From Actinomycetota bacterium (GTDB lineage: Bacteria > Actinomycetota > Actinomycetes > S36-B12): 64,000 bases of DNA. The notes under the pieces were generated by a model that saw only the letters and a program-made list of their open reading frames with translations, did no database searches and was not told the DNA's origin. Below are positions 1 to 64,000 of this stretch, piece after piece. The position numbers and the translations under genes are program-made. Numbering within the stretch: the first letter of the stretch is position 1; each line of letters opens with the position of its first letter. The stretch lies in the NCBI GenBank assembly GCA_947449035.1, contig CANFQC010000005.1:6765-70764 (forward strand). Direction: 5' to 3'.

Positions 1-1
1 G

Positions 2-970
2 CGTAACCGCAATATCAACTACACGAACGTGTGCACATTCAAGTGCGCCTTCTGCGGTTTCTCCAAGGGTCCGTTGTCCCTGAACCTGCGCGGCAAGCCA
101 TATCTACTCACTAATGACGAGATTGCCGATCGCGTGCGCGAGGCAGATGCCCTCGGCGCAACAGAGGTATGCCTGCAGGGCGGCATCCATCCCGACTTCG
201 ACGGTGAGTACTACCTCGATGTGTGTCGCGCGGTGAAGGCAGCTGTTCCTGACATTCACGTGCACGGCTTCACGGCACTCGAAGTCACCGAGGGTGCGCG
301 TCGCCTGCGCGAACCGCTGCCCGAATACCTCACCCGTCTGCGCGAAGCAGGGCTCCGATCACTTCCGGGCACCGCGGCGGAGATCCTCGACGATTCCATC
401 CGCGAGATCATCTGCCCCGACAAGATCACCACCAGCGAATGGCTTGATTGCCACGAGATGGCGCATGGGGTGGGCTTGCGCTCCAATGTCACGATCATGT
501 TCGGCAGCGTCGAAAATCCCCGACACTGGGCCAAGCACATCGTGCGCAGCCGCGAGGTGCAGGCTCGCACAGGCGGCTTCACCGAGTTCGTGCCGTTGCC
601 CTTCGTGCACATGGCCTCACCGATCTATCTCAAGCGACGTTCTCGTCGTGGGCCTACGTGGCGCGAGGTCGTTCTCATGCATGCCGTGGGGCGCATTGGG
701 TATCACGGCTCCATCGACAACATCCAGGCCTCGTGGGTCAAGCTCGGCGTGAATGGCGCGCAACAGTTGCTGCAGGCCGGCGTCAATGATCTCGGTGGCA
801 CCTTGATGGACGAGAACATCTCACGCGCCGCCGGTGCCACTCACGGTCAGGGCATCACCGCCGATGAGTTCCGCGTAGTCGTCGAGCCCATCGGTCGCAC
901 GCTGCGCGAGCGCACTACGTTGTACGGAGTTCCGGCCGAGCGCACTGTCGCCTCAGCCATTGCTCCGTGA
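2..970 (+). CDS. fbiC: FO (7,8-didemethyl-8-hydroxy-5-deazariboflavin) synthase, CofH-type radical-SAM domain. This is the C-terminal half of FbiC or a stand-alone CofH. The 5' end lies outside the window.
   Basis: The frame is open from the window edge (RNRNINYTNVCTFKCAFCGF, a radical-SAM CxxxCxxC motif). Full-length resemblance to the CofH half of mycobacterial FbiC: GTAAEILDD, GGFTEFVPLPFVH, WVKLG, NDLGGTLMDENISRAAG. Confidence 0.88.
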   Translation, partial: RNRNINYTNVCTFKCAFCGFSKGPLSLNLRGKPYLLTNDEIADRVREADALGATEVCLQGGIHPDFDGEYYLDVCRAVKAAVPDIHVHGFTALEVTEGARRLREPLPEYLTRLREAGLRSLPGTAAEILDDSIREIICPDKITTSEWLDCHEMAHGVGLRSNVTIMFGSVENPRHWAKHIVRSREVQARTGGFTEFVPLPFVHMASPIYLKRRSRRGPTWREVVLMHAVGRIGYHGSIDNIQASWVKLGVNGAQQLLQAGVNDLGGTLMDENISRAAGATHGQGITADEFRVVVEPIGRTLRERTTLYGVPAERTVASAIAP

Positions 971-2337
971 TGCGAGCGATCCCAAATCGTCGCTATGTGA
1001 CGACCCCATGTACCGCACCTGGCCCGGTCGGTCAGTCGATGCTCGGTTCCTTCGGCGCAATTCGCAAGAATCCTCTGGCCTATCTCGATTCCATCTGGCG
1101 TACTTACGGCGATGTGGTGCAGTTCCCGGTGCCCAAGCCGCCGAGCTATCTCGTCAATGATCCTGAGGGCGTGCGAAGCGTGCTCGTCACGAATTCCCGT
1201 AGCTATGGCAAGTCGACGATTCAGTACTCGGCGCTCTCGCTGGTCACAGGGGAGGGGCTGCTCTCCGCCGACACTTCGGAATGGAAGCGTCAGCGCCCAA
1301 TGGTGCAACCGGCCTTCCACCGCGAGACCTTGACCTCAATCGTGGCGCACGTTGCTACGGCGGCCGAGCGAATCATTGATGACTGGAATGCACTGCCCGA
1401 GGGTGCGGTTGTTGATATCGATGCAGTAATCATGAACGCGGCCCTCGAGGTCGTGGGGCACGCGCTGTTCGGCTCTGACCTCTCGACAGATGCCGATGCA
1501 CTGACCACAGCAACCCTCGACGCTCTGGATGTCGTCATCGCCCGCGCACGAGTGCCGATCACGCCACCTGCCTGGGTGCCGACACCTGGCAATCGCAAGC
1601 TCAGTAGCTCGGTCGCTGCCCTTGATCGCGCCGTTCACTCGATGCTCGACTCTCGTGGCGTGCGCGAAGTTCCGGCCGACATGCTCGATCTGCTCATCAC
1701 GGCACGCGATGACGAAGGTCATGCGCTCACTGAGGCCGAGATTCGCGACCAGGTGGTCACCTTCATCGTGGCAGGGCACGAGACCGTGGCCAGTGCACTG
1801 ACCTGGACATTCGCACTTCTTGCCGAGAACCCCGAGGTCATGCGCACGCTGCAAGCCGAAGTCGATGCAGTGCTGGGCGGCAAGGCAGCGCAGTTCGTCA
1901 ATTACCAGCGGCTGCCATATACCCGAGCCGTCATTGACGAGACATTGCGGCTGTACCCGCCGGCCTGGCTCATCACGCGAAACTCATTGGGCGATGACGT
2001 GCTCGGTGGCTACGAGGTGCCGCAGGGATCCCTGATCATCATGAGCCCCTGGCTGCTGCATCGCCACCCTGACATCTGGCCGAATCCCGACAGTTTCGAG
2101 CCGCAGCGCTTTATCGATGGTGACATCGATCGCTCGGCCTTCATTCCCTTCGGCGCCGGCCCTCGCCAGTGCATCGGGCGCGACTTTGCGTATGTCGAGG
2201 CCGTACTGCTGCTTGCCTCGCTGGTGGCGCACTTCGATGTCGAGTTCCCGGCGGGGGAGCGCTGCCCGCCGGCGGTGCCATTGGTCACGATGCGCCCTGC
2301 GGAAGGGCTTCACCTGAGGATTCGCTCTCGGCGCTGA
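970..2337 (+). CDS. Cytochrome P450 monooxygenase
   Basis: Heme-thiolate loop FIPFGAGPRQCIGRDFA, I-helix AGHETV and ExxR (DETLRLYPP). The ATG at 970 shares its A with the fbiC TGA (alternative GTG at 967). Confidence 0.9.
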   Translation: MRAIPNRRYVTTPCTAPGPVGQSMLGSFGAIRKNPLAYLDSIWRTYGDVVQFPVPKPPSYLVNDPEGVRSVLVTNSRSYGKSTIQYSALSLVTGEGLLSADTSEWKRQRPMVQPAFHRETLTSIVAHVATAAERIIDDWNALPEGAVVDIDAVIMNAALEVVGHALFGSDLSTDADALTTATLDALDVVIARARVPITPPAWVPTPGNRKLSSSVAALDRAVHSMLDSRGVREVPADMLDLLITARDDEGHALTEAEIRDQVVTFIVAGHETVASALTWTFALLAENPEVMRTLQAEVDAVLGGKAAQFVNYQRLPYTRAVIDETLRLYPPAWLITRNSLGDDVLGGYEVPQGSLIIMSPWLLHRHPDIWPNPDSFEPQRFIDGDIDRSAFIPFGAGPRQCIGRDFAYVEAVLLLASLVAHFDVEFPAGERCPPAVPLVTMRPAEGLHLRIRSRR

Positions 2338-2675
2338 CGGGCATTGGCAAGGCTCATTTTTCGAGTGGCACGTTTGCTTCGAGCCTGAACGAATGATCGC
2401 CCGTCGGTACGAGCGACCACTGCACGCCGAATGGATCGGAATCGCAAAGGCCGGCTGAAATCCAACGGGCACCGACACGCCACCCGCCGAAAGGTACTCA
2501 GCCCTGCACGCGACGGGTTTCCGTCATTTGCGCTCGTGACGCGCCTCCAGGTGCTTGCAGTCAGATGTGGCGGAGGAGAGTATTAGGCGCTTTAGCGACC
2601 GATTGATCACGCCGGTAGCTGAGTAGGCGAAAGGCGGCCGTGCGCTGCGACAACTCTCACATGGACGGTGCGGTA

Positions 2676-3938
2676 ATGCGAAAGATCCTGATCAGCCTCA
2701 CGTCACTTCTGGCCATGATCGGCGGGGTTGCACTGGCACCGCTGACGCAAGCCGACCCGATCTTCTCGATCGCTGCCGTCACTGCGGTCGGGCCCAGCGG
2801 TTCGACATACAACTCGTTCGACTTGGCCTTGACCCATGATGGTGCCCGGGCCTACGTGGCGAATGCCGGGAATCGCACCGTATCCGTGATCGACACGACG
2901 ACCAATCTGATAATCGGCTCGCTCATCAACGTCGGCGCGGCTCCGAATGCGGTCGCAGTATCGCCGGACGACGAATTCGTATACGTGTCAAACGGCTATG
3001 CCAACACTGTCTCGGTGATCGACACGACCACGAACACGGTCGTAGCCACGGTGAACGTGCGACATGGGAGTACGGGTCTAGCGTTCAACCAAGACGGATC
3101 AAGGGTCTATGTCAACACGCAGGATCAGAACGGTAACGGGGCAGTGGAGGTCATCGACACTGCGACGAATACCCTTTTGAGCACTAGCGGCCTTCCGATC
3201 ACAGTGGGGAACACCCCGACAGGAGCGGCCTTCTCTCCCGACTTCACACACTTGTATGTCACTAACACGGCAGATGGCACGGTGTCGGTCATCGATACCA
3301 ACATCGCACACTCGGGAACGACTTACGACACGGTCACGGCCCTCATCACGGTGGGCTATCGTCCCCAAGGGCTGGCCGTGTCGCCGGATGGTTCGCAGCT
3401 CCTCGTGGCTAACCTGGACGACTCAGTATCAGTTATCGACACTTCCACCAACGTGGTCTCAACCACGCTGAGCGGATTCGATGATCCCAAGGATGTTGCC
3501 TTCTCGCCGGATGGTGCGAATGCATATGTCACGAACTTGATGGGCAAGTCGGTGACGAGGATCAAGGTCGCTGAACTGAGCACGGCCGACATCGGGCTCG
3601 ATGTCGGTTGGTACCCCCTGGGGATAGTCGTGTCCTCAGACGGACGCTCGATTTACCTGACCAATGACGTTCCCGACGGAACCGTCACCGTCATCGCCAT
3701 CAACGAGCCGGCAAGCGGCCCCAACGTACCCACAGCGCCGATGCAGGCATACGGCCGAAACTCAGACGGCACGTGCACGAATGACGCCCCCCTCTGGGTG
3801 AACTGGGAGGGGATCGCCTCTCAGCAGTTCAGCTCATGGGGCCTGAGCTGGCAACAGTGGCCGAACAACGGCACCGGAGGATTTGTCTGCCAACGCCAGC
3901 CCTATTACACGACCGCGGAGAAATGGTCAGTTCGCTGA
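2676..3938 (+). CDS. Secreted YVTN-family beta-propeller repeat protein with an uncharacterised Trp/Cys-rich C-terminal module
   Basis: Signal peptide MRKILISLTSLLAMIGGVALAPLTQA. About seven repeats of the form YV(T/S/A)N...(T/S)VSVIDT.TN. The C-terminal ~65 aa is GTCTNDAPLWVNWEG..SSWGLSWQQWPNNGTGGFVCQRQ. The start was moved to the ATG preceding the signal peptide. Confidence 0.8.
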   Translation: MRKILISLTSLLAMIGGVALAPLTQADPIFSIAAVTAVGPSGSTYNSFDLALTHDGARAYVANAGNRTVSVIDTTTNLIIGSLINVGAAPNAVAVSPDDEFVYVSNGYANTVSVIDTTTNTVVATVNVRHGSTGLAFNQDGSRVYVNTQDQNGNGAVEVIDTATNTLLSTSGLPITVGNTPTGAAFSPDFTHLYVTNTADGTVSVIDTNIAHSGTTYDTVTALITVGYRPQGLAVSPDGSQLLVANLDDSVSVIDTSTNVVSTTLSGFDDPKDVAFSPDGANAYVTNLMGKSVTRIKVAELSTADIGLDVGWYPLGIVVSSDGRSIYLTNDVPDGTVTVIAINEPASGPNVPTAPMQAYGRNSDGTCTNDAPLWVNWEGIASQQFSSWGLSWQQWPNNGTGGFVCQRQPYYTTAEKWSVR

Positions 3939-3958
3939 TGTGAGGCGCGTGCGCCGAG

Positions 3959-4747
3959 TTACGAGCGAAGTGCTGCGAGAACTTGGTCGTAAAGCTTGCC
4001 ATTCGTCGTGATCAGGCCGCCGTACGCGATCGCATCGGTTCCGTCGAAGCCCGTGGCCACGCCGCCGGCTTCACGAATGACGGGGATGAGTGCGGCCATG
4101 TCGTAGGTGGCGAGCTCAGGTTCACCGGCGATGTCGACAGCGCCTTCAGCAACGAGCATGTGCGACCAGAAGTCGCCATAGGCGCGGTGACGCCAGGTGT
4201 CAGTTGTCAGAGTCTTCAGACCTGCTGAAGCGCCGCGTGCTTCCCAGCCGACACTGTCGGAGAAGGAGAAGGAGGCGTCAGAAAGCTCCGCGACCTTGCT
4301 GACGTGAATGCGCGTGGGTTCGTTCATGCCGGGGCCCGTTGACCAGGCGCCCTGGTCGGTGGCGGCCCACCAGCGCCGACCGAGTGCGGGGGCGCTCACG
4401 AAGCCGACCTCGAGCACGCCGGCAACGCGCAGTGCAATGAGAGTCGACCAGACGGGCACGCCACGCAGATAGTTCTTGGTGCCGTCGATGGGGTCGAGGA
4501 TCCACGTGCGCTCGGTGCTGCCGCTGACCCCAAACTCCTCGCCGAGGATGCCGTCACCTGGGCGCTCAGCAGCGAGGATCTCGCGCAAGCCCTGCTCAAC
4601 GGCCTTGTCGGCCTCGGTTACCGGGGTGAGATCGGGCTTGGTCTCGATCACGAGATCGTGGGAGCGGTAGTACGACATGGAGATGGCATCGGCGGCATCG
4701 GCCAGCCGGCGCGCCAGCTCAAGATCGGCATCCCAGCGATTCGTCAC
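3959..4747 (-). CDS. hisN: Histidinol-phosphatase of the inositol-monophosphatase family (HisN-type)
   Basis: Close resemblance to actinobacterial HisN (M. tuberculosis Rv3137-like): KPDLTPVTEADKAVE, GEEFG, WILDPIDGTKNYLRGVPVW, RAYGDFWSHMLVAEGAVD. Confidence 0.8.
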   Translation of the reverse strand: MTNRWDADLELARRLADAADAISMSYYRSHDLVIETKPDLTPVTEADKAVEQGLREILAAERPGDGILGEEFGVSGSTERTWILDPIDGTKNYLRGVPVWSTLIALRVAGVLEVGFVSAPALGRRWWAATDQGAWSTGPGMNEPTRIHVSKVAELSDASFSFSDSVGWEARGASAGLKTLTTDTWRHRAYGDFWSHMLVAEGAVDIAGEPELATYDMAALIPVIREAGGVATGFDGTDAIAYGGLITTNGKLYDQVLAALRS

Positions 4748-4799
4748 GCCGCGAACCTATCCCACCCGTCGGCGATTCCAGCGGTCATAGGGTGGCGCC

Positions 4800-5270
4800 A
4801 TGGAGTCGCTTCTCGACACGTTCAATGGCCTGCCGGTTCACCCCTTGGTCGTGCACGCGGTGGTCGTCCTGCTGCCGCTCGTGGCTGTTCTCGCCATCAT
4901 CATGGTGATCAGCCCCCGGTTCTCGCGACGCTTTGGTCCGATCGTGGTGGCCCTGGGATTTGTCTCTGTCGGGGCGTCGCTGGTGGCTAAGGAGTCGGGG
5001 GAGCAGTTGCTCCGGCATGTGGAGTCCTCGCCCAACCACGTGCAGCTCGGTTCCAGGACTCCGCTGTACGCAGGTCTCTACTTTCTGCTTCTGCTGGCCT
5101 TCTGGCTTCTCGATCGGGGAATTCCCGGCAATCGTCATCGTCCGGCCTTGGTCATCATCCTCGGCGTACTTCTCGTGATCGCCTCAGTACTGATCTGTGT
5201 ACAGGTGTACCTCGTTGGCCACAGCGGTGCCGAAGTGGTCTGGCTGCAGATGCTGAGCGGAACGAATTAG
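4800..5270 (+). CDS. Integral membrane protein (DUF2231-like)
   Basis: About four hydrophobic helices. The N-terminus (LPVHPLVVHAVVVLLP) is typical of the DUF2231 family. GC3-rich codon usage. Confidence 0.6.
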   Translation: MESLLDTFNGLPVHPLVVHAVVVLLPLVAVLAIIMVISPRFSRRFGPIVVALGFVSVGASLVAKESGEQLLRHVESSPNHVQLGSRTPLYAGLYFLLLLAFWLLDRGIPGNRHRPALVIILGVLLVIASVLICVQVYLVGHSGAEVVWLQMLSGTN

Positions 5271-6268
5271 TCGCCGGTTCGTTGATCCGACCACTTGTCG
5301 GTTTCCTTCGCGCTGCGCAGCAGCCGGCGAAGTGAGTCAAGCCTCTCAGTGACGCCGTGATTGTCGGCCCAGGCATCAAGTGCGCACTCGGCCTCGTCAT
5401 GCGAACACGCACGTGGGCAGTCGACGACGCCGTCGGCGAGCTCGGGAAAAGCGTGAATGAGGCGCTCGAAGTCGACATGCGCGAGGCCGAAGGAACGAAT
5501 TCCGGGGGTATCAATGATCCAACCACCGCTGGGCAGGGGCAAAGCCATCGCGCTGGTGGAGGTGTGCCGACCCTTGCCGGTGTTCACGTTCACATGACCC
5601 GTGCTCCGGTCGGCGCCGGGAACGAGCGCGTTGACGAGCGTTGACTTGCCTACACCGGAGTGCCCGATGAGCACGGTGAGGTGATCGGTCAGTGCGGTGA
5701 TGAGCTCGGCGCTTGGTTCGCGATCGCGTACGACGTAGCAGTCGGCGCCGAGTGCAGCGTAAGTCGCCTGCAGCTCTTCTGCAGACTTGAGATCGCTCTT
5801 GGTGATGATCAGGATCGGCGTGATGCCGGCATCGATCGCGGCAACCAAGGCGCGATCGATCAGGCCGATGCTCGGATCAGGATTCGTGGTGGCAGTGACA
5901 ATTGCGAGTTGGGTGGCGTTGGCGACGATGACTCTCTCGACAGGATCGGAATCATCGGCCGTTCTGCGCAGATTCGAGCTGCGCTCATCTCGGCGCACGA
6001 TGCGCGCCTGAGTGTCGGTGTCTCCTGAGGTATCGCCGACGATCTGCACCATGTCACCGGTGACAATGCCCTTGCGACCTAGCTCGCGAGCCTTGATCGC
6101 GTATATCTCGGTGCCGTCGTCCATCGCGACGGTGAAGCGACCGCGGTCAACGGTGAGCACCATGCCGCTCACAGCCTCGGTGTGCGCGGGACGATCCTTC
6201 GAGCGTGGGCGTGACTTTCCGCGACCGGGGCGAATCCGGACGTCGTCCTCATCGAGGCTGCGTGCCAC
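5267..6268 (-). CDS. rsgA: Ribosome small-subunit-dependent GTPase A
   Basis: Circularly permuted GTPase: TKSDL (G4) lies before the P-loop GHSGVGKSTLVNAL. C-terminal zinc knuckle CPRACSHDEAEC. Confidence 0.9.
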   Translation of the reverse strand: MARSLDEDDVRIRPGRGKSRPRSKDRPAHTEAVSGMVLTVDRGRFTVAMDDGTEIYAIKARELGRKGIVTGDMVQIVGDTSGDTDTQARIVRRDERSSNLRRTADDSDPVERVIVANATQLAIVTATTNPDPSIGLIDRALVAAIDAGITPILIITKSDLKSAEELQATYAALGADCYVVRDREPSAELITALTDHLTVLIGHSGVGKSTLVNALVPGADRSTGHVNVNTGKGRHTSTSAMALPLPSGGWIIDTPGIRSFGLAHVDFERLIHAFPELADGVVDCPRACSHDEAECALDAWADNHGVTERLDSLRRLLRSAKETDKWSDQRTGD

Positions 6269-7572
6269 TACTGAGGGGTCCCGTCGATCATCGCCGCCCA
6301 GCGATCGGCGAAGCCGGGAAGGGTCTTGGCGGTGGTGTCGATGTTCTCGACCGAGATGCCGTGCACGTGTAGGCCGATGATCGCACCGCTGGTGGCCATG
6401 CGGTGATCGGCGTAGGTACCGAAACGTCCGGAGTGGAGCATCATCGGGTGAATGCGCAGACCATCGTCGGTCTCATGCGCATCGCCGCCGAGGTGGTTGA
6501 TCTCGCGCACGAGTGCGGCGAGCCGATCGGTCTCGTGACCGCGCAAGTGGGCGATTCCGCTGAACGTGCTGGGCGTAGTCGCAAGTGCCGCGAGCGCTGC
6601 AAGATTCGGGGTGAGCTCACCGACATCGCCCAGATCAGCATCTATGCCGTGAATATCACCGGACATCGACACGGTGAGTCCGCGATCGTCAAGCGCGACC
6701 TCGGCTCCCATGCGTGCGAGCAGGGTGCGCAGTTCATCGCCGGGCTGAGTGGTCGTGGCAGGCCAACCAGGGATCGTGACGCTTCCGCGCGTCACCATCG
6801 CTGCAGCGAGGAAGGGTGCCGCATTCGAGAGGTCGGGCTCGATCGTGCGATCGATGGCGCGAATGCGTGAAGGTTCGATAACCCAGGTGTTCGGAGTCGA
6901 GATATCGACGATGACTCCGTGCTCAGCGAGCATGGCAATGGTCATGTCGATATGCGGCTGGCTCGGCACGGGCGGGCCGACATGGGTAATTACTAGGCCG
7001 TTCGCGAAGCGTGCGCCGGTGAGCAGCAGCGCGGAGACGAACTGGCTGGACGCGGATGCATCGATGCGCACCTCGCGGCCTGCAATCGTGCCCGCACCCT
7101 TGACGGTGAACGGCAAAGTGCCACGACTCTCGTCGTCGATCTCGACACCGAGTTGGCGAAGGGCTTCAATCGTGGTCGACATGGGTCGCACGCGTGCGTG
7201 CGGGTCTCCGTCGAATGTCACCTCGCCTGCGGCCAGCGCGGCGAGTGGTGGAAGGAAGCGCATCACAGTGCCTGCGAGGCCGACATCGATACTGCAGCCG
7301 CCGGTCAGTGATGCAGGGGAGACCCACACATCAATATTGCCGACTGGAGACGAACCGACAACCTCGATACTCGCTCCGAGGTTTTCGAGGGCCGCGATCA
7401 TCAGGCGGGTGTCACGCGCATCGAGTAAGCCGGAAATCGTGCTGGGGCCGTCAGCGAGGGCGGCGAGTACGAGGGCTCGGTTGGAGGCTGACTTAGAGCC
7501 GGGGACGAAGACCGTGGCATGGATCGGATGATCGGCATGGGGGGCCGGCCAGTACGCACTCTCAGTAGTCAT
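6268..7572 (-). CDS. aroA: 3-phosphoshikimate 1-carboxyvinyltransferase (EPSP synthase)
   Basis: [25 protein letters not shown] and [12 protein letters not shown] motifs. The start was trimmed to M44 of the ORF ([11 protein letters not shown]...). Confidence 0.9.
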
Positions 7573-7605
7573 CGCCCCCAGCGTAATCGCACTAGCCTGG
7601 TGGTC

Positions 7606-8784
7606 ATGGCGCAGTCGAGTGGCGGAGGCGGACTTCTGCCTGAACTGCGCCTGGGCGACGTGCTCCAACAGCGCAATGGTGGGCTCGGGAGCCCAGCTCA
7701 CATCATTCGACTGGGTATCGCGGTCACCATCGCCTGGCTTGTGGCCATCACTGTTTCGCGCAGCTCGCTGGGAATCTTCGCGCCCATCACGACTCTGCTC
7801 GTCCTGCAGGCCACGCCCTGGAGCACGGTGGGTCTCTCCCTGCAGCTGATCCTCGGCACCGGGCTTGGCGTGCTCGTTGCCTCGCTCTGGGTCAATCTCG
7901 TAGGTCTGAGCTGGTGGTCATTCCTGATCGCGGTCGTCGCCTCGCTGTTCGTGGCTCGTATGGTCCCGTGGTCAATTGCGGGGCAGATTCAGATTCCGAT
8001 CGCCGTGGTCTTCGTGCTGGCGCTTGGCCCCGGTTCTATGCAGCAAGACCTCTGGCGAGTTCTCGACGTCATCATCGGCGGCGTAATCGGCCTGCTCGCG
8101 GTGTATCTCTACCCGGCTAAGCCAAAGCCCGCGGAATTCGAGAATGCGCTCACTCGCTATCGCGATGCCATCGTCAGAGTTCTCGAGTTAGTCGGACACG
8201 GAAATGGCCCCGAGGGCACGCTTCTCGAGGCAGGAGTTAATCACGAGTACGTTGGCATCAGTCGAGCCTTGCGCGACGAGGCTGACTCGGCACGCCAGGC
8301 GTTGGTGAAGCTCGCCGAGAGTTCGTTCTGGAATCCGCGCGGGCGCGAGGTCGCGGCACGACTCGACGAGGATGCACGACGCCTGCGCAGGCTTGGCGGG
8401 ATCGGCGTGCAGGTGCGCGGAATCGCCGGGGCGGCGAACCTGCTCTTCGACCGTGGTGTCACGCAGCCACTTACTGCCGAGCGATTCGGTGAGCTCGTTG
8501 ACCAGCTCGCGCACATGGCTCGGGTGACATTGGGCGACGAAGGAACTGAGCTGACTCAGGCGGGGCAAGAGTCGGTCGTGCGAGAGAGTGAGGAACTCAC
8601 TTCTGCCCTCGATGCGGCAGCACGTCACGTCATGGTTCATGCCGGTGACGTACAGGCAGTGATTGACGCCATCGCATTACTGGGCCGCATCGATCACATT
8701 CGGCGTCAGTTGCTCATCTACAGCGCATGGACCGACGACTTTGTTGACTCCGAGAACGGTGACACTGATCAGGACCACGCCTGA
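7606..8784 (+). CDS. Membrane protein, FUSC/aromatic-acid-exporter-like: N-terminal multi-TM region plus a cytoplasmic helical domain
   Basis: About 5-6 TM helices followed by a long soluble helical tail. Divergent from aroA. The start is uncertain (ATG 7606 chosen; the ORF is open from 7519). Confidence 0.5.
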
Positions 8785-9500
8785 TGTGCGGGCGCTACGC
8801 CGCAGCCACGTCCGCAGCGGACTGGGTCGAGGAGTTCGAGGTCGACGTTGCTCCAGAGCGCGTGCTCGCACCGGACTTCAATGTCGCACCGACGAAGGAG
8901 ATGTATCTCGTTGCCGCGGGGGAGTCGGACGGCTCACTTGTTCGGCGTATGGAGATCGCGCGCTGGGGGCTCATTCCGTCCTGGGCGAAGGAATCGTCTA
9001 TCTCCACGAAGTTGACCAATGCCCGCGTCGAGACGATTTCTGAGAAGCCGTCGTTTCGGTCAGCATTCGCCAAGCGCCGCTGTCTGATTCCTGCTGACGG
9101 GTACTACGAGTGGTACCGCCCTGACAAAGGCGCCAAGCAGCCGTTCTACATCCACCGCACCGATGGCCGATCTCTCGCGATGGCCGGTCTCTACGAGTGG
9201 TGGCGTGATCCGGCGAACCCCGAGGCTGAGCCACGTCTTACCTGCTCGGTGATCACCACGGCAGCGACCAATGATCTGGCCGTGATTCACGACCGGATGC
9301 CCGTCATGATCGACTACGTGGACTGGGCGAATTGGCTCGATCCCTCGATCCCGGGCAAAGAACTCCCGCCACCGATGCTCGAGGCAGGGTTCCGCCTGGG
9401 GTTAGTTGCCGAGCCGGTCTCCACGGCGGTGGGAAACGTCCGAAACAACGGACCCTCGCTCATACTCCCGATTGCCCCCGATGAGGGTCTGCTCTTCTAG
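8784..9500 (+). CDS. SOS-response-associated peptidase (SRAP/YedK family, abasic-site processing protein)
   Basis: Catalytic N-terminus MCGRYA. SRAP hallmarks [32 protein letters not shown] and HDRMPV. The start overlaps the upstream stop (TGATG). Confidence 0.85.
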
Positions 9501-9527
9501 GGAATGACTCAGGGGCCGCTGATGTTG
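9501..9527 (+). promoter_or_regulatory. SigR/SigH-type (ECF, thiol-oxidative-stress) promoter: GGAAT-N18-GTTG
   Basis: GGAAT at 9501-9505, exactly 18 nt, then GTTG at 9524-9527, directly upstream of the sigH-like gene. This matches the published autoregulatory consensus GGAAT-N18/19-GTT. Confidence 0.6.
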
Positions 9528-9634
9528 TCCTGCATGTGATCACGTGTGAGAGGGACTCAGGCTGTTCGTCAGTGAGCTGGCCCGATGCCGTGCCACTCAC
9601 CGTGAACCTCGATGACTCAGTAGGCTCGTCAGTG

Positions 9635-10252
9635 ATGAGCGAGGTAGCAGGTACCGAGGAGCAGGCAGAGGATCGCACTGCCCGCTTCGAGCGCGATGCG
9701 CTGCCATTCCTCGATCAGTTGTACGGCGCGGCCATGCGGATGACCAAGAACCCGAGCGATGCCGAGGATCTCGTACAGGAGACCTTCGTCAAGGCCTTCG
9801 CGGCATTCGACTCGTACACCGACGGCACGAACCTCAAGGCGTGGCTGTTCCGGATCCTGACGAATACGTACATCAACACCTACCGGAAGAAGCAGCGCGA
9901 GCCGTATCAGTCATCGGCCGATGAGCTTCTCGATTGGCAGATCGCCGAAGCCGAATCGCATACGTCAACTGGCCTTCGTTCTGCGGAGATGGAAGCTCTC
10001 GACCGCCTGGCTGATGCCGACATAGTCGAAGCCATGGCAGCGCTTCCCGAGGAGTTCCGTCTTGCGGTGTATCTGGCCGATGTTGAGGGATTCCCCTACA
10101 AGGAGATCGCCGAGATCATGGAGACCCCCGTGGGGACCGTGATGTCGCGGCTTCATCGCGGACGCAAGTTGCTGCGTGACTCACTTGCCGACTACGCCGT
10201 TGAACGCGGGTACGTGCCCGCCGCATCCGTGAGCGGGGGTGACGAGTCATGA
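9635..10252 (+). CDS. sigH: ECF RNA polymerase sigma factor, SigH/SigR type
   Basis: Near-colinear with M. tuberculosis SigH: [80 protein letters not shown]. Alternative in-frame GTG at 9536 (see findings). Confidence 0.88.
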
Positions 10253-10512
10253 GCTGCGGTAACCGTCACGCCACCCCGTGCACCGAGGTTCTCTCGCTGG
10301 TTTATGTCTACATCGACAACGAGTGCGAAGAGATGCAGAGCATTGAGGTCACGACTCATCTTGAGGAGTGCGGCCCGTGCGCCGACATCGTGCAGGTCGA
10401 GCGAGTCATCAAGGCACGAGTCAAGAGCTCCTGCGAATGCACTGAAGCACCTGAGACACTACGAGCCTCGATCGTTACCTCGATCCGAGCGACGTACTAC
10501 CGAAGCGAATAG
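10249..10512 (+). CDS. rshA: Zinc-binding anti-sigma factor (ZAS; RshA/RsrA type)
   Basis: HxxxCxxC motif (HLEECGPC) plus an upstream Cys (TPCTEV). ATGA overlap with the sigH stop. Confidence 0.85.
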
Positions 10513-10520
10513 GAGCCCCC

Positions 10521-10736
10521 ATGTCTGTGACCGTGCGTGCCGAGATGGTGGCCTCTGTTCATTCCGTACTCGTCGAGGCCGGCCAGGCCGTCGAGGTCGG
10601 CGATACCTTGATGATTCTCGAATCCATGAAGATGGAGATTCCGGTGCTCTCCGAATCGGCCGGCACTGTGAGTGAGATCGCCGTCGCCCCCGGCGACGTC
10701 ATTCGCGAGGGCGATGTCCTCGCGATCGTCATCTGA
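10521..10736 (+). CDS. Small stand-alone biotinyl/lipoyl-carrier domain protein (TB7.3/Rv3221c-like)
   Basis: 71 aa with an intact biotinylation hairpin LESMKMEIPV. AGGAG-type RBS (taggagccccc ATG). Same position as Rv3221c between rshA and pdtaS. Confidence 0.8.
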   Translation: MSVTVRAEMVASVHSVLVEAGQAVEVGDTLMILESMKMEIPVLSESAGTVSEIAVAPGDVIREGDVLAIVI

Positions 10737-10803
10737 ACCATCTCCGAAGCCTCTGCTCGGAGTGTTCAGCGTCTCGTCAGCCCCTCGAAGGTAATCTCGT
10801 CAC

Positions 10804-12219
10804 GTGGCGATCCTCAATCGGCTGGCAGAAGAGCGGACCGACCTCTCCGCGCTGCAAATCGAACGTCTCCACCTGATCGTTGCCGAATGGTCGCTTCTGG
10901 CTGATCTCGCGGCAAGTGATCTCGTGCTCTGGCTTCCCACGTGGAATGAGGGCGGACTGATAGCGGTTGCTCAGGTCCGTGCGACGACCGCGCCCACGAA
11001 TATGCCCGATGACGTGGTGGGCACCTTCGTGGCTAAGGGTCGATCACCGCATCTGGATCAGGCTGCGGCCTTTGGTCGGATCACGGGTGTTGCGTACCCA
11101 GTGAATCTCGAGGGCGAAGTGATCGGCATCGTCGAACGCCATTCATCTCCCACGCGTCGAGTGACAGGTCAGCTCGAGGACATTTACCTGCAGACGGCCG
11201 ATGATCTCTTTTCGATGCTTGTCTCGGGCGACTTCCCGTCTTCTGAGATCGTGACGGGCGCATCGGGATCCCCACGTGTCGGTGATGGCCTGATTCGACT
11301 CGATGAACAGGGCGCGGTCATCTATGCAAGCCCCAATGCCGTGAGCGCGATGCGCCGCCTGGGCCTCGCTACTGAACTCATTGGCGCTGATCTCTGCGCG
11401 TTGCTGATCAAGCTCTCGCACAAGCACGGTCCAGTTGATGAGGCACTAGCGCAGGTCGCAAGCGGCCAGGTCGCCGGTCGGGCAGATGTCGACAACGGCA
11501 CTGCCACGGTTCTCGTCAGAGGGATTCCGATACTTGAGGGTGGGATTCGTCAAGGCGCGATTGTCCTCGTGCGAGATGCAACGGAGATTCGACGCCGCGA
11601 GCGCGCGTTGATGAGCAAGGACGCCACGATCCGCGAGATCCACCATCGGGTGAAGAACAACCTGCAGACCGTGGCTGCGCTCCTGCGGCTCCAGGGTCGT
11701 CGCGCCCAGAGCGAGGAAACTCGCGAGGCACTCGCCGAGGCTCAGTTGCGCGTCGCTTCCATTGCCGTCGTACATGAGAGCCTCTCGAAGGCCGGCAGTG
11801 AGGATGTGCCGTTCGAAGAGGTAGTCGATCGAGTGATCTCGCTCGTGCGCGATCTTGCTCCCGCGTATGCAGTAGCGGGCGTAACTGCGGTCATCGAGCG
11901 CGAGGGGGAGTGCTCGGCACTGGCGGAGGAACTTGTTACGCCGCTGGCGATGGCAGTTTCTGAGTTGCTGCAGAACGCAGTCGAACATGCCAAGGCGGCG
12001 CGCATTCGGGTCGTGATCAGTGAAGGCGCAGGCGGCATCACCATTGATGTCGTCGATGACGGTTCTGGCCTGCCCGAGGGCTTCACGATGGAATCGGCCG
12101 GGCTCGGACTGCAGATCGTGGAGTCACTCGTGCAGAACGAGGCTCGCGGAAACTTCCGACTCATGCCGAGCGACGGCCATGGCACAGCGGCCCGCATTGA
12201 GGTTCGGGCGGGAAAGTAA
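10804..12219 (+). CDS. pdtaS: Soluble sensor histidine kinase PdtaS (GAF/PAS plus HisKA_2/HATPase)
   Basis: H-box EIHHRVKNNLQTVAALLRLQ, no TM segments, and a C-terminal ATPase region (DDGSGLP, GLGLQIV). Convergent with whiB1, as in M. tuberculosis Rv3220c/Rv3219. Confidence 0.8.
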   Translation: MAILNRLAEERTDLSALQIERLHLIVAEWSLLADLAASDLVLWLPTWNEGGLIAVAQVRATTAPTNMPDDVVGTFVAKGRSPHLDQAAAFGRITGVAYPVNLEGEVIGIVERHSSPTRRVTGQLEDIYLQTADDLFSMLVSGDFPSSEIVTGASGSPRVGDGLIRLDEQGAVIYASPNAVSAMRRLGLATELIGADLCALLIKLSHKHGPVDEALAQVASGQVAGRADVDNGTATVLVRGIPILEGGIRQGAIVLVRDATEIRRRERALMSKDATIREIHHRVKNNLQTVAALLRLQGRRAQSEETREALAEAQLRVASIAVVHESLSKAGSEDVPFEEVVDRVISLVRDLAPAYAVAGVTAVIEREGECSALAEELVTPLAMAVSELLQNAVEHAKAARIRVVISEGAGGITIDVVDDGSGLPEGFTMESAGLGLQIVESLVQNEARGNFRLMPSDGHGTAARIEVRAGK

Positions 12220-12226
12220 GAAGTGG

Positions 12227-12481
12227 CTAGGCGTTGCTGCGAGCCCGCAGGCGGGCATTGCGGCGCTTGAGAGCGCGGCGCTCATCCTCGGAGAGACCGC
12301 CCCAGACACCGGCATCCTGACCGGACTCGAGGGCCCAGCGCAGGCATTCGTCGACCACGCTACAGCGACGGCAGACGACCTTGGCTTCTTCGATCTGCAC
12401 CAGCGCGGGGCCGGTATTGCCGATCGGGAAGAACAACTCCGGGTCTTCGTCACGGCAGGCACTCTCGTGGCGCCAGTCCAT
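12227..12481 (-). CDS. whiB1: WhiB-family [4Fe-4S] transcriptional regulator, WhiB1-like
   Basis: Four Cys (C..CRRCSVVDEC), GVWGG turn and a basic C-terminal tail. Start taken at MDWRHESACRDEDPELFFP. Confidence 0.9.
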   Translation of the reverse strand: MDWRHESACRDEDPELFFPIGNTGPALVQIEEAKVVCRRCSVVDECLRWALESGQDAGVWGGLSEDERRALKRRNARLRARSNA

Positions 12482-12524
12482 GCGGATCACTCCATTAGGC
12501 GAGGGCATCGGGGTCACCGACACT

Positions 12525-12540
12525 CGTGATTGCTTTCACG
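12525..12540. promoter_or_regulatory. Candidate CRP/GlxR-family operator (CGTGA-N6-TCACG) in the whiB1 upstream region
   Basis: Perfect inverted repeat cGTGAttgcttTCACg, 44-59 nt upstream of the whiB1 ATG. In M. tuberculosis, whiB1 is CRP(Rv3676)-regulated through TGTGA-N6-TCACA-like sites. Confidence 0.45.
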
Positions 12541-12721
12541 AGACTGGCACATCAAAGGGGGCGACCCAGGGGTCTCCCGGTCGTCCCCGGAGGAAGAAAG
12601 CCAGCCCGATCCAGCAAAGGGCCCTCATAGGTTCGCAGATGTTGCTGCTGTGAACAAGGGGAATCACCGAAAATTGAATGCTTAACTTGTCAGGTTGGTC
12701 ACAAGTGCGGCATTTGTCCGT

Positions 12722-13651
12722 TTATTGAACAGCAACCACCCTGAGGGCAGCGGGCACCGAGCTGAACTCGGCCACGGTCACCTCAGGGGTTGACTCACCA
12801 TCGACCTGCATCGGCATCGGGCGGCTGCAGGCGATGGTGAAGGAGTCCAGATCGTGGCGCACCACGATCGAGTCCTTGGTCGAGCCGGCGGTCGAATGGG
12901 CAAGCATGCGGCGCGCTGCTCGCATGGTCGAGACAACCCGAAGCTTGCGCATCGCGAAGACATCGAGACCGGAGTCGAAGGAGGCCTGAGGGCACGGGTC
13001 AATGGGCCAGGACCCGAAATAGGTCCAAGGTGCGGTGTTCTGGACGATGGCCAAGAAGACGCCATCATCGGTTCCCGCCACCGAGTTCAAGGTGAGCGCT
13101 GGATTCTTGCGGTCAGTGCGCGCGAAGTACTGACGCAAGGTGGTCATCAGATAGCGCGTCGGTGAGGCGGTACGACCGGCGCTGCGCTGCGCCTCCATGT
13201 CAGAGATGATCTCGGCATCGAGGCCGACACCGGCATTACTGGTGAACCATCGGCCGTTGACCTGTCCGAGACCGATGGTGCGGGTGCGGTTCGACCTGAT
13301 CGCTTCCATGATCTCGCCGGTGGCTTCGACTGCATCGACCGGAATGCCGAGTGCGCGGGCGAAGACGTTGCCGCTGCCGCCGGGCACGGTAGCAAGGATC
13401 GGGACGTCTTCACCGATGCCCTCCTGGAGCATCCCGTTCACGACCTCGTTCACTACGCCGTCTCCACCGAGCGTGATGACGATGTCGAGGCCCTGCGCCC
13501 TGGCGGCCCGGCCAAGTTCGAATCCATGGCCTCGGTGGGTGGTCATCGTGACCTGAAGATCGAGTTCATTCGACAGTGCATTGACGATGACGTCAGTGAC
13601 TCGAGCAGAGGTGGTGGTCGCACGGGGATTGACGACTAGTAGCCCGCGCAT
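12722..13651 (-). CDS. Diacylglycerol/lipid kinase family protein (DAGK catalytic domain)
   Basis: NP.A/GGDG motif (ITLGGDGVVNEVVNG) and VPGGSGNVFARALG. The start at MRGLLVVNP is preceded by GGGAGGC. Confidence 0.8.
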   Translation of the reverse strand: MRGLLVVNPRATTTSARVTDVIVNALSNELDLQVTMTTHRGHGFELGRAARAQGLDIVITLGGDGVVNEVVNGMLQEGIGEDVPILATVPGGSGNVFARALGIPVDAVEATGEIMEAIRSNRTRTIGLGQVNGRWFTSNAGVGLDAEIISDMEAQRSAGRTASPTRYLMTTLRQYFARTDRKNPALTLNSVAGTDDGVFLAIVQNTAPWTYFGSWPIDPCPQASFDSGLDVFAMRKLRVVSTMRAARRMLAHSTAGSTKDSIVVRHDLDSFTIACSRPMPMQVDGESTPEVTVAEFSSVPAALRVVAVQ

Positions 13652-13695
13652 GCCTCCCACCATAACCAAGTCATCGCGACGTTTAGGCTGCTCCC

Positions 13696-14109
13696 ATGCC
13701 TCGTCCGACGCGCTCCTTTGCAGCAATTGCCGCCATCGCGGCCATCGAGGGGCTCGGACTCGTCATCTACGCGATCTTCGACATCATCGAGGCTGTGCGG
13801 GTCGGTATCACCGGCCCGGCAGATGTCTCGAATCCGGCTGCGCTGTTCCTGCTTATCGTCATCTATTCGGTGCTCGGTGCCGGGCTGCTGCTCGTGGCTC
13901 GCGCATGGTGGCTCATGCGCACCTGGCAGCGAGGGGCCTTCATTCTCGCTCAGGTGATTGCGCTGCTGGTCTTCTTCGATCTCACGCAGTCGAGTGAGAC
14001 CTTGCCGCGCTCGGTGGGCCTGCTCATCTTCTTGATGGCGATCGCCGGCATCGTGCTGGTCTTCACCCCCGGGGTGCTGCGGGTATTCCGCGAGGCCCAG
14101 CGGCGCTAG
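13696..14109 (+). CDS. Small integral membrane protein (about 4 TM), unknown function
   Basis: Four hydrophobic segments and coding-like GC3 bias. No recognisable motif. Confidence 0.5.
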   Translation: MPRPTRSFAAIAAIAAIEGLGLVIYAIFDIIEAVRVGITGPADVSNPAALFLLIVIYSVLGAGLLLVARAWWLMRTWQRGAFILAQVIALLVFFDLTQSSETLPRSVGLLIFLMAIAGIVLVFTPGVLRVFREAQRR

Positions 14110-14900
14110 TCGGCTGTCAGGCCTTCGCGCAGTTCGCCAAGGGCTCGAGCGAGCAATCGCGATACATGCATCTGTGAGATGCCCACCTGCTCGGCGATCT
14201 CACTTTGGCTCATGTTCTTGAAGAAGCGCATCATGATGATCTGCCGTTCACGCTCGGGTAACTTCTCCAGTAATGGCCGTAGTGATTCGCGGTACTCGAC
14301 CTCTTCCATTCCCGGATCCTCGAATCCGAACGTGGAAGCGACACCACCGCGCTCATCATCACCATCGTCATCGAGTGATTTCGCGCTATAGGCAGCCTGA
14401 GCCTCCAAAACCTCGAGAACCTCTTCGGGTGCAATGCCCACCCGATCGGCAATCTCGCGGACAGTGGGGGATCGGTGCAGTTCACCGGTGAGATCCTCGG
14501 TCGCCGTATAGATCGGTCCGCGCAGTTCTTGAAGCCTGCGGGGCAGGCGAATCGTGGTTGTGCGATCGCGGAAATGGCGCTTGATCTCGCCCACGATGGT
14601 GGGAGTCGCAAACGTACTGAACTCCAGGCCACGTTCGATCTCAAAGCGATCGATAGCGCTGATCAAGCCAATGGTGCCTACCTGCACCAGGTCGTCGTAA
14701 TTCTCACCGCGATCGCGGTAACGCCGTGCGATGTGATGAACGAGCGGCAGGTGCATGGTGATGAGCTCATCGCGGGCAGCGCTGAAGTCGGCCGTGCCCC
14801 CCGATGACGAAGCCAGCAGTTCGAGCAACACACGCTCTCGCGCACGCTGCTCATCACCCCACCTCTCATCACCGGGTGGGCTGGTCTCGGCTGAGGTCAC
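14106..14900 (-). CDS. Group-3 sigma-70 factor of the SigF/SigB family
   Basis: Regions 2-4 are recognisable (DLVQVGTIGLISAIDRF, FSTFATPTIVGEIKRHFRD, SQSEIAEQVGISQMHVSRL). Its start overlaps the stop of the upstream RsbW-like anti-sigma gene (ATGA-type, 14897-14900). Confidence 0.85.
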   Translation of the reverse strand: MTSAETSPPGDERWGDEQRARERVLLELLASSSGGTADFSAARDELITMHLPLVHHIARRYRDRGENYDDLVQVGTIGLISAIDRFEIERGLEFSTFATPTIVGEIKRHFRDRTTTIRLPRRLQELRGPIYTATEDLTGELHRSPTVREIADRVGIAPEEVLEVLEAQAAYSAKSLDDDGDDERGGVASTFGFEDPGMEEVEYRESLRPLLEKLPERERQIIMMRFFKNMSQSEIAEQVGISQMHVSRLLARALGELREGLTAD

Positions 14901-15277
14901 GCGCTGACCGGCTCGTGACGCTTGACGTGCAGGGTGAGGCAGACCTCGTCGGCTTCGACGGATGCTGTGACGATGTCGACCAAAGCCGTGAGAACGGTCC
15001 AGCCGAAGGTATTGGTCGCCGGCACTGCCCCGCTAGCGGTTGTGCCGCGCACCTCGATGCGAAGTGAACCGTGTGCTTCGACGAACACGCAACGCAACTC
15101 GCTGCCGGGCACCGCATCGAGTACGAGTTGTGCTGCTGCCTCATCGACAGCGAGGCGAAGGTCTTCGAGCTGATCGATCGGCAGATCGGCGCGCACGGCC
15201 ATTGCGGCAGCCATGGTGCGGGCCAGCGAGACGTACTGAGTCTGGGCGGGGAAGCTCACGGTCACGGCGTTGGTCAT
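14897..15277 (-). CDS. Anti-sigma factor, RsbW/UsfX-like (HATPase-fold)
   Basis: 126 aa, located immediately upstream of and overlapping the SigF-family gene. The start at MTNAVTVSF is preceded by a GGAG RBS. Weak resemblance to UsfX. Confidence 0.6.
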   Translation of the reverse strand: MTNAVTVSFPAQTQYVSLARTMAAAMAVRADLPIDQLEDLRLAVDEAAAQLVLDAVPGSELRCVFVEAHGSLRIEVRGTTASGAVPATNTFGWTVLTALVDIVTASVEADEVCLTLHVKRHEPVSA

Positions 15278-15309
15278 GTCACTCCTTCTCGGCCCCAAGT
15301 ATCCAGGCT

Positions 15310-15789
15310 TCAGCGCTCGAGACGGGCCAAGTTCACGAGTGCGTCGCCTTCGACTCGATAGGGCACCCACTCGGTCAAGCCCTCGGCGCCGAGTGCGGCA
15401 TAGAAATCGCGACTTGGGGTATTCCAGTCGAGCACGCTCCAGTCGAGGCGGCCGTACCCCTTCTCGACACATTCCTGTGCAAGGCGAATAAGCAGTGCCT
15501 TTCCGAAGCCACGGCCGCGGAAGGCAGGGCGCACATAGAGATCCTCAAGAAAGATGCCGTGGCGGCCGAGCCACGTCGAGTAGTTCAGGAAGTAGCACGC
15601 GTAGGCGACCACCTCGCCCTCATGCTCGACGACCAGAGCGTGCACGCGCGGATTCTCGCCGAAGAGGTCGCGAGTGAAGTCAGCCTCCGTGGCGATTGCC
15701 TGCTCAGGCAACTTCTCGTACTCAGCGAGCTCGAGGACCATCGCGATCAACTCAGGAACATCGCGGGGCTCTGCGGGGCGAAGGCTCAT
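15310..15789 (-). CDS. GNAT-family N-acetyltransferase (diamine/spermidine acetyltransferase-like)
   Basis: Acetyl-CoA-binding motif RGRGFGKALL, and LEDLYVRPAFRG. Confidence 0.8.
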   Translation of the reverse strand: MSLRPAEPRDVPELIAMVLELAEYEKLPEQAIATEADFTRDLFGENPRVHALVVEHEGEVVAYACYFLNYSTWLGRHGIFLEDLYVRPAFRGRGFGKALLIRLAQECVEKGYGRLDWSVLDWNTPSRDFYAALGAEGLTEWVPYRVEGDALVNLARLER

Positions 15790-15857
15790 GCCCTAAGTAT
15801 TCGCTCTCCGAGATTCAGGTGCGCGAAGACCCACGTATGCGCACGGGAGGGAGCCTC

Positions 15858-16631
15858 GTGAGGAAGTATGTCCCCGTGACGAATCTGGACTGGCTGATCG
15901 CCATTGCACTCGCGGCAAGCCTGGCCGTGGCCCATCTGACAGCTTCAAAGGTCGCCGCGTGGCCGCAAAAGACGCAGGACTCCCTCGCCTCGGTGGGCGG
16001 TGGCGTGGCAATCGCCTACGTGTTCGTGCATCTCATGCCTGAGCTCGCCACCGGTGGCAAGGAGCTCTCGGATGCCAATGTCGTGCCATTCGCGCCGACA
16101 CCGGTGGCTGAGGCAACGCTTTTCCTTGTCGCTCTTATTGGTCTGGTGATCTATTTCGCCCTCGACGTCCGGTCGGATGAAGGTCGACTCTCGACGAAAC
16201 GGGCTTTCCGTATTCACCTGGTGTCGTTTGCCGTGATCAGCGGTCTCTACGCCTACACGATGCCGTCGCTCGTCTCCACCGGCTGGGATTACGCAGTGCT
16301 CCTGACATCAGTGGTCTTCGCTCACACTCTGCTCGCGGATCGAGCGTTGGCACGTGCTCATCCGCACCAGTTCAATTACGAGACTCGCTGGGTGGGTATC
16401 GTCGCCATCGTGCTGGGCCTCGCCGCCGCATACTTCTTGCCGCCCGCATCCGATGTCGCCCTCGCAATTGCCACGGCATTCCTCGGTGGCAGCCTCTTGA
16501 TGACTACCTTCCGCGAAGAATTGCCCGCGGCATCACGAGCACGGCTTCCGTGGTTCCTGCTCGGAACTGCGGTGATGACCGGCCTGCTGATCTTCGTCCT
16601 GGACATCAGCAGCCGCGGGCACGCCGCCTGA
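15858..16631 (+). CDS. Polytopic membrane protein, possibly a distant ZIP-like metal transporter
   Basis: About 8 TM helices. FVHLMPELA resembles the ZIP HExPxE helix. The GTG start is preceded by GGGAGGGAG. It ends at a hairpin shared with sodN. The functional call is tentative. Confidence 0.4.
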   Translation: MRKYVPVTNLDWLIAIALAASLAVAHLTASKVAAWPQKTQDSLASVGGGVAIAYVFVHLMPELATGGKELSDANVVPFAPTPVAEATLFLVALIGLVIYFALDVRSDEGRLSTKRAFRIHLVSFAVISGLYAYTMPSLVSTGWDYAVLLTSVVFAHTLLADRALARAHPHQFNYETRWVGIVAIVLGLAAAYFLPPASDVALAIATAFLGGSLLMTTFREELPAASRARLPWFLLGTAVMTGLLIFVLDISSRGHAA

Positions 16632-16657
16632 TCCACACGTCGTTCAAGGGTTGAACA

Positions 16658-16696
16658 ATGATGAAGCCCCCGCCGATTCGGCGGGGGCTTCATCAT
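16658..16696. terminator. Bidirectional intrinsic terminator hairpin (perfect 17-bp stem)
   Basis: atgatgaagcccccgcc-gattc-ggcgggggcttcatcat, between the convergent membrane-protein gene and sodN. Confidence 0.75.
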
Positions 16697-16711
16697 GAAG
16701 TGCATGTCGAA

Positions 16712-17113
16712 CTACGCCTTCTTGGTCTCCCAGAAGATCGCGGCAATCTCGTCGATCTTGGCGAGCAGCGCATCGGCGACTACAACGTCGGTGGTCGACT
16801 TGGTGCCGCCGGCACCGGCGAGCTTGGTGGCCTCGTTGAAGAGGGCGTTCAGGTTCGGGTACTTCTCGAAGTGCGGGGCCTTGAAGTAGTCGGTCCAAAG
16901 GACCCAGAGGTGCTCCTTGACCATGCTCGAACGGTCTTCCTTGATCGCGATGGCGCGAGCCTTGAACTCTGCATCGGAGGAGTCGTTGAACTTGACCATG
17001 CATGCCTTGACGGACTCAGCCTCGATGCGGGCCTGAGCGGGGTCGTACACGCCGCAGGGGAGATCGCAGTGAGCGTAAGCAGTTGTGCGGGGAGTGAAGA
17101 TGCGGGACAGCAT
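16712..17113 (-). CDS. sodN: Nickel-containing superoxide dismutase precursor
   Basis: A 14-aa propeptide MLSRIFTPRTTAYA is followed by the Ni-hook HCDLPCGVYDP. 133 aa in total. Confidence 0.95.
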   Translation of the reverse strand: MLSRIFTPRTTAYAHCDLPCGVYDPAQARIEAESVKACMVKFNDSSDAEFKARAIAIKEDRSSMVKEHLWVLWTDYFKAPHFEKYPNLNALFNEATKLAGAGGTKSTTDVVVADALLAKIDEIAAIFWETKKA

Positions 17114-17207
17114 GTGAACCCTTTCGGTTGGCGGAACAGCCCCGGGAGGCCCCGTATGGCTATGAGGGGAGCCTACCCTCGGCGGCAAGAGGCGGCAGGA
17201 TGACCTC

Positions 17208-17516
17208 ATGGGGATTGGCTCACATCTGACCACGGTCCAGATCATCGGTCTGTCGATGGAGCCTGCCCTGAGGAATGGCGAGTGCTGGGTGGTGCGCCTT
17301 GGCGCCAAGGTGTCAGTCGGAGATGTCGTGCTGGCCGTTCACCCGCTGCGCCCAGACCTGCAGATCGTGAAGCGGGTCGTTCGGGCTGAGGGGGCGAGCT
17401 GGTGGGTTGAGGGGGATAACCCCGATTCCAGTGATGACAGCCGCAGTTTTGGACCGGTTGACGCCGTCCTCGGCACGCTGGTCTTTCGCTACTCACCCCT
17501 CTTTCGGAGGGCATGA
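17208..17516 (+). CDS. sodX: Ni-SOD maturation protease (S26 signal-peptidase family)
   Basis: Divergent from sodN. Catalytic Ser motif GLSMEPAL and ...VKRVV... typical of S26 peptidases. Confidence 0.8.
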   Translation: MGIGSHLTTVQIIGLSMEPALRNGECWVVRLGAKVSVGDVVLAVHPLRPDLQIVKRVVRAEGASWWVEGDNPDSSDDSRSFGPVDAVLGTLVFRYSPLFRRA

Positions 17517-17672
17517 GGGTTTCCTCTGCTTTTCTCCCTAAGGCGCAGGGGAGGGGTGCCACGTTGCGGCCGCGTTAATTCACGTCACGAATGCGCAACT
17601 CTCCCTCCCCGGTTCGCCCGTTTTGTTAGCCTCCGTCCGTCGATTACTGCGCCCAGCGCCTGTGGAGGATGA

Positions 17673-18743
17673 GTGGCAACCGGACCAGCGTTGAGCATCG
17701 CCCGCGTGTCGAAGGCGTTCGCCACGCCTGAGGGCGGCGAGGTCAGGGCACTCGACGACGTCAGCCTGGACGTCACTGATGGTTCCTTTGTCGTACTCCT
17801 GGGGCCATCCGGCTGCGGCAAGACCACCTTGCTGCGCTGCATCGCCGGCCTGGAGACCCCTGACTCGGGTGAGATCCTGCTCCGTGGTGAGCGCATCGAT
17901 CACGTTCCCGTCTGGAAGCGTCGGGTCAACACCGTCTTCCAGTCCTACGCACTCTTTCCGCACATGACCGTCGCCCAGAACATTGCCTTCGGTCTCCAGA
18001 TGGACAAAGTGGGCAAGGCTGAGATTGAGCGCAAGGTAGGGGAGTCGCTCGAGATGGTGCGACTGTCTGGCCTGGGTTCCCGCAAACCCTCGCAGCTCTC
18101 TGGCGGCCAGCAGCAGCGTGTAGCCCTGGCTCGCGCTCTTGCGAAGGACCCCGAGGTACTTCTCCTCGACGAGCCGCTTTCGGCACTCGATCTCAAGCTG
18201 CGCCGCGGAATGCAGACCGAGCTCAAGCGACTGCAGCGCGAAACCTCGATCACCTTCGTGCTCGTCACGCATGATCAAGGCGAGGCGATGGCCATGGGTG
18301 ACCAGGTCGCAGTGTTCGACTCCGGTCGCATCGTTCAGGTCGGAAACCCGGAGGAGGTCTACCTTCGTCCACGCACGGCCTTCGTGGCCGACTTCATCGG
18401 CGAAGCGAACCTCGTTGCTGCCCAGCGTGATTCGTCATCACTGACGATCGAAGGACTAGGCGCGATCGATGCAGCGACACTGGCGAACCCGGAGGCAGTT
18501 GAGACCGGCGCTGTCACTGTCGCAATTCGGCCCGAGAACATCTCGCTGGCGGAGACCGCTGATGGCGCAGGGGTCGTGGCCGACGTGACCTTCGTCGGTG
18601 GCGATATTCATGTCGACGTCGAACTCGGCGCAAATCGACTCAACGTACGCATTCCGTCGCATGGTGCTCAGCCGCCGCGCGTCGGTGCTCGTGTTCATCC
18701 GACCTTTCTTCCCCAGTCGCTGCGAGTGCTGGCTGACTCGTGA
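17673..18743 (+). CDS. potA: ABC importer ATPase, PotA (spermidine/putrescine) type
   Basis: Walker [10 protein letters not shown], signature [15 protein letters not shown], Walker B LLLDEP and a C-terminal TOBE-like domain. GGAGGA RBS. Confidence 0.8.
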
Positions 18744-19687
18744 CAACTCAGGAGAAGACGCCGAAGAGCGTCGAGTCGCGCACGGCGGGACAGGGATCAT
18801 GGTGGGCCGGAATTCCCGGCATCGCCTACCTGATCGCGCTCGTGCTCGGCCCGATCGTCATCATCGTCATCTACTCCTTCCTGAGTCGAGCCAAGTTCGG
18901 CGTGGGCGTGAAGTGGGTATTCAGCGTTACGGCGTACCAGGATTTGTTCTTCGGAGAGTCACTCGCCGGCGGACGCACCTTCGACCCGACTTACCTCGAG
19001 ATCATCGGAAATTCTTTCTGGTACTCCTTGATCACCAGCGTTGCCTGCCTGGCACTCTCGATCCCGGTCGCGATCTGGATGGCTACTCGGCCTGAGCGAG
19101 TGCGCACTCTGCTGGTGTTCTTGGTGACCATCCCGTTCTGGACCAGTCTGCTCATTCGCACGTACTCGTTCATCATCATCTTGAACGACAACGGCCCCAT
19201 TAACTGGGCATTGAAGTCGCTGCACATCATCACTGAGCCGATCACGATGCTCTACACGCCGTTCGCCACTGTTCTGGGACTCGTCTACACCTTCCTGCCG
19301 TTCATGATCTTGCCCATCTACGCAAGTGCGGAACGATTCGACTTCCGTCTGGCCGAGGCGGCCTACGACCTCGGAGCAAATCGCTGGACGGTGCTCACCC
19401 GCATCGTCATGCCGTCAGTGCGACCGGGCATCGTCGCCGGCACCTTGCTCGTCTTCATCCCGGCGCTGGGATCCTTCCTCGCGCCTGAGCTCCTGGGCGG
19501 CGGCAAGACATCGATGATCGCCAACGTGATCGCTGCGCAGTTCGGCGCCTCGCGCAACTGGCCCTTCGGCGCAGCGCTTTCAGTCCTGCTTCTCGTGATC
19601 ACGCTTCTCGTGCTCGTCGTATTCGCGGTACTTGCCCGGCGTGCTTCGAAGGCCTCAGGTAATGCGAACTGGGAGTCACTCCTGTGA
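18740..19687 (+). CDS. potB: ABC importer permease, PotB type
   Basis: Six TM helices. EAA loop ([21 protein letters not shown]). GTGA overlap with potA. Confidence 0.8.
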
Positions 19688-20502
19688 GCGCGCGGACCAA
19701 GCCGGTGCGAGTCAAGGGCACAGGGGAGTCGCTACGCGACTTCCCGACTTTCAAACTCGTGTCCTACCTGGTTCTCCTCTTCCTCTACCTGCCGCTCGTG
19801 CTGGTCGTGGCCTACTCGTTCAACAGCAACCGCGTCGTCACGGTCTGGAAGGGCTTCACCTTCTCGTGGTACACAAACGTGCTGGCGAACGACGATATTC
19901 AGCGAGCGCTCATGAATTCGCTACGCGTGGCGATCGTGGCCACTGTGGTGTCCGTCATCATTGCGACAGGTCTCGCCATCGGACTTCTCCGCATGCATCG
20001 TGCTGGGCGCACTTTCGCCTGGGGACTCATCGGCGCACCCCTCATCATTCCCGAGATCGTCTTCGCTATCGGTACGCTGGCGTTGTTCGTGCAGATCAGG
20101 ATTCCGCTCGGGGTCAACGCCATCACGCTCGCCCACATTGCGTTCTGCGTGCCGTTCGCTCTTCTCCCCATTCGTGCACGGCTCCGCGGAGTCGACTCAG
20201 CCGTCTACGAGGCAGCCGCTGACCTGGGTGCCAACGAATGGGTGATTTTCCGTCGCATCACCCTGCCGCTGCTGATGCCCGGCATCGTCGCCGGCGCGCT
20301 TCTCGCTTTCATCATCAGCCTTGACGATTTCATCGTCAGCTACTTCCTGGCAGGGCCTGGCGGAACAACGCTTCCAGTCTATATCTTCGGCATGATCCGC
20401 AACGCGATCACTCCGGGTGTCAACGCTCTGTCCAGCATGCTGCTCGCGGTCAGCATCCTCATCGTCATGATTTCCTACTTACTAACAAGGAAGAAGAGGT
20501 AA
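19684..20502 (+). CDS. potC: ABC importer permease, PotC type
   Basis: EAA loop (YEAAADLGANEWVIFRRITLP). Overlaps the potB stop. Confidence 0.8.
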   Translation: MSARTKPVRVKGTGESLRDFPTFKLVSYLVLLFLYLPLVLVVAYSFNSNRVVTVWKGFTFSWYTNVLANDDIQRALMNSLRVAIVATVVSVIIATGLAIGLLRMHRAGRTFAWGLIGAPLIIPEIVFAIGTLALFVQIRIPLGVNAITLAHIAFCVPFALLPIRARLRGVDSAVYEAAADLGANEWVIFRRITLPLLMPGIVAGALLAFIISLDDFIVSYFLAGPGGTTLPVYIFGMIRNAITPGVNALSSMLLAVSILIVMISYLLTRKKR

Positions 20503-20506
20503 CGGC

Positions 20507-21652
20507 ATGTCAGCAATAAGCACCAAGGGGCGCATCGGAATGCTCCTCACCATGGGCGCGGTAAGCGTGCTCGCCCTCTCTGCCTGCGGTGGCGAGACGA
20601 CCGTCGGAGGCGGAGCTTCTGCTGAGGCTGCAGCCCCCAGCGCAGCTGCCTCTGTCGCAGCGGCCGACTTCCCAACCCCTAACGGCGGTGAGCTCAATCT
20701 CTACAACTGGACCGATTACATCTCGCCCGATCTGCTGAAGCGATTCGAGACGGAGACCGGCATCAAGGTCAACCTCGACACATACGACAGCAACGAGACT
20801 CTGTTGGCGAAGCTGCAGGCGGGCGGCGCCAACTATGACGTCATCCTGCCCAGCGATTACATGGTCAAGCAGATGATCGATCTCGGATTGCTCGAGAAGG
20901 TTGCCCCGTCCACCTTCCCGAATGGTGGCGGCATCAAGCCTGAGTTCCTGGACGTCTACTTCGACCAGGGTCGCCAGTACACCGCGCCGTACATGTACGG
21001 CACCACCGGCATCGCGGTCGATCCGACCAAGACGTCACGGCCGGTCACCAGCTGGGCGGACTTCTTCTCGGCTGACAACCCCGCGGCAGGCAAGGTCGGC
21101 ACTCTGAACGATCAGGTCGAGGTTATTCACGCCGCACTTCGCGCCGTGGGCTCCAAGCCCTGCTCGACCGACAAGGCCGACTACATCAAGGTCGAAGAGC
21201 TTCTCAAGGGCTGGAAGCCGAATGTGGCCGTCATCAACTCCGACGGTGTCATCGGCCGCATGGCCAGTGGCGAGCAGACCATGCACATGATGTGGAACGG
21301 TGCTTTCACTCGCTCACAGGCCGACAACAAGGCTCTTGAGTACGTCTACCCGACCGAGGGCATGAACCTCTGGCAGGACAACTTCGCGATTCCGGTCGGT
21401 GCGCAGAACGTCGACAACGCGAAGATCTTCATCAACTGGATGATGGATCCGAAGAATATCGGCGAGGCCACCAACTTCGTCGGCTACGACAACGGCATCA
21501 CCGGTTCGTCTGAGTTCATGTCCAAGGACCTGAGCTCGAACCCGGCAGTCATCATCCCCGATGACAAGAAGGCACTCGCCACTCCGACGCCGGCGTGCCC
21601 GACAGAGGCCGTGGATCTGTACGACCAGGTCTGGACCAACTTCAAGAAGTAG
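20507..21652 (+). CDS. potD: Lipoprotein substrate-binding protein, PotD/PotF (polyamine-type) family
   Basis: Lipobox LALSAC. NLYNWTDYI and the YD..LPSDYM signature of the polyamine-binding family. The ligand cannot be inferred from sequence alone. Confidence 0.75.
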   Translation: MSAISTKGRIGMLLTMGAVSVLALSACGGETTVGGGASAEAAAPSAAASVAAADFPTPNGGELNLYNWTDYISPDLLKRFETETGIKVNLDTYDSNETLLAKLQAGGANYDVILPSDYMVKQMIDLGLLEKVAPSTFPNGGGIKPEFLDVYFDQGRQYTAPYMYGTTGIAVDPTKTSRPVTSWADFFSADNPAAGKVGTLNDQVEVIHAALRAVGSKPCSTDKADYIKVEELLKGWKPNVAVINSDGVIGRMASGEQTMHMMWNGAFTRSQADNKALEYVYPTEGMNLWQDNFAIPVGAQNVDNAKIFINWMMDPKNIGEATNFVGYDNGITGSSEFMSKDLSSNPAVIIPDDKKALATPTPACPTEAVDLYDQVWTNFKK

Positions 21653-21665
21653 TACATCGTCGATT

Positions 21666-21691
21666 GGGCGGGGGGCTTCGGCCCCCCGCCC
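21666..21691 (+). terminator. Intrinsic terminator after potD (11-bp G/C stem, TTCG loop)
   Basis: gggcggggggc-ttcg-gccccccgccc followed by ttcgtcg. This separates potABCD from the amidohydrolase/urease-like operon. Confidence 0.7.
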
Positions 21692-21715
21692 TTCGTCGCG
21701 ACATAAGGAGTGCAC

Positions 21716-23332
21716 GTGCCGATCACCCGTATCGAGAATGTCATCGTCTGGACGGGAATCCGCTCCGCTGATGGCGGTTACATCGAGGCCACCTCGGTTG
21801 CGTTTGATAGTGACGGAATCCTGGCTCTCGGCGATGCTGCGAACGCTTTGACCGTCGATCACGTCATCGATGGTGCGGGCGGCTTCGTCTGCGCAGCATT
21901 CCGAGACGGACACGTGCATGCCATCCCGGGCGGATTCGAAGGGGCGATCGCACCCGTGCGCGGCCACTCGACACCGCAGGAGATCGCTGCCGCGGTGGGT
22001 ACCTGGGCACGAGCGAATCCCGACGTTGAATGGGTGCGAGGCGAAGGCTTCGATCACACGCTCGCACCAGAGGGAATCTTCCTGGCTTCCTGGCTCGATG
22101 CAGACGTGCCTGATCGCCCCGTTGTGCTGCGTGCCACTGACTACCACACCGTGTGGGTCAATTCCGAGGCCCTACGCCGAGTGGGCTACGCCGCGGACAC
22201 TCCGCAGCCTCATGACGGCGAGATAGTCCGTAACGAATCAGGGGAGCCCGTCGGCACCCTGCGCGAATGGGGCGCCTGGCGCCCCGTGTACGACTTAATG
22301 CCCAAGATGACGCGCGAGCAGGCACTTGCAGCTCTCAGAATTGCGTCTGATGGATTTGCGGCCGCTGGCCTCGTCTGGGTTCAAGACGCCTGGATTGAAC
22401 CGCACGATGTCGACTCCTGGCTAGCGGGAGTCGATGAGGGCATTGTGGATTTCCGAGCTGACCTGGGTCTGTGGTGCGATCCGAATACCTGGCGCGACCA
22501 GCTCGATCACTTTGCGAAGACCCGTGAGCGAGTCGCGGCAGCGACGTCCGGTCGACTCTCATCAACGACGATCAAGTTCTTCGCCGATGGAGTTATCGAA
22601 TCCGGAACCGGCGCGCTGCTTGAGTCGTACTGCGATTGCCCGCACTCACTCGGCATGCCCAACTGGGATCCGCAGGAGCTCAAGCTCGCCGTAGCTGCGG
22701 TCGATGCTCTCGGCTTCAGCCCGCACATTCACGCGATTGGTGATGCGGCAGCGCGCATGGCCCTTGATGCCATCGAGTACGCCAATTCCGTGAACGGTGC
22801 ACGTGACCGCAGAGCCACCATTGCTCATACTCAGTTGGTCGACGAGGCAGACATCGAGCGTTTCGTGCAGCTCGGCGTCATTGCCAACTTCGAGCCCTAC
22901 TGGGCCAAGTTCGATGCATGGCAAACAGAACTCACTGCCCCGCGGCTTGGCCCTGAGCGCACCGATCGGCAGTACATGATCCGCACGATCCTCGATACGG
23001 GTGCGCCGATTTCCTTCGGCAGCGACTGGCCGGTCACGACGTTCGCTCCGCTCGCGGGCATCCAGGTTGCTGTCACGCGGCAGATGACCGAGGGTGACTT
23101 CCGTGACCCCTGGGTGCCGCAGGAACGCATCACCGTGGAGCAGGCCCTGGCGGCCTACACCTCCGGGGTCAGTTTCCAGGCCGGTGATGAGCGCGGTGGC
23201 GTACTTCGCCCTGGCGCCCGATCCGACGTCGTGCTGCTTGCTCGCGACCCGCGCGCAGTGCCCCCGCTGGAGATCGAAGGCATCGCGGTTGTCGGCACCT
23301 GGTGCGACGGGCACCGAGTGCACGGAGCCTGA
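21716..23332 (+). CDS. Metal-dependent amidohydrolase (Amidohydro_3 / COG1574 type)
   Basis: HxH (FRDGHVHAI), KFFADG, HIHAIGD, IAHTQL and GSDWPV, a binuclear amidohydrolase ligand pattern. AAGGAG RBS, then GTG at 21716 (the ORF is open from 21710). Confidence 0.8.
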   Translation: MPITRIENVIVWTGIRSADGGYIEATSVAFDSDGILALGDAANALTVDHVIDGAGGFVCAAFRDGHVHAIPGGFEGAIAPVRGHSTPQEIAAAVGTWARANPDVEWVRGEGFDHTLAPEGIFLASWLDADVPDRPVVLRATDYHTVWVNSEALRRVGYAADTPQPHDGEIVRNESGEPVGTLREWGAWRPVYDLMPKMTREQALAALRIASDGFAAAGLVWVQDAWIEPHDVDSWLAGVDEGIVDFRADLGLWCDPNTWRDQLDHFAKTRERVAAATSGRLSSTTIKFFADGVIESGTGALLESYCDCPHSLGMPNWDPQELKLAVAAVDALGFSPHIHAIGDAAARMALDAIEYANSVNGARDRRATIAHTQLVDEADIERFVQLGVIANFEPYWAKFDAWQTELTAPRLGPERTDRQYMIRTILDTGAPISFGSDWPVTTFAPLAGIQVAVTRQMTEGDFRDPWVPQERITVEQALAAYTSGVSFQAGDERGGVLRPGARSDVVLLARDPRAVPPLEIEGIAVVGTWCDGHRVHGA

Positions 23333-23333
23333 C

Positions 23334-24086
23334 ATGCCCCTGACTCCCGGCGAGAGTGATCGACTCCTGCTGCATCTCGAGGCCTCCCTCGCGCAGCGTC
23401 GACGTGACCGGGGTCTGCGCCTGAACGTGCCGGAAGCACGTGCGCTCATCGCGGATGCAGTGTGCGAATGGGCGCGCGACGGCCTGAGCCTGGTCGAGAC
23501 GCGTGACCGTGCAGCGAACCTGCTGAGTGCGACTGATGTATTGCCGGGGGTAGCGGAGGCACTCGGCGAAATTCGAGTGGAAGCCCGCTTCGACGACGGC
23601 ACGCGGCTCGTCGTGGTCAAGGATCCCTGCGGCCCCGCCGCAGCTAGTGATGCCCAGGTGCAAGACGCTTGGGTGCCGGTCGCGCGAGCCACCATCGAGT
23701 TCAGCAACGAGGCGCCCACCGCCATCGGCTTGACCTCTCACATTCACCTCGCCGAGGTAAATCCGCGTCTGCGACTGGATCGCTCGGCGGCCTTTGGAAT
23801 GCGCCTGGCAATCCCCACGGGGGAGACAGTGTGGATCAATGCGGGCGAGTCGATTCAGCTGCCGATGACGCCGATCGCGGGCGAGCGCGTAGTCATCGGC
23901 AACTCCGGAGTGATCGACGGGAGTCTCGACGACCCGGCCGTGCGCTCCCGAGCGCTTGAGACCTTACGCAACTGTGGCTACCTGGATGTCGTCGACGGAG
24001 TTCACGTCGGTGATCTCGCTTCAGCTGACACGGCGATCGCATCGTTGATGGCCGCACGGCGTGCTGCGGACGAGGCCACCTCATGA
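23334..24086 (+). CDS. ureAB: Fused urease gamma/beta subunit (two-subunit urease type) with a ~50-aa C-terminal extension
   Basis: Gamma-like N-terminal half (MPLTPGESDRLLLHLEASLAQRRRDRGLRLNVPEA...GTRLVVVKDP). Beta-like half (GLTSHIHLAEVNPRLRLDR..AFGMRLAIPTGETVWINAGE). The start lies 1 nt after the amidohydrolase stop (TGAcATG). Confidence 0.85.
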   Translation: MPLTPGESDRLLLHLEASLAQRRRDRGLRLNVPEARALIADAVCEWARDGLSLVETRDRAANLLSATDVLPGVAEALGEIRVEARFDDGTRLVVVKDPCGPAAASDAQVQDAWVPVARATIEFSNEAPTAIGLTSHIHLAEVNPRLRLDRSAAFGMRLAIPTGETVWINAGESIQLPMTPIAGERVVIGNSGVIDGSLDDPAVRSRALETLRNCGYLDVVDGVHVGDLASADTAIASLMAARRAADEATS

Positions 24087-25735
24087 GCCGCGAATACGGG
24101 CCGCTCGAAGGTGACACGGTAATCCTGGGTGACACCAAGCTGCGCTTGCGCATTGATTCTCGTGTTCCCGATCAAGGCGATGAGTTTCGTGTCGGCTTCG
24201 CGAAGACTGGTCGCGACGGCATGGGCCTTCGTTCACTCGGGGCCCGTGAATCGTGCGACCTGCTCATCACCAATGTCGTGGTCCTCGATCCTGTCGACGG
24301 GGTTCGAGTCGCGAGTATTGGCATTCGCGAGGGACGCATTTGCGGCATCGGCAAGGCAGGTAACCCTGACACCACTGACGGGATCGACATCGTGGTCGGT
24401 ACCGGCACAGCGGTTATCGATGGTGACGGCCTGATTGCCACCCCAGGTGGCATCGATACCCATGTGCACACTCTCAGCCCACGAGTGTTCGAGGCCGAGA
24501 TCTCCTCGGGAGTCACCACGGTGATCGGCCAGGACGCTGGCCCGATGTGGGGAGTGGGCCTTGGCTCCGCGTGGATGATCGAACGCGGCCTACGTGCCAT
24601 GGACATCTTCCCCGTCAATGTTGGGCTACTGGGGCGTGGCTCTTCCTCGCACAGTGCATCGATCCGTGAAGCGGTGAGTGCGCATGTCTGCGGACTCAAG
24701 GTGCACGAGGACACCGGCGCCACCTTGAGCACGATCGACACCGCGCTTCGAGTCGCGGATGAGTTCGACTTCCAGGTAGCACTTCACACCGATGGCCTGA
24801 ACGAGACGATGAGTGTCGAGGACACTCTGTCGGTTCTCGACGGACGAGTGCTGCACGCCTTCCATGTCGAAGGATGCGGCGGTGGTCATGCGCCAAACGT
24901 GCTGCAGCTTGCCGGAGTCGACAACATCCTTGCGTCATCGACAAACCCGACTCTGCCCTACGGAGTCAATGCAGTTGCCGAACATCTCGACATGATCTTG
25001 CTGTGCCACGGAATGAATCCGGGCAATGACAGTGACGTGCGCATTGCTCGCTCACGCGTACGTGGAGTCACGATGGCGGCTGAGGGGCGCCTGCATGACC
25101 TTGGAGTCATCGGAGTGACGTCATCGGACGCTCAGGGCATGGGTCGCGCGGGGGAGACCTGGTGGCGCACCTTCGCCCTCGCCGGAGTTCTTGCCGGCAT
25201 TGATCCCGAAGCCGAGAATTTCGCAGACGACAACGAGCGCATTCTGCGCTACCTCGCGAAGATCACAATCAATCCTGCGCTTGTTCACGGACTCGCGCAT
25301 GAGGTCGGTCGTCTGGCGGTCGGACACCTCGCCGACATCGTGCTGTGGCGCCCCGAGTATTTCGCTGCAAAGCCTCAGCTCGTCATCAAGGGCGGATTCC
25401 CGGCCTGGGGTGTCACCGGTGATCCGAATGCAAGCATCGACTCCGCGGAGCCCCTCGTACTCGGCCCGCAGTACGGCGCGCTCGGTGCAGCAGCTTCGGA
25501 TCTTTCCGTGCTCTTCTCGAATGCTGCCGCTGTCGCCGAGAGTGCCCCGCCGGTGGCGCGACGAGTAGTCGCAGTGCGCGACTGTCGCACGATCAGGGCA
25601 CATGACCTCGTGCGGCACGGAGCCGTCGGCCAGGTTCAGGTGAGTAGTGATGGCTCGAGTGTTACCTGGAACGGCGAGTCACTCACCATGGATCCCGTGA
25701 GCGATGTGCCGATCTCGCGCCTGCACTATTGGTAG
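24083..25735 (+). CDS. ureC: Urease alpha-subunit homologue, divergent at several positions that are normally invariant
   Basis: Metal ligands are retained: GGIDTHVH, GLKVHEDTG (carbamyl-Lys), HTDGLNE, FHVEGCGGGHAPN, SSDAQGMGR. ATGA overlap with ureAB. Confidence 0.85.
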   Translation: MSREYGPLEGDTVILGDTKLRLRIDSRVPDQGDEFRVGFAKTGRDGMGLRSLGARESCDLLITNVVVLDPVDGVRVASIGIREGRICGIGKAGNPDTTDGIDIVVGTGTAVIDGDGLIATPGGIDTHVHTLSPRVFEAEISSGVTTVIGQDAGPMWGVGLGSAWMIERGLRAMDIFPVNVGLLGRGSSSHSASIREAVSAHVCGLKVHEDTGATLSTIDTALRVADEFDFQVALHTDGLNETMSVEDTLSVLDGRVLHAFHVEGCGGGHAPNVLQLAGVDNILASSTNPTLPYGVNAVAEHLDMILLCHGMNPGNDSDVRIARSRVRGVTMAAEGRLHDLGVIGVTSSDAQGMGRAGETWWRTFALAGVLAGIDPEAENFADDNERILRYLAKITINPALVHGLAHEVGRLAVGHLADIVLWRPEYFAAKPQLVIKGGFPAWGVTGDPNASIDSAEPLVLGPQYGALGAAASDLSVLFSNAAAVAESAPPVARRVVAVRDCRTIRAHDLVRHGAVGQVQVSSDGSSVTWNGESLTMDPVSDVPISRLHYW

Positions 25736-25747
25736 GCCGCTGGCGGG

Positions 25748-26521
25748 CTAGCTCAGTGCGGAGCGGATAGCCCAGACGAGTTCGGTCGGCGCATCGACCA
25801 TCGCCGGGCCGTACCAGGTGAGCAGACGTCCGCTCACCAAGGCGGCGTGCGCAGCGAAGGCCTCGGGGCCGTCGTCGATGGTGAACAGGTACGGCTCATC
25901 GGGCAAGATCACTAGCTCTGTGTCAGGCACTTGATGCAGGTCCAGCTTGGGGTAGCGATCCGGGTGGAGTCCGAGTGCATTGAAGATGCCGAGCCTGCCG
26001 AGCAGTTCACCCGCATACGTATCGGAGCCGACGAACATCCAGGGCTTTCGCCAGATCGGGATGAGGGCGGTGACGGGGTAGTCGAATACCGGCTCGGGAT
26101 TCGCCCAGTTCGCGCGAGCCTGTTCGAGCCACGGCACTCTTGGCTGGCCAAGGGCCTCGAAGAGTCGCGTCATTGACGCGATGGCTTGGTCGACATTGCG
26201 AATCTCAGTGACCCACACTGCAAGCCCCGCGTCACGAAGCTCGGCAATGTGCTCGGGCTTGTTCTCCTCCTCATTCGCGATGACGAGGTCAGGTGCCATG
26301 GCAATGATCGCGGTGACATCGGGATTTTTGGTGCCACGAATACGCGGGACGTCGAGACCCTCGGGATGGGTGCACCAGTCGGTAGCCGCGATGATCGCGC
26401 CGGGCATGGTGGCCTCAACCGCTTCGGTAAGTGAGGGCACCAAGCTCACGATTCGGGTCACGTGCTCGGGGAGCATCACCTTCGCGCCGAGGTCATCGTG
26501 CAACTCACGTATGGCGCTCAT
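25748..26521 (-). CDS. Signal-less periplasmic-binding-protein-fold protein (BtuF/'helical backbone metal receptor' class)
   Basis: RIVSLVPSLTE..., PDLVIANEEEN, and a cluster-A SBP-like layout. There is no signal peptide or lipobox. Its start overlaps the stop of the threonine aldolase gene (4 nt). Confidence 0.55.
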   Translation of the reverse strand: MSAIRELHDDLGAKVMLPEHVTRIVSLVPSLTEAVEATMPGAIIAATDWCTHPEGLDVPRIRGTKNPDVTAIIAMAPDLVIANEEENKPEHIAELRDAGLAVWVTEIRNVDQAIASMTRLFEALGQPRVPWLEQARANWANPEPVFDYPVTALIPIWRKPWMFVGSDTYAGELLGRLGIFNALGLHPDRYPKLDLHQVPDTELVILPDEPYLFTIDDGPEAFAAHAALVSGRLLTWYGPAMVDAPTELVWAIRSALS

Positions 26522-27582
26522 GCACCCGTTCCTGCGACGAGAGTGGTGAGTGCCGCGACAAATGCATCGAGATCATCTGTCGTGGTGTCCCAGGAGCACA
26601 TCCAGCGCACCTCGTTGGTGGCCTCGTTCCACACATAGAACGGGGCAACTTCTTGCAGAGCGGGAGTGATCGCGGCGGGGATGAGTGCGAAAACGGCATT
26701 CGCCTCCACTGCCTGGGTGATCGTGACGCCTGGTATCCCCGTCACCTTTGCTTCCAGGTAACGCGCCATCGCATTGGAATGCTCGGCGTTTGCGCGCCAG
26801 AGATCATTCTCGAGTAGCGCGACGAACTGAGCCGAGGTGAAGCGCATCTTGCTGGCCAACTGCATGTACTGCTTGCGGATGTAACCGAGGGTCTCGCCGG
26901 CCTTGAGCTCGGGATTGAGCACGACCACGGCCTCGGCTCCCAGTGCGCCATTCTTGGTGGCACCGAAGGAGAGTGCATCAATGCCCACGTCGGTCGTCAT
27001 CTGCTTGAAGGTGCAGCCCAGTCCTGCTGCGGCATTAGCGATGCGGGCGCCATCGAGGTAGACGTACATGTCGAGTTCATGGGCCGTCGAGGTGATCGCC
27101 CGAAGCTCATCGAGGGAGTAACGCGTGCCGTATTCGGTCGACTGAGTGATCAGCACTACCCGTGGCTGCGCGTGATGGAAGTCGCCGATGCCCCAGTGCT
27201 GGGCACGAATGAGTTCGGGGGTGATCTTCGCGTCGGTGCTCGGCACCGTGATGACCTTCGAACCGAGTAGTTTCTCGGGTGCACCTGCCTCATCGACATT
27301 CACGTGAGCCGTGGTGGCGCAGATCACCGACTCCCAGGTACGCAGCATCGACTGCATGCCGACAACGTTGGCACCCGTGCCGTTGAAGACCGGAAAGACC
27401 TCTGCCTGTCCGCCGAACTCGCCGCGGATCAGCTCCAATGCGCGAGCTGTCCAGGGGTCGGCGCCATAGGAAATAGCGTGATCGGCATTGGCCTCGACAA
27501 TCGCTTCAAGTACACGTGGGTGAACCCCGGAATGGTTGTCACTGGCAAGGGAGCGCATCCCGCCACGGTACCAACTCGCCAT
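26518..27582 (-). CDS. ltaE: Low-specificity L-threonine aldolase (PLP, beta-eliminating-lyase fold)
   Basis: SDNHSGVHPRVLEAI, and the PLP-Lys region LSFGATKNGA. The start was trimmed to M86 (alternative M94 at 27558), because the longer ORF overlaps the divergent gene. Confidence 0.75.
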   Translation of the reverse strand: MASWYRGGMRSLASDNHSGVHPRVLEAIVEANADHAISYGADPWTARALELIRGEFGGQAEVFPVFNGTGANVVGMQSMLRTWESVICATTAHVNVDEAGAPEKLLGSKVITVPSTDAKITPELIRAQHWGIGDFHHAQPRVVLITQSTEYGTRYSLDELRAITSTAHELDMYVYLDGARIANAAAGLGCTFKQMTTDVGIDALSFGATKNGALGAEAVVVLNPELKAGETLGYIRKQYMQLASKMRFTSAQFVALLENDLWRANAEHSNAMARYLEAKVTGIPGVTITQAVEANAVFALIPAAITPALQEVAPFYVWNEATNEVRWMCSWDTTTDDLDAFVAALTTLVAGTGA

Positions 27583-27594
27583 TAGGCTCGATCC

Positions 27595-28566
27595 ATGTTC
27601 GCTGTCTACGCCGCTGCTGTCGACCCTGCCGACCCGTTGTCCTGCCTCGGGGTAGGAGAGCTTCCCCGGCCCAGTACTCCTGACGAGTGGGTGACCGTGC
27701 GCGTGAGAGCCGCGAGCCTGAACCATCACGACCTCTGGGCGCTCAAGGGTGTCGCGCTGAAGGCTGAGCAGGTGCCGATGATCTTGGGCACCGATGCCGC
27801 AGGTGTCACCGACGATGGCCGCGAGGTGATCATCCATGCGGTGCTTGGTGATCCGGCTGCTGGCCGTGGGGATGAGACCCTCGACCCGAAGCGATCCCTG
27901 TTTAGTGAGATCTATCCGGGCACGATCGCCGAATTCGTACGCGTACCGGCAGGCAATCTTCTCGACAAGCCCGCTGAGCTCAGTTGGGAGGAAGCTGCCT
28001 GCCTCCCTACCGCGTGGCTCACGGCGTACCGCATGCTCGCGACGAAGTCGGGGCTTCAGAAGGGCGACACGGTTCTGGTGCAGGGGGCAGCCGGCGGAGT
28101 CGCAACCGCATTGATCATGCTGGGCAAGGCCCTAGGTTTCACTGTCTGGGCAACGTCGCGTGATGAGGCCAAGCGCGAATGGGCGCTGTCGATCGGCGCG
28201 GACCAAGCTTTCGAGACCGGCGCTCGACTCCCGTATCCCGTTGACGCAGTGATGGAGACCGTTGGCGAGGCCACGTGGGATCACTCGATGAAATCGCTGC
28301 GCCCCGGTGGTCGCATCGTGATTTCTGGTGCCACCTCGGGAGCCATGCCGCCAGCGCAGTTGCGACGTCTCTTCTTCCTTCAGCTCGAGGTGGTTGGCTC
28401 CACCATGGGGACGATCGGTGAATTCCGTGATCTCGTCGACCTGCTGATGCGCACCGGCGTGCGGCCTGTCATTGACCGCGTGCTGCCTATGCAGCAAGCG
28501 GCCGAAGCATTTTCGATCATGAACGAAGGTTCAGTGCACGGGAAGCTCGTGCTCACCCTCGGCTAA
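27595..28566 (+). CDS. Zinc-type alcohol dehydrogenase / quinone oxidoreductase (MDR superfamily)
   Basis: GTDAAGV and the Rossmann motif VQGAAGGVATALIMLGKALG. C-terminal GKLVL. Confidence 0.8.
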   Translation: MFAVYAAAVDPADPLSCLGVGELPRPSTPDEWVTVRVRAASLNHHDLWALKGVALKAEQVPMILGTDAAGVTDDGREVIIHAVLGDPAAGRGDETLDPKRSLFSEIYPGTIAEFVRVPAGNLLDKPAELSWEEAACLPTAWLTAYRMLATKSGLQKGDTVLVQGAAGGVATALIMLGKALGFTVWATSRDEAKREWALSIGADQAFETGARLPYPVDAVMETVGEATWDHSMKSLRPGGRIVISGATSGAMPPAQLRRLFFLQLEVVGSTMGTIGEFRDLVDLLMRTGVRPVIDRVLPMQQAAEAFSIMNEGSVHGKLVLTLG

Positions 28567-28578
28567 CGAGGCGGGCGA

Positions 28579-28758
28579 TCAATCCTCGTCATCATCATCG
28601 AGGCGGGCGATCCAGCTGGCCAGGCGCTCGATTGGGGTCTCGAACTCCGGATTCAGGTCGACGAACTCACGAAGGCGCTCGGCCAGCCAGTCGAGGCTGA
28701 CGTCTTCCTCGCCTCGGCGCTTCTGGAGCTCCTCGATGCCACGGTCGGTGAAGTACAT
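28579..28758 (-). CDS. Small acidic conserved hypothetical protein (59 aa)
   Basis: MYFTDRGIEELQKRRGEEDVSLDWLAERLREFV...DDDDED. The start lies 2 nt after the kgd stop. The longer ORF in the track overlaps kgd and was trimmed. Confidence 0.5.
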   Translation of the reverse strand: MYFTDRGIEELQKRRGEEDVSLDWLAERLREFVDLNPEFETPIERLASWIARLDDDDED

Positions 28759-28760
28759 GG

Positions 28761-31700
28761 CTACGCAAACGCCGCTTCGACGATGGCCTTCTGCTCGGCA
28801 TCGTGACGATGGTGAGCCCCGACGGCGGGGGAGGAAGACGCCGCGCGTGCAACTGCGGTGACGGGACGCTCGATGAGCTGGGGCAGGTGCATGGCAATGA
28901 AGCTCCAGGCGCCCTGGTTCATCGGTTCTTCCTGCACCCACATGACCTCGGCATCGGGGTAGCCCGCGATGGTCGGGGGGAGTGAGCGAGCCGGCAGCGG
29001 ATACAGGCGCTCGATGCGCACGATCGCAACGTCGGTGATGTTGTTCGCCTCGCGATGTGCGAGAAGGTCGTAGTAGACCTTGCCTGCGCAGAGGAGCACC
29101 TTGCGCATGCCGCCGCTGGGGTACTGCGTGTCGGGCAGCATCGGGTGGAAGTAGCCGGTGGTGAAGTCAGCCTTCTGCGACACCGCGTGCTTGGCGCGCA
29201 GCAGCGACTTCGGGGTGAACACCACAAGCGGACGCTGCACGTGCGCATTGGCCTGCAGGCGGAGCAGGTGGAAGTACGAGGCCGGATTCGATGGCATCGC
29301 AACGATCATGTTGTCCTGCGCACAAAGCTGCAGGAAGCGCTCGACGCGCGCCGACGAGTGATCGGGGCCTTGACCTTCGAAACCATGCGGAAGCAGGAGG
29401 GTCAGGCCCGACTTCTGGCCCCACTTCTGTTCGCCGGAGGAAATGAACTCGTCGATGATTGTCTGCGCGCCATCGGCGAAGTCACCGAACTGTGCCTCCC
29501 AGAGCACGAGTGCGTCAGGGCGAGCCACGGAGTAGCCGTATTCGAAGCCCATCGCCGCGAACTCGCTCAGCAGCGAGTCGTAGACATAGAGCTTCGCGCC
29601 ATCGCGGTAGCACTGCTTGAGCGGCTTGTACTGCCAGCCGGTCTCCTTGTCGACGATGACCACGTGGCGATGACCGAAGGTGCCACGACGAACATCTTGG
29701 CCGGCAAGGCGAATCGTGCGGCCTTCCATCAACAGTGATCCGAAGGCAAGCGCCTCGGCCATGCCCCAGTCAATAGTGTTGTCAGCCACCATCTGGGCTC
29801 GCTTGTGCAGCTGTGGCGCAAGGCGAGGATGAATGGTGAAGTCGGCAGGCATTTCGATCTGCGAGGTGATCACTGTTTCGATCTGCTCGTGCGTGATAGC
29901 AGTCTCGATCTCGGCAGCGAGACCCTGCGGGGCGAGCGTGTGCTGACCGGAGCTGATGATGTCTGCCGAGGAGATGCTGAACTCCTCGTGATCATCTTCT
30001 GACTTGGTCTCCTGGAAGATGCGCTCGAGCTGCTCCTGGAAGTGCTTCAAGGCCACCTCGGCCTCGTCCAGTGAGATATCGCCGCGGCCGATGAGCGCCT
30101 CGGTGTAGCTCTTTCGTACCGATCGCTTCTGGTCGATGATCGCGTACATCAGCGGCTGGGTCAGTGAGGGATCATCGGCCTCGTTGTGGCCGCGCTTGCG
30201 GTAGCACACCAGGTCAATGACGACATCCTTGTGGAATTCCTGGCGATACGCGAAGGCCAATTCGGCCACACGCACGACTGCCTCGGGGTCGTCACCGTTG
30301 ACGTGGAAGATCGGCGCCTGGATCATGCGCGCGACATCAGTGGAGTAGTACGAAGAACGGCTGTACTTGGGCGAGGTCGTGAAGCCAACCTGGTTGTTCA
30401 CGACGACATGGATGGTGCCGCCGGTGCGGTAGCCCTGAATCTGCGACATCTGCAAGGTCTCGGCAACGACACCTTGGCCGGCGAAGGCGGCATCGCCGTG
30501 CATGAGCACCGGAAGGATGTCGAAGACTCGCTCGCGGGGGAGTTGATCCTGCTTGGCGCGAACGATGCCTTCAAGCACCGGATTCACTGCCTCGAGATGC
30601 GAGGGATTCGCGGCGAGGTACACGGCAGTCTGCGCACCATCGTCAGCGACGAATGTGCCCTCAGTGCCTAGGTGGTACTTCACATCGCCGGAGCCCTGTA
30701 CGGACTCTTCGCCATAGTGACCCTCGAATTCACGGAAGATCTGCGCATAGGACTTGCCGGCGATATTCGCGAGCACATTCAGGCGGCCGCGGTGCGGCAT
30801 TCCGATCGCCACTTCGAGGATCTCGTTGTGCGAGGCCTCGATCAAGAGCGCGTCGAGCAGCGGAATCAATGACTCGCCGCCCTCAAGGGAGAAGCGCTTC
30901 TGGCCGACGTACTTGGTCTGCAGGAAGGACTCCAGTGCCTCGCCCTCATTGAGCTTGTGCAGAATGCGCAGCTGCTCAGTCACATCGGGCTTGGCGTGCG
31001 GCTGCTCGACCTGCTTCTGAATCCAGGCGCGCTGCTTGGGATCCTCGATGTGCATGTACTCAATGCCGACGGTGCGGGTGTACGAATCACGGAGCACGCC
31101 GAGAATCTCGCGAAGTTTCATGAGTGGCTTGCCGCCAAAACCGCCCGTGGCGAATTCGCGATCAAGATCCCACAGGGTCAACTTGTGGGTAAGTACGTCG
31201 AGATCGGGATGGGTGCGCTGGCGGTACTCGAGTGGATCGGTGTCGGCCATCAGGTGACCGCGTACCCGATAGGCATCGATGATCTCCTGCACGCGCACCG
31301 TCTTGTCGAGATCGGTTTCGTGGCTTGCCGAGATGTCCTGGGCCCAGCGGATGGGCTCGTAAGGTACCCGCAGGGCTCGGTAGATATCTCCGTAGAAGTC
31401 GTCGCCGCCGAGCAGCAGTTCGTGAATCCGCTTGAGGAATTCGCCTGACTGCGCGCCCTGGATGATCCGGTGGTCGTAGGTCGAGGTGAGGGTCATGATC
31501 TTCGAGACGGCATTTCGTGCGATCGACTCGGGTGAAGCGCCCTGCCACTCGGCGGGGTACTCCATCGCGCCAACGCCGATGATGCAGCCCTGGCCGGGCA
31601 TCAAGCGGGGCACCGAGTGCACGGTGCCGATGCCACCGGGATTCGTGAGCGAGATCGTGGTGCCGGCGAAGTCGTCGGCGGTCAGTGCGCCGGCGCGTGC

Positions 31701-32411
31701 CTTGCGCACTACCTCTTCATAGGCTGCCCAGAACTGGGCGAAGTCCATTGCTTGCGCGCCCTTGATCGCCGGTACGAGTAGCTGACGAGAGCCATCGGGC
31801 TTGGCAATGTCGATCGCGAGGCCGAGGTTGACGTCGGCATGTTCGACCATCACGGGCTTGCCGTCGATCTCGGCAAAGGAGCGGTTCATCGCGGGGATCT
31901 CGGCGGTGGCGCGCACGATTGCGTAACCGATGAGATGAGTGAACGAGACCTTGCCGCCGCGGCCGCGGGCGAGGTGGTTGTTGATCACGGTGCGCGTATC
32001 GATCATCAACTTGGCCGGGATCGACCGAACGCTGGTCGCCGTAGGGACAGTCAGGCTGGCTTCCATGTTCGCGACCACGCGGGCAGCTGCGCCCTTGAGC
32101 GGCACATTGATGTCATCGGCCTTCGTTGCAATAGCGGGCTTGGCCGATGCGGCCGGCGCAGGTGCGGATTCTGCCGTGGGCGCTGTGGCGGTTGGAGCCG
32201 CAGCCGAAGCCTGCGTCGGTACGGGCTGGGCGGCCACAGTCTGTGCTGCCTTGGTGGCGTGCGGTGACTGCTCTGCGGGGGTGTAGCCCTCGAAGAACTC
32301 CCACCACGCAGGGTCGACACTGTTCTTATCGGTCAGGAACTGCTGGTAGATCTCGTCTACTAGCCATTCATTGGGTCCGAATCCGGCGGCTGCTGCAGGC
32401 TCATTCGACAC
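28761..32411 (-). CDS. kgd: Multifunctional 2-oxoglutarate decarboxylase/dehydrogenase E1 with a fused E2-like succinyltransferase segment (Kgd/OdhA type)
   Basis: 1216 aa. N-terminus GPNEWLVDEIYQQFL, Ala/Pro linker, acyltransferase core with TSTYDHRIIQGAQSGEF, then a ThDP-dependent E1o domain. Confidence 0.95.
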   Translation of the reverse strand: MSNEPAAAAGFGPNEWLVDEIYQQFLTDKNSVDPAWWEFFEGYTPAEQSPHATKAAQTVAAQPVPTQASAAAPTATAPTAESAPAPAASAKPAIATKADDINVPLKGAAARVVANMEASLTVPTATSVRSIPAKLMIDTRTVINNHLARGRGGKVSFTHLIGYAIVRATAEIPAMNRSFAEIDGKPVMVEHADVNLGLAIDIAKPDGSRQLLVPAIKGAQAMDFAQFWAAYEEVVRKARAGALTADDFAGTTISLTNPGGIGTVHSVPRLMPGQGCIIGVGAMEYPAEWQGASPESIARNAVSKIMTLTSTYDHRIIQGAQSGEFLKRIHELLLGGDDFYGDIYRALRVPYEPIRWAQDISASHETDLDKTVRVQEIIDAYRVRGHLMADTDPLEYRQRTHPDLDVLTHKLTLWDLDREFATGGFGGKPLMKLREILGVLRDSYTRTVGIEYMHIEDPKQRAWIQKQVEQPHAKPDVTEQLRILHKLNEGEALESFLQTKYVGQKRFSLEGGESLIPLLDALLIEASHNEILEVAIGMPHRGRLNVLANIAGKSYAQIFREFEGHYGEESVQGSGDVKYHLGTEGTFVADDGAQTAVYLAANPSHLEAVNPVLEGIVRAKQDQLPRERVFDILPVLMHGDAAFAGQGVVAETLQMSQIQGYRTGGTIHVVVNNQVGFTTSPKYSRSSYYSTDVARMIQAPIFHVNGDDPEAVVRVAELAFAYRQEFHKDVVIDLVCYRKRGHNEADDPSLTQPLMYAIIDQKRSVRKSYTEALIGRGDISLDEAEVALKHFQEQLERIFQETKSEDDHEEFSISSADIISSGQHTLAPQGLAAEIETAITHEQIETVITSQIEMPADFTIHPRLAPQLHKRAQMVADNTIDWGMAEALAFGSLLMEGRTIRLAGQDVRRGTFGHRHVVIVDKETGWQYKPLKQCYRDGAKLYVYDSLLSEFAAMGFEYGYSVARPDALVLWEAQFGDFADGAQTIIDEFISSGEQKWGQKSGLTLLLPHGFEGQGPDHSSARVERFLQLCAQDNMIVAMPSNPASYFHLLRLQANAHVQRPLVVFTPKSLLRAKHAVSQKADFTTGYFHPMLPDTQYPSGGMRKVLLCAGKVYYDLLAHREANNITDVAIVRIERLYPLPARSLPPTIAGYPDAEVMWVQEEPMNQGAWSFIAMHLPQLIERPVTAVARAASSSPAVGAHHRHDAEQKAIVEAAFA

Positions 32412-32513
32412 GTCCTAAGCCTACGGCAGTGCGATCGTCGTTCTGAGGTCGCCTTCGCAGCTGACAGCGGGGCATCAGGTTGCATCATCTCGTTTATCCG
32501 CAAGGCTGTCCGC

Positions 32514-33269
32514 ATGCCGAATTCTGATAGACAAGAGCCGCTCGCCGGACGTGTGGCGCTTATCACTGGCGGTTCGAGGGGTATCGGATTCGAGGCAGCT
32601 CGCAGCCTGGGTGCGCTCGGAGCAACCGTCGTCATCATCGGCGTCGACCCCCTGCGGGTTTCAGTCGCTGCCGAGACCCTGGTCTCTGAGGGAATCGACG
32701 CCGTGGGTGAATCTGCTGATGTCTCTGACGCCGGATCGATGGACTCCTTGGCCGCTCGCCTCGGGCCGCTCGCGGCACCGGACATCCTTGTGATCTCCGC
32801 GGGTGTCATGAGCGACAAGGTGTCGAAGACCCTACGCACGTCATCTGAGGAATGGGATCGGGTGATGGGTGTCAATCTCGACGGAGCTTTTCATGCGATG
32901 CGTGTTTTCGTTCCAGGCATGGCCGAGCGTCGCGACGGCCGGGTGATCACGGTCTCAGCATGCCTTGGACGCTTCAGTGGCCCGGGAACGTCAGGTGGGC
33001 TCGCTCCGTATCGAGTGAGCAAGGCAGCACTTAATGCGATGACCAAGAACCTCGCTGCCGAATTGATGAATGGCAAGCGTGGAGTGCTCGTTGACGCCAT
33101 GTGCCCCAATCACTGCCGCACAGACATGGGGGGTCCGGAAGCGCCACGATCGGCAGCAGAAGGTGCCGAGACGATCGTGTGGCTCGCCACTCGTGATGCA
33201 GTCTCGGTCGACGGAGCACCAGTTCCGACCGGCTTGCTGTGGGAGGACCGACAGGTTGTTCCCTGGTAG
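32514..33269 (+). CDS. Short-chain dehydrogenase/reductase (SDR)
   Basis: TGGSRGIG cofactor motif and YRVSKAAL catalytic YxxxK. Confidence 0.85.
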   Translation: MPNSDRQEPLAGRVALITGGSRGIGFEAARSLGALGATVVIIGVDPLRVSVAAETLVSEGIDAVGESADVSDAGSMDSLAARLGPLAAPDILVISAGVMSDKVSKTLRTSSEEWDRVMGVNLDGAFHAMRVFVPGMAERRDGRVITVSACLGRFSGPGTSGGLAPYRVSKAALNAMTKNLAAELMNGKRGVLVDAMCPNHCRTDMGGPEAPRSAAEGAETIVWLATRDAVSVDGAPVPTGLLWEDRQVVPW

Positions 33270-33275
33270 CCGCGG

Positions 33276-34046
33276 CTAGGTGATGTCGCGCTTGAGAGTC
33301 GTGATCGAGGCGATTGCGCCGAGCACGATCGCATAGCCGATGAGCAGCAGGCCACCGGCCCAGGCCGAAAGCAGGCCACTAGTGGCCTCCCCCTGGCGAT
33401 AGGTCAAGTTCATGACCGCATCGAGCGCGCCGCCAGGCAGCCAAGCGGTGGTCCAGTCAACGAAAGCGCTCAGCAAAGGCTGAATCAAGAAGACGAAGAC
33501 TAAGGCGATGATGAGTGCAGCAACCTGATTGCGAATGAGTGAGCCCACGGCAACCCCGAGAATCGCGTAGATCGCGAAGCCGAGAATCACGCCGCTCAGT
33601 GTCTGCAGCGATTCCGACGGAACGATCGCCGCATGCTCCTTGCCGGAAAGAGTGATTGTGGCGAGGCTGAGCGAGACCACGAAGTTGATGATGCCGAACA
33701 CCGCACCAATGACCGCATACGCAACGGCCTTGGCGACCATGACCGGAGCCCGCCGAGGTGAGGCAAGGAAGGTTGCCGTGATGGTCATGTGCCGGTACTC
33801 GCCGGTCATGCCAATGATTCCGATGATCAGCACGAACACCGAAGCGTTGGCGCAGGAGGCCACGATGCTGTTCACGTATGCAGGCACCTGGAGCAACTGT
33901 CCACTGTTGACGAGTCGAGCGCTGGTGGGTACCAGATACACCATCAGCACCACATTCAGCGCTGTGAAGGCGATAGAGAAGGCCAGGAGCCACAACGCGA
34001 GCTTGGTCGTGAGAATCTTGCGAAACTCTGCTCTCAGCGCGTTCAT
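33276..34046 (-). CDS. ABC-2 type exporter permease
   Basis: Six TM helices. Overlaps the stop of the upstream ATPase gene. Confidence 0.7.
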   Translation of the reverse strand: MNALRAEFRKILTTKLALWLLAFSIAFTALNVVLMVYLVPTSARLVNSGQLLQVPAYVNSIVASCANASVFVLIIGIIGMTGEYRHMTITATFLASPRRAPVMVAKAVAYAVIGAVFGIINFVVSLSLATITLSGKEHAAIVPSESLQTLSGVILGFAIYAILGVAVGSLIRNQVAALIIALVFVFLIQPLLSAFVDWTTAWLPGGALDAVMNLTYRQGEATSGLLSAWAGGLLLIGYAIVLGAIASITTLKRDIT

Positions 34047-34963
34047 GCCGCACCTCCTTCGCTCGAGGTGAGCTCAAGGAAGACGGCCTCCAGGTCGTGC
34101 TCCTGCGAGTGAAGCTGGTGCAGTTCGATGTGCTGTGCATTGGCCAGTGCACCGATCTCGGGGGCATTCATGCCGGTGACGATGAGTGCGCCAGTCGGAT
34201 CGACAGCTACCGACGCCGTTGCCGCCTCGAGTGCGTGGCGAAGTCGATCGAGTTCAGGGCTGCGCACGAGAACGCGAGCTGCCATGCCACTACTGAGATC
34301 CTCGAGTGCGCCGTAGTTCACGAGCTGGCCCTTGCGAATGATGACGACATCGTCGACGGTGAGCTGCACCTCGGAGAGCACGTGGCTCGAGACCAGGACG
34401 GTGCGACCTTCGGCCGCAAGTGAGCGAAGGAAGTTGCGGAGCCAGGCGATGCCTTCGGGGTCCAATCCGTTGGCAGGCTCGTCGAGGATGAGTACCGAGG
34501 GTTCGCCGAGCAGTGCGGTGGCAAGTGAGAGCCGTTGGCGCATGCCCAGCGAGTAGCCACCGACCTTGCGGTGACCGTCGGCGGCTAGTCCGACGAGTTC
34601 GAGTACCTCGGTCACGCGTGAGCCGGAAATTCCGGCAGATGCAGCGACGACGCTGAGGTGACCACGTGCAGTACGGCCGGGATGGAAGCCACTGGCCTCG
34701 AGCGCCGCACCGACAACATGCAACGGAGCGTGCAGTTCGCGATAGGGATGACCACCGACCAGGGTCTCGCCAGAGGTCGGGCTCACCAGGCCAAGGAGGC
34801 AGCGAAGGGTGGTGGTCTTGCCTGAGCCGTTCGGGCCGAGGAAGCCGGTGACCCGGCCCGGCTCAACGCGGAAGGAGAGATCGGAGACGGCACGCACGCC
34901 GTCACCGCGCCCGAACACCTTGGTCAGCGACCTAACCTCGAGCGCTACTGAATTCCCCGACAT
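34043..34963 (-). CDS. ABC exporter ATP-binding protein (DrrA/CcmA-like)
   Basis: Walker A GPNGSGKTT, signature YSLGMRQRL, Walker B LILDEPANGLD. Confidence 0.88.
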   Translation of the reverse strand: MSGNSVALEVRSLTKVFGRGDGVRAVSDLSFRVEPGRVTGFLGPNGSGKTTTLRCLLGLVSPTSGETLVGGHPYRELHAPLHVVGAALEASGFHPGRTARGHLSVVAASAGISGSRVTEVLELVGLAADGHRKVGGYSLGMRQRLSLATALLGEPSVLILDEPANGLDPEGIAWLRNFLRSLAAEGRTVLVSSHVLSEVQLTVDDVVIIRKGQLVNYGALEDLSSGMAARVLVRSPELDRLRHALEAATASVAVDPTGALIVTGMNAPEIGALANAQHIELHQLHSQEHDLEAVFLELTSSEGGAA

Positions 34964-34993
34964 AAGGGGAGAATACCCCGCTACATTCGCGCC

Positions 34994-36451
34994 ATGGTGA
35001 CAACACTGATTCCCGGAATTGACCAGTCAACGGTGACCCCTGTTCTCATTACAGGCTCCTGGAGCACCGGCTCCGGCTCCTCACTTGAGGTCCGATCTCC
35101 CTTCGATGGCGCACTCTTGGGCAAGGTGCCTGCGCTGAGCCCGGCCGAGGTTGATGCCGCCGTTGATTACGCACATCGCACCCTCGAGACGTCGCCGCTC
35201 CCGCAATGGCAGCGCGCCGAGATCCTCGATCGTGCGGCCGTGCTGCTCGCCTCGCGTCGCGAGGAGTTCGGCATCGCGATCGCCCGCGAGTCAGCCAAGC
35301 CCATCAAGACCGCGCGCGTTGAAGTTGATCGCGCCGTGAGCACCCTGCAGTTCTCTGCGGCTGTCGCACGCACGCTCGCCGGTGAGGTTGTTCCGTTGGA
35401 GGCATCTCCCGTAGGGGTCGGCAAGATCGGTTTCATCATGCGCGTACCCATCGGGGTGGTCGGCGCAATCGCACCGTTCAACTTCCCGCTCAATCTCGTC
35501 GTGCACAAGGTTGGCCCCGCAATTGCCGCAGGCTGCCCGGTAGTGCTCAAGCCCGCCTCACAGACTCCTTTCTCGTCCATCCTGCTTGCTCGTCTGCTCG
35601 AGGAAGCCGGGCTGCCTGACGGATACCTGCAGGTTGTTACCGGCGGCGGTGGAACCGTCGGAAACGCACTGGTGGATAACCCGAAGATCGCCCTGATCAC
35701 CTTCACGGGTTCCCCTGATGTGGGCTGGGGAATTCGCGCACGGGCACCTCGCAAGCGCGTGGGCCTGGAGCTCGGCAACAACGCCCCTGTCGTCATCGAG
35801 ACAGACGGGGATTGGAAGACCGCCGCGGCGAAGATCAAGATCGCGGGCTTCTCGCATGCGGGTCAGTCCTGCATCTCTACCCAGCGCATTCTGGTGCACC
35901 GATCGATCGCTGATGCATTCGTCGAGGAGCTCGTCGCGGGAGTTCGCACGCTCGTCGTCGGCGACCCGATGGATGATGCCACCGATGTCTCTGCGCTCAT
36001 TTCGCAATCAGAGCGCGATCGCGTTGCGGGATGGATTGCGGATGCAGTGGCTGAAGGCGGGTCTGTCGCATGCGGTGGCGAGATCGATGCGAGTGGCGTC
36101 CTGATGCCAACCGTGATCGTGAGCGCGAATCCGAAGATGAGCGTGTGTGCGAAGGAAGTGTTCGGCCCGGTCGTTGCAGTTCAGGTCTATGACGATTTCG
36201 ACGATGCCCTGCGCATCGCCAATGACACCGACTTCGGCCTGCAGGCTGCCGTGTTCACCGCCGACATCTCCAAGGGTCTTAAGGCCGCACGCACCCTCGA
36301 CTTCGGCGGCGTACTCATCAACGAGGTGCCCACCTGGCGCGCCGATCAGATGCCGTACGGCGGTCTACGCGACTCGGGAAACACCAAGGAAGGCCCGGCG
36401 TGGTCAGTGCGAGAGATGACCGAAGAGAGACTGGTCATACTTCACGGCTAG
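34994..36451 (+). CDS. NAD(P)-dependent aldehyde dehydrogenase
   Basis: Catalytic Glu (LELGNNAP) and Cys (GQSCISTQR), FTGS, and EVFGPV. Confidence 0.85.
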   Translation: MVTTLIPGIDQSTVTPVLITGSWSTGSGSSLEVRSPFDGALLGKVPALSPAEVDAAVDYAHRTLETSPLPQWQRAEILDRAAVLLASRREEFGIAIARESAKPIKTARVEVDRAVSTLQFSAAVARTLAGEVVPLEASPVGVGKIGFIMRVPIGVVGAIAPFNFPLNLVVHKVGPAIAAGCPVVLKPASQTPFSSILLARLLEEAGLPDGYLQVVTGGGGTVGNALVDNPKIALITFTGSPDVGWGIRARAPRKRVGLELGNNAPVVIETDGDWKTAAAKIKIAGFSHAGQSCISTQRILVHRSIADAFVEELVAGVRTLVVGDPMDDATDVSALISQSERDRVAGWIADAVAEGGSVACGGEIDASGVLMPTVIVSANPKMSVCAKEVFGPVVAVQVYDDFDDALRIANDTDFGLQAAVFTADISKGLKAARTLDFGGVLINEVPTWRADQMPYGGLRDSGNTKEGPAWSVREMTEERLVILHG

Positions 36452-37065
36452 TCGTTCATGCCGATCAGTTGCTCAATCTTCGACAGGAGTTGGGGCACAC
36501 GGTCGGCAGGGATCATCCCTTGAAGCGCGAGCGTGGCGAGCCCGTGCAGGGTGGCCACGAAGACATCCTCGGAGTCGTCGCGTACTGCGGCGTTCATACC
36601 TCCGGTGCTGACGAGATCGTTGAGAAGTGCGGAGAGAATCGGAACCGAGCCGTCGTCGGTAGTGGGAACACCCGGCTTGTCGAGGCAGTAAGGGCTAAAG
36701 GCCACCCGAAAGAGTTGCGGGTGTGAGAGTGCGAAGGACACATAGGCCTGGCCAGCGGCGCGAAAGCGCAGCCGTGCGGCCTCCTTGGTGCCGGCAGGGA
36801 TCGCCTCAACCTCTGCGCTCACTGCGACCACGAGTTGGCTGAGTCCTTGTACTGCGACTTCACCGAGTAGGGCGTCTTTGTCGGCGAAGTGGTGATACGC
36901 CGCGCTGGGGCTGACGCCTACTTCGGCAGCGACTGCCCGCAAGGACACGTGTTCGGCGCCGACTTCCTCGACCCGGGCCACCGCCGCGCTCACCAGCGCC
37001 GACCGGAGGTCACCGTGGTGGTAGCTGCGGCCGGCGTGCTCGGGGGCCTGGACGGAAGTGCTCAC
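36448..37065 (-). CDS. TetR-family transcriptional regulator
   Basis: N-terminal HTH (VSLRAVAAEVGVSPSAAYHHFADKDALL). Divergent from the decarboxylase gene. Confidence 0.85.
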   Translation of the reverse strand: MSTSVQAPEHAGRSYHHGDLRSALVSAAVARVEEVGAEHVSLRAVAAEVGVSPSAAYHHFADKDALLGEVAVQGLSQLVVAVSAEVEAIPAGTKEAARLRFRAAGQAYVSFALSHPQLFRVAFSPYCLDKPGVPTTDDGSVPILSALLNDLVSTGGMNAAVRDDSEDVFVATLHGLATLALQGMIPADRVPQLLSKIEQLIGMND

Positions 37066-37202
37066 CGCTCCAGTGTGCCATGAAACTTGATGATGTTCAG
37101 ATTGACGGTCCCATGGCTACACTCGGGGAAGTGCCTGCTGGCAGGAAGACTGACGGCGCACGAACCTGCGTGAAGCCCCGCAGGCTCATGAAAGGCCCGC
37201 GG

Positions 37203-38570
37203 ATGACCGCCGACGTAGGACGCATGCATCAGTTCAACCCTGAGATGACCGATCTCATCCTGGAATTCGTGAGAGATCGCCTCTCACTCGAGGAAACCCC
37301 GGTCGACGGGCTCGGAGTTCGCTCTGAGCTCCACGCCGCCCTTGATGGCCTGATGACCGATGAGGGCAGGCCGGCCGAAGAGGTCCTCGGCCTGTATGTC
37401 GACCAGATTGCCGACACGATCCTTTCTGCCGACAGCCCACGATTTTGGGCATTCATTCCGGCCGCCCCGACCAAGGCGGCACTGCTCTTCGACATGGTTG
37501 TATCCGCGGCTTCGCTGCAGGGCTGCTCGTGGCTTGAGGCGGCAGGCGCAGTGGCCGCCGAGAACCAGGCACTGCGCGTGATGATGGACGCCGCCGGGCT
37601 GCCGCAGTCTGCAGGCGGTGTCTTCGTTTCCGGTGGCTCCGCAGGCAACCTCTCTGCACTCGTGGTTGCGCGCGATACCGCTCGACGCAAACGGGCAGCA
37701 GCGGGCATCCCAGATGGTCGACTTCGCGTGCTCGTCAGCGATCAGGCGCATTCCTCGATCAAGAATGCGCTCAACATCGTGGCGATGGACGCAGTCGTGA
37801 TTCCGACGGCAACCGGGCGGCTTGATGCCGAGGCCCTCGCCACGGTCACTGACGAACAGCTCGACGACGTCGTCGCCATCGTGGCGACTGCCGGTACGAC
37901 GAATGCCGGAATCGTCGACGATCTGGAATCTGTCTCAGCGTTCGCCCGAAGTCGCGGAATCTGGATGCATGTCGATGCGGCCTACGGTGGAGCAGGCTTG
38001 CTGGCTTCAAGTGTGCGACATCTGTACGCAGGAATCGAGAACGCCGACTCGATCGTGATGGATCCGCACAAGTGGTGGTTCGCGCCCTTCGACTGCGCGG
38101 CGCTGATGTACCGCGAGCCACGACTCGCACGTGCTGTGCACACCCAGGATGCCTCATATCTCGATGTCATCCATGAGAGTGACGATGACTTCAACCCGAG
38201 TGATCTCGCCTATCACCTCACTCGACGCGCTCGTGGTCTCGCACTGTGGTTTTCCCTCGCCGTCAACGGCCTCGACGCCTATCGAGAAGCCGTGGAGCAT
38301 TCGATCGCGATGGCCGGATTCGCCTCGCAGGTCATCACCGAGAGCGATCATCTGGAGTTGGTCCGTGAGCCCGGTCTCTCCGTGGTGCTCTTCCGGCGCC
38401 CTGGCTGGGGTGTTGCCGAGTACAACTCTTGGGCCCAGCGATTGCTGAGTGAGCAGATCGCCTTCGTGGCGCATAGTTCCTGGCGCGGTGAACCCGTGGG
38501 TCGACTCGTGTTCCTGCATCCGAACACCACGGAAGCCATGGTCCGCGAGGTTCTCGAGACCCTCCGCTAG
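37203..38570 (+). CDS. PLP-dependent group II amino-acid decarboxylase family protein
   Basis: GGSAGNLSAL, and HVDAAYGG...DPHKWWFAPFDCA (PLP-Lys). The start was trimmed to MTADVGRMHQF. Confidence 0.8.
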   Translation: MTADVGRMHQFNPEMTDLILEFVRDRLSLEETPVDGLGVRSELHAALDGLMTDEGRPAEEVLGLYVDQIADTILSADSPRFWAFIPAAPTKAALLFDMVVSAASLQGCSWLEAAGAVAAENQALRVMMDAAGLPQSAGGVFVSGGSAGNLSALVVARDTARRKRAAAGIPDGRLRVLVSDQAHSSIKNALNIVAMDAVVIPTATGRLDAEALATVTDEQLDDVVAIVATAGTTNAGIVDDLESVSAFARSRGIWMHVDAAYGGAGLLASSVRHLYAGIENADSIVMDPHKWWFAPFDCAALMYREPRLARAVHTQDASYLDVIHESDDDFNPSDLAYHLTRRARGLALWFSLAVNGLDAYREAVEHSIAMAGFASQVITESDHLELVREPGLSVVLFRRPGWGVAEYNSWAQRLLSEQIAFVAHSSWRGEPVGRLVFLHPNTTEAMVREVLETLR

Positions 38571-38579
38571 GTTCACTCC

Positions 38580-39233
38580 ATGCTCGAGGTCATTCCGCTT
38601 GGTATCGCTGCCGCGATCACCCCTGGCCTGATCGCGCTTCAGATCATCGTGGTCTCCGGACCTAAGTGGGGAGTCCGCGCTGCCGCAGTGTTCGTCGCGA
38701 ATGCTCTGGCGTTCTCCATCGTCGCCGCCCTCCTCCTCCTCGGCCTGGCGCAGCTGCCCGATGCCGGCTCAGGTCAGGGGAGCCATTCCTATCCGGTGAT
38801 TCGCATCATCGCGGCGGTCATCTTGTTCCTGATCGCGATCTTCTTCCTGATTCCCCATCCTCAGCTGTTGGCAAAGTCGAAGGGCATGCTGCAAGGAGTC
38901 GAGGGCAGGGCTAAGCCCTGGGAGTTTGCGGCGTTGGCCTTCTACTTCAGCATCACCGACCTGTCGAGCTTCGCCGTCATGGCACCTGCGATGCACGACA
39001 TCACGGTGTCCTCGGCCGATCTGATCATTCAGGCCGTCTTTGTCGCGATCTTCTTCGCGTTCGCGCTGATGGCCACATGGACTCCGCCCGCAATCCGATT
39101 ACTTCTCGGATCACGGGCGGAGGGAGTGCTGTCGCCGATCTATTCGTTTGTGCTGAACCGGCAGTTCCAGATCCTGGCCGCCATGTGCGCGGTCTTCGGG
39201 ATCTACCTGCTGATCACAGGTCTCACCGCGTAA
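38580..39233 (+). CDS. Polytopic membrane protein (GAP/LysE-like fold), unknown function
   Basis: About six TM helices. Lies 9 nt downstream of the decarboxylase gene, so probably co-transcribed. Confidence 0.5.
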   Translation: MLEVIPLGIAAAITPGLIALQIIVVSGPKWGVRAAAVFVANALAFSIVAALLLLGLAQLPDAGSGQGSHSYPVIRIIAAVILFLIAIFFLIPHPQLLAKSKGMLQGVEGRAKPWEFAALAFYFSITDLSSFAVMAPAMHDITVSSADLIIQAVFVAIFFAFALMATWTPPAIRLLLGSRAEGVLSPIYSFVLNRQFQILAAMCAVFGIYLLITGLTA

Positions 39234-39247
39234 CGGGTCAGTGCCGA

Positions 39248-39844
39248 TTAGTCGGTGAGCTTCGCCTTCTTCAGCGCTTGCCAGGTCAGCGGAAGCAGGC
39301 CCGCTGCAGCGAGCAGCTTGACGATGTCGCCGGGGATGAAGTCCTTGACGCCGTAAGCCCATGCCGAGTCAGCACCGAACCACGGCACGCTCAGGTTGTA
39401 CTTCAGCCAGGTGAAGCCGATGGCGTAGATGACGATGTTGCCGACGATCATCAGGCCAACTGCCTTGAAGAAGTTGCGGGTAGCGCCGTGCTCGGCGAGC
39501 TTGCCGACGATGAAGGCAGCAACGATGAAGCCGATGATGTAGCCAAAGGCAGCTCCGCCGAAGCCTGAGCTGTGCCCGGCGAACCAGGGCAGGCCGATGC
39601 CTCCGAGGAGTGCGTAAAGAGCCATGGCCGCTGCGCCGCGCAGGGAGCCGAGGGCGCCGCCGGCGAGCAGCACGGCGAAGGTCTGCAGGGTCACCGGAAC
39701 GGTGGCGTTCCAGGGCAGGTAGAAGGAGATCTGGGCGGCGAGGCCGACGAATGCGGCGCCTCCGCCGATGAGGATGGCCTGGCGGACCCAGGTGTGCGGG
39801 ACGACGTCAGCCAGGACGCGCGGCTGGGGGGATGCCAGGGCCAT
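39248..39844 (-). CDS. bioY: Biotin transporter S-component BioY
   Basis: BioY-like helices (VPVTLQTFAVLLAGGALG, GGIGLPWFAG, GYIIGFIVAAFIVG). Confidence 0.8.
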   Translation of the reverse strand: MALASPQPRVLADVVPHTWVRQAILIGGGAAFVGLAAQISFYLPWNATVPVTLQTFAVLLAGGALGSLRGAAAMALYALLGGIGLPWFAGHSSGFGGAAFGYIIGFIVAAFIVGKLAEHGATRNFFKAVGLMIVGNIVIYAIGFTWLKYNLSVPWFGADSAWAYGVKDFIPGDIVKLLAAAGLLPLTWQALKKAKLTD

Positions 39845-40014
39845 GTGAAACCTCCGAGGAACGCCCGCGGAAATCGCGGTGGGCCGAGACTACCGAATTC
39901 CCTCACGGCCTGGCCCTAAAGAGCCGCCTTGGTGGTGTGACCTTCGTTGCAGGGTTATCCTCAAGACAGGCATCCGTTCGAGCGCTGGGGAAGGCGAACT
40001 CGAAAGGGGGCCAG

Positions 40015-40560
40015 ATGACGGTCTTGGTGACCGCGAAGTACAGCACGGGCGCTGCCTTAGAGCAGTCGCCCTCACGTGGTGTTGTCTTCCTGCATTCGTG
40101 CCCTCGGGCGCTCAGCCCCCATCTGGAGTGGGCCCTGGCCTCTGTATTCGGTACTGAGGTGCACATTGACTGGGCCGAGCAGCCCATTTCGCCCGGTTCG
40201 GTGCGCGCCGAAATCATCTGGACAGGTGCCCCGGGCACCGGCGCCCGACTGGCCAGCGCACTACTGGCCTTCACCCAGGTGCGCTACGAGGTCACCGAGG
40301 ATTGTGCGCCCGGCCGAGACGGGGAGCGGTTCGCTGCGACACCGAATCTTGGCCTCTTCCGAGCCACGATCGGACCCTTCGGCGATGTCATGGTGCACGA
40401 AGAGCGACTGCGCACCGCGCTTTCCCATGCTCAGGTCACCGGCGACTCCATGGTTGATGAGATCGCGCGGCTGATCGGTCAGCCATGGGATGACGAACTC
40501 GAGCCCTTCCGGTCAGCCCATGAGGGTTCGACCGTGCGACTCATGCACCAGGTGGTTTAG
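40015..40560 (+). CDS. DUF3145 domain protein (conserved actinobacterial; usually next to fatty-acid synthesis genes)
   Basis: GVVFLHSCPRALSPHLEWAL..., GAPGTGARLASAL. The start at MTVLV is preceded by AAGGGGG. The upstream part of the ORF in the track was rejected. Confidence 0.7.
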   Translation: MTVLVTAKYSTGAALEQSPSRGVVFLHSCPRALSPHLEWALASVFGTEVHIDWAEQPISPGSVRAEIIWTGAPGTGARLASALLAFTQVRYEVTEDCAPGRDGERFAATPNLGLFRATIGPFGDVMVHEERLRTALSHAQVTGDSMVDEIARLIGQPWDDELEPFRSAHEGSTVRLMHQVV

Positions 40561-40563
40561 GCG

Positions 40564-41958
40564 TTACAGAGGAATGTTGCCGTGCTGTCCGCGCACGCCC
40601 GGCGTATCCAGTAGCACCTGAGCGACTGCGCGACGGGTCTCCTTCGGATCGACGATTTCGTCGACAACGCCGATCTCGACAGCTCGTGCGATTCCGCCTG
40701 AGATGACCTCGTGCTCGGCAGCCAACTCGAGTTCGACCTGCTCGCGGTTCTCGTCGGGCACCTCCGAGAGGCGACGACGATGCAAGATGCGAATCGCGGC
40801 GACCGAGCCCATGACCGCAACCTCAGCAGTGGGGAAGGCAAAGACCTTCGTGGCGCCCAGTGATGAGGCGTTCATGGCGATGTAGGCGCCGCCGTAAGCC
40901 TTTCGCGTGACAACGGTGACGCGGGGAACAACGCACTCGGCGAATGCGTGCAGGAGCTTCGCACCGCGTCGCACGACGCCTTCCCACTCCTGGCCGACAC
41001 CAGGCAGGTAGCCCGGAACGTCGACGAGCACGACCAGCGGAACGGCGAAGGCATCACACATCCGCACGAAACGGGCCGCCTTCTCCGCCGAGTTTGAGTC
41101 AAGGCAGCCGCCGAGACGAAGCGGGTTGTTGGCGACGATGCCGACAGTGCGGCCGCCAAGACGACCGAGGCCGACCACGATGTTCGGTGCCCAACGGGCG
41201 TGCAGTTCGACGAAGCTATCGGCGTCGACAAAGTGCTCCACCAACGGGTGAACGTCGTACGCACGACGTGCGGACTCCGGCATGAAGGCGCCGAGATCAA
41301 CGTCATCGATCTTGCCCATGTCGAGTGAGCCTTGGTGGCCGAGCAACTGCACCAGACGGCGACCTTCGTCGAGGGCATCTTGTTCAGTCTCGGAGACGAT
41401 GTGCACGACACCACTGCGTCGGCCATGGGGCTCGGCGCCGCCGAGGGTTTCCATGTTGACGTCTTCGCCGGTAACCGAACGCACGACCTCGGGACCGGTC
41501 ACGAAGATGCGGCCCTGCGGGCCGAGGATCACGATGTCGGTGAGTGCCGGGCCGTAGGCAGCGCCACCGGCGGCAGGACCGAGGACGATGGAGATCTGCG
41601 GAACCTTGCCGGAAATGCGCGTCATGGCCGCGAACACGCGTCCGACCGCATCGAGACTGAGTACGCCCTCGCGGAGGCGGGCTCCGCCGGAGTGCCAGAT
41701 ACCCACGATCGGCGCCGAGTCGGCGAAGGCTCGGTCATAAGCGGTGACGATGGCACGGCTGCCGTCATTTCCCATGGCACCGCCTTGCACAGTGACGTCG
41801 GTGGCGAATGCCACGACCTGGGTGCCATGGGCGCGTCCGACGGCGGCAAGTACGCCGCGGTCATCTTCGGGGGTGATGGTCTCGAAGATGCCGTCGTCGA
41901 AGAAGTTAGCCAAACGTGCGCGAGGGGAGCGGGGGTCGAGCTCGGTGGTCTCCGACAT
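40564..41958 (-). CDS. accD6: Acyl-CoA carboxylase carboxyltransferase (beta) subunit, AccD6-like
   Basis: Two crotonase-like CT halves (GGAMG..., GGARLREG, VGIVANNP, AYGGAYIAM). The ATG lies 1 nt after the kas stop (TGAcATG). Same operon position as M. tuberculosis accD6. Confidence 0.85.
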   Translation of the reverse strand: MSETTELDPRSPRARLANFFDDGIFETITPEDDRGVLAAVGRAHGTQVVAFATDVTVQGGAMGNDGSRAIVTAYDRAFADSAPIVGIWHSGGARLREGVLSLDAVGRVFAAMTRISGKVPQISIVLGPAAGGAAYGPALTDIVILGPQGRIFVTGPEVVRSVTGEDVNMETLGGAEPHGRRSGVVHIVSETEQDALDEGRRLVQLLGHQGSLDMGKIDDVDLGAFMPESARRAYDVHPLVEHFVDADSFVELHARWAPNIVVGLGRLGGRTVGIVANNPLRLGGCLDSNSAEKAARFVRMCDAFAVPLVVLVDVPGYLPGVGQEWEGVVRRGAKLLHAFAECVVPRVTVVTRKAYGGAYIAMNASSLGATKVFAFPTAEVAVMGSVAAIRILHRRRLSEVPDENREQVELELAAEHEVISGGIARAVEIGVVDEIVDPKETRRAVAQVLLDTPGVRGQHGNIPL

Positions 41959-41959
41959 G

Positions 41960-43192
<1,233 letters not shown>

Positions 43193-43283
43193 GTGTGTCT
43201 CCTGTGCAGTGCGTTTCTGCGGTTTAAGAAGTGCGGGTGTTCGGGTGTAGCCGTGCTGGTATTGCGGTGCTGCCTAGGACGTC

Positions 43284-43307
43284 GGTGGGGCAGTTGCCTG
43301 CCCCACC
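43284..43307 (-). other. GC-rich stem-loop between acp and kas (9-bp stem). Possible attenuator or mRNA-processing/stability element.
   Basis: ggtggggca-gttgcc-tgccccacc, 10 nt downstream of the acp stop on the transcribed strand. No U-tract. Confidence 0.45.
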
Positions 43308-43317
43308 GCGAAAAGTC

Positions 43318-43554
43318 CTAGAGGTTTGCCGAGATGTAGGTGACGGCGTCGCCGACAGTCTTGAGGTTCTTGACCTCGCTGTCGGGGATCTTCACGCCCC
43401 ACTTGTCTTCGGCGGCCATGACAACCTCGACCATCGACAGGGAGTCGATATCCAGATCGTCGACAAATGACTTGTCGGCCTGAACGTCAGCAACCGGAAC
43501 ACCGGCGACCTCGTTCACGATAACTGCCAGGCCGCTCAGGATGTCCTCGCTCAT
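43318..43554 (-). CDS. acpP: Acyl carrier protein (meromycolate-type extended ACP / AcpP)
   Basis: Phosphopantetheine site DLDIDSLSMVE. Start taken at MSEDILSGL. Confidence 0.9.
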   Translation of the reverse strand: MSEDILSGLAVIVNEVAGVPVADVQADKSFVDDLDIDSLSMVEVVMAAEDKWGVKIPDSEVKNLKTVGDAVTYISANL

Positions 43555-43602
43555 GTTCTTCCTTCCATTCATTAGTGGGTAACTGCGGGTTATGCGGTGG
43601 TG

Positions 43603-44607
43603 CTACGGCAAGGTGACGACCTGGGAGGCGAACACGAGGCCCGCTCCGAAGCCGATCAGTAATGCCGTGCCGCCGTGCTCGACCTCGTGGTCATCGAGCA
43701 TGCGCTCCATGGCCAGCGGGATCGAGGCGGCGGACGTATTTCCGGTGTACGCAATGTCGCGTGCGACAGGTACGTGCGCCGGAAGCTTCAATGCGCGAAT
43801 CATCGCATCGGTGATACGCATATTCGCCTGATGCGGAATGAACGCATCGAGATCGTCGGCAGAGACCTGCGCGACATCAAGTGCGCGCTGGGCGGTCTTC
43901 GCCATGTCGCCCACGGCCCATCGGAAGACCTGCTGGCCTTGCATGGTGAGAGCGGGGAAGATCGGCCCGGGCTCATCGCGGTATTCCACGAGCGACTGGG
44001 TCATGTTGATCGCGTCGCGCTGTTCGCCATCGGAGCCCCAGACCACGGGGCCTATTGCCGGAACGTCAGACGGACCAATGACGACCGCACCCGCTCCGTC
44101 AGCGAAGATGAATGCGGTGCTGCGATCGCTGTGGTCTGTCCAGTCGGAGAGCTTTTCGACGCCAATGACGATCACGTACTTGGCGGCGCCACTGCGCACG
44201 ACGGAATCAGCGAGAGCGATGCCGTAGCAAAAGCCCGCACAGGCGGAGGAGATGTCGGTGGCGGCTGCACCGATTGCACCGACACGAAAGGCCACCTCTG
44301 CTGCGGCCGAGGGAGTCGGATAGGGGTGAGTCACCGACGCGACGAGCACGAGGCCAACATCAGCGGCGTCGATACCTGACTTGTCGAGAGCCTTGGTCGC
44401 TGCCGCGGTGGCCATATCGACCACGCTTTCATCGTCGGCGGCATAACGACGCTCGATGATGCCGGAGCGCTCACGGATCCATTCATCAGAGGAGTCGATG
44501 CGCTTGCACACTTCGTCGTTGGTGACGATTCGGCTGGGGCGATAGCCGCCCACCGACATGATGCGCGCATACGCGGCACCTGTTGCCGGCGTGATGGTGG
44601 CGGTCAC
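43603..44607 (-). CDS. fabH: Beta-ketoacyl-ACP synthase III
   Basis: Active-site Cys in ISSACAGFCYG. His/Asn regions (IPHQAN, GNTSAASIP). Confidence 0.9.
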   Translation of the reverse strand: MTATITPATGAAYARIMSVGGYRPSRIVTNDEVCKRIDSSDEWIRERSGIIERRYAADDESVVDMATAAATKALDKSGIDAADVGLVLVASVTHPYPTPSAAAEVAFRVGAIGAAATDISSACAGFCYGIALADSVVRSGAAKYVIVIGVEKLSDWTDHSDRSTAFIFADGAGAVVIGPSDVPAIGPVVWGSDGEQRDAINMTQSLVEYRDEPGPIFPALTMQGQQVFRWAVGDMAKTAQRALDVAQVSADDLDAFIPHQANMRITDAMIRALKLPAHVPVARDIAYTGNTSAASIPLAMERMLDDHEVEHGGTALLIGFGAGLVFASQVVTLP

Positions 44608-45803
44608 GCCATGGCCTCCTGAGCCTCAGGATGCAGGCGCACGATCGGCTGGCCGGGGGAAACTAGATCGCCGTCGTGCACGAGCCACTCGACGACTGTG
44701 CCGCCATGCGGTGCCAGGACTCCGTGGCTCTCGCGCAAGGTGTCGACGGAGCCGACGGACTCGCCCGCGACAAGTGCATCACCTGGTTGGGCCTGCGACA
44801 GAAGTCGGAAGGTGCCCTTGGCGGGAGCGATGAGCAGGCGCCAGGTCGGGCTGGAGTCCAGGCTCGACTTCCGGCCATGAGTCTCAATCATTGCCCAGGC
44901 GGCATCGAGATCATCGGGACTCTTGAGTGCGAGGGTTTCGACACCGGGGAGTGCGCGCTTGATCAGGCCGGTAAGGGCGCCTGCCGGCGGAATCTCGATT
45001 ACGGCTGTCACGCCGAGATCAGCCATGGTCTGCATGCACAGATCCCAGCGCACGGGATTACTGACCTGGTTGACGAGACGCTTGAGAACCTGACGGCCGT
45101 CGTGGACGATCTGGCCGTCGGCATTGCTGATGAGCTTTACGCGCGGGTCATGGGTGGAAATCGAACGCGCGTAGCCGCCGAGAGTGGCCACTGCAGGAGC
45201 CATGTGGTGAGTGTGGAAAGCGCCGGCAACCTCGAGCGGGCGTACGCGCGAGCCCTCGGGTGCGTCAGCGGCGAATGCTGCGAGTTGCTCCATGGTGCCT
45301 GCCACGACGATCTGGCCTGCGCCATTCATGTTGGCCGGGGTCAGTCCGTGCTTCTCAGCGTGTGCAACGACAACATCGGCGTCTCCGCCCAAAACGGCGC
45401 TCATGCCAGTGGCGGTGACAGCTGCAGCAGCGGCCATACCCTTGCCGCGCTCGCGCACGAAGACCATGGCCTGCTCAGCAGAGAGCACGCCGGCACCGAC
45501 TGACGCGGTGATCTCGCCGACTGAGTGACCGGCGCCTGCACCGATCTGAGAGAAGGCAGCGGAAGGATGGGGAAAGAGGCTGAGCATGGTGACCAGGCCG
45601 GCGCCGACAATCAGCGGCTGCGCAATAGCGGTGTCACGGATCGTGTCGGCATCGGAGGTCGTGCCGTGGGCGACGAGATCGATTCCGGCGACAGCACTGA
45701 GCCATTCAAGGCGATCCTTCACCCCCGGGACATCGAGCCATGGGGCGAGGAAACCTGGGGTTTGGGAGCCCTGTCCGGGCGCTACGACTACGAGCACCTT
45801 CAT
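44604..45803 (-). CDS. fabD: ACP S-malonyltransferase fused to a C-terminal biotinyl-carrier-like (hybrid-barrel) domain lacking the biotinyl Lys
   Basis: FabD core (APGQGSQ, GHSVGE nucleophile Ser, ~300 aa), then ~90 aa APAKGTFRLLS...GESVGSVDTLRESHGVLAPHGGTVVEWLVHDGDLVSPGQPIVRL. The start at MKVLVVVAPGQGSQ is an ATG at 45801-45803. Confidence 0.88.
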   Translation of the reverse strand: MKVLVVVAPGQGSQTPGFLAPWLDVPGVKDRLEWLSAVAGIDLVAHGTTSDADTIRDTAIAQPLIVGAGLVTMLSLFPHPSAAFSQIGAGAGHSVGEITASVGAGVLSAEQAMVFVRERGKGMAAAAAVTATGMSAVLGGDADVVVAHAEKHGLTPANMNGAGQIVVAGTMEQLAAFAADAPEGSRVRPLEVAGAFHTHHMAPAVATLGGYARSISTHDPRVKLISNADGQIVHDGRQVLKRLVNQVSNPVRWDLCMQTMADLGVTAVIEIPPAGALTGLIKRALPGVETLALKSPDDLDAAWAMIETHGRKSSLDSSPTWRLLIAPAKGTFRLLSQAQPGDALVAGESVGSVDTLRESHGVLAPHGGTVVEWLVHDGDLVSPGQPIVRLHPEAQEAMA

Positions 45804-45864
45804 AGCCTTCCGTGAACACAGTGGGGATTGCGCTGCCGAACGAGCCAATGTCGAGCGCTTACAT

Positions 45865-45881
45865 TTGTAGGAATCCTACAA
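45865..45881. promoter_or_regulatory. Perfect 8-1-8 palindrome TTGTAGGA-A-TCCTACAA. Candidate MabR/FasR operator of the fab operon.
   Basis: Overlaps the stop codon of the PucR-family regulator gene and lies 62-78 nt upstream of the fabD ATG. Confidence 0.55.
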
Positions 45882-47015
45882 GGTGGCCAGTCGCCCCAGG
45901 GTCAGGGCCAGGCGGAGGGCATAGGCCCCGCGGGCCTCCGTGGGGGAATGCCCCGTGATCTCGGTAATCCGGCGAAGGCGATACCTGACGGTGTTGGGGT
46001 GGACGACCAGGGTTCGAGCTGTCGCCTCCAGTGAAGGTGACTGTTCTAGGTAGGCCGCAGCGGTGGTCACGAGGGCCTGGTCGGCGACCAACGGCACGTA
46101 CACCGTGGCAATGAGGTGGTCGACGGCGCTCGCATCGCCGAGCAGGGCTCGCTCGGGCAAAAGCTCATCGGCCGACACGATGCGGGGGGCCGCAGGCCAG
46201 CCCGGTACTGCGCGAAGCCCACTGATGGTCTCGCGCGCTTGCTCGGGAAGGGAGAGGAAGCCGGTGATCACATGGCTGTGCACCACTGGCCCTGGACCGA
46301 AATGCGGTGACAGGAGTCGCGCGGTGCGATCGGCATCAGCGACTCCGCCGGCAATGGCGAGCAACGTGGTGCCGTGAATTCCGGTGAGCAGTTCGACATC
46401 GTGATGAAGTGCTGCTCGTCGAAGGACGTCGAGTGATGCCTCCGGGTGACCGACGGGCGCAGCGCCCGCGAGCACCATCAATGACGTGCGATTTGTCCAG
46501 CCGAGGGCATTGACGCGACCGATCACTGACTCGTCGAGTTCATCACGTAAGAGTGCATCAACGACCAGTGACTCCAGTCGCGCATCCCAGGCACCTCGTG
46601 CCTCGGCCGCGCGGGCGTAAACCTCTGCGGCCGAGAACGCGATCTCACGCGAGTAGCGAAGGATCGATTCGCGCAGGCGCGGACGATCGCGTTCCTCAGC
46701 GAGATCATCGATGCTGGCCTCGACAACATCGATGGTGGTGCGCACGAGGTCAACGGTCTGCTCGAGTGAGATCACCCGGGCGAGCTCGCGCGGTGCGGCG
46801 CCGAAGACATCAGAGGTGAGGGCACGGTTAGAACCCTGGGCGCTGTGCCACTCGATGAAGGCGTTGATGCCTGCCTGCGCGACCGAGGACACCCATGTGC
46901 GTTCCTGTGCGCCGAGCTCGCGATACCAGGGGAGGGATTCCTCCATCCGAAGAGTGGCCGCAGTCGCCAATGCTCCCGCGGCGAGCGAGAGTCGACGATC
47001 GCCGGATTCGGTCAC
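45876..47015 (-). CDS. PucR-family transcriptional regulator, MabR (Rv2242) / FasR-like regulator of fatty-acid synthase II genes
   Basis: C-terminal PucR HTH (LVVHPNTVRYRLRRITEITG). Positioned directly upstream of fabD, as in mycobacteria and Streptomyces. GTG start at 47015 chosen (alternative ATG at 46946). Confidence 0.7.
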   Translation of the reverse strand: MTESGDRRLSLAAGALATAATLRMEESLPWYRELGAQERTWVSSVAQAGINAFIEWHSAQGSNRALTSDVFGAAPRELARVISLEQTVDLVRTTIDVVEASIDDLAEERDRPRLRESILRYSREIAFSAAEVYARAAEARGAWDARLESLVVDALLRDELDESVIGRVNALGWTNRTSLMVLAGAAPVGHPEASLDVLRRAALHHDVELLTGIHGTTLLAIAGGVADADRTARLLSPHFGPGPVVHSHVITGFLSLPEQARETISGLRAVPGWPAAPRIVSADELLPERALLGDASAVDHLIATVYVPLVADQALVTTAAAYLEQSPSLEATARTLVVHPNTVRYRLRRITEITGHSPTEARGAYALRLALTLGRLATL

Positions 47016-47017
47016 GG

Positions 47018-48169
47018 TCAGCCAATGGAAGCGCCGGTGACAGCGCTGACGATCTTGCCGATGCCGAAGGTCACGGCAGCCGCGCCGACACCCCACATCA
47101 GCTGGCGACCCACGGAGAAGAACACATTGCGGCCGGAGAGCTTTCCGACTGTGGCACCGACGAGGATCATCGCGAGCAGCGAGAGACAGATGGCGGTGAT
47201 CAGCGCAGCAGTTCCGGTGAGGAAGAAGTACGGAAGTACGACGAAGGAAGCGCCGACCGCGAAGGAGATGAAACTCGAGATAGCGACCTTGACCGGCGAG
47301 CCGAGTTCGTCGGGATCCAGGCCGAGTTCCTCGCGTGCCAAGGTCTCAAGTGCCATCTTGGGATCAGACATGATCTGAGATGCGGTCTGAGCGGCGATCT
47401 CGCGAGAGATGCCCTTGGCGCGGTAGATGAGTTCGAGTTCCTTCTGTTCCTCGGCCGGGTTATCACGCAGTTCGGAAGCTTCCATCTCGATCTCGCGACG
47501 GAAGAGATCTCGCTGGCTGGCCACACTCACGTACTCGCCGGCGGCCATGGAGAAGGCGCCGGCAAACAGGCCTGCAAGTCCGGCGAAAAGCACCGTGCTG
47601 TTCGCGGTCTGGGCGCCCGCGAATCCCATGACCAGTGCCGTGTTGGACACGAGGCCGTCGCTGATGCCGAACACTGCGGCGCGGATGGAGCCCGAGCGAT
47701 CAGTGCGGTGCCACTTCTCGCCATTGCTTGGGCTCAGTACTCGATGCGGTGCGCGACCTTGCAGCACGAGTTTTGAGGGATCCTCGCGCATCAGGCGAAG
47801 TGCCTCGGCGTGCGCGCGCTCGTCATCGCTCATGCCAAGCGGTGCCTCAGGCTCGTCGTCATACATGCCCGATGCTGCGCCTTCGACATCTTCGAGCGTC
47901 TGAAGCACTCCATCGAGCCCAGCTGCGCGCGCACGTGCGAGTAGGCCCGCATCGTTGGGATCGAGGTCCAAAGGTGCAGGAGGAACGGCAATTCCGTACT
48001 CCTGCAGTTTATCCACCCAGTGCGCGGCATGATGCTCTTCGATCTCAGCAAGCTCGAGCAACGCTTCGCGACGATCACCGTCGGTGGTCTCAGCCAGCGC
48101 GCGATACAGCAGAACTGCGTTGCGCTCGGCCTCGAGGTATCCGAGGAATCGCTTGGGGTCTTGGCTCAT
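47018..48169 (-). CDS. Ferritin-like (erythrin) domain fused to a VIT1/CCC1 membrane domain (MbfA-type Fe/Mn exporter)
   Basis: N-terminal four-helix-bundle-like ExxH region (LAEIEEHHAAHW, ERAHAEAL). C-terminal VIT1 signature (AAVFGISDGLVSNTALVMG) with 5 TM helices. Confidence 0.72.
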   Translation of the reverse strand: MSQDPKRFLGYLEAERNAVLLYRALAETTDGDRREALLELAEIEEHHAAHWVDKLQEYGIAVPPAPLDLDPNDAGLLARARAAGLDGVLQTLEDVEGAASGMYDDEPEAPLGMSDDERAHAEALRLMREDPSKLVLQGRAPHRVLSPSNGEKWHRTDRSGSIRAAVFGISDGLVSNTALVMGFAGAQTANSTVLFAGLAGLFAGAFSMAAGEYVSVASQRDLFRREIEMEASELRDNPAEEQKELELIYRAKGISREIAAQTASQIMSDPKMALETLAREELGLDPDELGSPVKVAISSFISFAVGASFVVLPYFFLTGTAALITAICLSLLAMILVGATVGKLSGRNVFFSVGRQLMWGVGAAAVTFGIGKIVSAVTGASIG

Positions 48170-48171
48170 GA

Positions 48172-50928
48172 TCAGCCTGAACCTTCGGTGTTGCCTGCAT
48201 CGGCTGCAGACGGATCATCGAGTGAGTAGCGATCGACGGCTTCGCGAAGTCGATTCCGATCGAACTGACCCTGCTTGGCCAGCATCGTGAGCGCTTGAAC
48301 CGTGATCGACTCGCCGTCGACCAGGAAGTGACGACGCAGTGCGCCACGAGTGTCAGACATGCCCCACCCATCAGTGCCGAGCGAGACGAACTCCTGCGGA
48401 ACCCATTCGCGGATTTGATCCTGCACGGCGCGCATCCAGTCAGAGACCGCGACAACCGGCCCCTGACGACCTTCCAGGCGCTGAGTTACGTACGGAATTC
48501 GCTGCTCGGCATCGGGGTTGAGGAAGTTGAAGCGATCTGTCGCAAGTCCATCGCGACGAAGCTCATTCCAGGAGGTCACCGACCAGACATCGGCGAAGAC
48601 GCCCCACTGCTCGCGCAGGAGTTCTTGTGCCTTTAGCGCCCAGTTCACGCCGACACCGCTGGCGAGCAGCTGCACGTGCGGACCATCACCGTGCGATTCG
48701 CTGACCAGATGCATGCCACGCAGAATCCCGTCGACGTCAACGTTCTCCGGCTCGGCAGGCTGCGGGTATGGCTCGTTGTAGATAGTGAGGTAGTAGTAGA
48801 TGTCCTCTGGGCTTTCGCCATACATGCGACGCAGGCCGTCCTTGACGATGTGACCGAGCTCGTAACCGAATGCCGGGTCGTATGCGACGACGGCGGGGTT
48901 GGTTGCTGCGAGCAGCAGCGAGTGACCGTCTTCGTGCTGCAGGCCCTCACCGTTGAGTGTGGTGCGACCTGCAGTGGCACCGAGCACGAAGCCGCGAGCC
49001 ATTTGGTCCATGGCTGCCCAGAAGGCATCGCCGGTGCGCTGGAACCCGAACATCGAGTATAAGATGTAGATCGGGATAACTGCTTCGCCGTGAGTGGAGT
49101 ACGACGTGCCTGCTGCAGTGAACGAGGCGACGGAGCCGGCCTCATTGATCCCCTCATGCAGGATCTGCCCGGTGACAGACTCCTTGTACGACAGCATCAA
49201 CTCGCGATCGACGGAGATGTACTGCTGTCCGTGCGGGGAGTAGATCTTCGCGGTCGGGAACATGGCATCCATGCCGAAGGTGCGCGCTTCATCGGGAATG
49301 ATCGGCACGAACCGATGACCGATGTTCTCGTCCTTCATCAAGTCCTTCAGCAAGCGGACGAAGGCCATCGTGGTGGCCACCGACTGCTTGCCCGAGCCGC
49401 GACGTACGACCTCGTAGGCGTCATCGCCTGGCAAGGTCAAGGGCTTCGCGACATTGCGACGAGTGGGGACCGAGCCGCCGAGCTTGCTGCGGGTCTCGTT
49501 CACGTAGTGCATGACATCGCTGTCGGGGCCGGGGTGGAAGTACGGCGGCAGGTACGGGTCAAGTTGCGAGTCAGGGATCGGGATCTCCATGAGATCGCGG
49601 AAGTCCTTGAGATCGTCAAGCGAGAGCTTCTTCATCTGGTGGGTGGAGTTGCGGCCCTCGAAGTGCGAACCGAGAGTCCATCCCTTGATGGTGTGAGCCA
49701 AGATGACGGTCGGCTGACCCTTCGTGGCGTTCGCAGCCTCGTACGCGGCATACAGCTTGCGGTAATCGTGACCACCTCGACGCAGTGACCAGATCTCCTC
49801 GTCGCTCCAGCCCTCGACCAGTTTGGCCGTGCGCGGATCGCGTCCGAAGAAGTTATCGCGCACGAATGCGCCGCTCTCGGACTTGTAGGTCTGGAAGTCG
49901 CCGTCAGGCGTTGCGTTCATCAAGTTGACGAGGGCACCATCGCGGTCAGCAGCGAGGAGTTCATCCCAACGACGGCCCCAGATCACCTTGATGACATTCC
50001 AGCCTGCGCCGCGGAACAAGCTCTCGAGTTCCTGGATGATCTTGCCGTTACCGCGCACGGGGCCATCGAGTCGCTGCAGGTTGCAGTTGACGACGAACAC
50101 GAGGTTGTCGAGCTCCTCGCGTGCGGCCAGACCGATCGCACCTACGGCATCGACCTCATCGGTCTCACCGTCTCCGAGGAAGGCCCACACCTTCTGGTCC
50201 GAGGCATCCTTGATGCCGCGATGGGTGATGTACTTGTTGAAGCGTGCCTGGTAGATCGCGTTCAGCGGACCGATGCCCATCGACACGGTCGGGAACTGCC
50301 AGAACCACGGCAGCAGACGCGGATGCGGGTATGACGGCAGGCCGCCACCGGGATGCGAGACCTCCTGGCGGAAGCCATCGAGCTGATGCTCGGTTAGACG
50401 ACCTTCGAGGAAGGCGCGGGCGTAGATGCCGGGGGATGCGTGACCTTGGAAGAAGACCTGGTCGCCGCCGCTGGGGTGATCGGGGCCGCGGAAGAAGTGG
50501 TTGAAGCCGACCTCGTACAGCGACGCGGACGATGCGTAGCTGGAGATATGACCGCCGACGGAGATGCCGGGGCGCTGTGCGCGATGCACCATGATCGCGG
50601 CATTCCAGCGGATGATCTGGCGGATGCGATGCTCAACTTCTTCGTCACCGGGGAACCATGGCTCGCGCTCCGGCGGGATGGTGTTGATGTAGTCGGTGCT
50701 GCGCAGGCTGGGAAGGCCGACATTGCGCTCCGCGGCTCGTCGCAGCAGCGACAGCATCACATAGCGCGCGCGGTAGTTTCCGCCCTCGTTGACCAGCTGG
50801 TCGAAGGACTCGACCCATTCCGAGGTCTCATCGGGGTCGACATCGACGTACTGAGTGGGCAGACCACCCGCGAGTAGCGGGTCGCGATCGCGTCCGGGGG
50901 CCACGTATTCCCTTTCGAAGGCCGGCAC
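48172..50928 (-). CDS. aceE: Pyruvate dehydrogenase E1 component (homodimeric AceE type)
   Basis: 918 aa. ThDP motif region (GDGETDE...[12 protein letters not shown]). N-terminus DPDETSEW, as in AceE. Confidence 0.95.
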
Positions 50929-51223
50929 TTCGGGGTCTCCGAGTGGCCGGGGGTATGGACAGGGGCGGTGCAGGGCCGAGCAAGAGCAGGACAGGGGTTA
51001 CCAGTTCCCCCTAATCCTTCCACGCCACGCGTCGCGATGCATAAAGGGGAGTAAACGGGGGAATTCATCACCTCAGTTCGGCCTTTTTATTGGCCGAGTT
51101 CGGCTCGACTTCGGCCTTGTCGCTTGCGCTGGGCCGCCCAGCGGTGTGGACTAACGACCACAGCGGGCCGAGCGGCCTGCGGGCACGGGTGGTGAGCCCG
51201 GCTCATGACGATAAGGAGATCTC

Positions 51224-51649
51224 GTGACCGCCGCAGGCGATCTCGACGAGGCACGTATGCGTGCCAGTCGGCTAGGGCTCGAAGAGGGCCAGACCGTCCA
51301 GGAGATCGGCTACGACGACGATGTCGACGAAGCCCTGCGCACCGGTATCGAGGCCGTTATCGCCGGCGAACTTGTCGATGAGGATTTCGATGAAGTTGTC
51401 GATGTCGTGCTCATGTGGTGGCGCGAGGACGACGGTGACCTGGTTGATGCCCTGATGGACTCACTCGGACTTCTGGCCGACCACGGCGTCGTGTGGCTGC
51501 TTACCCCGAAGCCCGGTCGCGATGGTCACGTCGAGGCCGAGGATATTTCTGACGCAGCACCGACCGCCGGTCTGCAGCAGACCAGCACTGTCAGTGCCGG
51601 TGCCAATTGGCAGGGCACTCGACTTGTTGCCCCGCGCGCCAAGCGCTAG
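51224..51649 (+). CDS. DUF3052 domain protein (Rv2239c-like)
   Basis: LGLEEGQTVQEIGYDDDVD..., VVLMWWREDDGDL, and the conserved neighbourhood aceE/DUF3052/ahpE. Confidence 0.7.
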   Translation: MTAAGDLDEARMRASRLGLEEGQTVQEIGYDDDVDEALRTGIEAVIAGELVDEDFDEVVDVVLMWWREDDGDLVDALMDSLGLLADHGVVWLLTPKPGRDGHVEAEDISDAAPTAGLQQTSTVSAGANWQGTRLVAPRAKR

Positions 51650-51656
51650 TTCGCGA

Positions 51657-52115
51657 ATGACTGTGGAGGCGGGACAGCCCGCTCCTGAGTTCACGCTCAC
51701 CAATCAGTTTGGTGAATCGATCTCGCTTGCTGACTTCCGTGGCAAGAAGAACGTCGTCTTGATGTTCTATCCGTTCGCCTTCACGAGTACGTGCACCGGC
51801 GAGCTCTGCGCACTACGCGACAGCCAGGCAGACTTCGAGGCCGACGAGGCGGTGATTCTCAGCGTCTCCTGCGATACCCCGCACACGCTGAAGGTGTACG
51901 CCAAGCAGGAGAACCTCGTGCATTCGCTGCTCAGTGACTTCTGGCCGCATGGCGAGGTTGCTCGGGCCTATGGCGTCTTCCTCCCGGAGAAGGGCTTTGC
52001 CACTCGCGGCACCTTCGTCATCGATAAGGCGGGCATTGTGCGCTGGAGCGTCATTAACCCACCGGGTGAGGCGCGAAGTGCCGATGAGTACAAGGCGGCC
52101 CTGGCCGCTCTCTGA
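51657..52115 (+). CDS. ahpE: 1-Cys peroxiredoxin AhpE
   Basis: Near-colinear with M. tuberculosis AhpE: APEFTL.NQ, FYPFAFTSTCTGELC, LLSDFWPHGEVARAYGVF, RGTFVIDKAGIVRW. Upstream ORF extension rejected. Confidence 0.88.
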   Translation: MTVEAGQPAPEFTLTNQFGESISLADFRGKKNVVLMFYPFAFTSTCTGELCALRDSQADFEADEAVILSVSCDTPHTLKVYAKQENLVHSLLSDFWPHGEVARAYGVFLPEKGFATRGTFVIDKAGIVRWSVINPPGEARSADEYKAALAAL

Positions 52116-52170
52116 GAGCAAGCGGGCAGTTTTCTTGCCTCGAGATGAACGCGATAGCCTCATCCCTCCC

Positions 52171-52247
52171 GGGTGATTAGCTCAGTTGGTTAGAGCGCTG
52201 CCCTTACAAGGCAGATGTCGGGGGTTCGAGTCCCTCATCACCCACCA
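52171..52247 (+). tRNA. tRNA-Val (anticodon TAC), 3' CCA encoded
   Basis: The cloverleaf can be read by eye. Acceptor GGGTGAT/ATCACCC, D-arm GCTC-AGTTGGTTA-GAGC, anticodon arm CTGCC-CTTACAA-GGCAG, T-arm GGGGG-TTCGAGT-CCCTC, discriminator A plus CCA. Confidence 0.95.
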
Positions 52248-52270
52248 TTAATGCTCGGTAGCCTTCACCC

Positions 52271-53071
52271 ATGGCTACCGTCCGCGAGCTCATCACCTCC
52301 CTCGACGCCGCCTATCCGCAGTGGCTGGCCGAGGACTGGGATGCTGTCGGGCTCACCTGCGGTCGACTAGACGTCGAGGTCGACACGGTTTTGCTTGCGG
52401 TTGATCCGCTTCCGCAGATCGTCGAGGAGGCCATTGCGTGCGGTGCGCAGTTGATCGTCACTCATCATCCGCTTTTCCTACGCGGAGTTCATGGCGTTGC
52501 CGCGACGAACGCCAAGGGTGAGGTTGTCACTAGGTGCATTGAGAATGGCATCGCGCTTTTCAGCGCTCACACGAATGCTGATCACGCCAACCCCGGTGTG
52601 AGTGATGCGCTTGCTCAGGCCTTTGGGCTCACTGACCTTCGTCCGCTCGTGCCGGATGCTCGAGACTCCACTCTCGGTACAGGGCGCATCGGAACCCTGA
52701 CTAATGCGATGAGCCTCGAATCATTCGGATCACTTGTGGCAGGCGCACTGCCCGCGACCGCGCATGGCGTGCGCATTGCCGGTGATCTTGATTCCCAGGT
52801 GCGCACGGTGGCCGTGTGCGGCGGGGCGGGGGATTCGTTCCTCGAGGCCGCAGCTGAAGTCGCCGATGTGTATGTGACCTCAGATCTTCGTCATCATCGT
52901 GCCCAGGATCACCTCGTTGACGGTGGATGCGCCCTGGTGGACGTGGCTCACTGGGCGAGTGAGTGGCCCTGGCTGCGGCAAGCTGCTGCCGTGATCGGCG
53001 GTACGGTACGAACGGTCGTCTCGACCACACCTACGGATCCGTGGGCCGCACACCTAGGGAGCACCTCGTGA
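52271..53071 (+). CDS. Nif3-like dinuclear-metal-centre protein (GTP cyclohydrolase 1 type 2 homologue; Rv2230c-like)
   Basis: EDWDAVGL, VTHHPLF, AHTNAD and the C-terminal ..HWASEW.. motifs. Confidence 0.85.
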   Translation: MATVRELITSLDAAYPQWLAEDWDAVGLTCGRLDVEVDTVLLAVDPLPQIVEEAIACGAQLIVTHHPLFLRGVHGVAATNAKGEVVTRCIENGIALFSAHTNADHANPGVSDALAQAFGLTDLRPLVPDARDSTLGTGRIGTLTNAMSLESFGSLVAGALPATAHGVRIAGDLDSQVRTVAVCGGAGDSFLEAAAEVADVYVTSDLRHHRAQDHLVDGGCALVDVAHWASEWPWLRQAAAVIGGTVRTVVSTTPTDPWAAHLGSTS

Positions 53072-53811
53072 ACGCCGAACCGCAAGACCAGTGGCGCCTC
53101 CTCGATCTCCAGGAGAAGGACACCAGGCTCTCGCAGCTCGCGCATCGCGCCGCGACCCTCCCGGAGGCAACGGCTCTCGTCGATCTCGACACTCGTTTCG
53201 CGCGCACTCGAGATGAGCTCGTGGCCGCCGAGGTCATCGCCGACGATCTCAAGCGCGACCAGGACCGAGCCGAGGCCGACGTCGAGCAGGTACGCGCGCG
53301 CTCACTCCATGATCAGGAGCTGCTCAACGGCGGCTCGATCGGCGACCCGAAGCAGCTTCAGAACCTCCAGCACGAGATCGAATCGCTCGCCCGCCGACAA
53401 AGCGAGCTTGAAGACGTCGAGCTCGAGATCATGGATCGCGTCGAGGGTGCGCTGGCTGCCGTCACGCAGCTCGCCGGGCAGAAGGCTGAGCTGGCCGCAG
53501 AGCGTGAGGCACTTGCCGAGACTGTGCGTGTGCTGCACGAGGAGATCGAGGCTGAGAAGTCGATGGTCACCGCGGATCGTGCTCGCATCGCCGATGGCAT
53601 TCCGGCCGATCTTCTCGCTCTGTACGAGAAAATCCGCCTCGATCACTCCGGTGTCGGCGCAGCTCGGCTTTACCGCGGTCGCTGCGAAGGATGCCGACTC
53701 GAGCTCCCGCCGAACGAGATCGAGGCCCTTCGTAACGCGAACGTTTCCGCGGTCGTGCGCTGCGAAGAGTGCCGCCGCATTCTCGTTCGTACTGCTGAGT
53801 CCGGTCTCTGA
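53068..53811 (+). CDS. Coiled-coil plus C4 zinc-ribbon protein (DUF164/Rv2229c-like)
   Basis: Long heptad-rich region, then CEGCRLELPPNE...VVRCEECRRIL. The GTG overlaps the Nif3 stop (GTGA). Confidence 0.75.
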   Translation: MNAEPQDQWRLLDLQEKDTRLSQLAHRAATLPEATALVDLDTRFARTRDELVAAEVIADDLKRDQDRAEADVEQVRARSLHDQELLNGGSIGDPKQLQNLQHEIESLARRQSELEDVELEIMDRVEGALAAVTQLAGQKAELAAEREALAETVRVLHEEIEAEKSMVTADRARIADGIPADLLALYEKIRLDHSGVGAARLYRGRCEGCRLELPPNEIEALRNANVSAVVRCEECRRILVRTAESGL

Positions 53812-53813
53812 TC

Positions 53814-55025
53814 GTGTCACGTTCGCTGATCGTCGAAGCCGACGGCGGCTCACGGGGCAACCCCGGTCCCGCTGCCTACGGAACTGTCGTGCGTGATGCG
53901 ACCACAGGTGAGCTGCTCTTCGAGATCGGCGAGTACATCGGAAGTGCCACCAACAATGTCGCCGAGTATCGCGGGGCCATTGCAGGCTTGAGGAAAGCAT
54001 TCGAGATTGCTGCCGATGCGCGAGTTGAGGTGCGCCTTGATTCAAAGCTCGTCGTCGAGCAGATGAGTGGCCGTTGGCAGATCAAGCACCCCGATATGCG
54101 TGAACTCGCCAAGGAGGCCCGCGCGATCTTCGCTGCAGGTCAGGTCATGTACACCTGGGTGCCGCGCGCAGAGAACGCGGCGGCTGATCGCATGGTCAAC
54201 GAAGCGCTCGATCAGGCTTTGGCAGGCGGTGCACCACTCATCGTTCGCGAACGCGGCGCCTTACTGGTCGAAGCGCTCGTGCGTGAGGCCGCCGATGTCG
54301 TCGGTGATGCCGCAGAGCAAGGCGCGCAGGGAAGCCCCGGCAAGGCCACGGCTGCCAATCGCATGGTCGGCTGGAGCGACCTCGGCGCACCCACCACGTT
54401 GCTTCTGGCTCGTCACGGCGCTACTGACTTCAGTGTCGAGAAGCGTTTTAGCGGAATCGGTGGCATAGACAAGCCGCTCAATGAGCTCGGAAATGCGCAG
54501 GCTCAGGCACTCGCCCGCGAGATCGCCGAGCGCGGTGGCGCCGATGTCATCGTGGCCTCGCCTTTGCTGCGCACGCAGCAGACTGCCGCCTATGTCTCCG
54601 AGGCCATCGGAGTTTCGGTTGAGCTCGATGAGGGCTTTGCAGAATGCGCCTTCGGCGAATGGGATGCCTTCACGTTTTCCGAGGTGCGCGAGCGCTGGCC
54701 CGAGCAGCTCAATGCCTGGCTTGCCTCGACTGAGGTGGCTCCGCCAGGTGGTGAGTCATTTGCTGACGTCAACCGTCGCGTAGAGGCAGCACGTCGCGGC
54801 GTACTCGAGCGTCACGCAGGCAAGCGCGTCATCATCGTCGCGCACGTGACTCCGATCAAGGTGATGGTCAGCCAGGCGCTCGAAACCGATCTCACCTTGC
54901 TGTTCAAGATGGAACTCTCGCCGTGCTCGCTGACCACGTTGGCCTGGTTCCCCGACGGCAATGCATCAATGTTCGGCTTCTCTGAGGCTGCGCATCTGCG
55001 TGGCGTGCACACGCCCGATATCTAG
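53814..55025 (+). CDS. Bifunctional RNase H / histidine-phosphatase (acid phosphatase/CobC-like), Rv2228c type
   Basis: N-terminal RNase HI fold (EADGGSRGNPGPAAYG, NNVAEY, N..AD). C-terminal RHG phosphatase motif (LLARHGATDFS) and ...VAHV... Confidence 0.85.
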   Translation: MSRSLIVEADGGSRGNPGPAAYGTVVRDATTGELLFEIGEYIGSATNNVAEYRGAIAGLRKAFEIAADARVEVRLDSKLVVEQMSGRWQIKHPDMRELAKEARAIFAAGQVMYTWVPRAENAAADRMVNEALDQALAGGAPLIVRERGALLVEALVREAADVVGDAAEQGAQGSPGKATAANRMVGWSDLGAPTTLLLARHGATDFSVEKRFSGIGGIDKPLNELGNAQAQALAREIAERGGADVIVASPLLRTQQTAAYVSEAIGVSVELDEGFAECAFGEWDAFTFSEVRERWPEQLNAWLASTEVAPPGGESFADVNRRVEAARRGVLERHAGKRVIIVAHVTPIKVMVSQALETDLTLLFKMELSPCSLTTLAWFPDGNASMFGFSEAAHLRGVHTPDI

Positions 55026-55032
55026 TCGCGGA

Positions 55033-55809
55033 TCAGATTTCCGGCACGATGATGTCGAGCGTGGCGGGTAGACCCGCCTTCTTCGACTCGCTGAGTTCGC
55101 ACCTCCATTTCAGTTCTCTCAGAGTCTTCATCAACGCATCGATCGTGGCTGGTGGCGCACTTCGCTCAATCAGAGCTCGTACGAGCCGCCCCTTGCTTGC
55201 CTTGTTGTGATGACTCACGACCGAACGCTTGCCATTCTTCTCCAGCAAGATGCGCGCACTGACGGTTCGTGACGCAGCCTCCGCGGGGATAGGCCCGAGG
55301 TTCGCGTACATCTGAGAGCGCAGGTCGATGATCACGCCTGATGTCTGGTTGATGACCTCTCCGACCAAATCTCGCCAATGAGCGGCGGGCGCGCCGATAC
55401 CTGGAAGTGAGACATCCCCACTGAGTCGATAGGCCGGAATTAAGTCACCGGGTCGCACGAGCCCGAAGAGCGCGGATGAGATCACGGTGGAGGCCTGCAA
55501 GCGGCGCCTTGCCGGCTTGCCGAGGGAGGTGACGTCGAGGGCGTCGAAGAGCACGCCGGTGTAGACCTCAATGGCCGGTGCGCAGGGAGCCTTGCGCAGA
55601 TGCGCATTGACGCGCACCTCATCTGCTTGGGTCGGGCCAAGGCCCAAGATTGCGGCAGCCTTCGGGTTCTTGGTGCACAAGTCGACCAACGCCTTGAGGG
55701 TCGACGTGCGAAGCCGAGCTAGCTCAGGGAAGCTCAGACCTGCTAGATCGAGCGTGGGACCTGCTGTCGGCGAGGTCTTGCCCTCACTAGGGGGCAACAG
55801 GATGAGCAC
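55033..55809 (-). CDS. yaaA: Peroxide-stress protein YaaA (DUF328)
   Basis: N-terminus MLILLPPSEGK. AIEVYTGVLFDAL. Confidence 0.85.
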   Translation of the reverse strand: MLILLPPSEGKTSPTAGPTLDLAGLSFPELARLRTSTLKALVDLCTKNPKAAAILGLGPTQADEVRVNAHLRKAPCAPAIEVYTGVLFDALDVTSLGKPARRRLQASTVISSALFGLVRPGDLIPAYRLSGDVSLPGIGAPAAHWRDLVGEVINQTSGVIIDLRSQMYANLGPIPAEAASRTVSARILLEKNGKRSVVSHHNKASKGRLVRALIERSAPPATIDALMKTLRELKWRCELSESKKAGLPATLDIIVPEI

Positions 55810-55849
55810 GCCTGGACGCTACCCGAGTACCGCATGGCATGCTCACTTC

Positions 55850-56227
55850 ATGAAGCTCGCACTCGCAGGTGTCGCCGTCGCGGTCGTTGTGCTGAGCGGC
55901 TGCTCGGGATCCTCGGCTCAGCCTGATGCCTCCTGCGACTCCGGCACTTTGCAAAGTACGTTCGAGATGATCCTGCATGACTCGGACATGACTCTTGCTT
56001 CTGTCGACTCCGTCGAATGCAGCGGGGAGTGGGCCGTCATGCACGCGACGCTTTCCGGCGAGGGTGCGAGCGGTGCTTCCGAGCCGTCGATCTTCGAGAG
56101 AGTAGGTGCCGATTGGGTGCTGAAGGCCCCGGAGAACGTGTGCGGCACATTCGCGCCAGGTGATGCCCGACCTAACGACGCAGTCGTGCCGGAGTCACTC
56201 TGGGAATCCGGCTGCTCGATCCTCTAG
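55850..56227 (+). CDS. Small lipoprotein, unknown function
   Basis: Signal peptide and lipobox MKLALAGVAVAVVVLSGC. 125 aa with two further Cys pairs. The upstream ORF portion overlaps yaaA and was rejected. Confidence 0.6.
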   Translation: MKLALAGVAVAVVVLSGCSGSSAQPDASCDSGTLQSTFEMILHDSDMTLASVDSVECSGEWAVMHATLSGEGASGASEPSIFERVGADWVLKAPENVCGTFAPGDARPNDAVVPESLWESGCSIL

Positions 56228-57735
56228 ATCGTCCCGGCACTCAGGCCGTCAAGAACGTCGCGTGCGCGAGCACGCACGTCATCAAGATCCGAGAGTCGAT
56301 CGAGGCCAGCGAATTGCTGGGCCATTCGGTGATTGCCCTTCAAGGTCGCCCGATTGCGATCGAGGAAATCCCAGTAGAGGGTCGTGAGCGGGCAGGCGGT
56401 CTCGCCAACGCGCTTTCCGGGATCGTAAACGCACCCTGAACAAAAGCGCCCCATGCGCTTTACGTAGGCCCCTCCAGCTGCGTAAGGCTTGGTCATCATC
56501 GCGCCGCCATCCGCATGCAGGCCCATGCCGATCACGTTCGGCACCATCACCCAGTCCGCAGCATCGATGAACATCGCTTTCATCCAGTCGAGGAATTCCT
56601 GGGGGCGAACGCCCGCGATGAGTGCAAGATTGCTGAGAACCATTAGGCGTGGGATGTGATGAGCCCAACCCCGATCCATGACATCAGAAACAACGGATGA
56701 CGCGCAGGCCATCTTCGTCTGCGAAGGTTCGCTCAATAGCGGTAGCAGCGGTCGATCTGCCCGCAGCTCATTGGAGTTTCGGTAGTTGTCCTCGAAGAGC
56801 CAGTAGACACCGTTCACATACTCGCGCCACCCGATGACCTGGCGGATGAAACCCTCGGCCGAGGCGAGCGGGATACCGCCTTGGTGAAACCTCTCGACTA
56901 CTGCGTCAACTACCTCACGTGCGGTGATGAGTCCCAGATTCAAGTACGGGCTCAGCAGTGAATGATTGACCGACCATGAGTCGCGGGGCATTGCATCCTC
57001 GTACGGCCCGAAGTCGACGAGTGACGTGTCGAGAAAGTACGCGAGCTGGCGCAGTGCGCCGGCACGTGTCGTGGCCCATGTGCCATTGGGCGCGGCGCCG
57101 GTAATCGGAAGCTCGCGATCGATGATCGACTGCCATACCCGCTCATCGATGTCGTCAGGCTCGTGACGCAAAGGCTCGGGCCACGGGTGCGCGCCCTTCG
57201 GCGGTGGCAGTCGGTTCTCCTTGTCGAGATTCCACGTGCCCCCGACAGGCGCACCGTGCTCCACCAAGATGCCCAGCCGCGTGCGCTGCCACCGGTAGAA
57301 GGTCTCCATCACCAACGGTCTGCGGTCACCTGCCCAAGCGCGAAACTCCTCGCGCGAGGTCAGGAAGGTGTCATCGGGCACGAGTTCGACCCCGTACTCG
57401 AGCAAGGCTCGTTGGGACGATGACGAACTGGGCTGAGTGCAGCGGATCCGCGCATCGGGATGCTCGCGGCGAAATGCCTCGATGCCCGCGCGCATCGAAG
57501 GCGCCGAGATCGAGTGGACGGTGTATCCCTGACTTCTCAGTTCCTGTTCGACGTGCGCTGATGCCGACAGGAGGAGGAAGAGGCGCTGAGCGTGCCAAGT
57601 GCGCGAGCGCAGCATCTGCTCGCTCTCGATCAGCAGGATCTCGGTTGTCTTCGGTGCAGCCCCGGCCATCGCGGAGTGAGAGAGGCTGAGGCGGTCGTAG
57701 GGGAGTAGTACGACATCGGTCATGCGCGCCGGCAC
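56224..57735 (-). CDS. Cryptochrome/photolyase-family protein of the FeS-BCP / PhrB ((6-4) photolyase-like) class
   Basis: COG3046-type layout. The Cys set MACASS plus CSGCVYDPGKRVGETAC (C-x2-C-x12-C) matches the [4Fe-4S] ligands of PhrB/CryB. Confidence 0.8.
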   Translation of the reverse strand: MPARMTDVVLLPYDRLSLSHSAMAGAAPKTTEILLIESEQMLRSRTWHAQRLFLLLSASAHVEQELRSQGYTVHSISAPSMRAGIEAFRREHPDARIRCTQPSSSSSQRALLEYGVELVPDDTFLTSREEFRAWAGDRRPLVMETFYRWQRTRLGILVEHGAPVGGTWNLDKENRLPPPKGAHPWPEPLRHEPDDIDERVWQSIIDRELPITGAAPNGTWATTRAGALRQLAYFLDTSLVDFGPYEDAMPRDSWSVNHSLLSPYLNLGLITAREVVDAVVERFHQGGIPLASAEGFIRQVIGWREYVNGVYWLFEDNYRNSNELRADRPLLPLLSEPSQTKMACASSVVSDVMDRGWAHHIPRLMVLSNLALIAGVRPQEFLDWMKAMFIDAADWVMVPNVIGMGLHADGGAMMTKPYAAGGAYVKRMGRFCSGCVYDPGKRVGETACPLTTLYWDFLDRNRATLKGNHRMAQQFAGLDRLSDLDDVRARARDVLDGLSAGTI

Positions 57736-57881
57736 TTCTCGGAGCAGTACTTCACTGAATCCCAGTTAGCCGCCCACGCCTTGCGCCATTCCATGGGCCG
57801 CTTGCAGGCCTGGCAGATCTTGGGGGCGAAGCCGTTCTTCGTGCGCGCCTCACGAGTGGAGGGCTGGCGGCGATCGGGCAC
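57720..57881 (-). CDS. DUF2256 zinc-ribbon small protein (53 aa)
   Basis: KICQACKRPMEWRKAWAANWDSVKYCSEKC. GTG start with a GAGGA RBS 7 nt upstream. Its 3' end overlaps the photolyase start by 16 nt. The rest of the 157-aa ORF lies over rnpB and was rejected. Confidence 0.6.
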   Translation of the reverse strand: MPDRRQPSTREARTKNGFAPKICQACKRPMEWRKAWAANWDSVKYCSEKCRRA

Positions 57882-57959
57882 GGTTGATCCTCGCACCCCA
57901 GCAGGGCTGACGCATCTGTGAGTGGACCGAGTGCCCCAAAAGCGCGTAGCCTGCTCAGC

Positions 57960-58326
57960 GGACGAGTCGGCTGGGTGATCGCGGCACGCAAGTGTCGAGG
58001 AAAGTCCGGACTCCACAGGGCAAGGCGGTGGGTAACGCCCACCCGGGGCAACCCGCGGGACAGTGCCACAGAGAACAGACCGCCAGGAGCAATCCTGGTA
58101 AGGGTGAAACGGTGGTGTAAGAGACCACCAGCACCATGGGTGACCATGGTGGCTTGGTAAACCCCGCCTGGAGCAAGACCAAGAGGGCCGCAAGGCCTGT
58201 GCGAACGAGCGGCCCGCTCAATGTTCGCAGGTAGGTCGCACGAGGCTGTCGGCAACGGCAGTCCTAGATGGATGATCGCCCTCGACTTCGGTCGAGACAG
58301 AATCCGGCTTACAGGCCGGCTCGTCC
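57960..58326 (+). ncRNA. rnpB: RNase P RNA, bacterial type A
   Basis: Universal cores GAGGAAAGTCCGGACTCCACAGGGCA and ACAGAATCCGGCTTA. GGTAAGGGTGAAA and GTGCCACAGAGAA elements. P1 pairing GGACGAGTCGGC / GCCGGCTCGTCC defines the ends. Confidence 0.9.
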
Positions 58327-58328
58327 CT

Positions 58329-59696
58329 TTACCGCCCGCGAGGCGCCGTGATGCGAATGCGAAGCCCACCCGATGTGCTTTCGCCCAGTTCGAGGCTTCC
58401 ATGGTGAGTCTCGACAACCGCCGCGATGATGCTCATGCCGAGGCCGAACCCACCGGTGGTCGAAGATCGCGACTCATCGAGTCGGGTGAAGCGTTGGGTC
58501 ACGCTGCTTCGCTTGTCGGCCGGGATACCCGGGCCGGAGTCATCAACGGTCAGCACGACGTCGGTTTCGCAAGTCGTGAGTTCAACGTGCACCGCTGAAC
58601 CTGCTGGCGTGTAGCGCGTGATGTTCTGGGTAATGTTCGCCAACACCTGGCGCCATTGATCGGAAGAGCCGGCGACGTTTGCTGATTCAAGGCTCATCGT
58701 GACCGGTCGACCATCGCCGAGATCAGTCAAGTCTCCAAAGTACTCGCGCACCAGCGCAGTGAGATCGAATTCCTCCTGAGCGGCCGAGTTGCCGGAGTCG
58801 ATGCGCTCGAGCAGCAGCAACTGAGTCACCAGATTCTCGAGTCGGCGGCTCTCGGACTCGATGCGATCAAGGGCGCGGGCTTCTAGCTCAGATGCGTCAG
58901 CGCGCTGGCCCTGCAGCAGCTCCACATATCCGCGGATCACCGTCAGCGGCGTGCGAATTTCATGCGATGCATCGGATACGAAGCCGCGCAGTCGCAGTTC
59001 AGAGGCCTCCACGGCGGTCAGAGAAGCCGTGAGTGACTCGATCATCGTGTTCAGTGCATCGGAGAGTACGCCGAGCTCCGTGCCCGCGGGGGCATCCGGA
59101 ACTCGCAGGTGGGTGTTGCCCTGTGAGATCTCCTCGGCTGCCACCACCATCTCGTCAACCGGGCGGAAAAGTCGGCGCACGAACAACCAGGCGATCAATG
59201 ATCCGAGTGCAGTGACGATGAGAACGCCAATGCCGAGCAGCAGCGTTAATCGTGCAAGGCCTCGCTTGAGCTCGTCGATCGGTGTTCCGGCGATGACCAA
59301 AGAGCGGTTGGGGCCGGACTCCACCGTGACGAGCCGGTACTCGGGGGTAAAGGCGACGCTCCCAGGGGTGTCCATGAACATCAGGGCTTGCTCGCGAGTG
59401 AGGGCTGGGAAAGGGAGCGGTGAGCTTCCGAAGCCGGCCGGCCGCAGCAGCTGCGCCTGAGTATCACCTGGCCTGATCAAGCTGATCGCGTAAGGAAGGT
59501 AGACATCTGAGGGCAAGGGGCGCGGGTTGTCCTGCAGTGACTTCGTGCGTGCATCGCGTGCGGCAGCGATGAGCCCTCGATCGAGAGCGTCGTACTGGAT
59601 GGTGCGAGTCGTCCAGAAGGCAATCGCACCCAGAAGTGCAGTGGCGATGAAGATCAGCAGCGCCGTCAGAGCGGTGATCTTGGTGCGCAAAGTCAT
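58329..59696 (-). CDS. Two-component sensor histidine kinase (2 TM, HAMP, HisKA, HATPase_c)
   Basis: H-box FVSDASHEIRTPLTVIRGY, N/G boxes (DDSGPGIP, GGFGLGMSI), and a ~130-aa extracytoplasmic loop. Confidence 0.85.
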   Translation of the reverse strand: MTLRTKITALTALLIFIATALLGAIAFWTTRTIQYDALDRGLIAAARDARTKSLQDNPRPLPSDVYLPYAISLIRPGDTQAQLLRPAGFGSSPLPFPALTREQALMFMDTPGSVAFTPEYRLVTVESGPNRSLVIAGTPIDELKRGLARLTLLLGIGVLIVTALGSLIAWLFVRRLFRPVDEMVVAAEEISQGNTHLRVPDAPAGTELGVLSDALNTMIESLTASLTAVEASELRLRGFVSDASHEIRTPLTVIRGYVELLQGQRADASELEARALDRIESESRRLENLVTQLLLLERIDSGNSAAQEEFDLTALVREYFGDLTDLGDGRPVTMSLESANVAGSSDQWRQVLANITQNITRYTPAGSAVHVELTTCETDVVLTVDDSGPGIPADKRSSVTQRFTRLDESRSSTTGGFGLGMSIIAAVVETHHGSLELGESTSGGLRIRITAPRGR

Positions 59697-60370
59697 GACT
59701 TGGGATCCTGTAATTGATAGCCGACTCCACGCACGGTGCGAATGCTCACGGCATCACCGAGTTTCTTGCGCAGATAAGAGATGTAGGTCTCGACCACGCT
59801 GCTCTCCACTCCGGGGCCAAGGCCCCAGACACGATTGAGCAGTTGATCCTTGCTGAGTACTCGACCTGTGTTCTCCATCAAGATCTCGAGGAGGCGGAAC
59901 TCGGTTCCTGACAGTGCGACCTCTTCCTCGCTGACAGTAACGAGATGCCGGTCGGGATCGAGGCGAACCTCGCCGAGCACCAGGACAGAGTCAGGTGCGT
60001 CAGCAGCACTTCGTCGAAGGACTGCCTTCACCCTCCAGATGAGCTCCTCGATGCTGAACGGCTTATGGACGAAGTCATCTGCGCCGCGCTCGAAGCCGGC
60101 TCGTGTGTCATCGCGCTCCTGTCGTGCCGTGAGCACGATCACCGGCGTGGAGTCACCGGCATCGCGCATGCGCGTCAGGGTCTCGAATCCGTCGACCTTG
60201 GGCATGTTGATGTCGAGCACGACGAGGTCGACAGATGTGGTGCGCAGGAACTGAAGGGCAGCGAGGCCGTCGGGTGCGCTGTGGGTGCGAAAGCCCGAAA
60301 GCCGGAGGGCATCGCAGATCAAGTCGTTGACTGCGGGCTCGTCGTCGACGACGAGAACCAGTGCGCTCAC
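59693..60370 (-). CDS. OmpR/PhoB-family response regulator
   Basis: Receiver domain (VVDDEP...DLVVLDINMP...LTAR) and winged-helix output domain (LSGTEFRLLEILM, IRTVRGVGYQL). ATGA overlap with the kinase gene. Confidence 0.9.
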   Translation of the reverse strand: MSALVLVVDDEPAVNDLICDALRLSGFRTHSAPDGLAALQFLRTTSVDLVVLDINMPKVDGFETLTRMRDAGDSTPVIVLTARQERDDTRAGFERGADDFVHKPFSIEELIWRVKAVLRRSAADAPDSVLVLGEVRLDPDRHLVTVSEEEVALSGTEFRLLEILMENTGRVLSKDQLLNRVWGLGPGVESSVVETYISYLRKKLGDAVSIRTVRGVGYQLQDPKS

Positions 60371-60395
60371 GATGCCTCCTCTAGGCGTGAGAGAA

Positions 60396-60439
60396 CTGTA
60401 GGGCGGTTGACCCCACTCATGAGGTCAACCGCCCTACAG
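60396..60439 (-). terminator. Intrinsic terminator/attenuator hairpin (perfect 17-bp stem) between the repeat-protein gene and the response-regulator gene
   Basis: ctgtagggcggttgacc-N10-ggtcaaccgccctacag, followed on the transcribed strand by TTCTCTC. The GAGGAGG RBS of the regulator lies just downstream. Confidence 0.7.
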
Positions 60440-60445
60440 CGGGAA

Positions 60446-61021
60446 CTACGCGGCGGGAGTGCCGCTCGGTGCGGGAGCAGCCTTGGCCGGCTTCATCGGC
60501 TTCATTTCACGATCACCCTGGGGCTTGCTGCCCGGTGCGGGGAGTGCGGCAGCAATCGCGTCGGCCTGCGACTGGGTGATGGTGCCGTTGCTCACCAGCT
60601 TGGCCAGCGATGCGCTGCGCCCATCGGTCTTGGTCGAGCCGTACTCCTGGAACTCGGCCTTGATCGCCTCGGCCTGAGTGCGAGTGATGGTGCCAGCGTC
60701 GACAAGGGCGCGCATGCCGCCACGGTCAGCTGCGGCTACTGCATCAGCCTGGCTCTGGCTCAAGGTTCCTTCGGAGACCAGGGTGCTCAGTGCCGTGCTG
60801 CGTGCAGATGCCTTGGCAGCGTCATGATCGGCATGGAGCTGATCGTGCACGGCCTTGGCCTGGGTCGAGGTAATGGTTCCGGCCGACACCAGCGGGCGAA
60901 GTGCGCCGCCACCGGCGGGTGCCCCCGGTGCTGCGTTGGCGACTGAGGCGCCGCTGATCATCACTACTGCGCTACCGGCCAGGGTCGCGAGCACGAGACC
61001 GGCCTTGGTTGACTTCTTCAT
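60446..61021 (-). CDS. Secreted repeat protein (4x 'LVxxGTITxxQAxAI' units plus a Pro/Lys-rich tail), unknown function
   Basis: Signal peptide MKKSTKAGLVLATLAGSAVVMISGASVANA. Four ~35-40-aa helical repeats. C-terminal tail PAPGSKPQGDREMKPMKPAKAAPAPSG. Confidence 0.7.
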   Translation of the reverse strand: MKKSTKAGLVLATLAGSAVVMISGASVANAAPGAPAGGGALRPLVSAGTITSTQAKAVHDQLHADHDAAKASARSTALSTLVSEGTLSQSQADAVAAADRGGMRALVDAGTITRTQAEAIKAEFQEYGSTKTDGRSASLAKLVSNGTITQSQADAIAAALPAPGSKPQGDREMKPMKPAKAAPAPSGTPAA

Positions 61022-61146
61022 CTCTACTCCTTCGTCGGGGGCGCCGGATGCGCCATCTCCTGAATGAAGGTTCGGCGGAGAACCTGGGGAGGGGCTAGGA
61101 GAAGTCTGTGAGTTTCCTGTGAATGCTGGCGTGTCACACTGAGGCC

Positions 61147-61281
61147 ATGAAGTTCGTCATCGGAGGGGTATTCGCGATCATCGTGATCGCCTTTGCCATC
61201 GCGGCGATTCGAGGTCGGGTGCGTGCGCGTAATTGCTGCACGCCGGTGGCGCCTGAGAACGACGCCCGGCTGCAGGCCTAG
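61147..61281 (+). CDS. Possible 44-aa single-TM micro-protein (not in the ORF track)
   Basis: MKFVIGGVFAIIVIAFAIAAIRGRVRARNCCTPVAPENDARLQA. GC3-rich codons. The stop overlaps the MarR stop (cTAG). The RBS is weak (GAGG only 2 nt from the ATG). Confidence 0.35.
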   Translation: MKFVIGGVFAIIVIAFAIAAIRGRVRARNCCTPVAPENDARLQA

Positions 61282-61757
61282 GTCGGCTCTGCTCCGAGGT
61301 GGTCGAGCAGGCGCTGCGATGCGTTGCCGAGTGCGGCGAATTCCTCAGGAGTGAGCACGTCGACTATTCGAGCTCGAACGCTGTCAACGTGGCTGGGAGC
61401 GGCTGCCACCAGGGTGTCCCAGCCGGCAGCAGTGAGCACCGCAAAGTAGCCCCGTTTGTCATCGGCACATGGCATGCGCTCAACAAGGCCAGCGCGCTCC
61501 ATCCGGTCGATCTGGTGCGAGAGACGACTTCGTGACGACAACGTGGCCTCAGCAAGATCGCTCATACGCATTCGGCGACCTGTGTCGGCACCGCCAGATT
61601 CCGGCGCCTCGGACAGACGTACCAAGATTTCATAATCGGCCAAGGTCAGGCCGTGTGACTCCTGAAGGTCGCGGGAGAACGCATCGGTAAGAAGTGCATT
61701 AGCTGCGATCCAGGCGCGCCAGTGCTGCTGCTGCGCCTCATCGAGCCAGTTGGTCAT
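61278..61757 (-). CDS. MarR-family transcriptional regulator
   Basis: Winged-helix core (LTLADYEILVRLSE...MRMSDLAEATLSSRSRLSHQIDRMERAGLVER). Confidence 0.8.
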   Translation of the reverse strand: MTNWLDEAQQQHWRAWIAANALLTDAFSRDLQESHGLTLADYEILVRLSEAPESGGADTGRRMRMSDLAEATLSSRSRLSHQIDRMERAGLVERMPCADDKRGYFAVLTAAGWDTLVAAAPSHVDSVRARIVDVLTPEEFAALGNASQRLLDHLGAEPT

Positions 61758-61807
61758 GTCGCCAGCGTACCGCAGTTAGTTGAAATGCCAACTTCTCGTG
61801 GCAGCGA

Positions 61808-62680
61808 TCAGGAGCCGGAGGGGAGTGTGAGGATCTCCGAGCCGGTTTCCGTGACGACGAGGGTGTGTTCGAACTGCGCAGTGCGCTTCAGGTCAGCGGT
61901 CACCACTGTCCAGTCGTCAGACCACATGTCGTACTCGTAGGTCCCCAGGGTGAGCATCGGCTCGATCGTGAATGTCATGCCGATCTCGAGTGTTGTGTCG
62001 TGACGCGGGTCGTCATAGTGCGGCACTACCAGGCCGGTGTGGAATGAGGTTCCGATGCCGTGGCCGGTGAAATCGCGAACAACCCCGTAATTGAAACGCT
62101 TCGCATAACTCTCGATCACGGTGCCGATGACATTGAGTGGACGGCCCGGGGCCACCGCCTTAATGGCGCGCATGGTGGCCTCATGGGTGCGCTCGACCAG
62201 GAGTCGGGACTCCTCGTCGACCTCGCCCACGCAGAAGGTGGCGTTCGTGTCACCGTGCACTCCGCCGATGAAGGCCGTGATGTCGATATTGCAGATATCG
62301 CCATCGATCAGCTCAGTGGAGTCGGGGATGCCGTGGCAGATGACCTCGTTCAGCGAGCTGCACAGTGACTTCGGGAAACCCCGATAGCCCAGGGTCGAGG
62401 GGTAGGCGCCGTGATCGCAGAGGAACTCATGGCCGATGCGGTCGAGTTCGTCGGTGGTGACGCCCGGCACGCAGTGCCGGCCCACCTCGACCAGGGCATC
62501 AGCTGCGATTCGGCCGGCAATGCGCATGGCCTCGATGGTCTCGGCGTCCTTGACCTCGGTTCCGGAGTACGGCGTAGGTGCGGGCTTGTCGACGTACTCA
62601 GGGCGCACGATCGAGGCCGGAACCGGTCGGCGTGCTGACACGCGGCCGGGAACGAGGGGGCGGGTCGTGGCGACAGACAT
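61808..62680 (-). CDS. map: Type I methionine aminopeptidase (with the actinobacterial N-terminal extension)
   Basis: Metal ligands in context: [39 protein letters not shown]. Confidence 0.95.
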
Positions 62681-62748
62681 GCGAGTGAGTCTAGGTTGTC
62701 CTCATAGACGCGTCGACATGACGCGATCGTCACCGCGGAAGGGTTGAG

Positions 62749-62910
62749 ATGAGCTGGTACTACTGCCTCGAGCATCAGAAGGTTGAGCCGGAAGACGGCT
62801 GCCCCAATGCCGAGCGCATGGGTCCGTACGAGTCGGAGGCGGCAGCCGCCCACGCCATGGAACTCGCGCACAAGCGCAATGAGGCCTGGGACGCCGAAGA
62901 CGACGACTGA
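62749..62910 (+). CDS. Small conserved-looking acidic protein (53 aa; not in the ORF track)
   Basis: MSWYYCLEHQKVEPEDGCPNAERMGPYESEAAAAHAMELAHKRNEAWDAEDDD. GGAAGGG RBS. Followed by a strong terminator. Confidence 0.5.
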   Translation: MSWYYCLEHQKVEPEDGCPNAERMGPYESEAAAAHAMELAHKRNEAWDAEDDD

Positions 62911-62920
62911 GTCACGACAT

Positions 62921-62956
62921 ACGAAAGGCCCGCACCATTCGGTGCGGGCCTTTCGT
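62921..62956. terminator. Bidirectional intrinsic terminator (perfect 16-bp stem, ATTC loop)
   Basis: acgaaaggcccgcacc-attc-ggtgcgggcctttcgt, between the convergent small ORF and the Ala/Lys-rich protein gene. Confidence 0.8.
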
Positions 62957-62969
62957 ATGAAGAATGTGA

Positions 62970-63437
62970 CTACTTCTTCTTGGCTGCTGCCTTACGCGGG
63001 GCTGCCTTGCGGACTGCCTTGCGGGGTGCTGCCTTCTTGACGGTGCGCTTGGCTGCTGCCTTACGCGGGGCTGCCTTGCGGACTGCCTTCTTGGCGGTCT
63101 TCTTTGCTGCCTTGCGCGGAGCTGCCTTCTTTGCTGCCTTGCGCGGGGCTGCCTTGCGGACTGCCTTCTTGGCGGTCTTCTTTGCTGCCTTGCGCGGGGC
63201 TGCCTTCTTGGCTGTGCGCTTGACAGCCTTCTTCGCTGCAGTCTTCTTGACTGCGGCCTTCTTGGCTGTGCGCTTGACAGCCTTCTTCGCTGCAGTCTTC
63301 TTGACTGCGGCCTTCTTCACCGTGCGCTTGACAGCCTTCTTTGCTGCTGCCTTGCGGGGTGCTGCCTTCTTTGCAGCCTTCTTGGCCACTGCACGCTTTG
63401 CAGGAGCCTTCTTTGCTGCCTTCTTTGCAACCGCCAC
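62970..63437 (-). CDS. Stand-alone Ala/Lys/Pro-rich histone-H1 / AlgP / HU-tail-like basic protein (155 aa)
   Basis: Made entirely of (A/T/V)KKA(A/V)(P)RKAA-type repeats. GTG start preceded by GGGAGG. The mirror ORF on the + strand (AAFLAV...) was rejected. Confidence 0.7.
   Translation of the reverse strand: MAVAKKAAKKAPAKRAVAKKAAKKAAPRKAAAKKAVKRTVKKAAVKKTAAKKAVKRTAKKAAVKKTAAKKAVKRTAKKAAPRKAAKKTAKKAVRKAAPRKAAKKAAPRKAAKKTAKKAVRKAAPRKAAAKRTVKKAAPRKAVRKAAPRKAAAKKK
63203..63310. repeat. Exact 54-nt tandem duplication (2 copies plus a degenerate third) inside the Ala/Lys-rich gene
   Basis: ccttcttggctgtgcgcttgacagccttcttcgctgcagtcttcttgactgcgg occurs at 63203-63256 and again at 63257-63310. It is in frame (18 aa, KKAAVKKTAAKKAVKRTA). 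Confidence 0.9.
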
Positions 63438-63689
63438 GTTATGCCTCCCGTGTCGATGAGAACTGCGCTGTTGCAGCACTCTTCAGATGAAACTCTGACA
63501 GACAATGCCAGAAAATGTGTGCATATTCATGTCGGTGTGTCTTTTCGTGTCGCGCACGTGATATCGGCGGGGTCGTAAATCACGGATTCGCGTGCTTCCC
63601 GAACTCTTGCATCGTCCGTTTTCAGATGTACGCGGTGGTCGAAGACGCACATGATTCGCGCGATTGGAGTGTTCTGGCAGGATGTGGTT

Positions 63690-64000
63690 ATGACTGAAGA
63701 GACCAAGCCCGCAGTTGTTGATCCCCGCGTACTTCCCGACGTCGCACACCTTCGTATTGGTGTTCTCGGAGGCACCGGCGAGCAGGGACGCGGACTCGCG
63801 CGTCGCCTGGCCATGGCCGGCCATCAGGTGTCGATCGGATCCCGTGACGCGGCACGTGCGCAGGGAATTGCCGATGAGATCGGGCACGGAGTAACCGGCG
63901 CGACAAATGAAGACTGCGCGCTCGGAAGCGATGTCGTGATCGTTGCCGTGCCGTGGGATGGCCATGCTGCTCTTCTCGGCTCGTTGACCGCGGCTCTTGA
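63690..64000 (+). CDS. NADPH-dependent F420 reductase (Fno/NpdG-like). The 3' end lies outside the window.
   Basis: MTEETKP...LRIGVLGGTGEQGRGLARRLAMAGHQVSIGSRD...VVIVAVPW, a Rossmann GGTGxxG N-terminus typical of Fno. The frame is open to the window edge, which explains its absence from the ORF track. Confidence 0.7.
   Translation, partial: MTEETKPAVVDPRVLPDVAHLRIGVLGGTGEQGRGLARRLAMAGHQVSIGSRDAARAQGIADEIGHGVTGATNEDCALGSDVVIVAVPWDGHAALLGSLTAAL

Follow-up and report, generated by a model that had tools for sequence, protein, structure and literature searches.

What does a urease-like enzyme hydrolyze when it is encoded next to an amidohydrolase and a polyamine-type importer, with no urease accessory genes close by? 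The question is raised by a cassette of seven genes (potABCD, Amidohydro_3, ureAB, and ureC) (Table 1) found in the genome of a freshwater actinobacterium, on the 64-kb stretch of DNA that was analyzed here (the window).

Organization of the cassette

The seven genes behave as one unit, since the same seven recur, in different lineages, at no fewer than four distinct chromosomal locations. The three hydrolase genes are tightly joined: the TGA stop of the amidohydrolase gene (23330 to 23332) is separated by a single c from the ATG of ureAB (23334 to 23336), and ureAB overlaps ureC in an ATGA at 24083 to 24086, both junctions being as described in an earlier note on this DNA that regarded the three genes as one packed unit. 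On 13 public contigs with an identical alpha protein, independent gene prediction gave the same three genes. The amidohydrolase gene starts with GTG, preceded by AAGGAG at 21705 to 21710; its product gives a full-length Pfam match (273.7 bits), and alignment A3 shows no variation at the putative ligands H66, H68, K287, H339, H371, and D437.

Table 1. Genes and sequence elements of the cassette, with window positions
Feature	Position	Strand	Support or remark
potA-like ABC ATPase	17673..18743	+	Pfam ABC_tran and TOBE_2; NCBIfam TIGR01187, 356.4, just over the cut-off of 355.6
potB-like permease	18740..19687	+	4-nt overlap with potA
potC-like permease	19684..20502	+	4-nt overlap with potB
PotD/PotF/SpuE-like polyamine-type solute-binding protein	20507..21652	+	Pfam SBP_bac_8
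YtcJ-like (COG1574, PF07969) binuclear-metal amidohydrolase, 538 aa	21716..23332	+	Pfam Amidohydro_3
Fused urease gamma/beta subunit (UreAB), 250 aa	23334..24086	+	Pfam Urease_gamma and Urease_beta
Divergent urease alpha subunit (UreC-like), 550 aa	24083..25735	+	Pfam Urease_alpha and Amidohydro_1
Operator-like imperfect palindrome, potA upstream region	17584..17599	+	Motif kept upstream of potA in L025, L005, and L013
Intercistronic 11-bp G/C hairpin, UUCG loop	21666..21691	+	After the binding-protein gene

The solute-binding protein has its best PDB matches in SpuE, SpuD, PotD, and PotF (E-values of 1e-55 to 1e-41) and scores far under the PotD and PotF equivalog cut-offs. The earlier note had also pointed to the polyamine-type importer beside the hydrolase genes, and this linkage is conserved, the cassette being found whole at several chromosomal sites. 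Relatives carry TTACG-N4-CGTAA at the place of the window palindrome, beside a divergent TetR gene; the palindrome is a candidate operator, to be taken as a lead only. The hairpin after the importer genes is real (the 71-nt region from 21650 to 21720 folds with a minimum free energy of -37 kcal/mol and z = -3.7), and the earlier note called it a terminator; it is without a U-tract, and a terminator scan made no call. Stem-loops of different sequence occupy the same place in five related loci (L001, L005, L011, L013, and L025), and the element is probably an attenuator or an mRNA-stabilizing structure.

The urease-like subunits and their clade

Alignment to the Yersinia and Klebsiella ureases revealed that the alpha subunit has lost none of the metal ligands and retains the carbamylated Lys, flap His, and Arg, bearing out an earlier reading of the ligands. 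The protein scores 572 bits against the urease equivalog TIGR01792, below its cut-off of 680, and passes the NCBIfam subfamily model NF009686 (659 bits; cut-off, 354). The motifs HEDTG, VEGCGGGHAPN, and LLCHGM noted earlier are present, but the view that HEDWG and MVCHHL are invariant in Ni-ureases had to be given up: Yersinia has MVCHNL, so that the second His varies, and accessory-bearing Firmicutes ureases show HEDYG and MAAHSL. The D-to-N change from GGGHAPD to GGGHAPN is not fixed within the clade. A larger difference, missed by the earlier note, is GQDAGPMWGVG-LGSAW in place of GGGTGP...TTCTPGPW, with a 4-residue deletion. The clade-wide signature beside the active site is GQE[AF]GP[MV]WGVG, HED[T/M/I/L/V]G, and H[VI]EGCGGGH. 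The residues replaced throughout the clade match Ala170, Trp225, Thr276, and Ala279, in the numbering of the Sporosarcina pasteurii urease. UreAB is a gamma/beta fusion, as had been proposed; of the extra C-terminal tail, put at about 50 amino acids, only about 30 are clade specific, and the helix that precedes them is common to a canonical fused subunit.

In a neighbor-joining tree about 100 related loci group in a single clade on a long branch; they come from freshwater metagenome-assembled genomes and include the soil/Streptomyces loci of SCO5525-5526 type. Alpha subunits are 78 to 96% identical across many lineages, and in 102 clade sequences the ligands and catalytic residues show little or no variation. 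The alpha subunit belongs to a large, distinct, uncharacterized actinobacterial clade of the SCO5525/5526 type; we found no functional study in the literature of the window system or of the SCO5525-5526-type system.

Neither phmmer nor profile HMMs detected UreD, UreE, UreF, or UreG in the 64-kb window, as the earlier note had maintained, and the same queries matched all six complete canonical control loci. None of the four genes was found in the roughly 100 related loci either (flanks up to 10 kb). The sister clade of ureEF(AB)CGD type, which has accessory genes, keeps the canonical motifs. The window clade has lost its linkage to ureDEFG and has remodeled the residues around the active site, and therefore its metal centre is probably assembled without dedicated Ni chaperones, or with chaperones borrowed in trans where a second urease exists. 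The pocket or the metal of Ure(AB)C probably differs from that of classical ureases.

Neighboring genes and possible substrates

In the soil clade, an AguA-like PAD_porph gene lies within 3 kb of ureAB-ureC in 25 of the 33 fully informative loci, Amidohydro_3 in 2, and both in 1. PAD_porph directly adjoins ureC or ureAB in the loci checked and is the only recurring non-backbone neighbor. Its products score under the agmatine deiminase equivalog cut-off, and neither a CN_hydrolase nor a carbamoyltransferase gene that could supply the second enzyme of the agmatine deiminase pathway was found near it in this clade. Guanidino-modifying (pentein) hydrolases yield ureido products, not urea. The agmatinase encoded at locus L106 scores above two curated cut-offs, and in L072 an arginase-family gene lies next to ureAB-ureC. 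Class III aminotransferase, APC and NCS1 permease, and Orn/Lys/Arg decarboxylase genes are further neighbors across the relatives, and all of these fit agmatine or amine catabolism. The ureido or guanidino substrate guessed at in the earlier note agrees with these neighborhoods. No urea transporter is linked, and the canonical relative L014 does sit beside Urt-type genes and ureEF...GD. One context is not polyamine-like: in L114 the pair lies behind a urea/amide-type (Urt/Fmd-type) ABC system and genes for a dimethylformamidase-like protein and an HDAC-like amidohydrolase. In about half of the freshwater loci ureAB-ureC stands alone, with no adjacent partner gene or transporter, so the enzyme must also act on something that is available without the cassette.

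Linkage of the COG1574 amidohydrolase to the urease-like genes, a check that the earlier note had proposed, is conserved in relatives. All five orthologues looked up at 61 to 67% identity lie directly upstream of ureAB-ureC, and in soil loci orthologues at 37 to 40% identity lie directly downstream of ureC. PF07969 takes in amidine- and guanidine-type deaminases (PMC13081902), and deaminases are among the structural neighbors of the Amidohydro_3 model. L007 carries Amidohydro_3 together with the AguA-like gene, and L106 carries it together with a bona fide agmatinase, which argues against Amidohydro_3 being a simple functional equivalent of either enzyme.

Our preferred, tentative reading, with a probability of about 0.38, is that the seven genes form an uptake-and-hydrolysis cassette that would free nitrogen from a guanidino or ureido compound of cationic, polyamine-like character, most likely one of the agmatine family. 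The PotD-like protein and ABC transporter, homologous to polyamine transporters, would import the compound. The YtcJ-like amidohydrolase would act first, hydrolyzing a C-N bond of the guanidino carbon to leave an N-carbamoyl (ureido) amine and NH3. Ure(AB)C, whose catalytic residues are present, would then hydrolyze the carbamoyl group, releasing CO2 and NH3 and leaving the amine, presumably at its intact urease-type, carbamyl-lysine-bridged dimetal site. Since the genes found next to members of the clade are for agmatine-type guanidino degradation and not for urea, the enzyme may be the first case of a urease relative that does another job or acquires its metal in another way.

Several observations run counter to this reading. 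The solitary ureAB-ureC loci, the pairing of Amidohydro_3 with the AguA-like gene in L007 and with agmatinase in L106, the L114 context, and the PAD_porph scores under the agmatine deiminase cut-off all count against it. The agmatinase and arginase-family neighbors in L106 and L072 would make urea, which favors true urease activity. The catalytic apparatus is that of a urease throughout, and only second-shell residues have changed, so that the changes could reflect metal or maturation and not substrate.

That Ure(AB)C is a genuine urease in a guanidino-catabolic module, its partner freeing urea from a compound such as agmatine or free guanidine, is unlikely on balance, though its chance is substantial; the signature changes would then reflect accessory-independent metal loading or a different metal. 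All urea-binding and catalytic residues are kept, agmatinase and arginase-family genes occur beside the pair, its solitary occurrence in many genomes is expected of an enzyme acting on a common metabolite, and the diversity of feeder modules points to one shared end product, for instance urea. There is precedent in the Helicobacter mustelae UreA2B2 urease (PMC3919588) and, by the title of a paper cited in PMC8600894, the Bacillus subtilis urease, both active without accessory genes of their own. However, the known chemistry of the dominant soil-clade partner, PAD_porph, leads to a ureido compound and NH3, with no second-step enzyme near; the changes around the active site are conserved clade-wide on a long branch; the alpha subunit falls below the urease equivalog cut-off; and no urea transporter is linked. 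It is improbable that the pair has as its substrate some different small amide or a derivative of urea (for instance formamide, acetamide, a methylated urea or guanidine, guanylurea, biuret, hydroxyurea, or a ureido acid of the creatinine pathway), with the importer carrying a non-polyamine substrate. The L114 context, a formamidase or acetamidase gene near the pair in L113, an amidase-signature enzyme in L106, and recurring NCS1 permeases would suit such substrates, as would the deaminases and triazine hydrolases among the structural neighbors of the Amidohydro_3 model and the very diverse C-N substrates of YtcJ-like enzymes (PMC13081902). Yet such contexts are few compared with PAD_porph and polyamine-type ones, and the window's solute-binding protein clearly matches polyamine binders.

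An ordinary Ni-urease paralogue that scavenges urea from the environment, owes its maturation to UreDEFG from elsewhere in the genome, and adjoins its neighbors through shared nitrogen regulation only has a similarly small, if not slightly smaller, chance. The NF009686 match would fit it, and Streptomyces genomes do carry a full ureABCFGD elsewhere (PMC3293853, PMC2492869). Against it, accessory genes were found in 0 of the roughly 100 loci, with flanks of up to 10 kb, versus 6 of 6 complete controls, the Amidohydro_3/PAD_porph linkage is kept across rearrangements and across clades only 57% identical, the accessory-bearing sister clade keeps the canonical motifs that the window clade does not, and no urea transporter is near. 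A decaying or noncatalytic relic is very improbable. Degenerate urease-alpha homologues without the carbamylated Lys or His ligands do exist (e.g., P0126, P0150, and P0160 in the representative library), but the clade's conservation pattern, with near-invariant catalytic residues, high identity across many lineages, an identical protein on 13 contigs, and tightly coupled genes, effectively refutes this explanation.

Comparison with known systems

The closest counterpart is in Streptomyces. SCO5525-5526 of Streptomyces coelicolor is ure(AB)C and SCO5527 an aguA homologue (PMC2492869, PMC3293853). This ure(AB)C-only cluster, also present in Streptomyces avermitilis, has, like the window, a fused ureAB followed by ureC and no accessory genes (PMC2492869). 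Kinship with the Streptomyces two-gene urease, which the earlier note had mentioned, is borne out: with the alpha subunit of Streptomyces sp. M41 as a stand-in for SCO5526, identity is 57 to 58%, GQE.GP.WGVG, HED[T/M]G, H[VI]EGCGGGH, DGLNE, and SSDAQGMGRAGE are shared, and both fall in the same long-branch clade. The partners differ. In Streptomyces an AguA-like PAD_porph gene follows downstream, accompanied by genes for a TetR protein and a divergent NCS1 permease (PMC3293853), and in the window they are the upstream YtcJ-like amidohydrolase and the polyamine-type ABC importer.

The ureEF(AB)CGD type (Bradyrhizobium BTAi1 and Pseudomonas syringae B728a) also has a fused ureAB (PMC2492869). 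Among groups with accessory genes, this sister stands nearest in the tree, where Pararobbsia L014 and Arenicellales L015 represent it. Unlike the window it keeps HEDWG, HTEGAGGGHAPD, and MVCHHL, passes the equivalog cut-off at 823 bits, and is flanked by ureE, ureF, ureG, ureD, and Urt-type transporter genes. The canonical UreABC/UreDEFG systems of Klebsiella aerogenes, S. pasteurii, and Yersinia share with the window the domain set, about 45% alpha identity, the six metal-site residues, and the flap His, Asp, and Arg. In contrast to these Ni-ureases, the window has a fused gamma/beta subunit, no accessory genes in the neighborhood, an alpha subunit below the TIGR01792 cut-off, changed second-shell motifs, and a loop by the Ala170 equivalent that is 4 residues shorter. 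The H. mustelae iron urease UreA2B2 resembles the window in its two subunits, gamma/beta fusion, and lack of its own accessory genes (PMC3919588), the last a feature shared, by the title of a paper cited in PMC8600894, by B. subtilis ureABC. No special relation to UreA2B2, an enzyme that the earlier note had brought up, emerged: its alpha subunit (3qga) scores 468.9 bits versus 474 to 502 for Ni-ureases, below several of them. A further difference is that the H. mustelae and B. subtilis enzymes are true ureases whose contexts relate to urea.

The agmatine deiminase pathway (AguA with AguB or putrescine carbamoyltransferase) runs, like the proposed route, from a guanidino to a ureido compound and on to amine, CO2, and NH3. 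Relatives of the window system adjoin AguA-like genes with a TetR regulator, an arrangement that we liken to aguR-aguBA of Pseudomonas, in which a TetR regulator accompanies genes of that pathway. PAD_porph and CN_hydrolase genes are both absent from the window; in the proposed route the first step would instead be taken by a YtcJ-like metallohydrolase and the second by a urease-family enzyme.

Urease-like enzyme and its clade

Judged by its sequence, the Ure(AB)C enzyme of the window belongs to the actinobacterial ure(AB)C-only clade of the SCO5525/5526 type from Streptomyces coelicolor, in which a fused ureAB gene is followed by ureC without linked accessory genes. Among the matches listed, from thousands of urease-family sequences, at least 120 closest homologues were 78 to 96% identical to the window alpha subunit, and these came mostly from metagenomes (freshwater and other) and from freshwater actinobacterial MAGs labeled Nanopelagicales or Actinomycetes. 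A genome scan placed the alpha subunit of Streptomyces sp. M41 at 57 to 58% amino acid identity, with the same motif signature, and canonical ureases at 42 to 47%; a metagenome scan with clade-specific peptides recovered 80 further soil-type loci, 70 to 94% identical to the Streptomyces protein. In a neighbor-joining tree the freshwater and soil groups share one long branch, whose sister is the ureEF(AB)CGD type found in Pararobbsia and an Arenicellales MAG, and in a search of representatives clustered at 50% identity the clade amounts to two or three clusters. The likeness to the two-gene urease locus of Streptomyces that the earlier note had mentioned is thus borne out by identity, signature, and membership in a single clade. 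The existence of the clade was reportedly noted in 2008, and our literature search found no functional study of it. The ure(AB)C-only cluster type has been described (PMC2492869).

Urease gamma, beta, and alpha domains are all present, including the Urease_alpha N-terminal domain and the amidohydrolase barrel (PF00547, PF00699, PF00449, and PF01979, each above its cut-off). In alignment with solved ureases (about 45% identity, with those of Yersinia and Klebsiella the best), the alpha subunit retains both histidines of the HxH pair, the carbamylated lysine, two further histidine ligands, and the aspartate ligand, together with the substrate-binding histidine and aspartate of K-x-H-E-D, the flap Cys-His, and the arginine. 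Ligands and catalytic residues are likewise conserved throughout 102 alpha sequences of the clade, in agreement with the initial observation that every metal ligand is kept. What differs is their surround. GGGTGP...TTCTPGPW is replaced by GQDAGPMWGVG-LGSAW with a 4-residue deletion, HEDWG by HEDTG, DTLNE by DGLNE, and the canonical HTEGAGGGHAPD by HVEGCGGGHAPN. The canonical active-site motifs GGGTGP...TPGPW, HED[W/Y]G, and HTEGAGGGH are thereby exchanged for GQDAGPMWGVG, HEDTG, and HVEGCGGGH, and the exchange is clade-wide: the 102 alpha sequences carry the signature GQE[AF]GP[MV]WGVG, HED[T/M/I/L/V]G, H[VI]EGCGGGH (with an invariant cysteine), DGLNE, and SSDAQGMGRAGE, whereas canonical motifs persist in the closest relatives that have accessory genes. 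The catalytic apparatus, intact and of urease type, is under purifying selection within a surround that has been remodeled across the clade.

Several points of the earlier note need correction. The flap and HEDWG motifs, taken there as invariant, vary among ordinary ureases (MVCHNL in Yersinia; HEDYG and MAAHSL in accessory-bearing Firmicutes ureases), and the change from D to N is variable within the clade. The extra tail of about 50 residues on UreAB exists, but its clade-specific part is only about 30 residues long, since the preceding helix (RALETLRNCGYLD) is common to a canonical fused subunit. In the freshwater clade, moreover, the beta domain of UreAB begins without the PGE(L/I)L stretch.

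The scores against NCBI models reflect these sequence differences. NF009686, a broad subfamily model, is the only one that the window alpha subunit passes (659.5 against 354); the subunit falls short of the urease equivalog TIGR01792 (572.2 against a cut-off of 680; the alpha subunit of the canonical Pararobbsia locus L014 scores 823), and the fused gamma/beta subunit falls short of the equivalog NF009671 (225.3 against 243). The enzyme is predicted to work like a urease and belongs to the urease superfamily, yet it fails two curated or defining tests of a urease, the equivalog score and linkage to accessory genes.

Other unusual alpha subunits were encountered among the cluster representatives. 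Six further noncanonical lineages at 43 to 47% identity (P0125, P0127, P0128, P0129, P0132, and P0136) carry HED[L/F/M/Y/H] followed by G or A, and H[VI]EG[A/S/C/G]GG(G)H. Seven full-length homologues (P0126, P0150, P0160, P0180, P0183, P0184, and P0197) are without the carbamylated lysine and/or histidine ligands (for example, LSVHGRTG and LSLHDVAG) and look like pseudoenzymes or decayed copies.

Organization of the cassette

The three enzyme genes are packed as tightly as had been described, with TGAcATG at the junction of the Amidohydro_3 gene and ureAB and ATGA at that of ureAB and ureC; public gene calls on 13 contigs that carry an identical alpha subunit give the same coordinates.

Features of the cassette and of its surroundings in the window
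Feature	Position (nt)	Strand	Remarks
Ni-superoxide dismutase (sodN)	16712-17113	-	
sodX-like maturation peptidase (Peptidase_S24/S26)	17208-17516	+	With sodN, immediately upstream of potA
Polyamine-type ABC importer, four genes	17673-21652		Directly upstream of amidohydrolase; 4-nt overlaps among first three genes
Hairpin between potD and amidohydrolase	21666-21691		11-bp G/C stem, UUCG loop
Amidohydro_3, 538 aa	21716-23332	+	GTG start, AAGGAG 5 nt upstream
Fused urease gamma/beta subunit (UreAB), 250 aa	23334-24086	+	
Urease alpha homologue (UreC-like), 550 aa	24083-25735	+	
TroA-like "helical backbone metal receptor"	25748-26521	-	NF038402, 297 bits; convergent with ureC, 12-nt gap; no Pfam match
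tRNA (one)	52171-52244	+	Ordinary housekeeping
RNase P RNA, class A	57963-58327	+	315.7 bits; ordinary housekeeping

The hairpin ahead of the amidohydrolase gene was at first read as a terminator setting the enzyme genes off from the importer. Its G/C stem is present, and the 71-nt region that bears it (21650-21720) has a minimum free energy of -37 kcal/mol (z = -3.7). The stem has no U-tract, a terminator consensus scan gives no call there, and five related loci carry a hairpin of other sequence at this point. The element that follows the binding-protein gene is therefore conserved and intercistronic, probably an attenuator or a stabilizer, and does not mark a clean boundary of the operon.

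In the potA promoter region of related loci, a palindrome, TTACG-N4-CGTAA, is kept together with a second motif, CTAACG..GTTAG (L025, at about 3447-3462; L005; and L013), beside a divergently transcribed TetR gene. In the window the palindrome, at 17584-17599, is degenerate, and no TetR gene adjoins it. The sole match to the GlnR consensus GTNAC-N6-GNAAC in the window also lies upstream of potA; with 1.04 matches expected, the count is not above chance, and because the match falls inside the palindrome conserved beside the divergent TetR gene in relatives, a TetR-type operator is the likelier explanation. No riboswitch, for example for guanidine, reached Rfam gathering thresholds in the window or in L007, L012, and L025, three of the loci compared with it, and no credible one appeared at E ≤ 1 in window positions 16500-22000.

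The importer has the four-gene PotABCD architecture with a PotD/PotF-type binding protein, whose best PDB matches are SpuE and SpuD of Pseudomonas aeruginosa and PotD and PotF of Escherichia coli (E values of 1e-55 to 1e-41). Equivalog-level similarity would imply a PotABCD substrate, and the importer falls short of that level (PotD, 184 against 582; PotF, 159 against 636; PotB, 240 against 348; PotC, 242 against 326); the PotA subfamily model is the only Pot model passed, marginally. The YtcJ-like amidohydrolase matches PF07969 over its full length (273.7 bits; profile positions 2 to 472 of 472), and its predicted metal-ligand set of HxH, Lys, His, His, and Asp (H66, H68, K287, H339, H371, and D437) is invariant in the amidohydrolase alignment. 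Its subfamily is uncharacterized, as no NCBIfam model matches it. The closest structures by sequence are only the uncharacterized 3icj and 3igh, and a Foldseek search with the AF2 model (pLDDT, 87.5) returned these two and then, at a TM score of about 0.55, HutI, TrzN/AtzA, and deaminases.

Gene neighbors and maturation genes

In many freshwater genomes the YtcJ-like amidohydrolase gene lies directly upstream of ureAB, and its orthologues at 61 to 67% identity did so in all five cases looked up. In soil loci, orthologues at 37 to 40% identity lie directly downstream of ureC. The linkage proposed in the earlier note is accordingly conserved, and its persistence through rearrangement and down to 57% alpha identity argues for functional coupling. 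The full potABCD-amidohydrolase-ureAB-ureC set occurs at at least four different chromosomal sites: sodX/TroA-like (the window), TetR/PdtaS, beta-eliminating lyase/DUF4190, and pgl/rbpA. A comparison of the window with L025, L026, and L028 shows a conserved actinobacterial backbone of SRAP, ECF sigma, anti-sigma, and biotin-lipoyl protein genes and, further along, PdtaS, WhiB, and DAG kinase genes, which flanks ureAB-ureC in most relatives, and the freshwater-clade backbone slot GNAT/PdtaS-WhiB often holds ureAB-ureC alone. In the window this backbone (7519-16631) sits 5 to 14 kb upstream instead of flanking the genes, which indicates that the cassette relocated in this lineage.

In the soil and Streptomyces clade, the neighbor that dominates within 3 kb of ureAB-ureC is a PAD_porph (AguA-like) gene, and SCO5527, adjoining SCO5525-5526, is an aguA homologue (PMC3293853). 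Among 33 soil-clade loci with at least 1 kb on each side, 25 carry PAD_porph, 2 carry Amidohydro_3, 1 carries both, and 5 carry neither; in the loci checked, PAD_porph directly adjoins ureC or, in a few cases, ureAB. Unbiased clustering of neighbors found PAD_porph to be the sole recurring nonbackbone family and revealed no recurring CN_hydrolase or carbamoyltransferase. The relatives' AguA-like proteins score 266 to 307 bits against an equivalog cut-off of 381.8. The window contains neither a PAD_porph agmatine deiminase gene nor a CN_hydrolase N-carbamoylputrescine amidase gene. Two other sets of soil-locus neighbors were dismissed as backbone: a downstream flavin amine oxidase, considered for polyamine oxidation, is a housekeeping protoporphyrinogen oxidase by NCBIfam, and ilvE, leuB, and leuA are Streptomyces backbone genes.

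Individual loci add further contexts. On the freshwater chromosome L007 the order is amidohydrolase, NCS1 permease, TetR-CN_hydrolase open reading frame (ORF), PAD_porph, and ureAB-ureC, the AguB-like domain being weak (62 bits against 410). In L106, ureAB-ureC-Amidohydro_3 is followed by an agmatinase gene, which passes two curated cut-offs, and then by an amidase gene. An APC permease gene, an arginase-family gene, and an AsnC gene lie upstream in L072, an aminoglycoside phosphotransferase (APH)-aminotransferase III fusion lies upstream in L100 and L102, and an Orn/Lys/Arg decarboxylase gene and a TetR gene adjoin the cassette in L113. In L114 an Urt/Fmd-type ABC system, a dimethylformamidase-like protein, and an HDAC-like amidohydrolase lead into Amidohydro_3-ureAB-ureC, an arrangement that points to a module feeding in small substituted amides or ureas. 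No linked urea transporter was found in these loci. Across the loci, operon-level linkage of ure(AB)C to amine-type importers is conserved, and so is its linkage to one of two enzymes, a YtcJ-like metallohydrolase or an AguA-like deiminase.

Some gene structures in these loci are unusual. The L007 ORF (6664-8187, between the NCS1 permease and AguA-like genes) joins TetR_N and TetR_C_6 to CN_hydrolase in a single 507-aa frame and reflects either a real fusion or the loss of a stop codon in this long-read MAG. In L114 (1-8004) one ABC permease is fused to a DMF_alpha domain and is followed by a 766-aa DMFA2_C protein, and the Hist_deacetyl gene overlaps the start of Amidohydro_3-ureAB-ureC. On the 2-Mb MAG contig L004 (7476-10001) the amidohydrolase and ureAB genes are each split into two frames, probably by assembly indels rather than as pseudogenes.

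Urease is the textbook example of a nickel enzyme, and a dedicated chaperone set is considered necessary for its activation. UreE, UreF, UreG, and UreD queries, taken from a canonical locus and used singly or as profile HMMs built from five loci each, each found the matching gene in every one of the six complete control loci; by phmmer and these HMMs, no ureD, -E, -F, or -G was found in the 64-kb window, as the first reading of the sequence had stated, or in some 100 actinobacterial ure(AB)C loci, whose flanks reached 10 kb at most, and none appeared in the Pfam tables of further related loci. The organism evidently uses nickel, since it encodes a Ni-superoxide dismutase with a maturation peptidase, despite having no urease nickel chaperones nearby; this sodN/sodX pair recurs a few kilobases from ureAB-ureC in related freshwater loci. 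The adjacency of the TroA-like gene to ureC is probably coincidental, because only the window and the 96%-identical locus L011 show it, but a metal receptor next to a chaperone-less metalloenzyme is still curious.

Candidate functions and comparison with known systems

Guanidino-modifying (pentein) hydrolases such as AguA yield ureido products and NH3, not urea. As those operons hold no second-step enzyme, the most economical reading is that Ure(AB)C hydrolyzes the N-carbamoyl product and would carry out the last C-N hydrolysis in modules that release nitrogen from agmatine-family guanidino or ureido amines. In the window the YtcJ-like enzyme may supply that product, given that PF07969 includes amidine- and guanidine-type deaminases (PMC13081902) and that deaminases are among the structural neighbors of its model. 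We assign this substituted-urea module a probability of roughly 0.38. Against it, Amidohydro_3 is accompanied by PAD_porph in L007 and by agmatinase in L106, and ureAB-ureC stands alone in many genomes. Agmatinase and arginase-family neighbors would moreover make urea, so that Ure(AB)C could instead be a genuine urease whose urea is generated internally; with AguA-type neighbors yielding ureido products, we regard this as somewhat unlikely.

The changed residues are also all second-shell, and a different metal or unaided maturation could account for them without a new substrate. An ordinary urease matured in trans, as would be conceivable in Streptomyces with its complete second urease cluster (PMC3293853), seems improbable beside the clade-wide remodeling. 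Other small amide or urea substrates, of the kind that the feeder module of L114 suggests, are about equally improbable. The strongest form of the substituted-urea reading, which we consider rather doubtful, is that the clade is physiologically not urease but an N-carbamoyl-amine amidohydrolase (for example, of N-carbamoylputrescine) replacing AguB in a novel variant of the agmatine deiminase route, with a carbamyl-lysine dimetal center that would be built without UreDEFG and might not contain nickel, and with the YtcJ-like partner as a new metal-dependent guanidino deiminase.

If that form were true, the urease family would gain its first member with a nonurea substrate, and one widespread in soil and freshwater Actinobacteria. 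The clade is large and takes in the long-known yet unstudied second "urease" of Streptomyces, and it combines a consistent absence of linked chaperone genes with a remodeled active-site surround and an operon setting of agmatine- or guanidino-type catabolism. To our knowledge, annotation pipelines label every homologue "urease." Should the clade act on substituted ureas or load its own metal, estimates of urea-cycling potential from metagenome ureC counts would change, as would the list of polyamine and agmatine nitrogen salvage routes in aquatic Actinobacteria, and the requirements for assembling a urease-type metallocenter would have to be reconsidered. The cassette is directly testable because it is small, comprising two enzymes and one binding protein.

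Urease activity without dedicated accessory genes has precedents in Helicobacter mustelae UreA2B2 (PMC3919588) and, going by the title of a reference listed in PMC8600894, in the urease of Bacillus subtilis. The canonical Pararobbsia locus adjoins Urt-type genes, in contrast to the ure(AB)C-clade loci described here, which are without a linked urea transporter. The initial observation is confirmed, and the interpretation first placed on this locus, a chaperone-independent urease paralogue or an enzyme for another substrate, is partly supported and sharpened, but not through any special kinship with the Helicobacter enzyme: UreA2B2 (3qga) scores 468.9 bits, below the 474 to 502 bits of the Yersinia, Klebsiella, and Sporosarcina nickel ureases.
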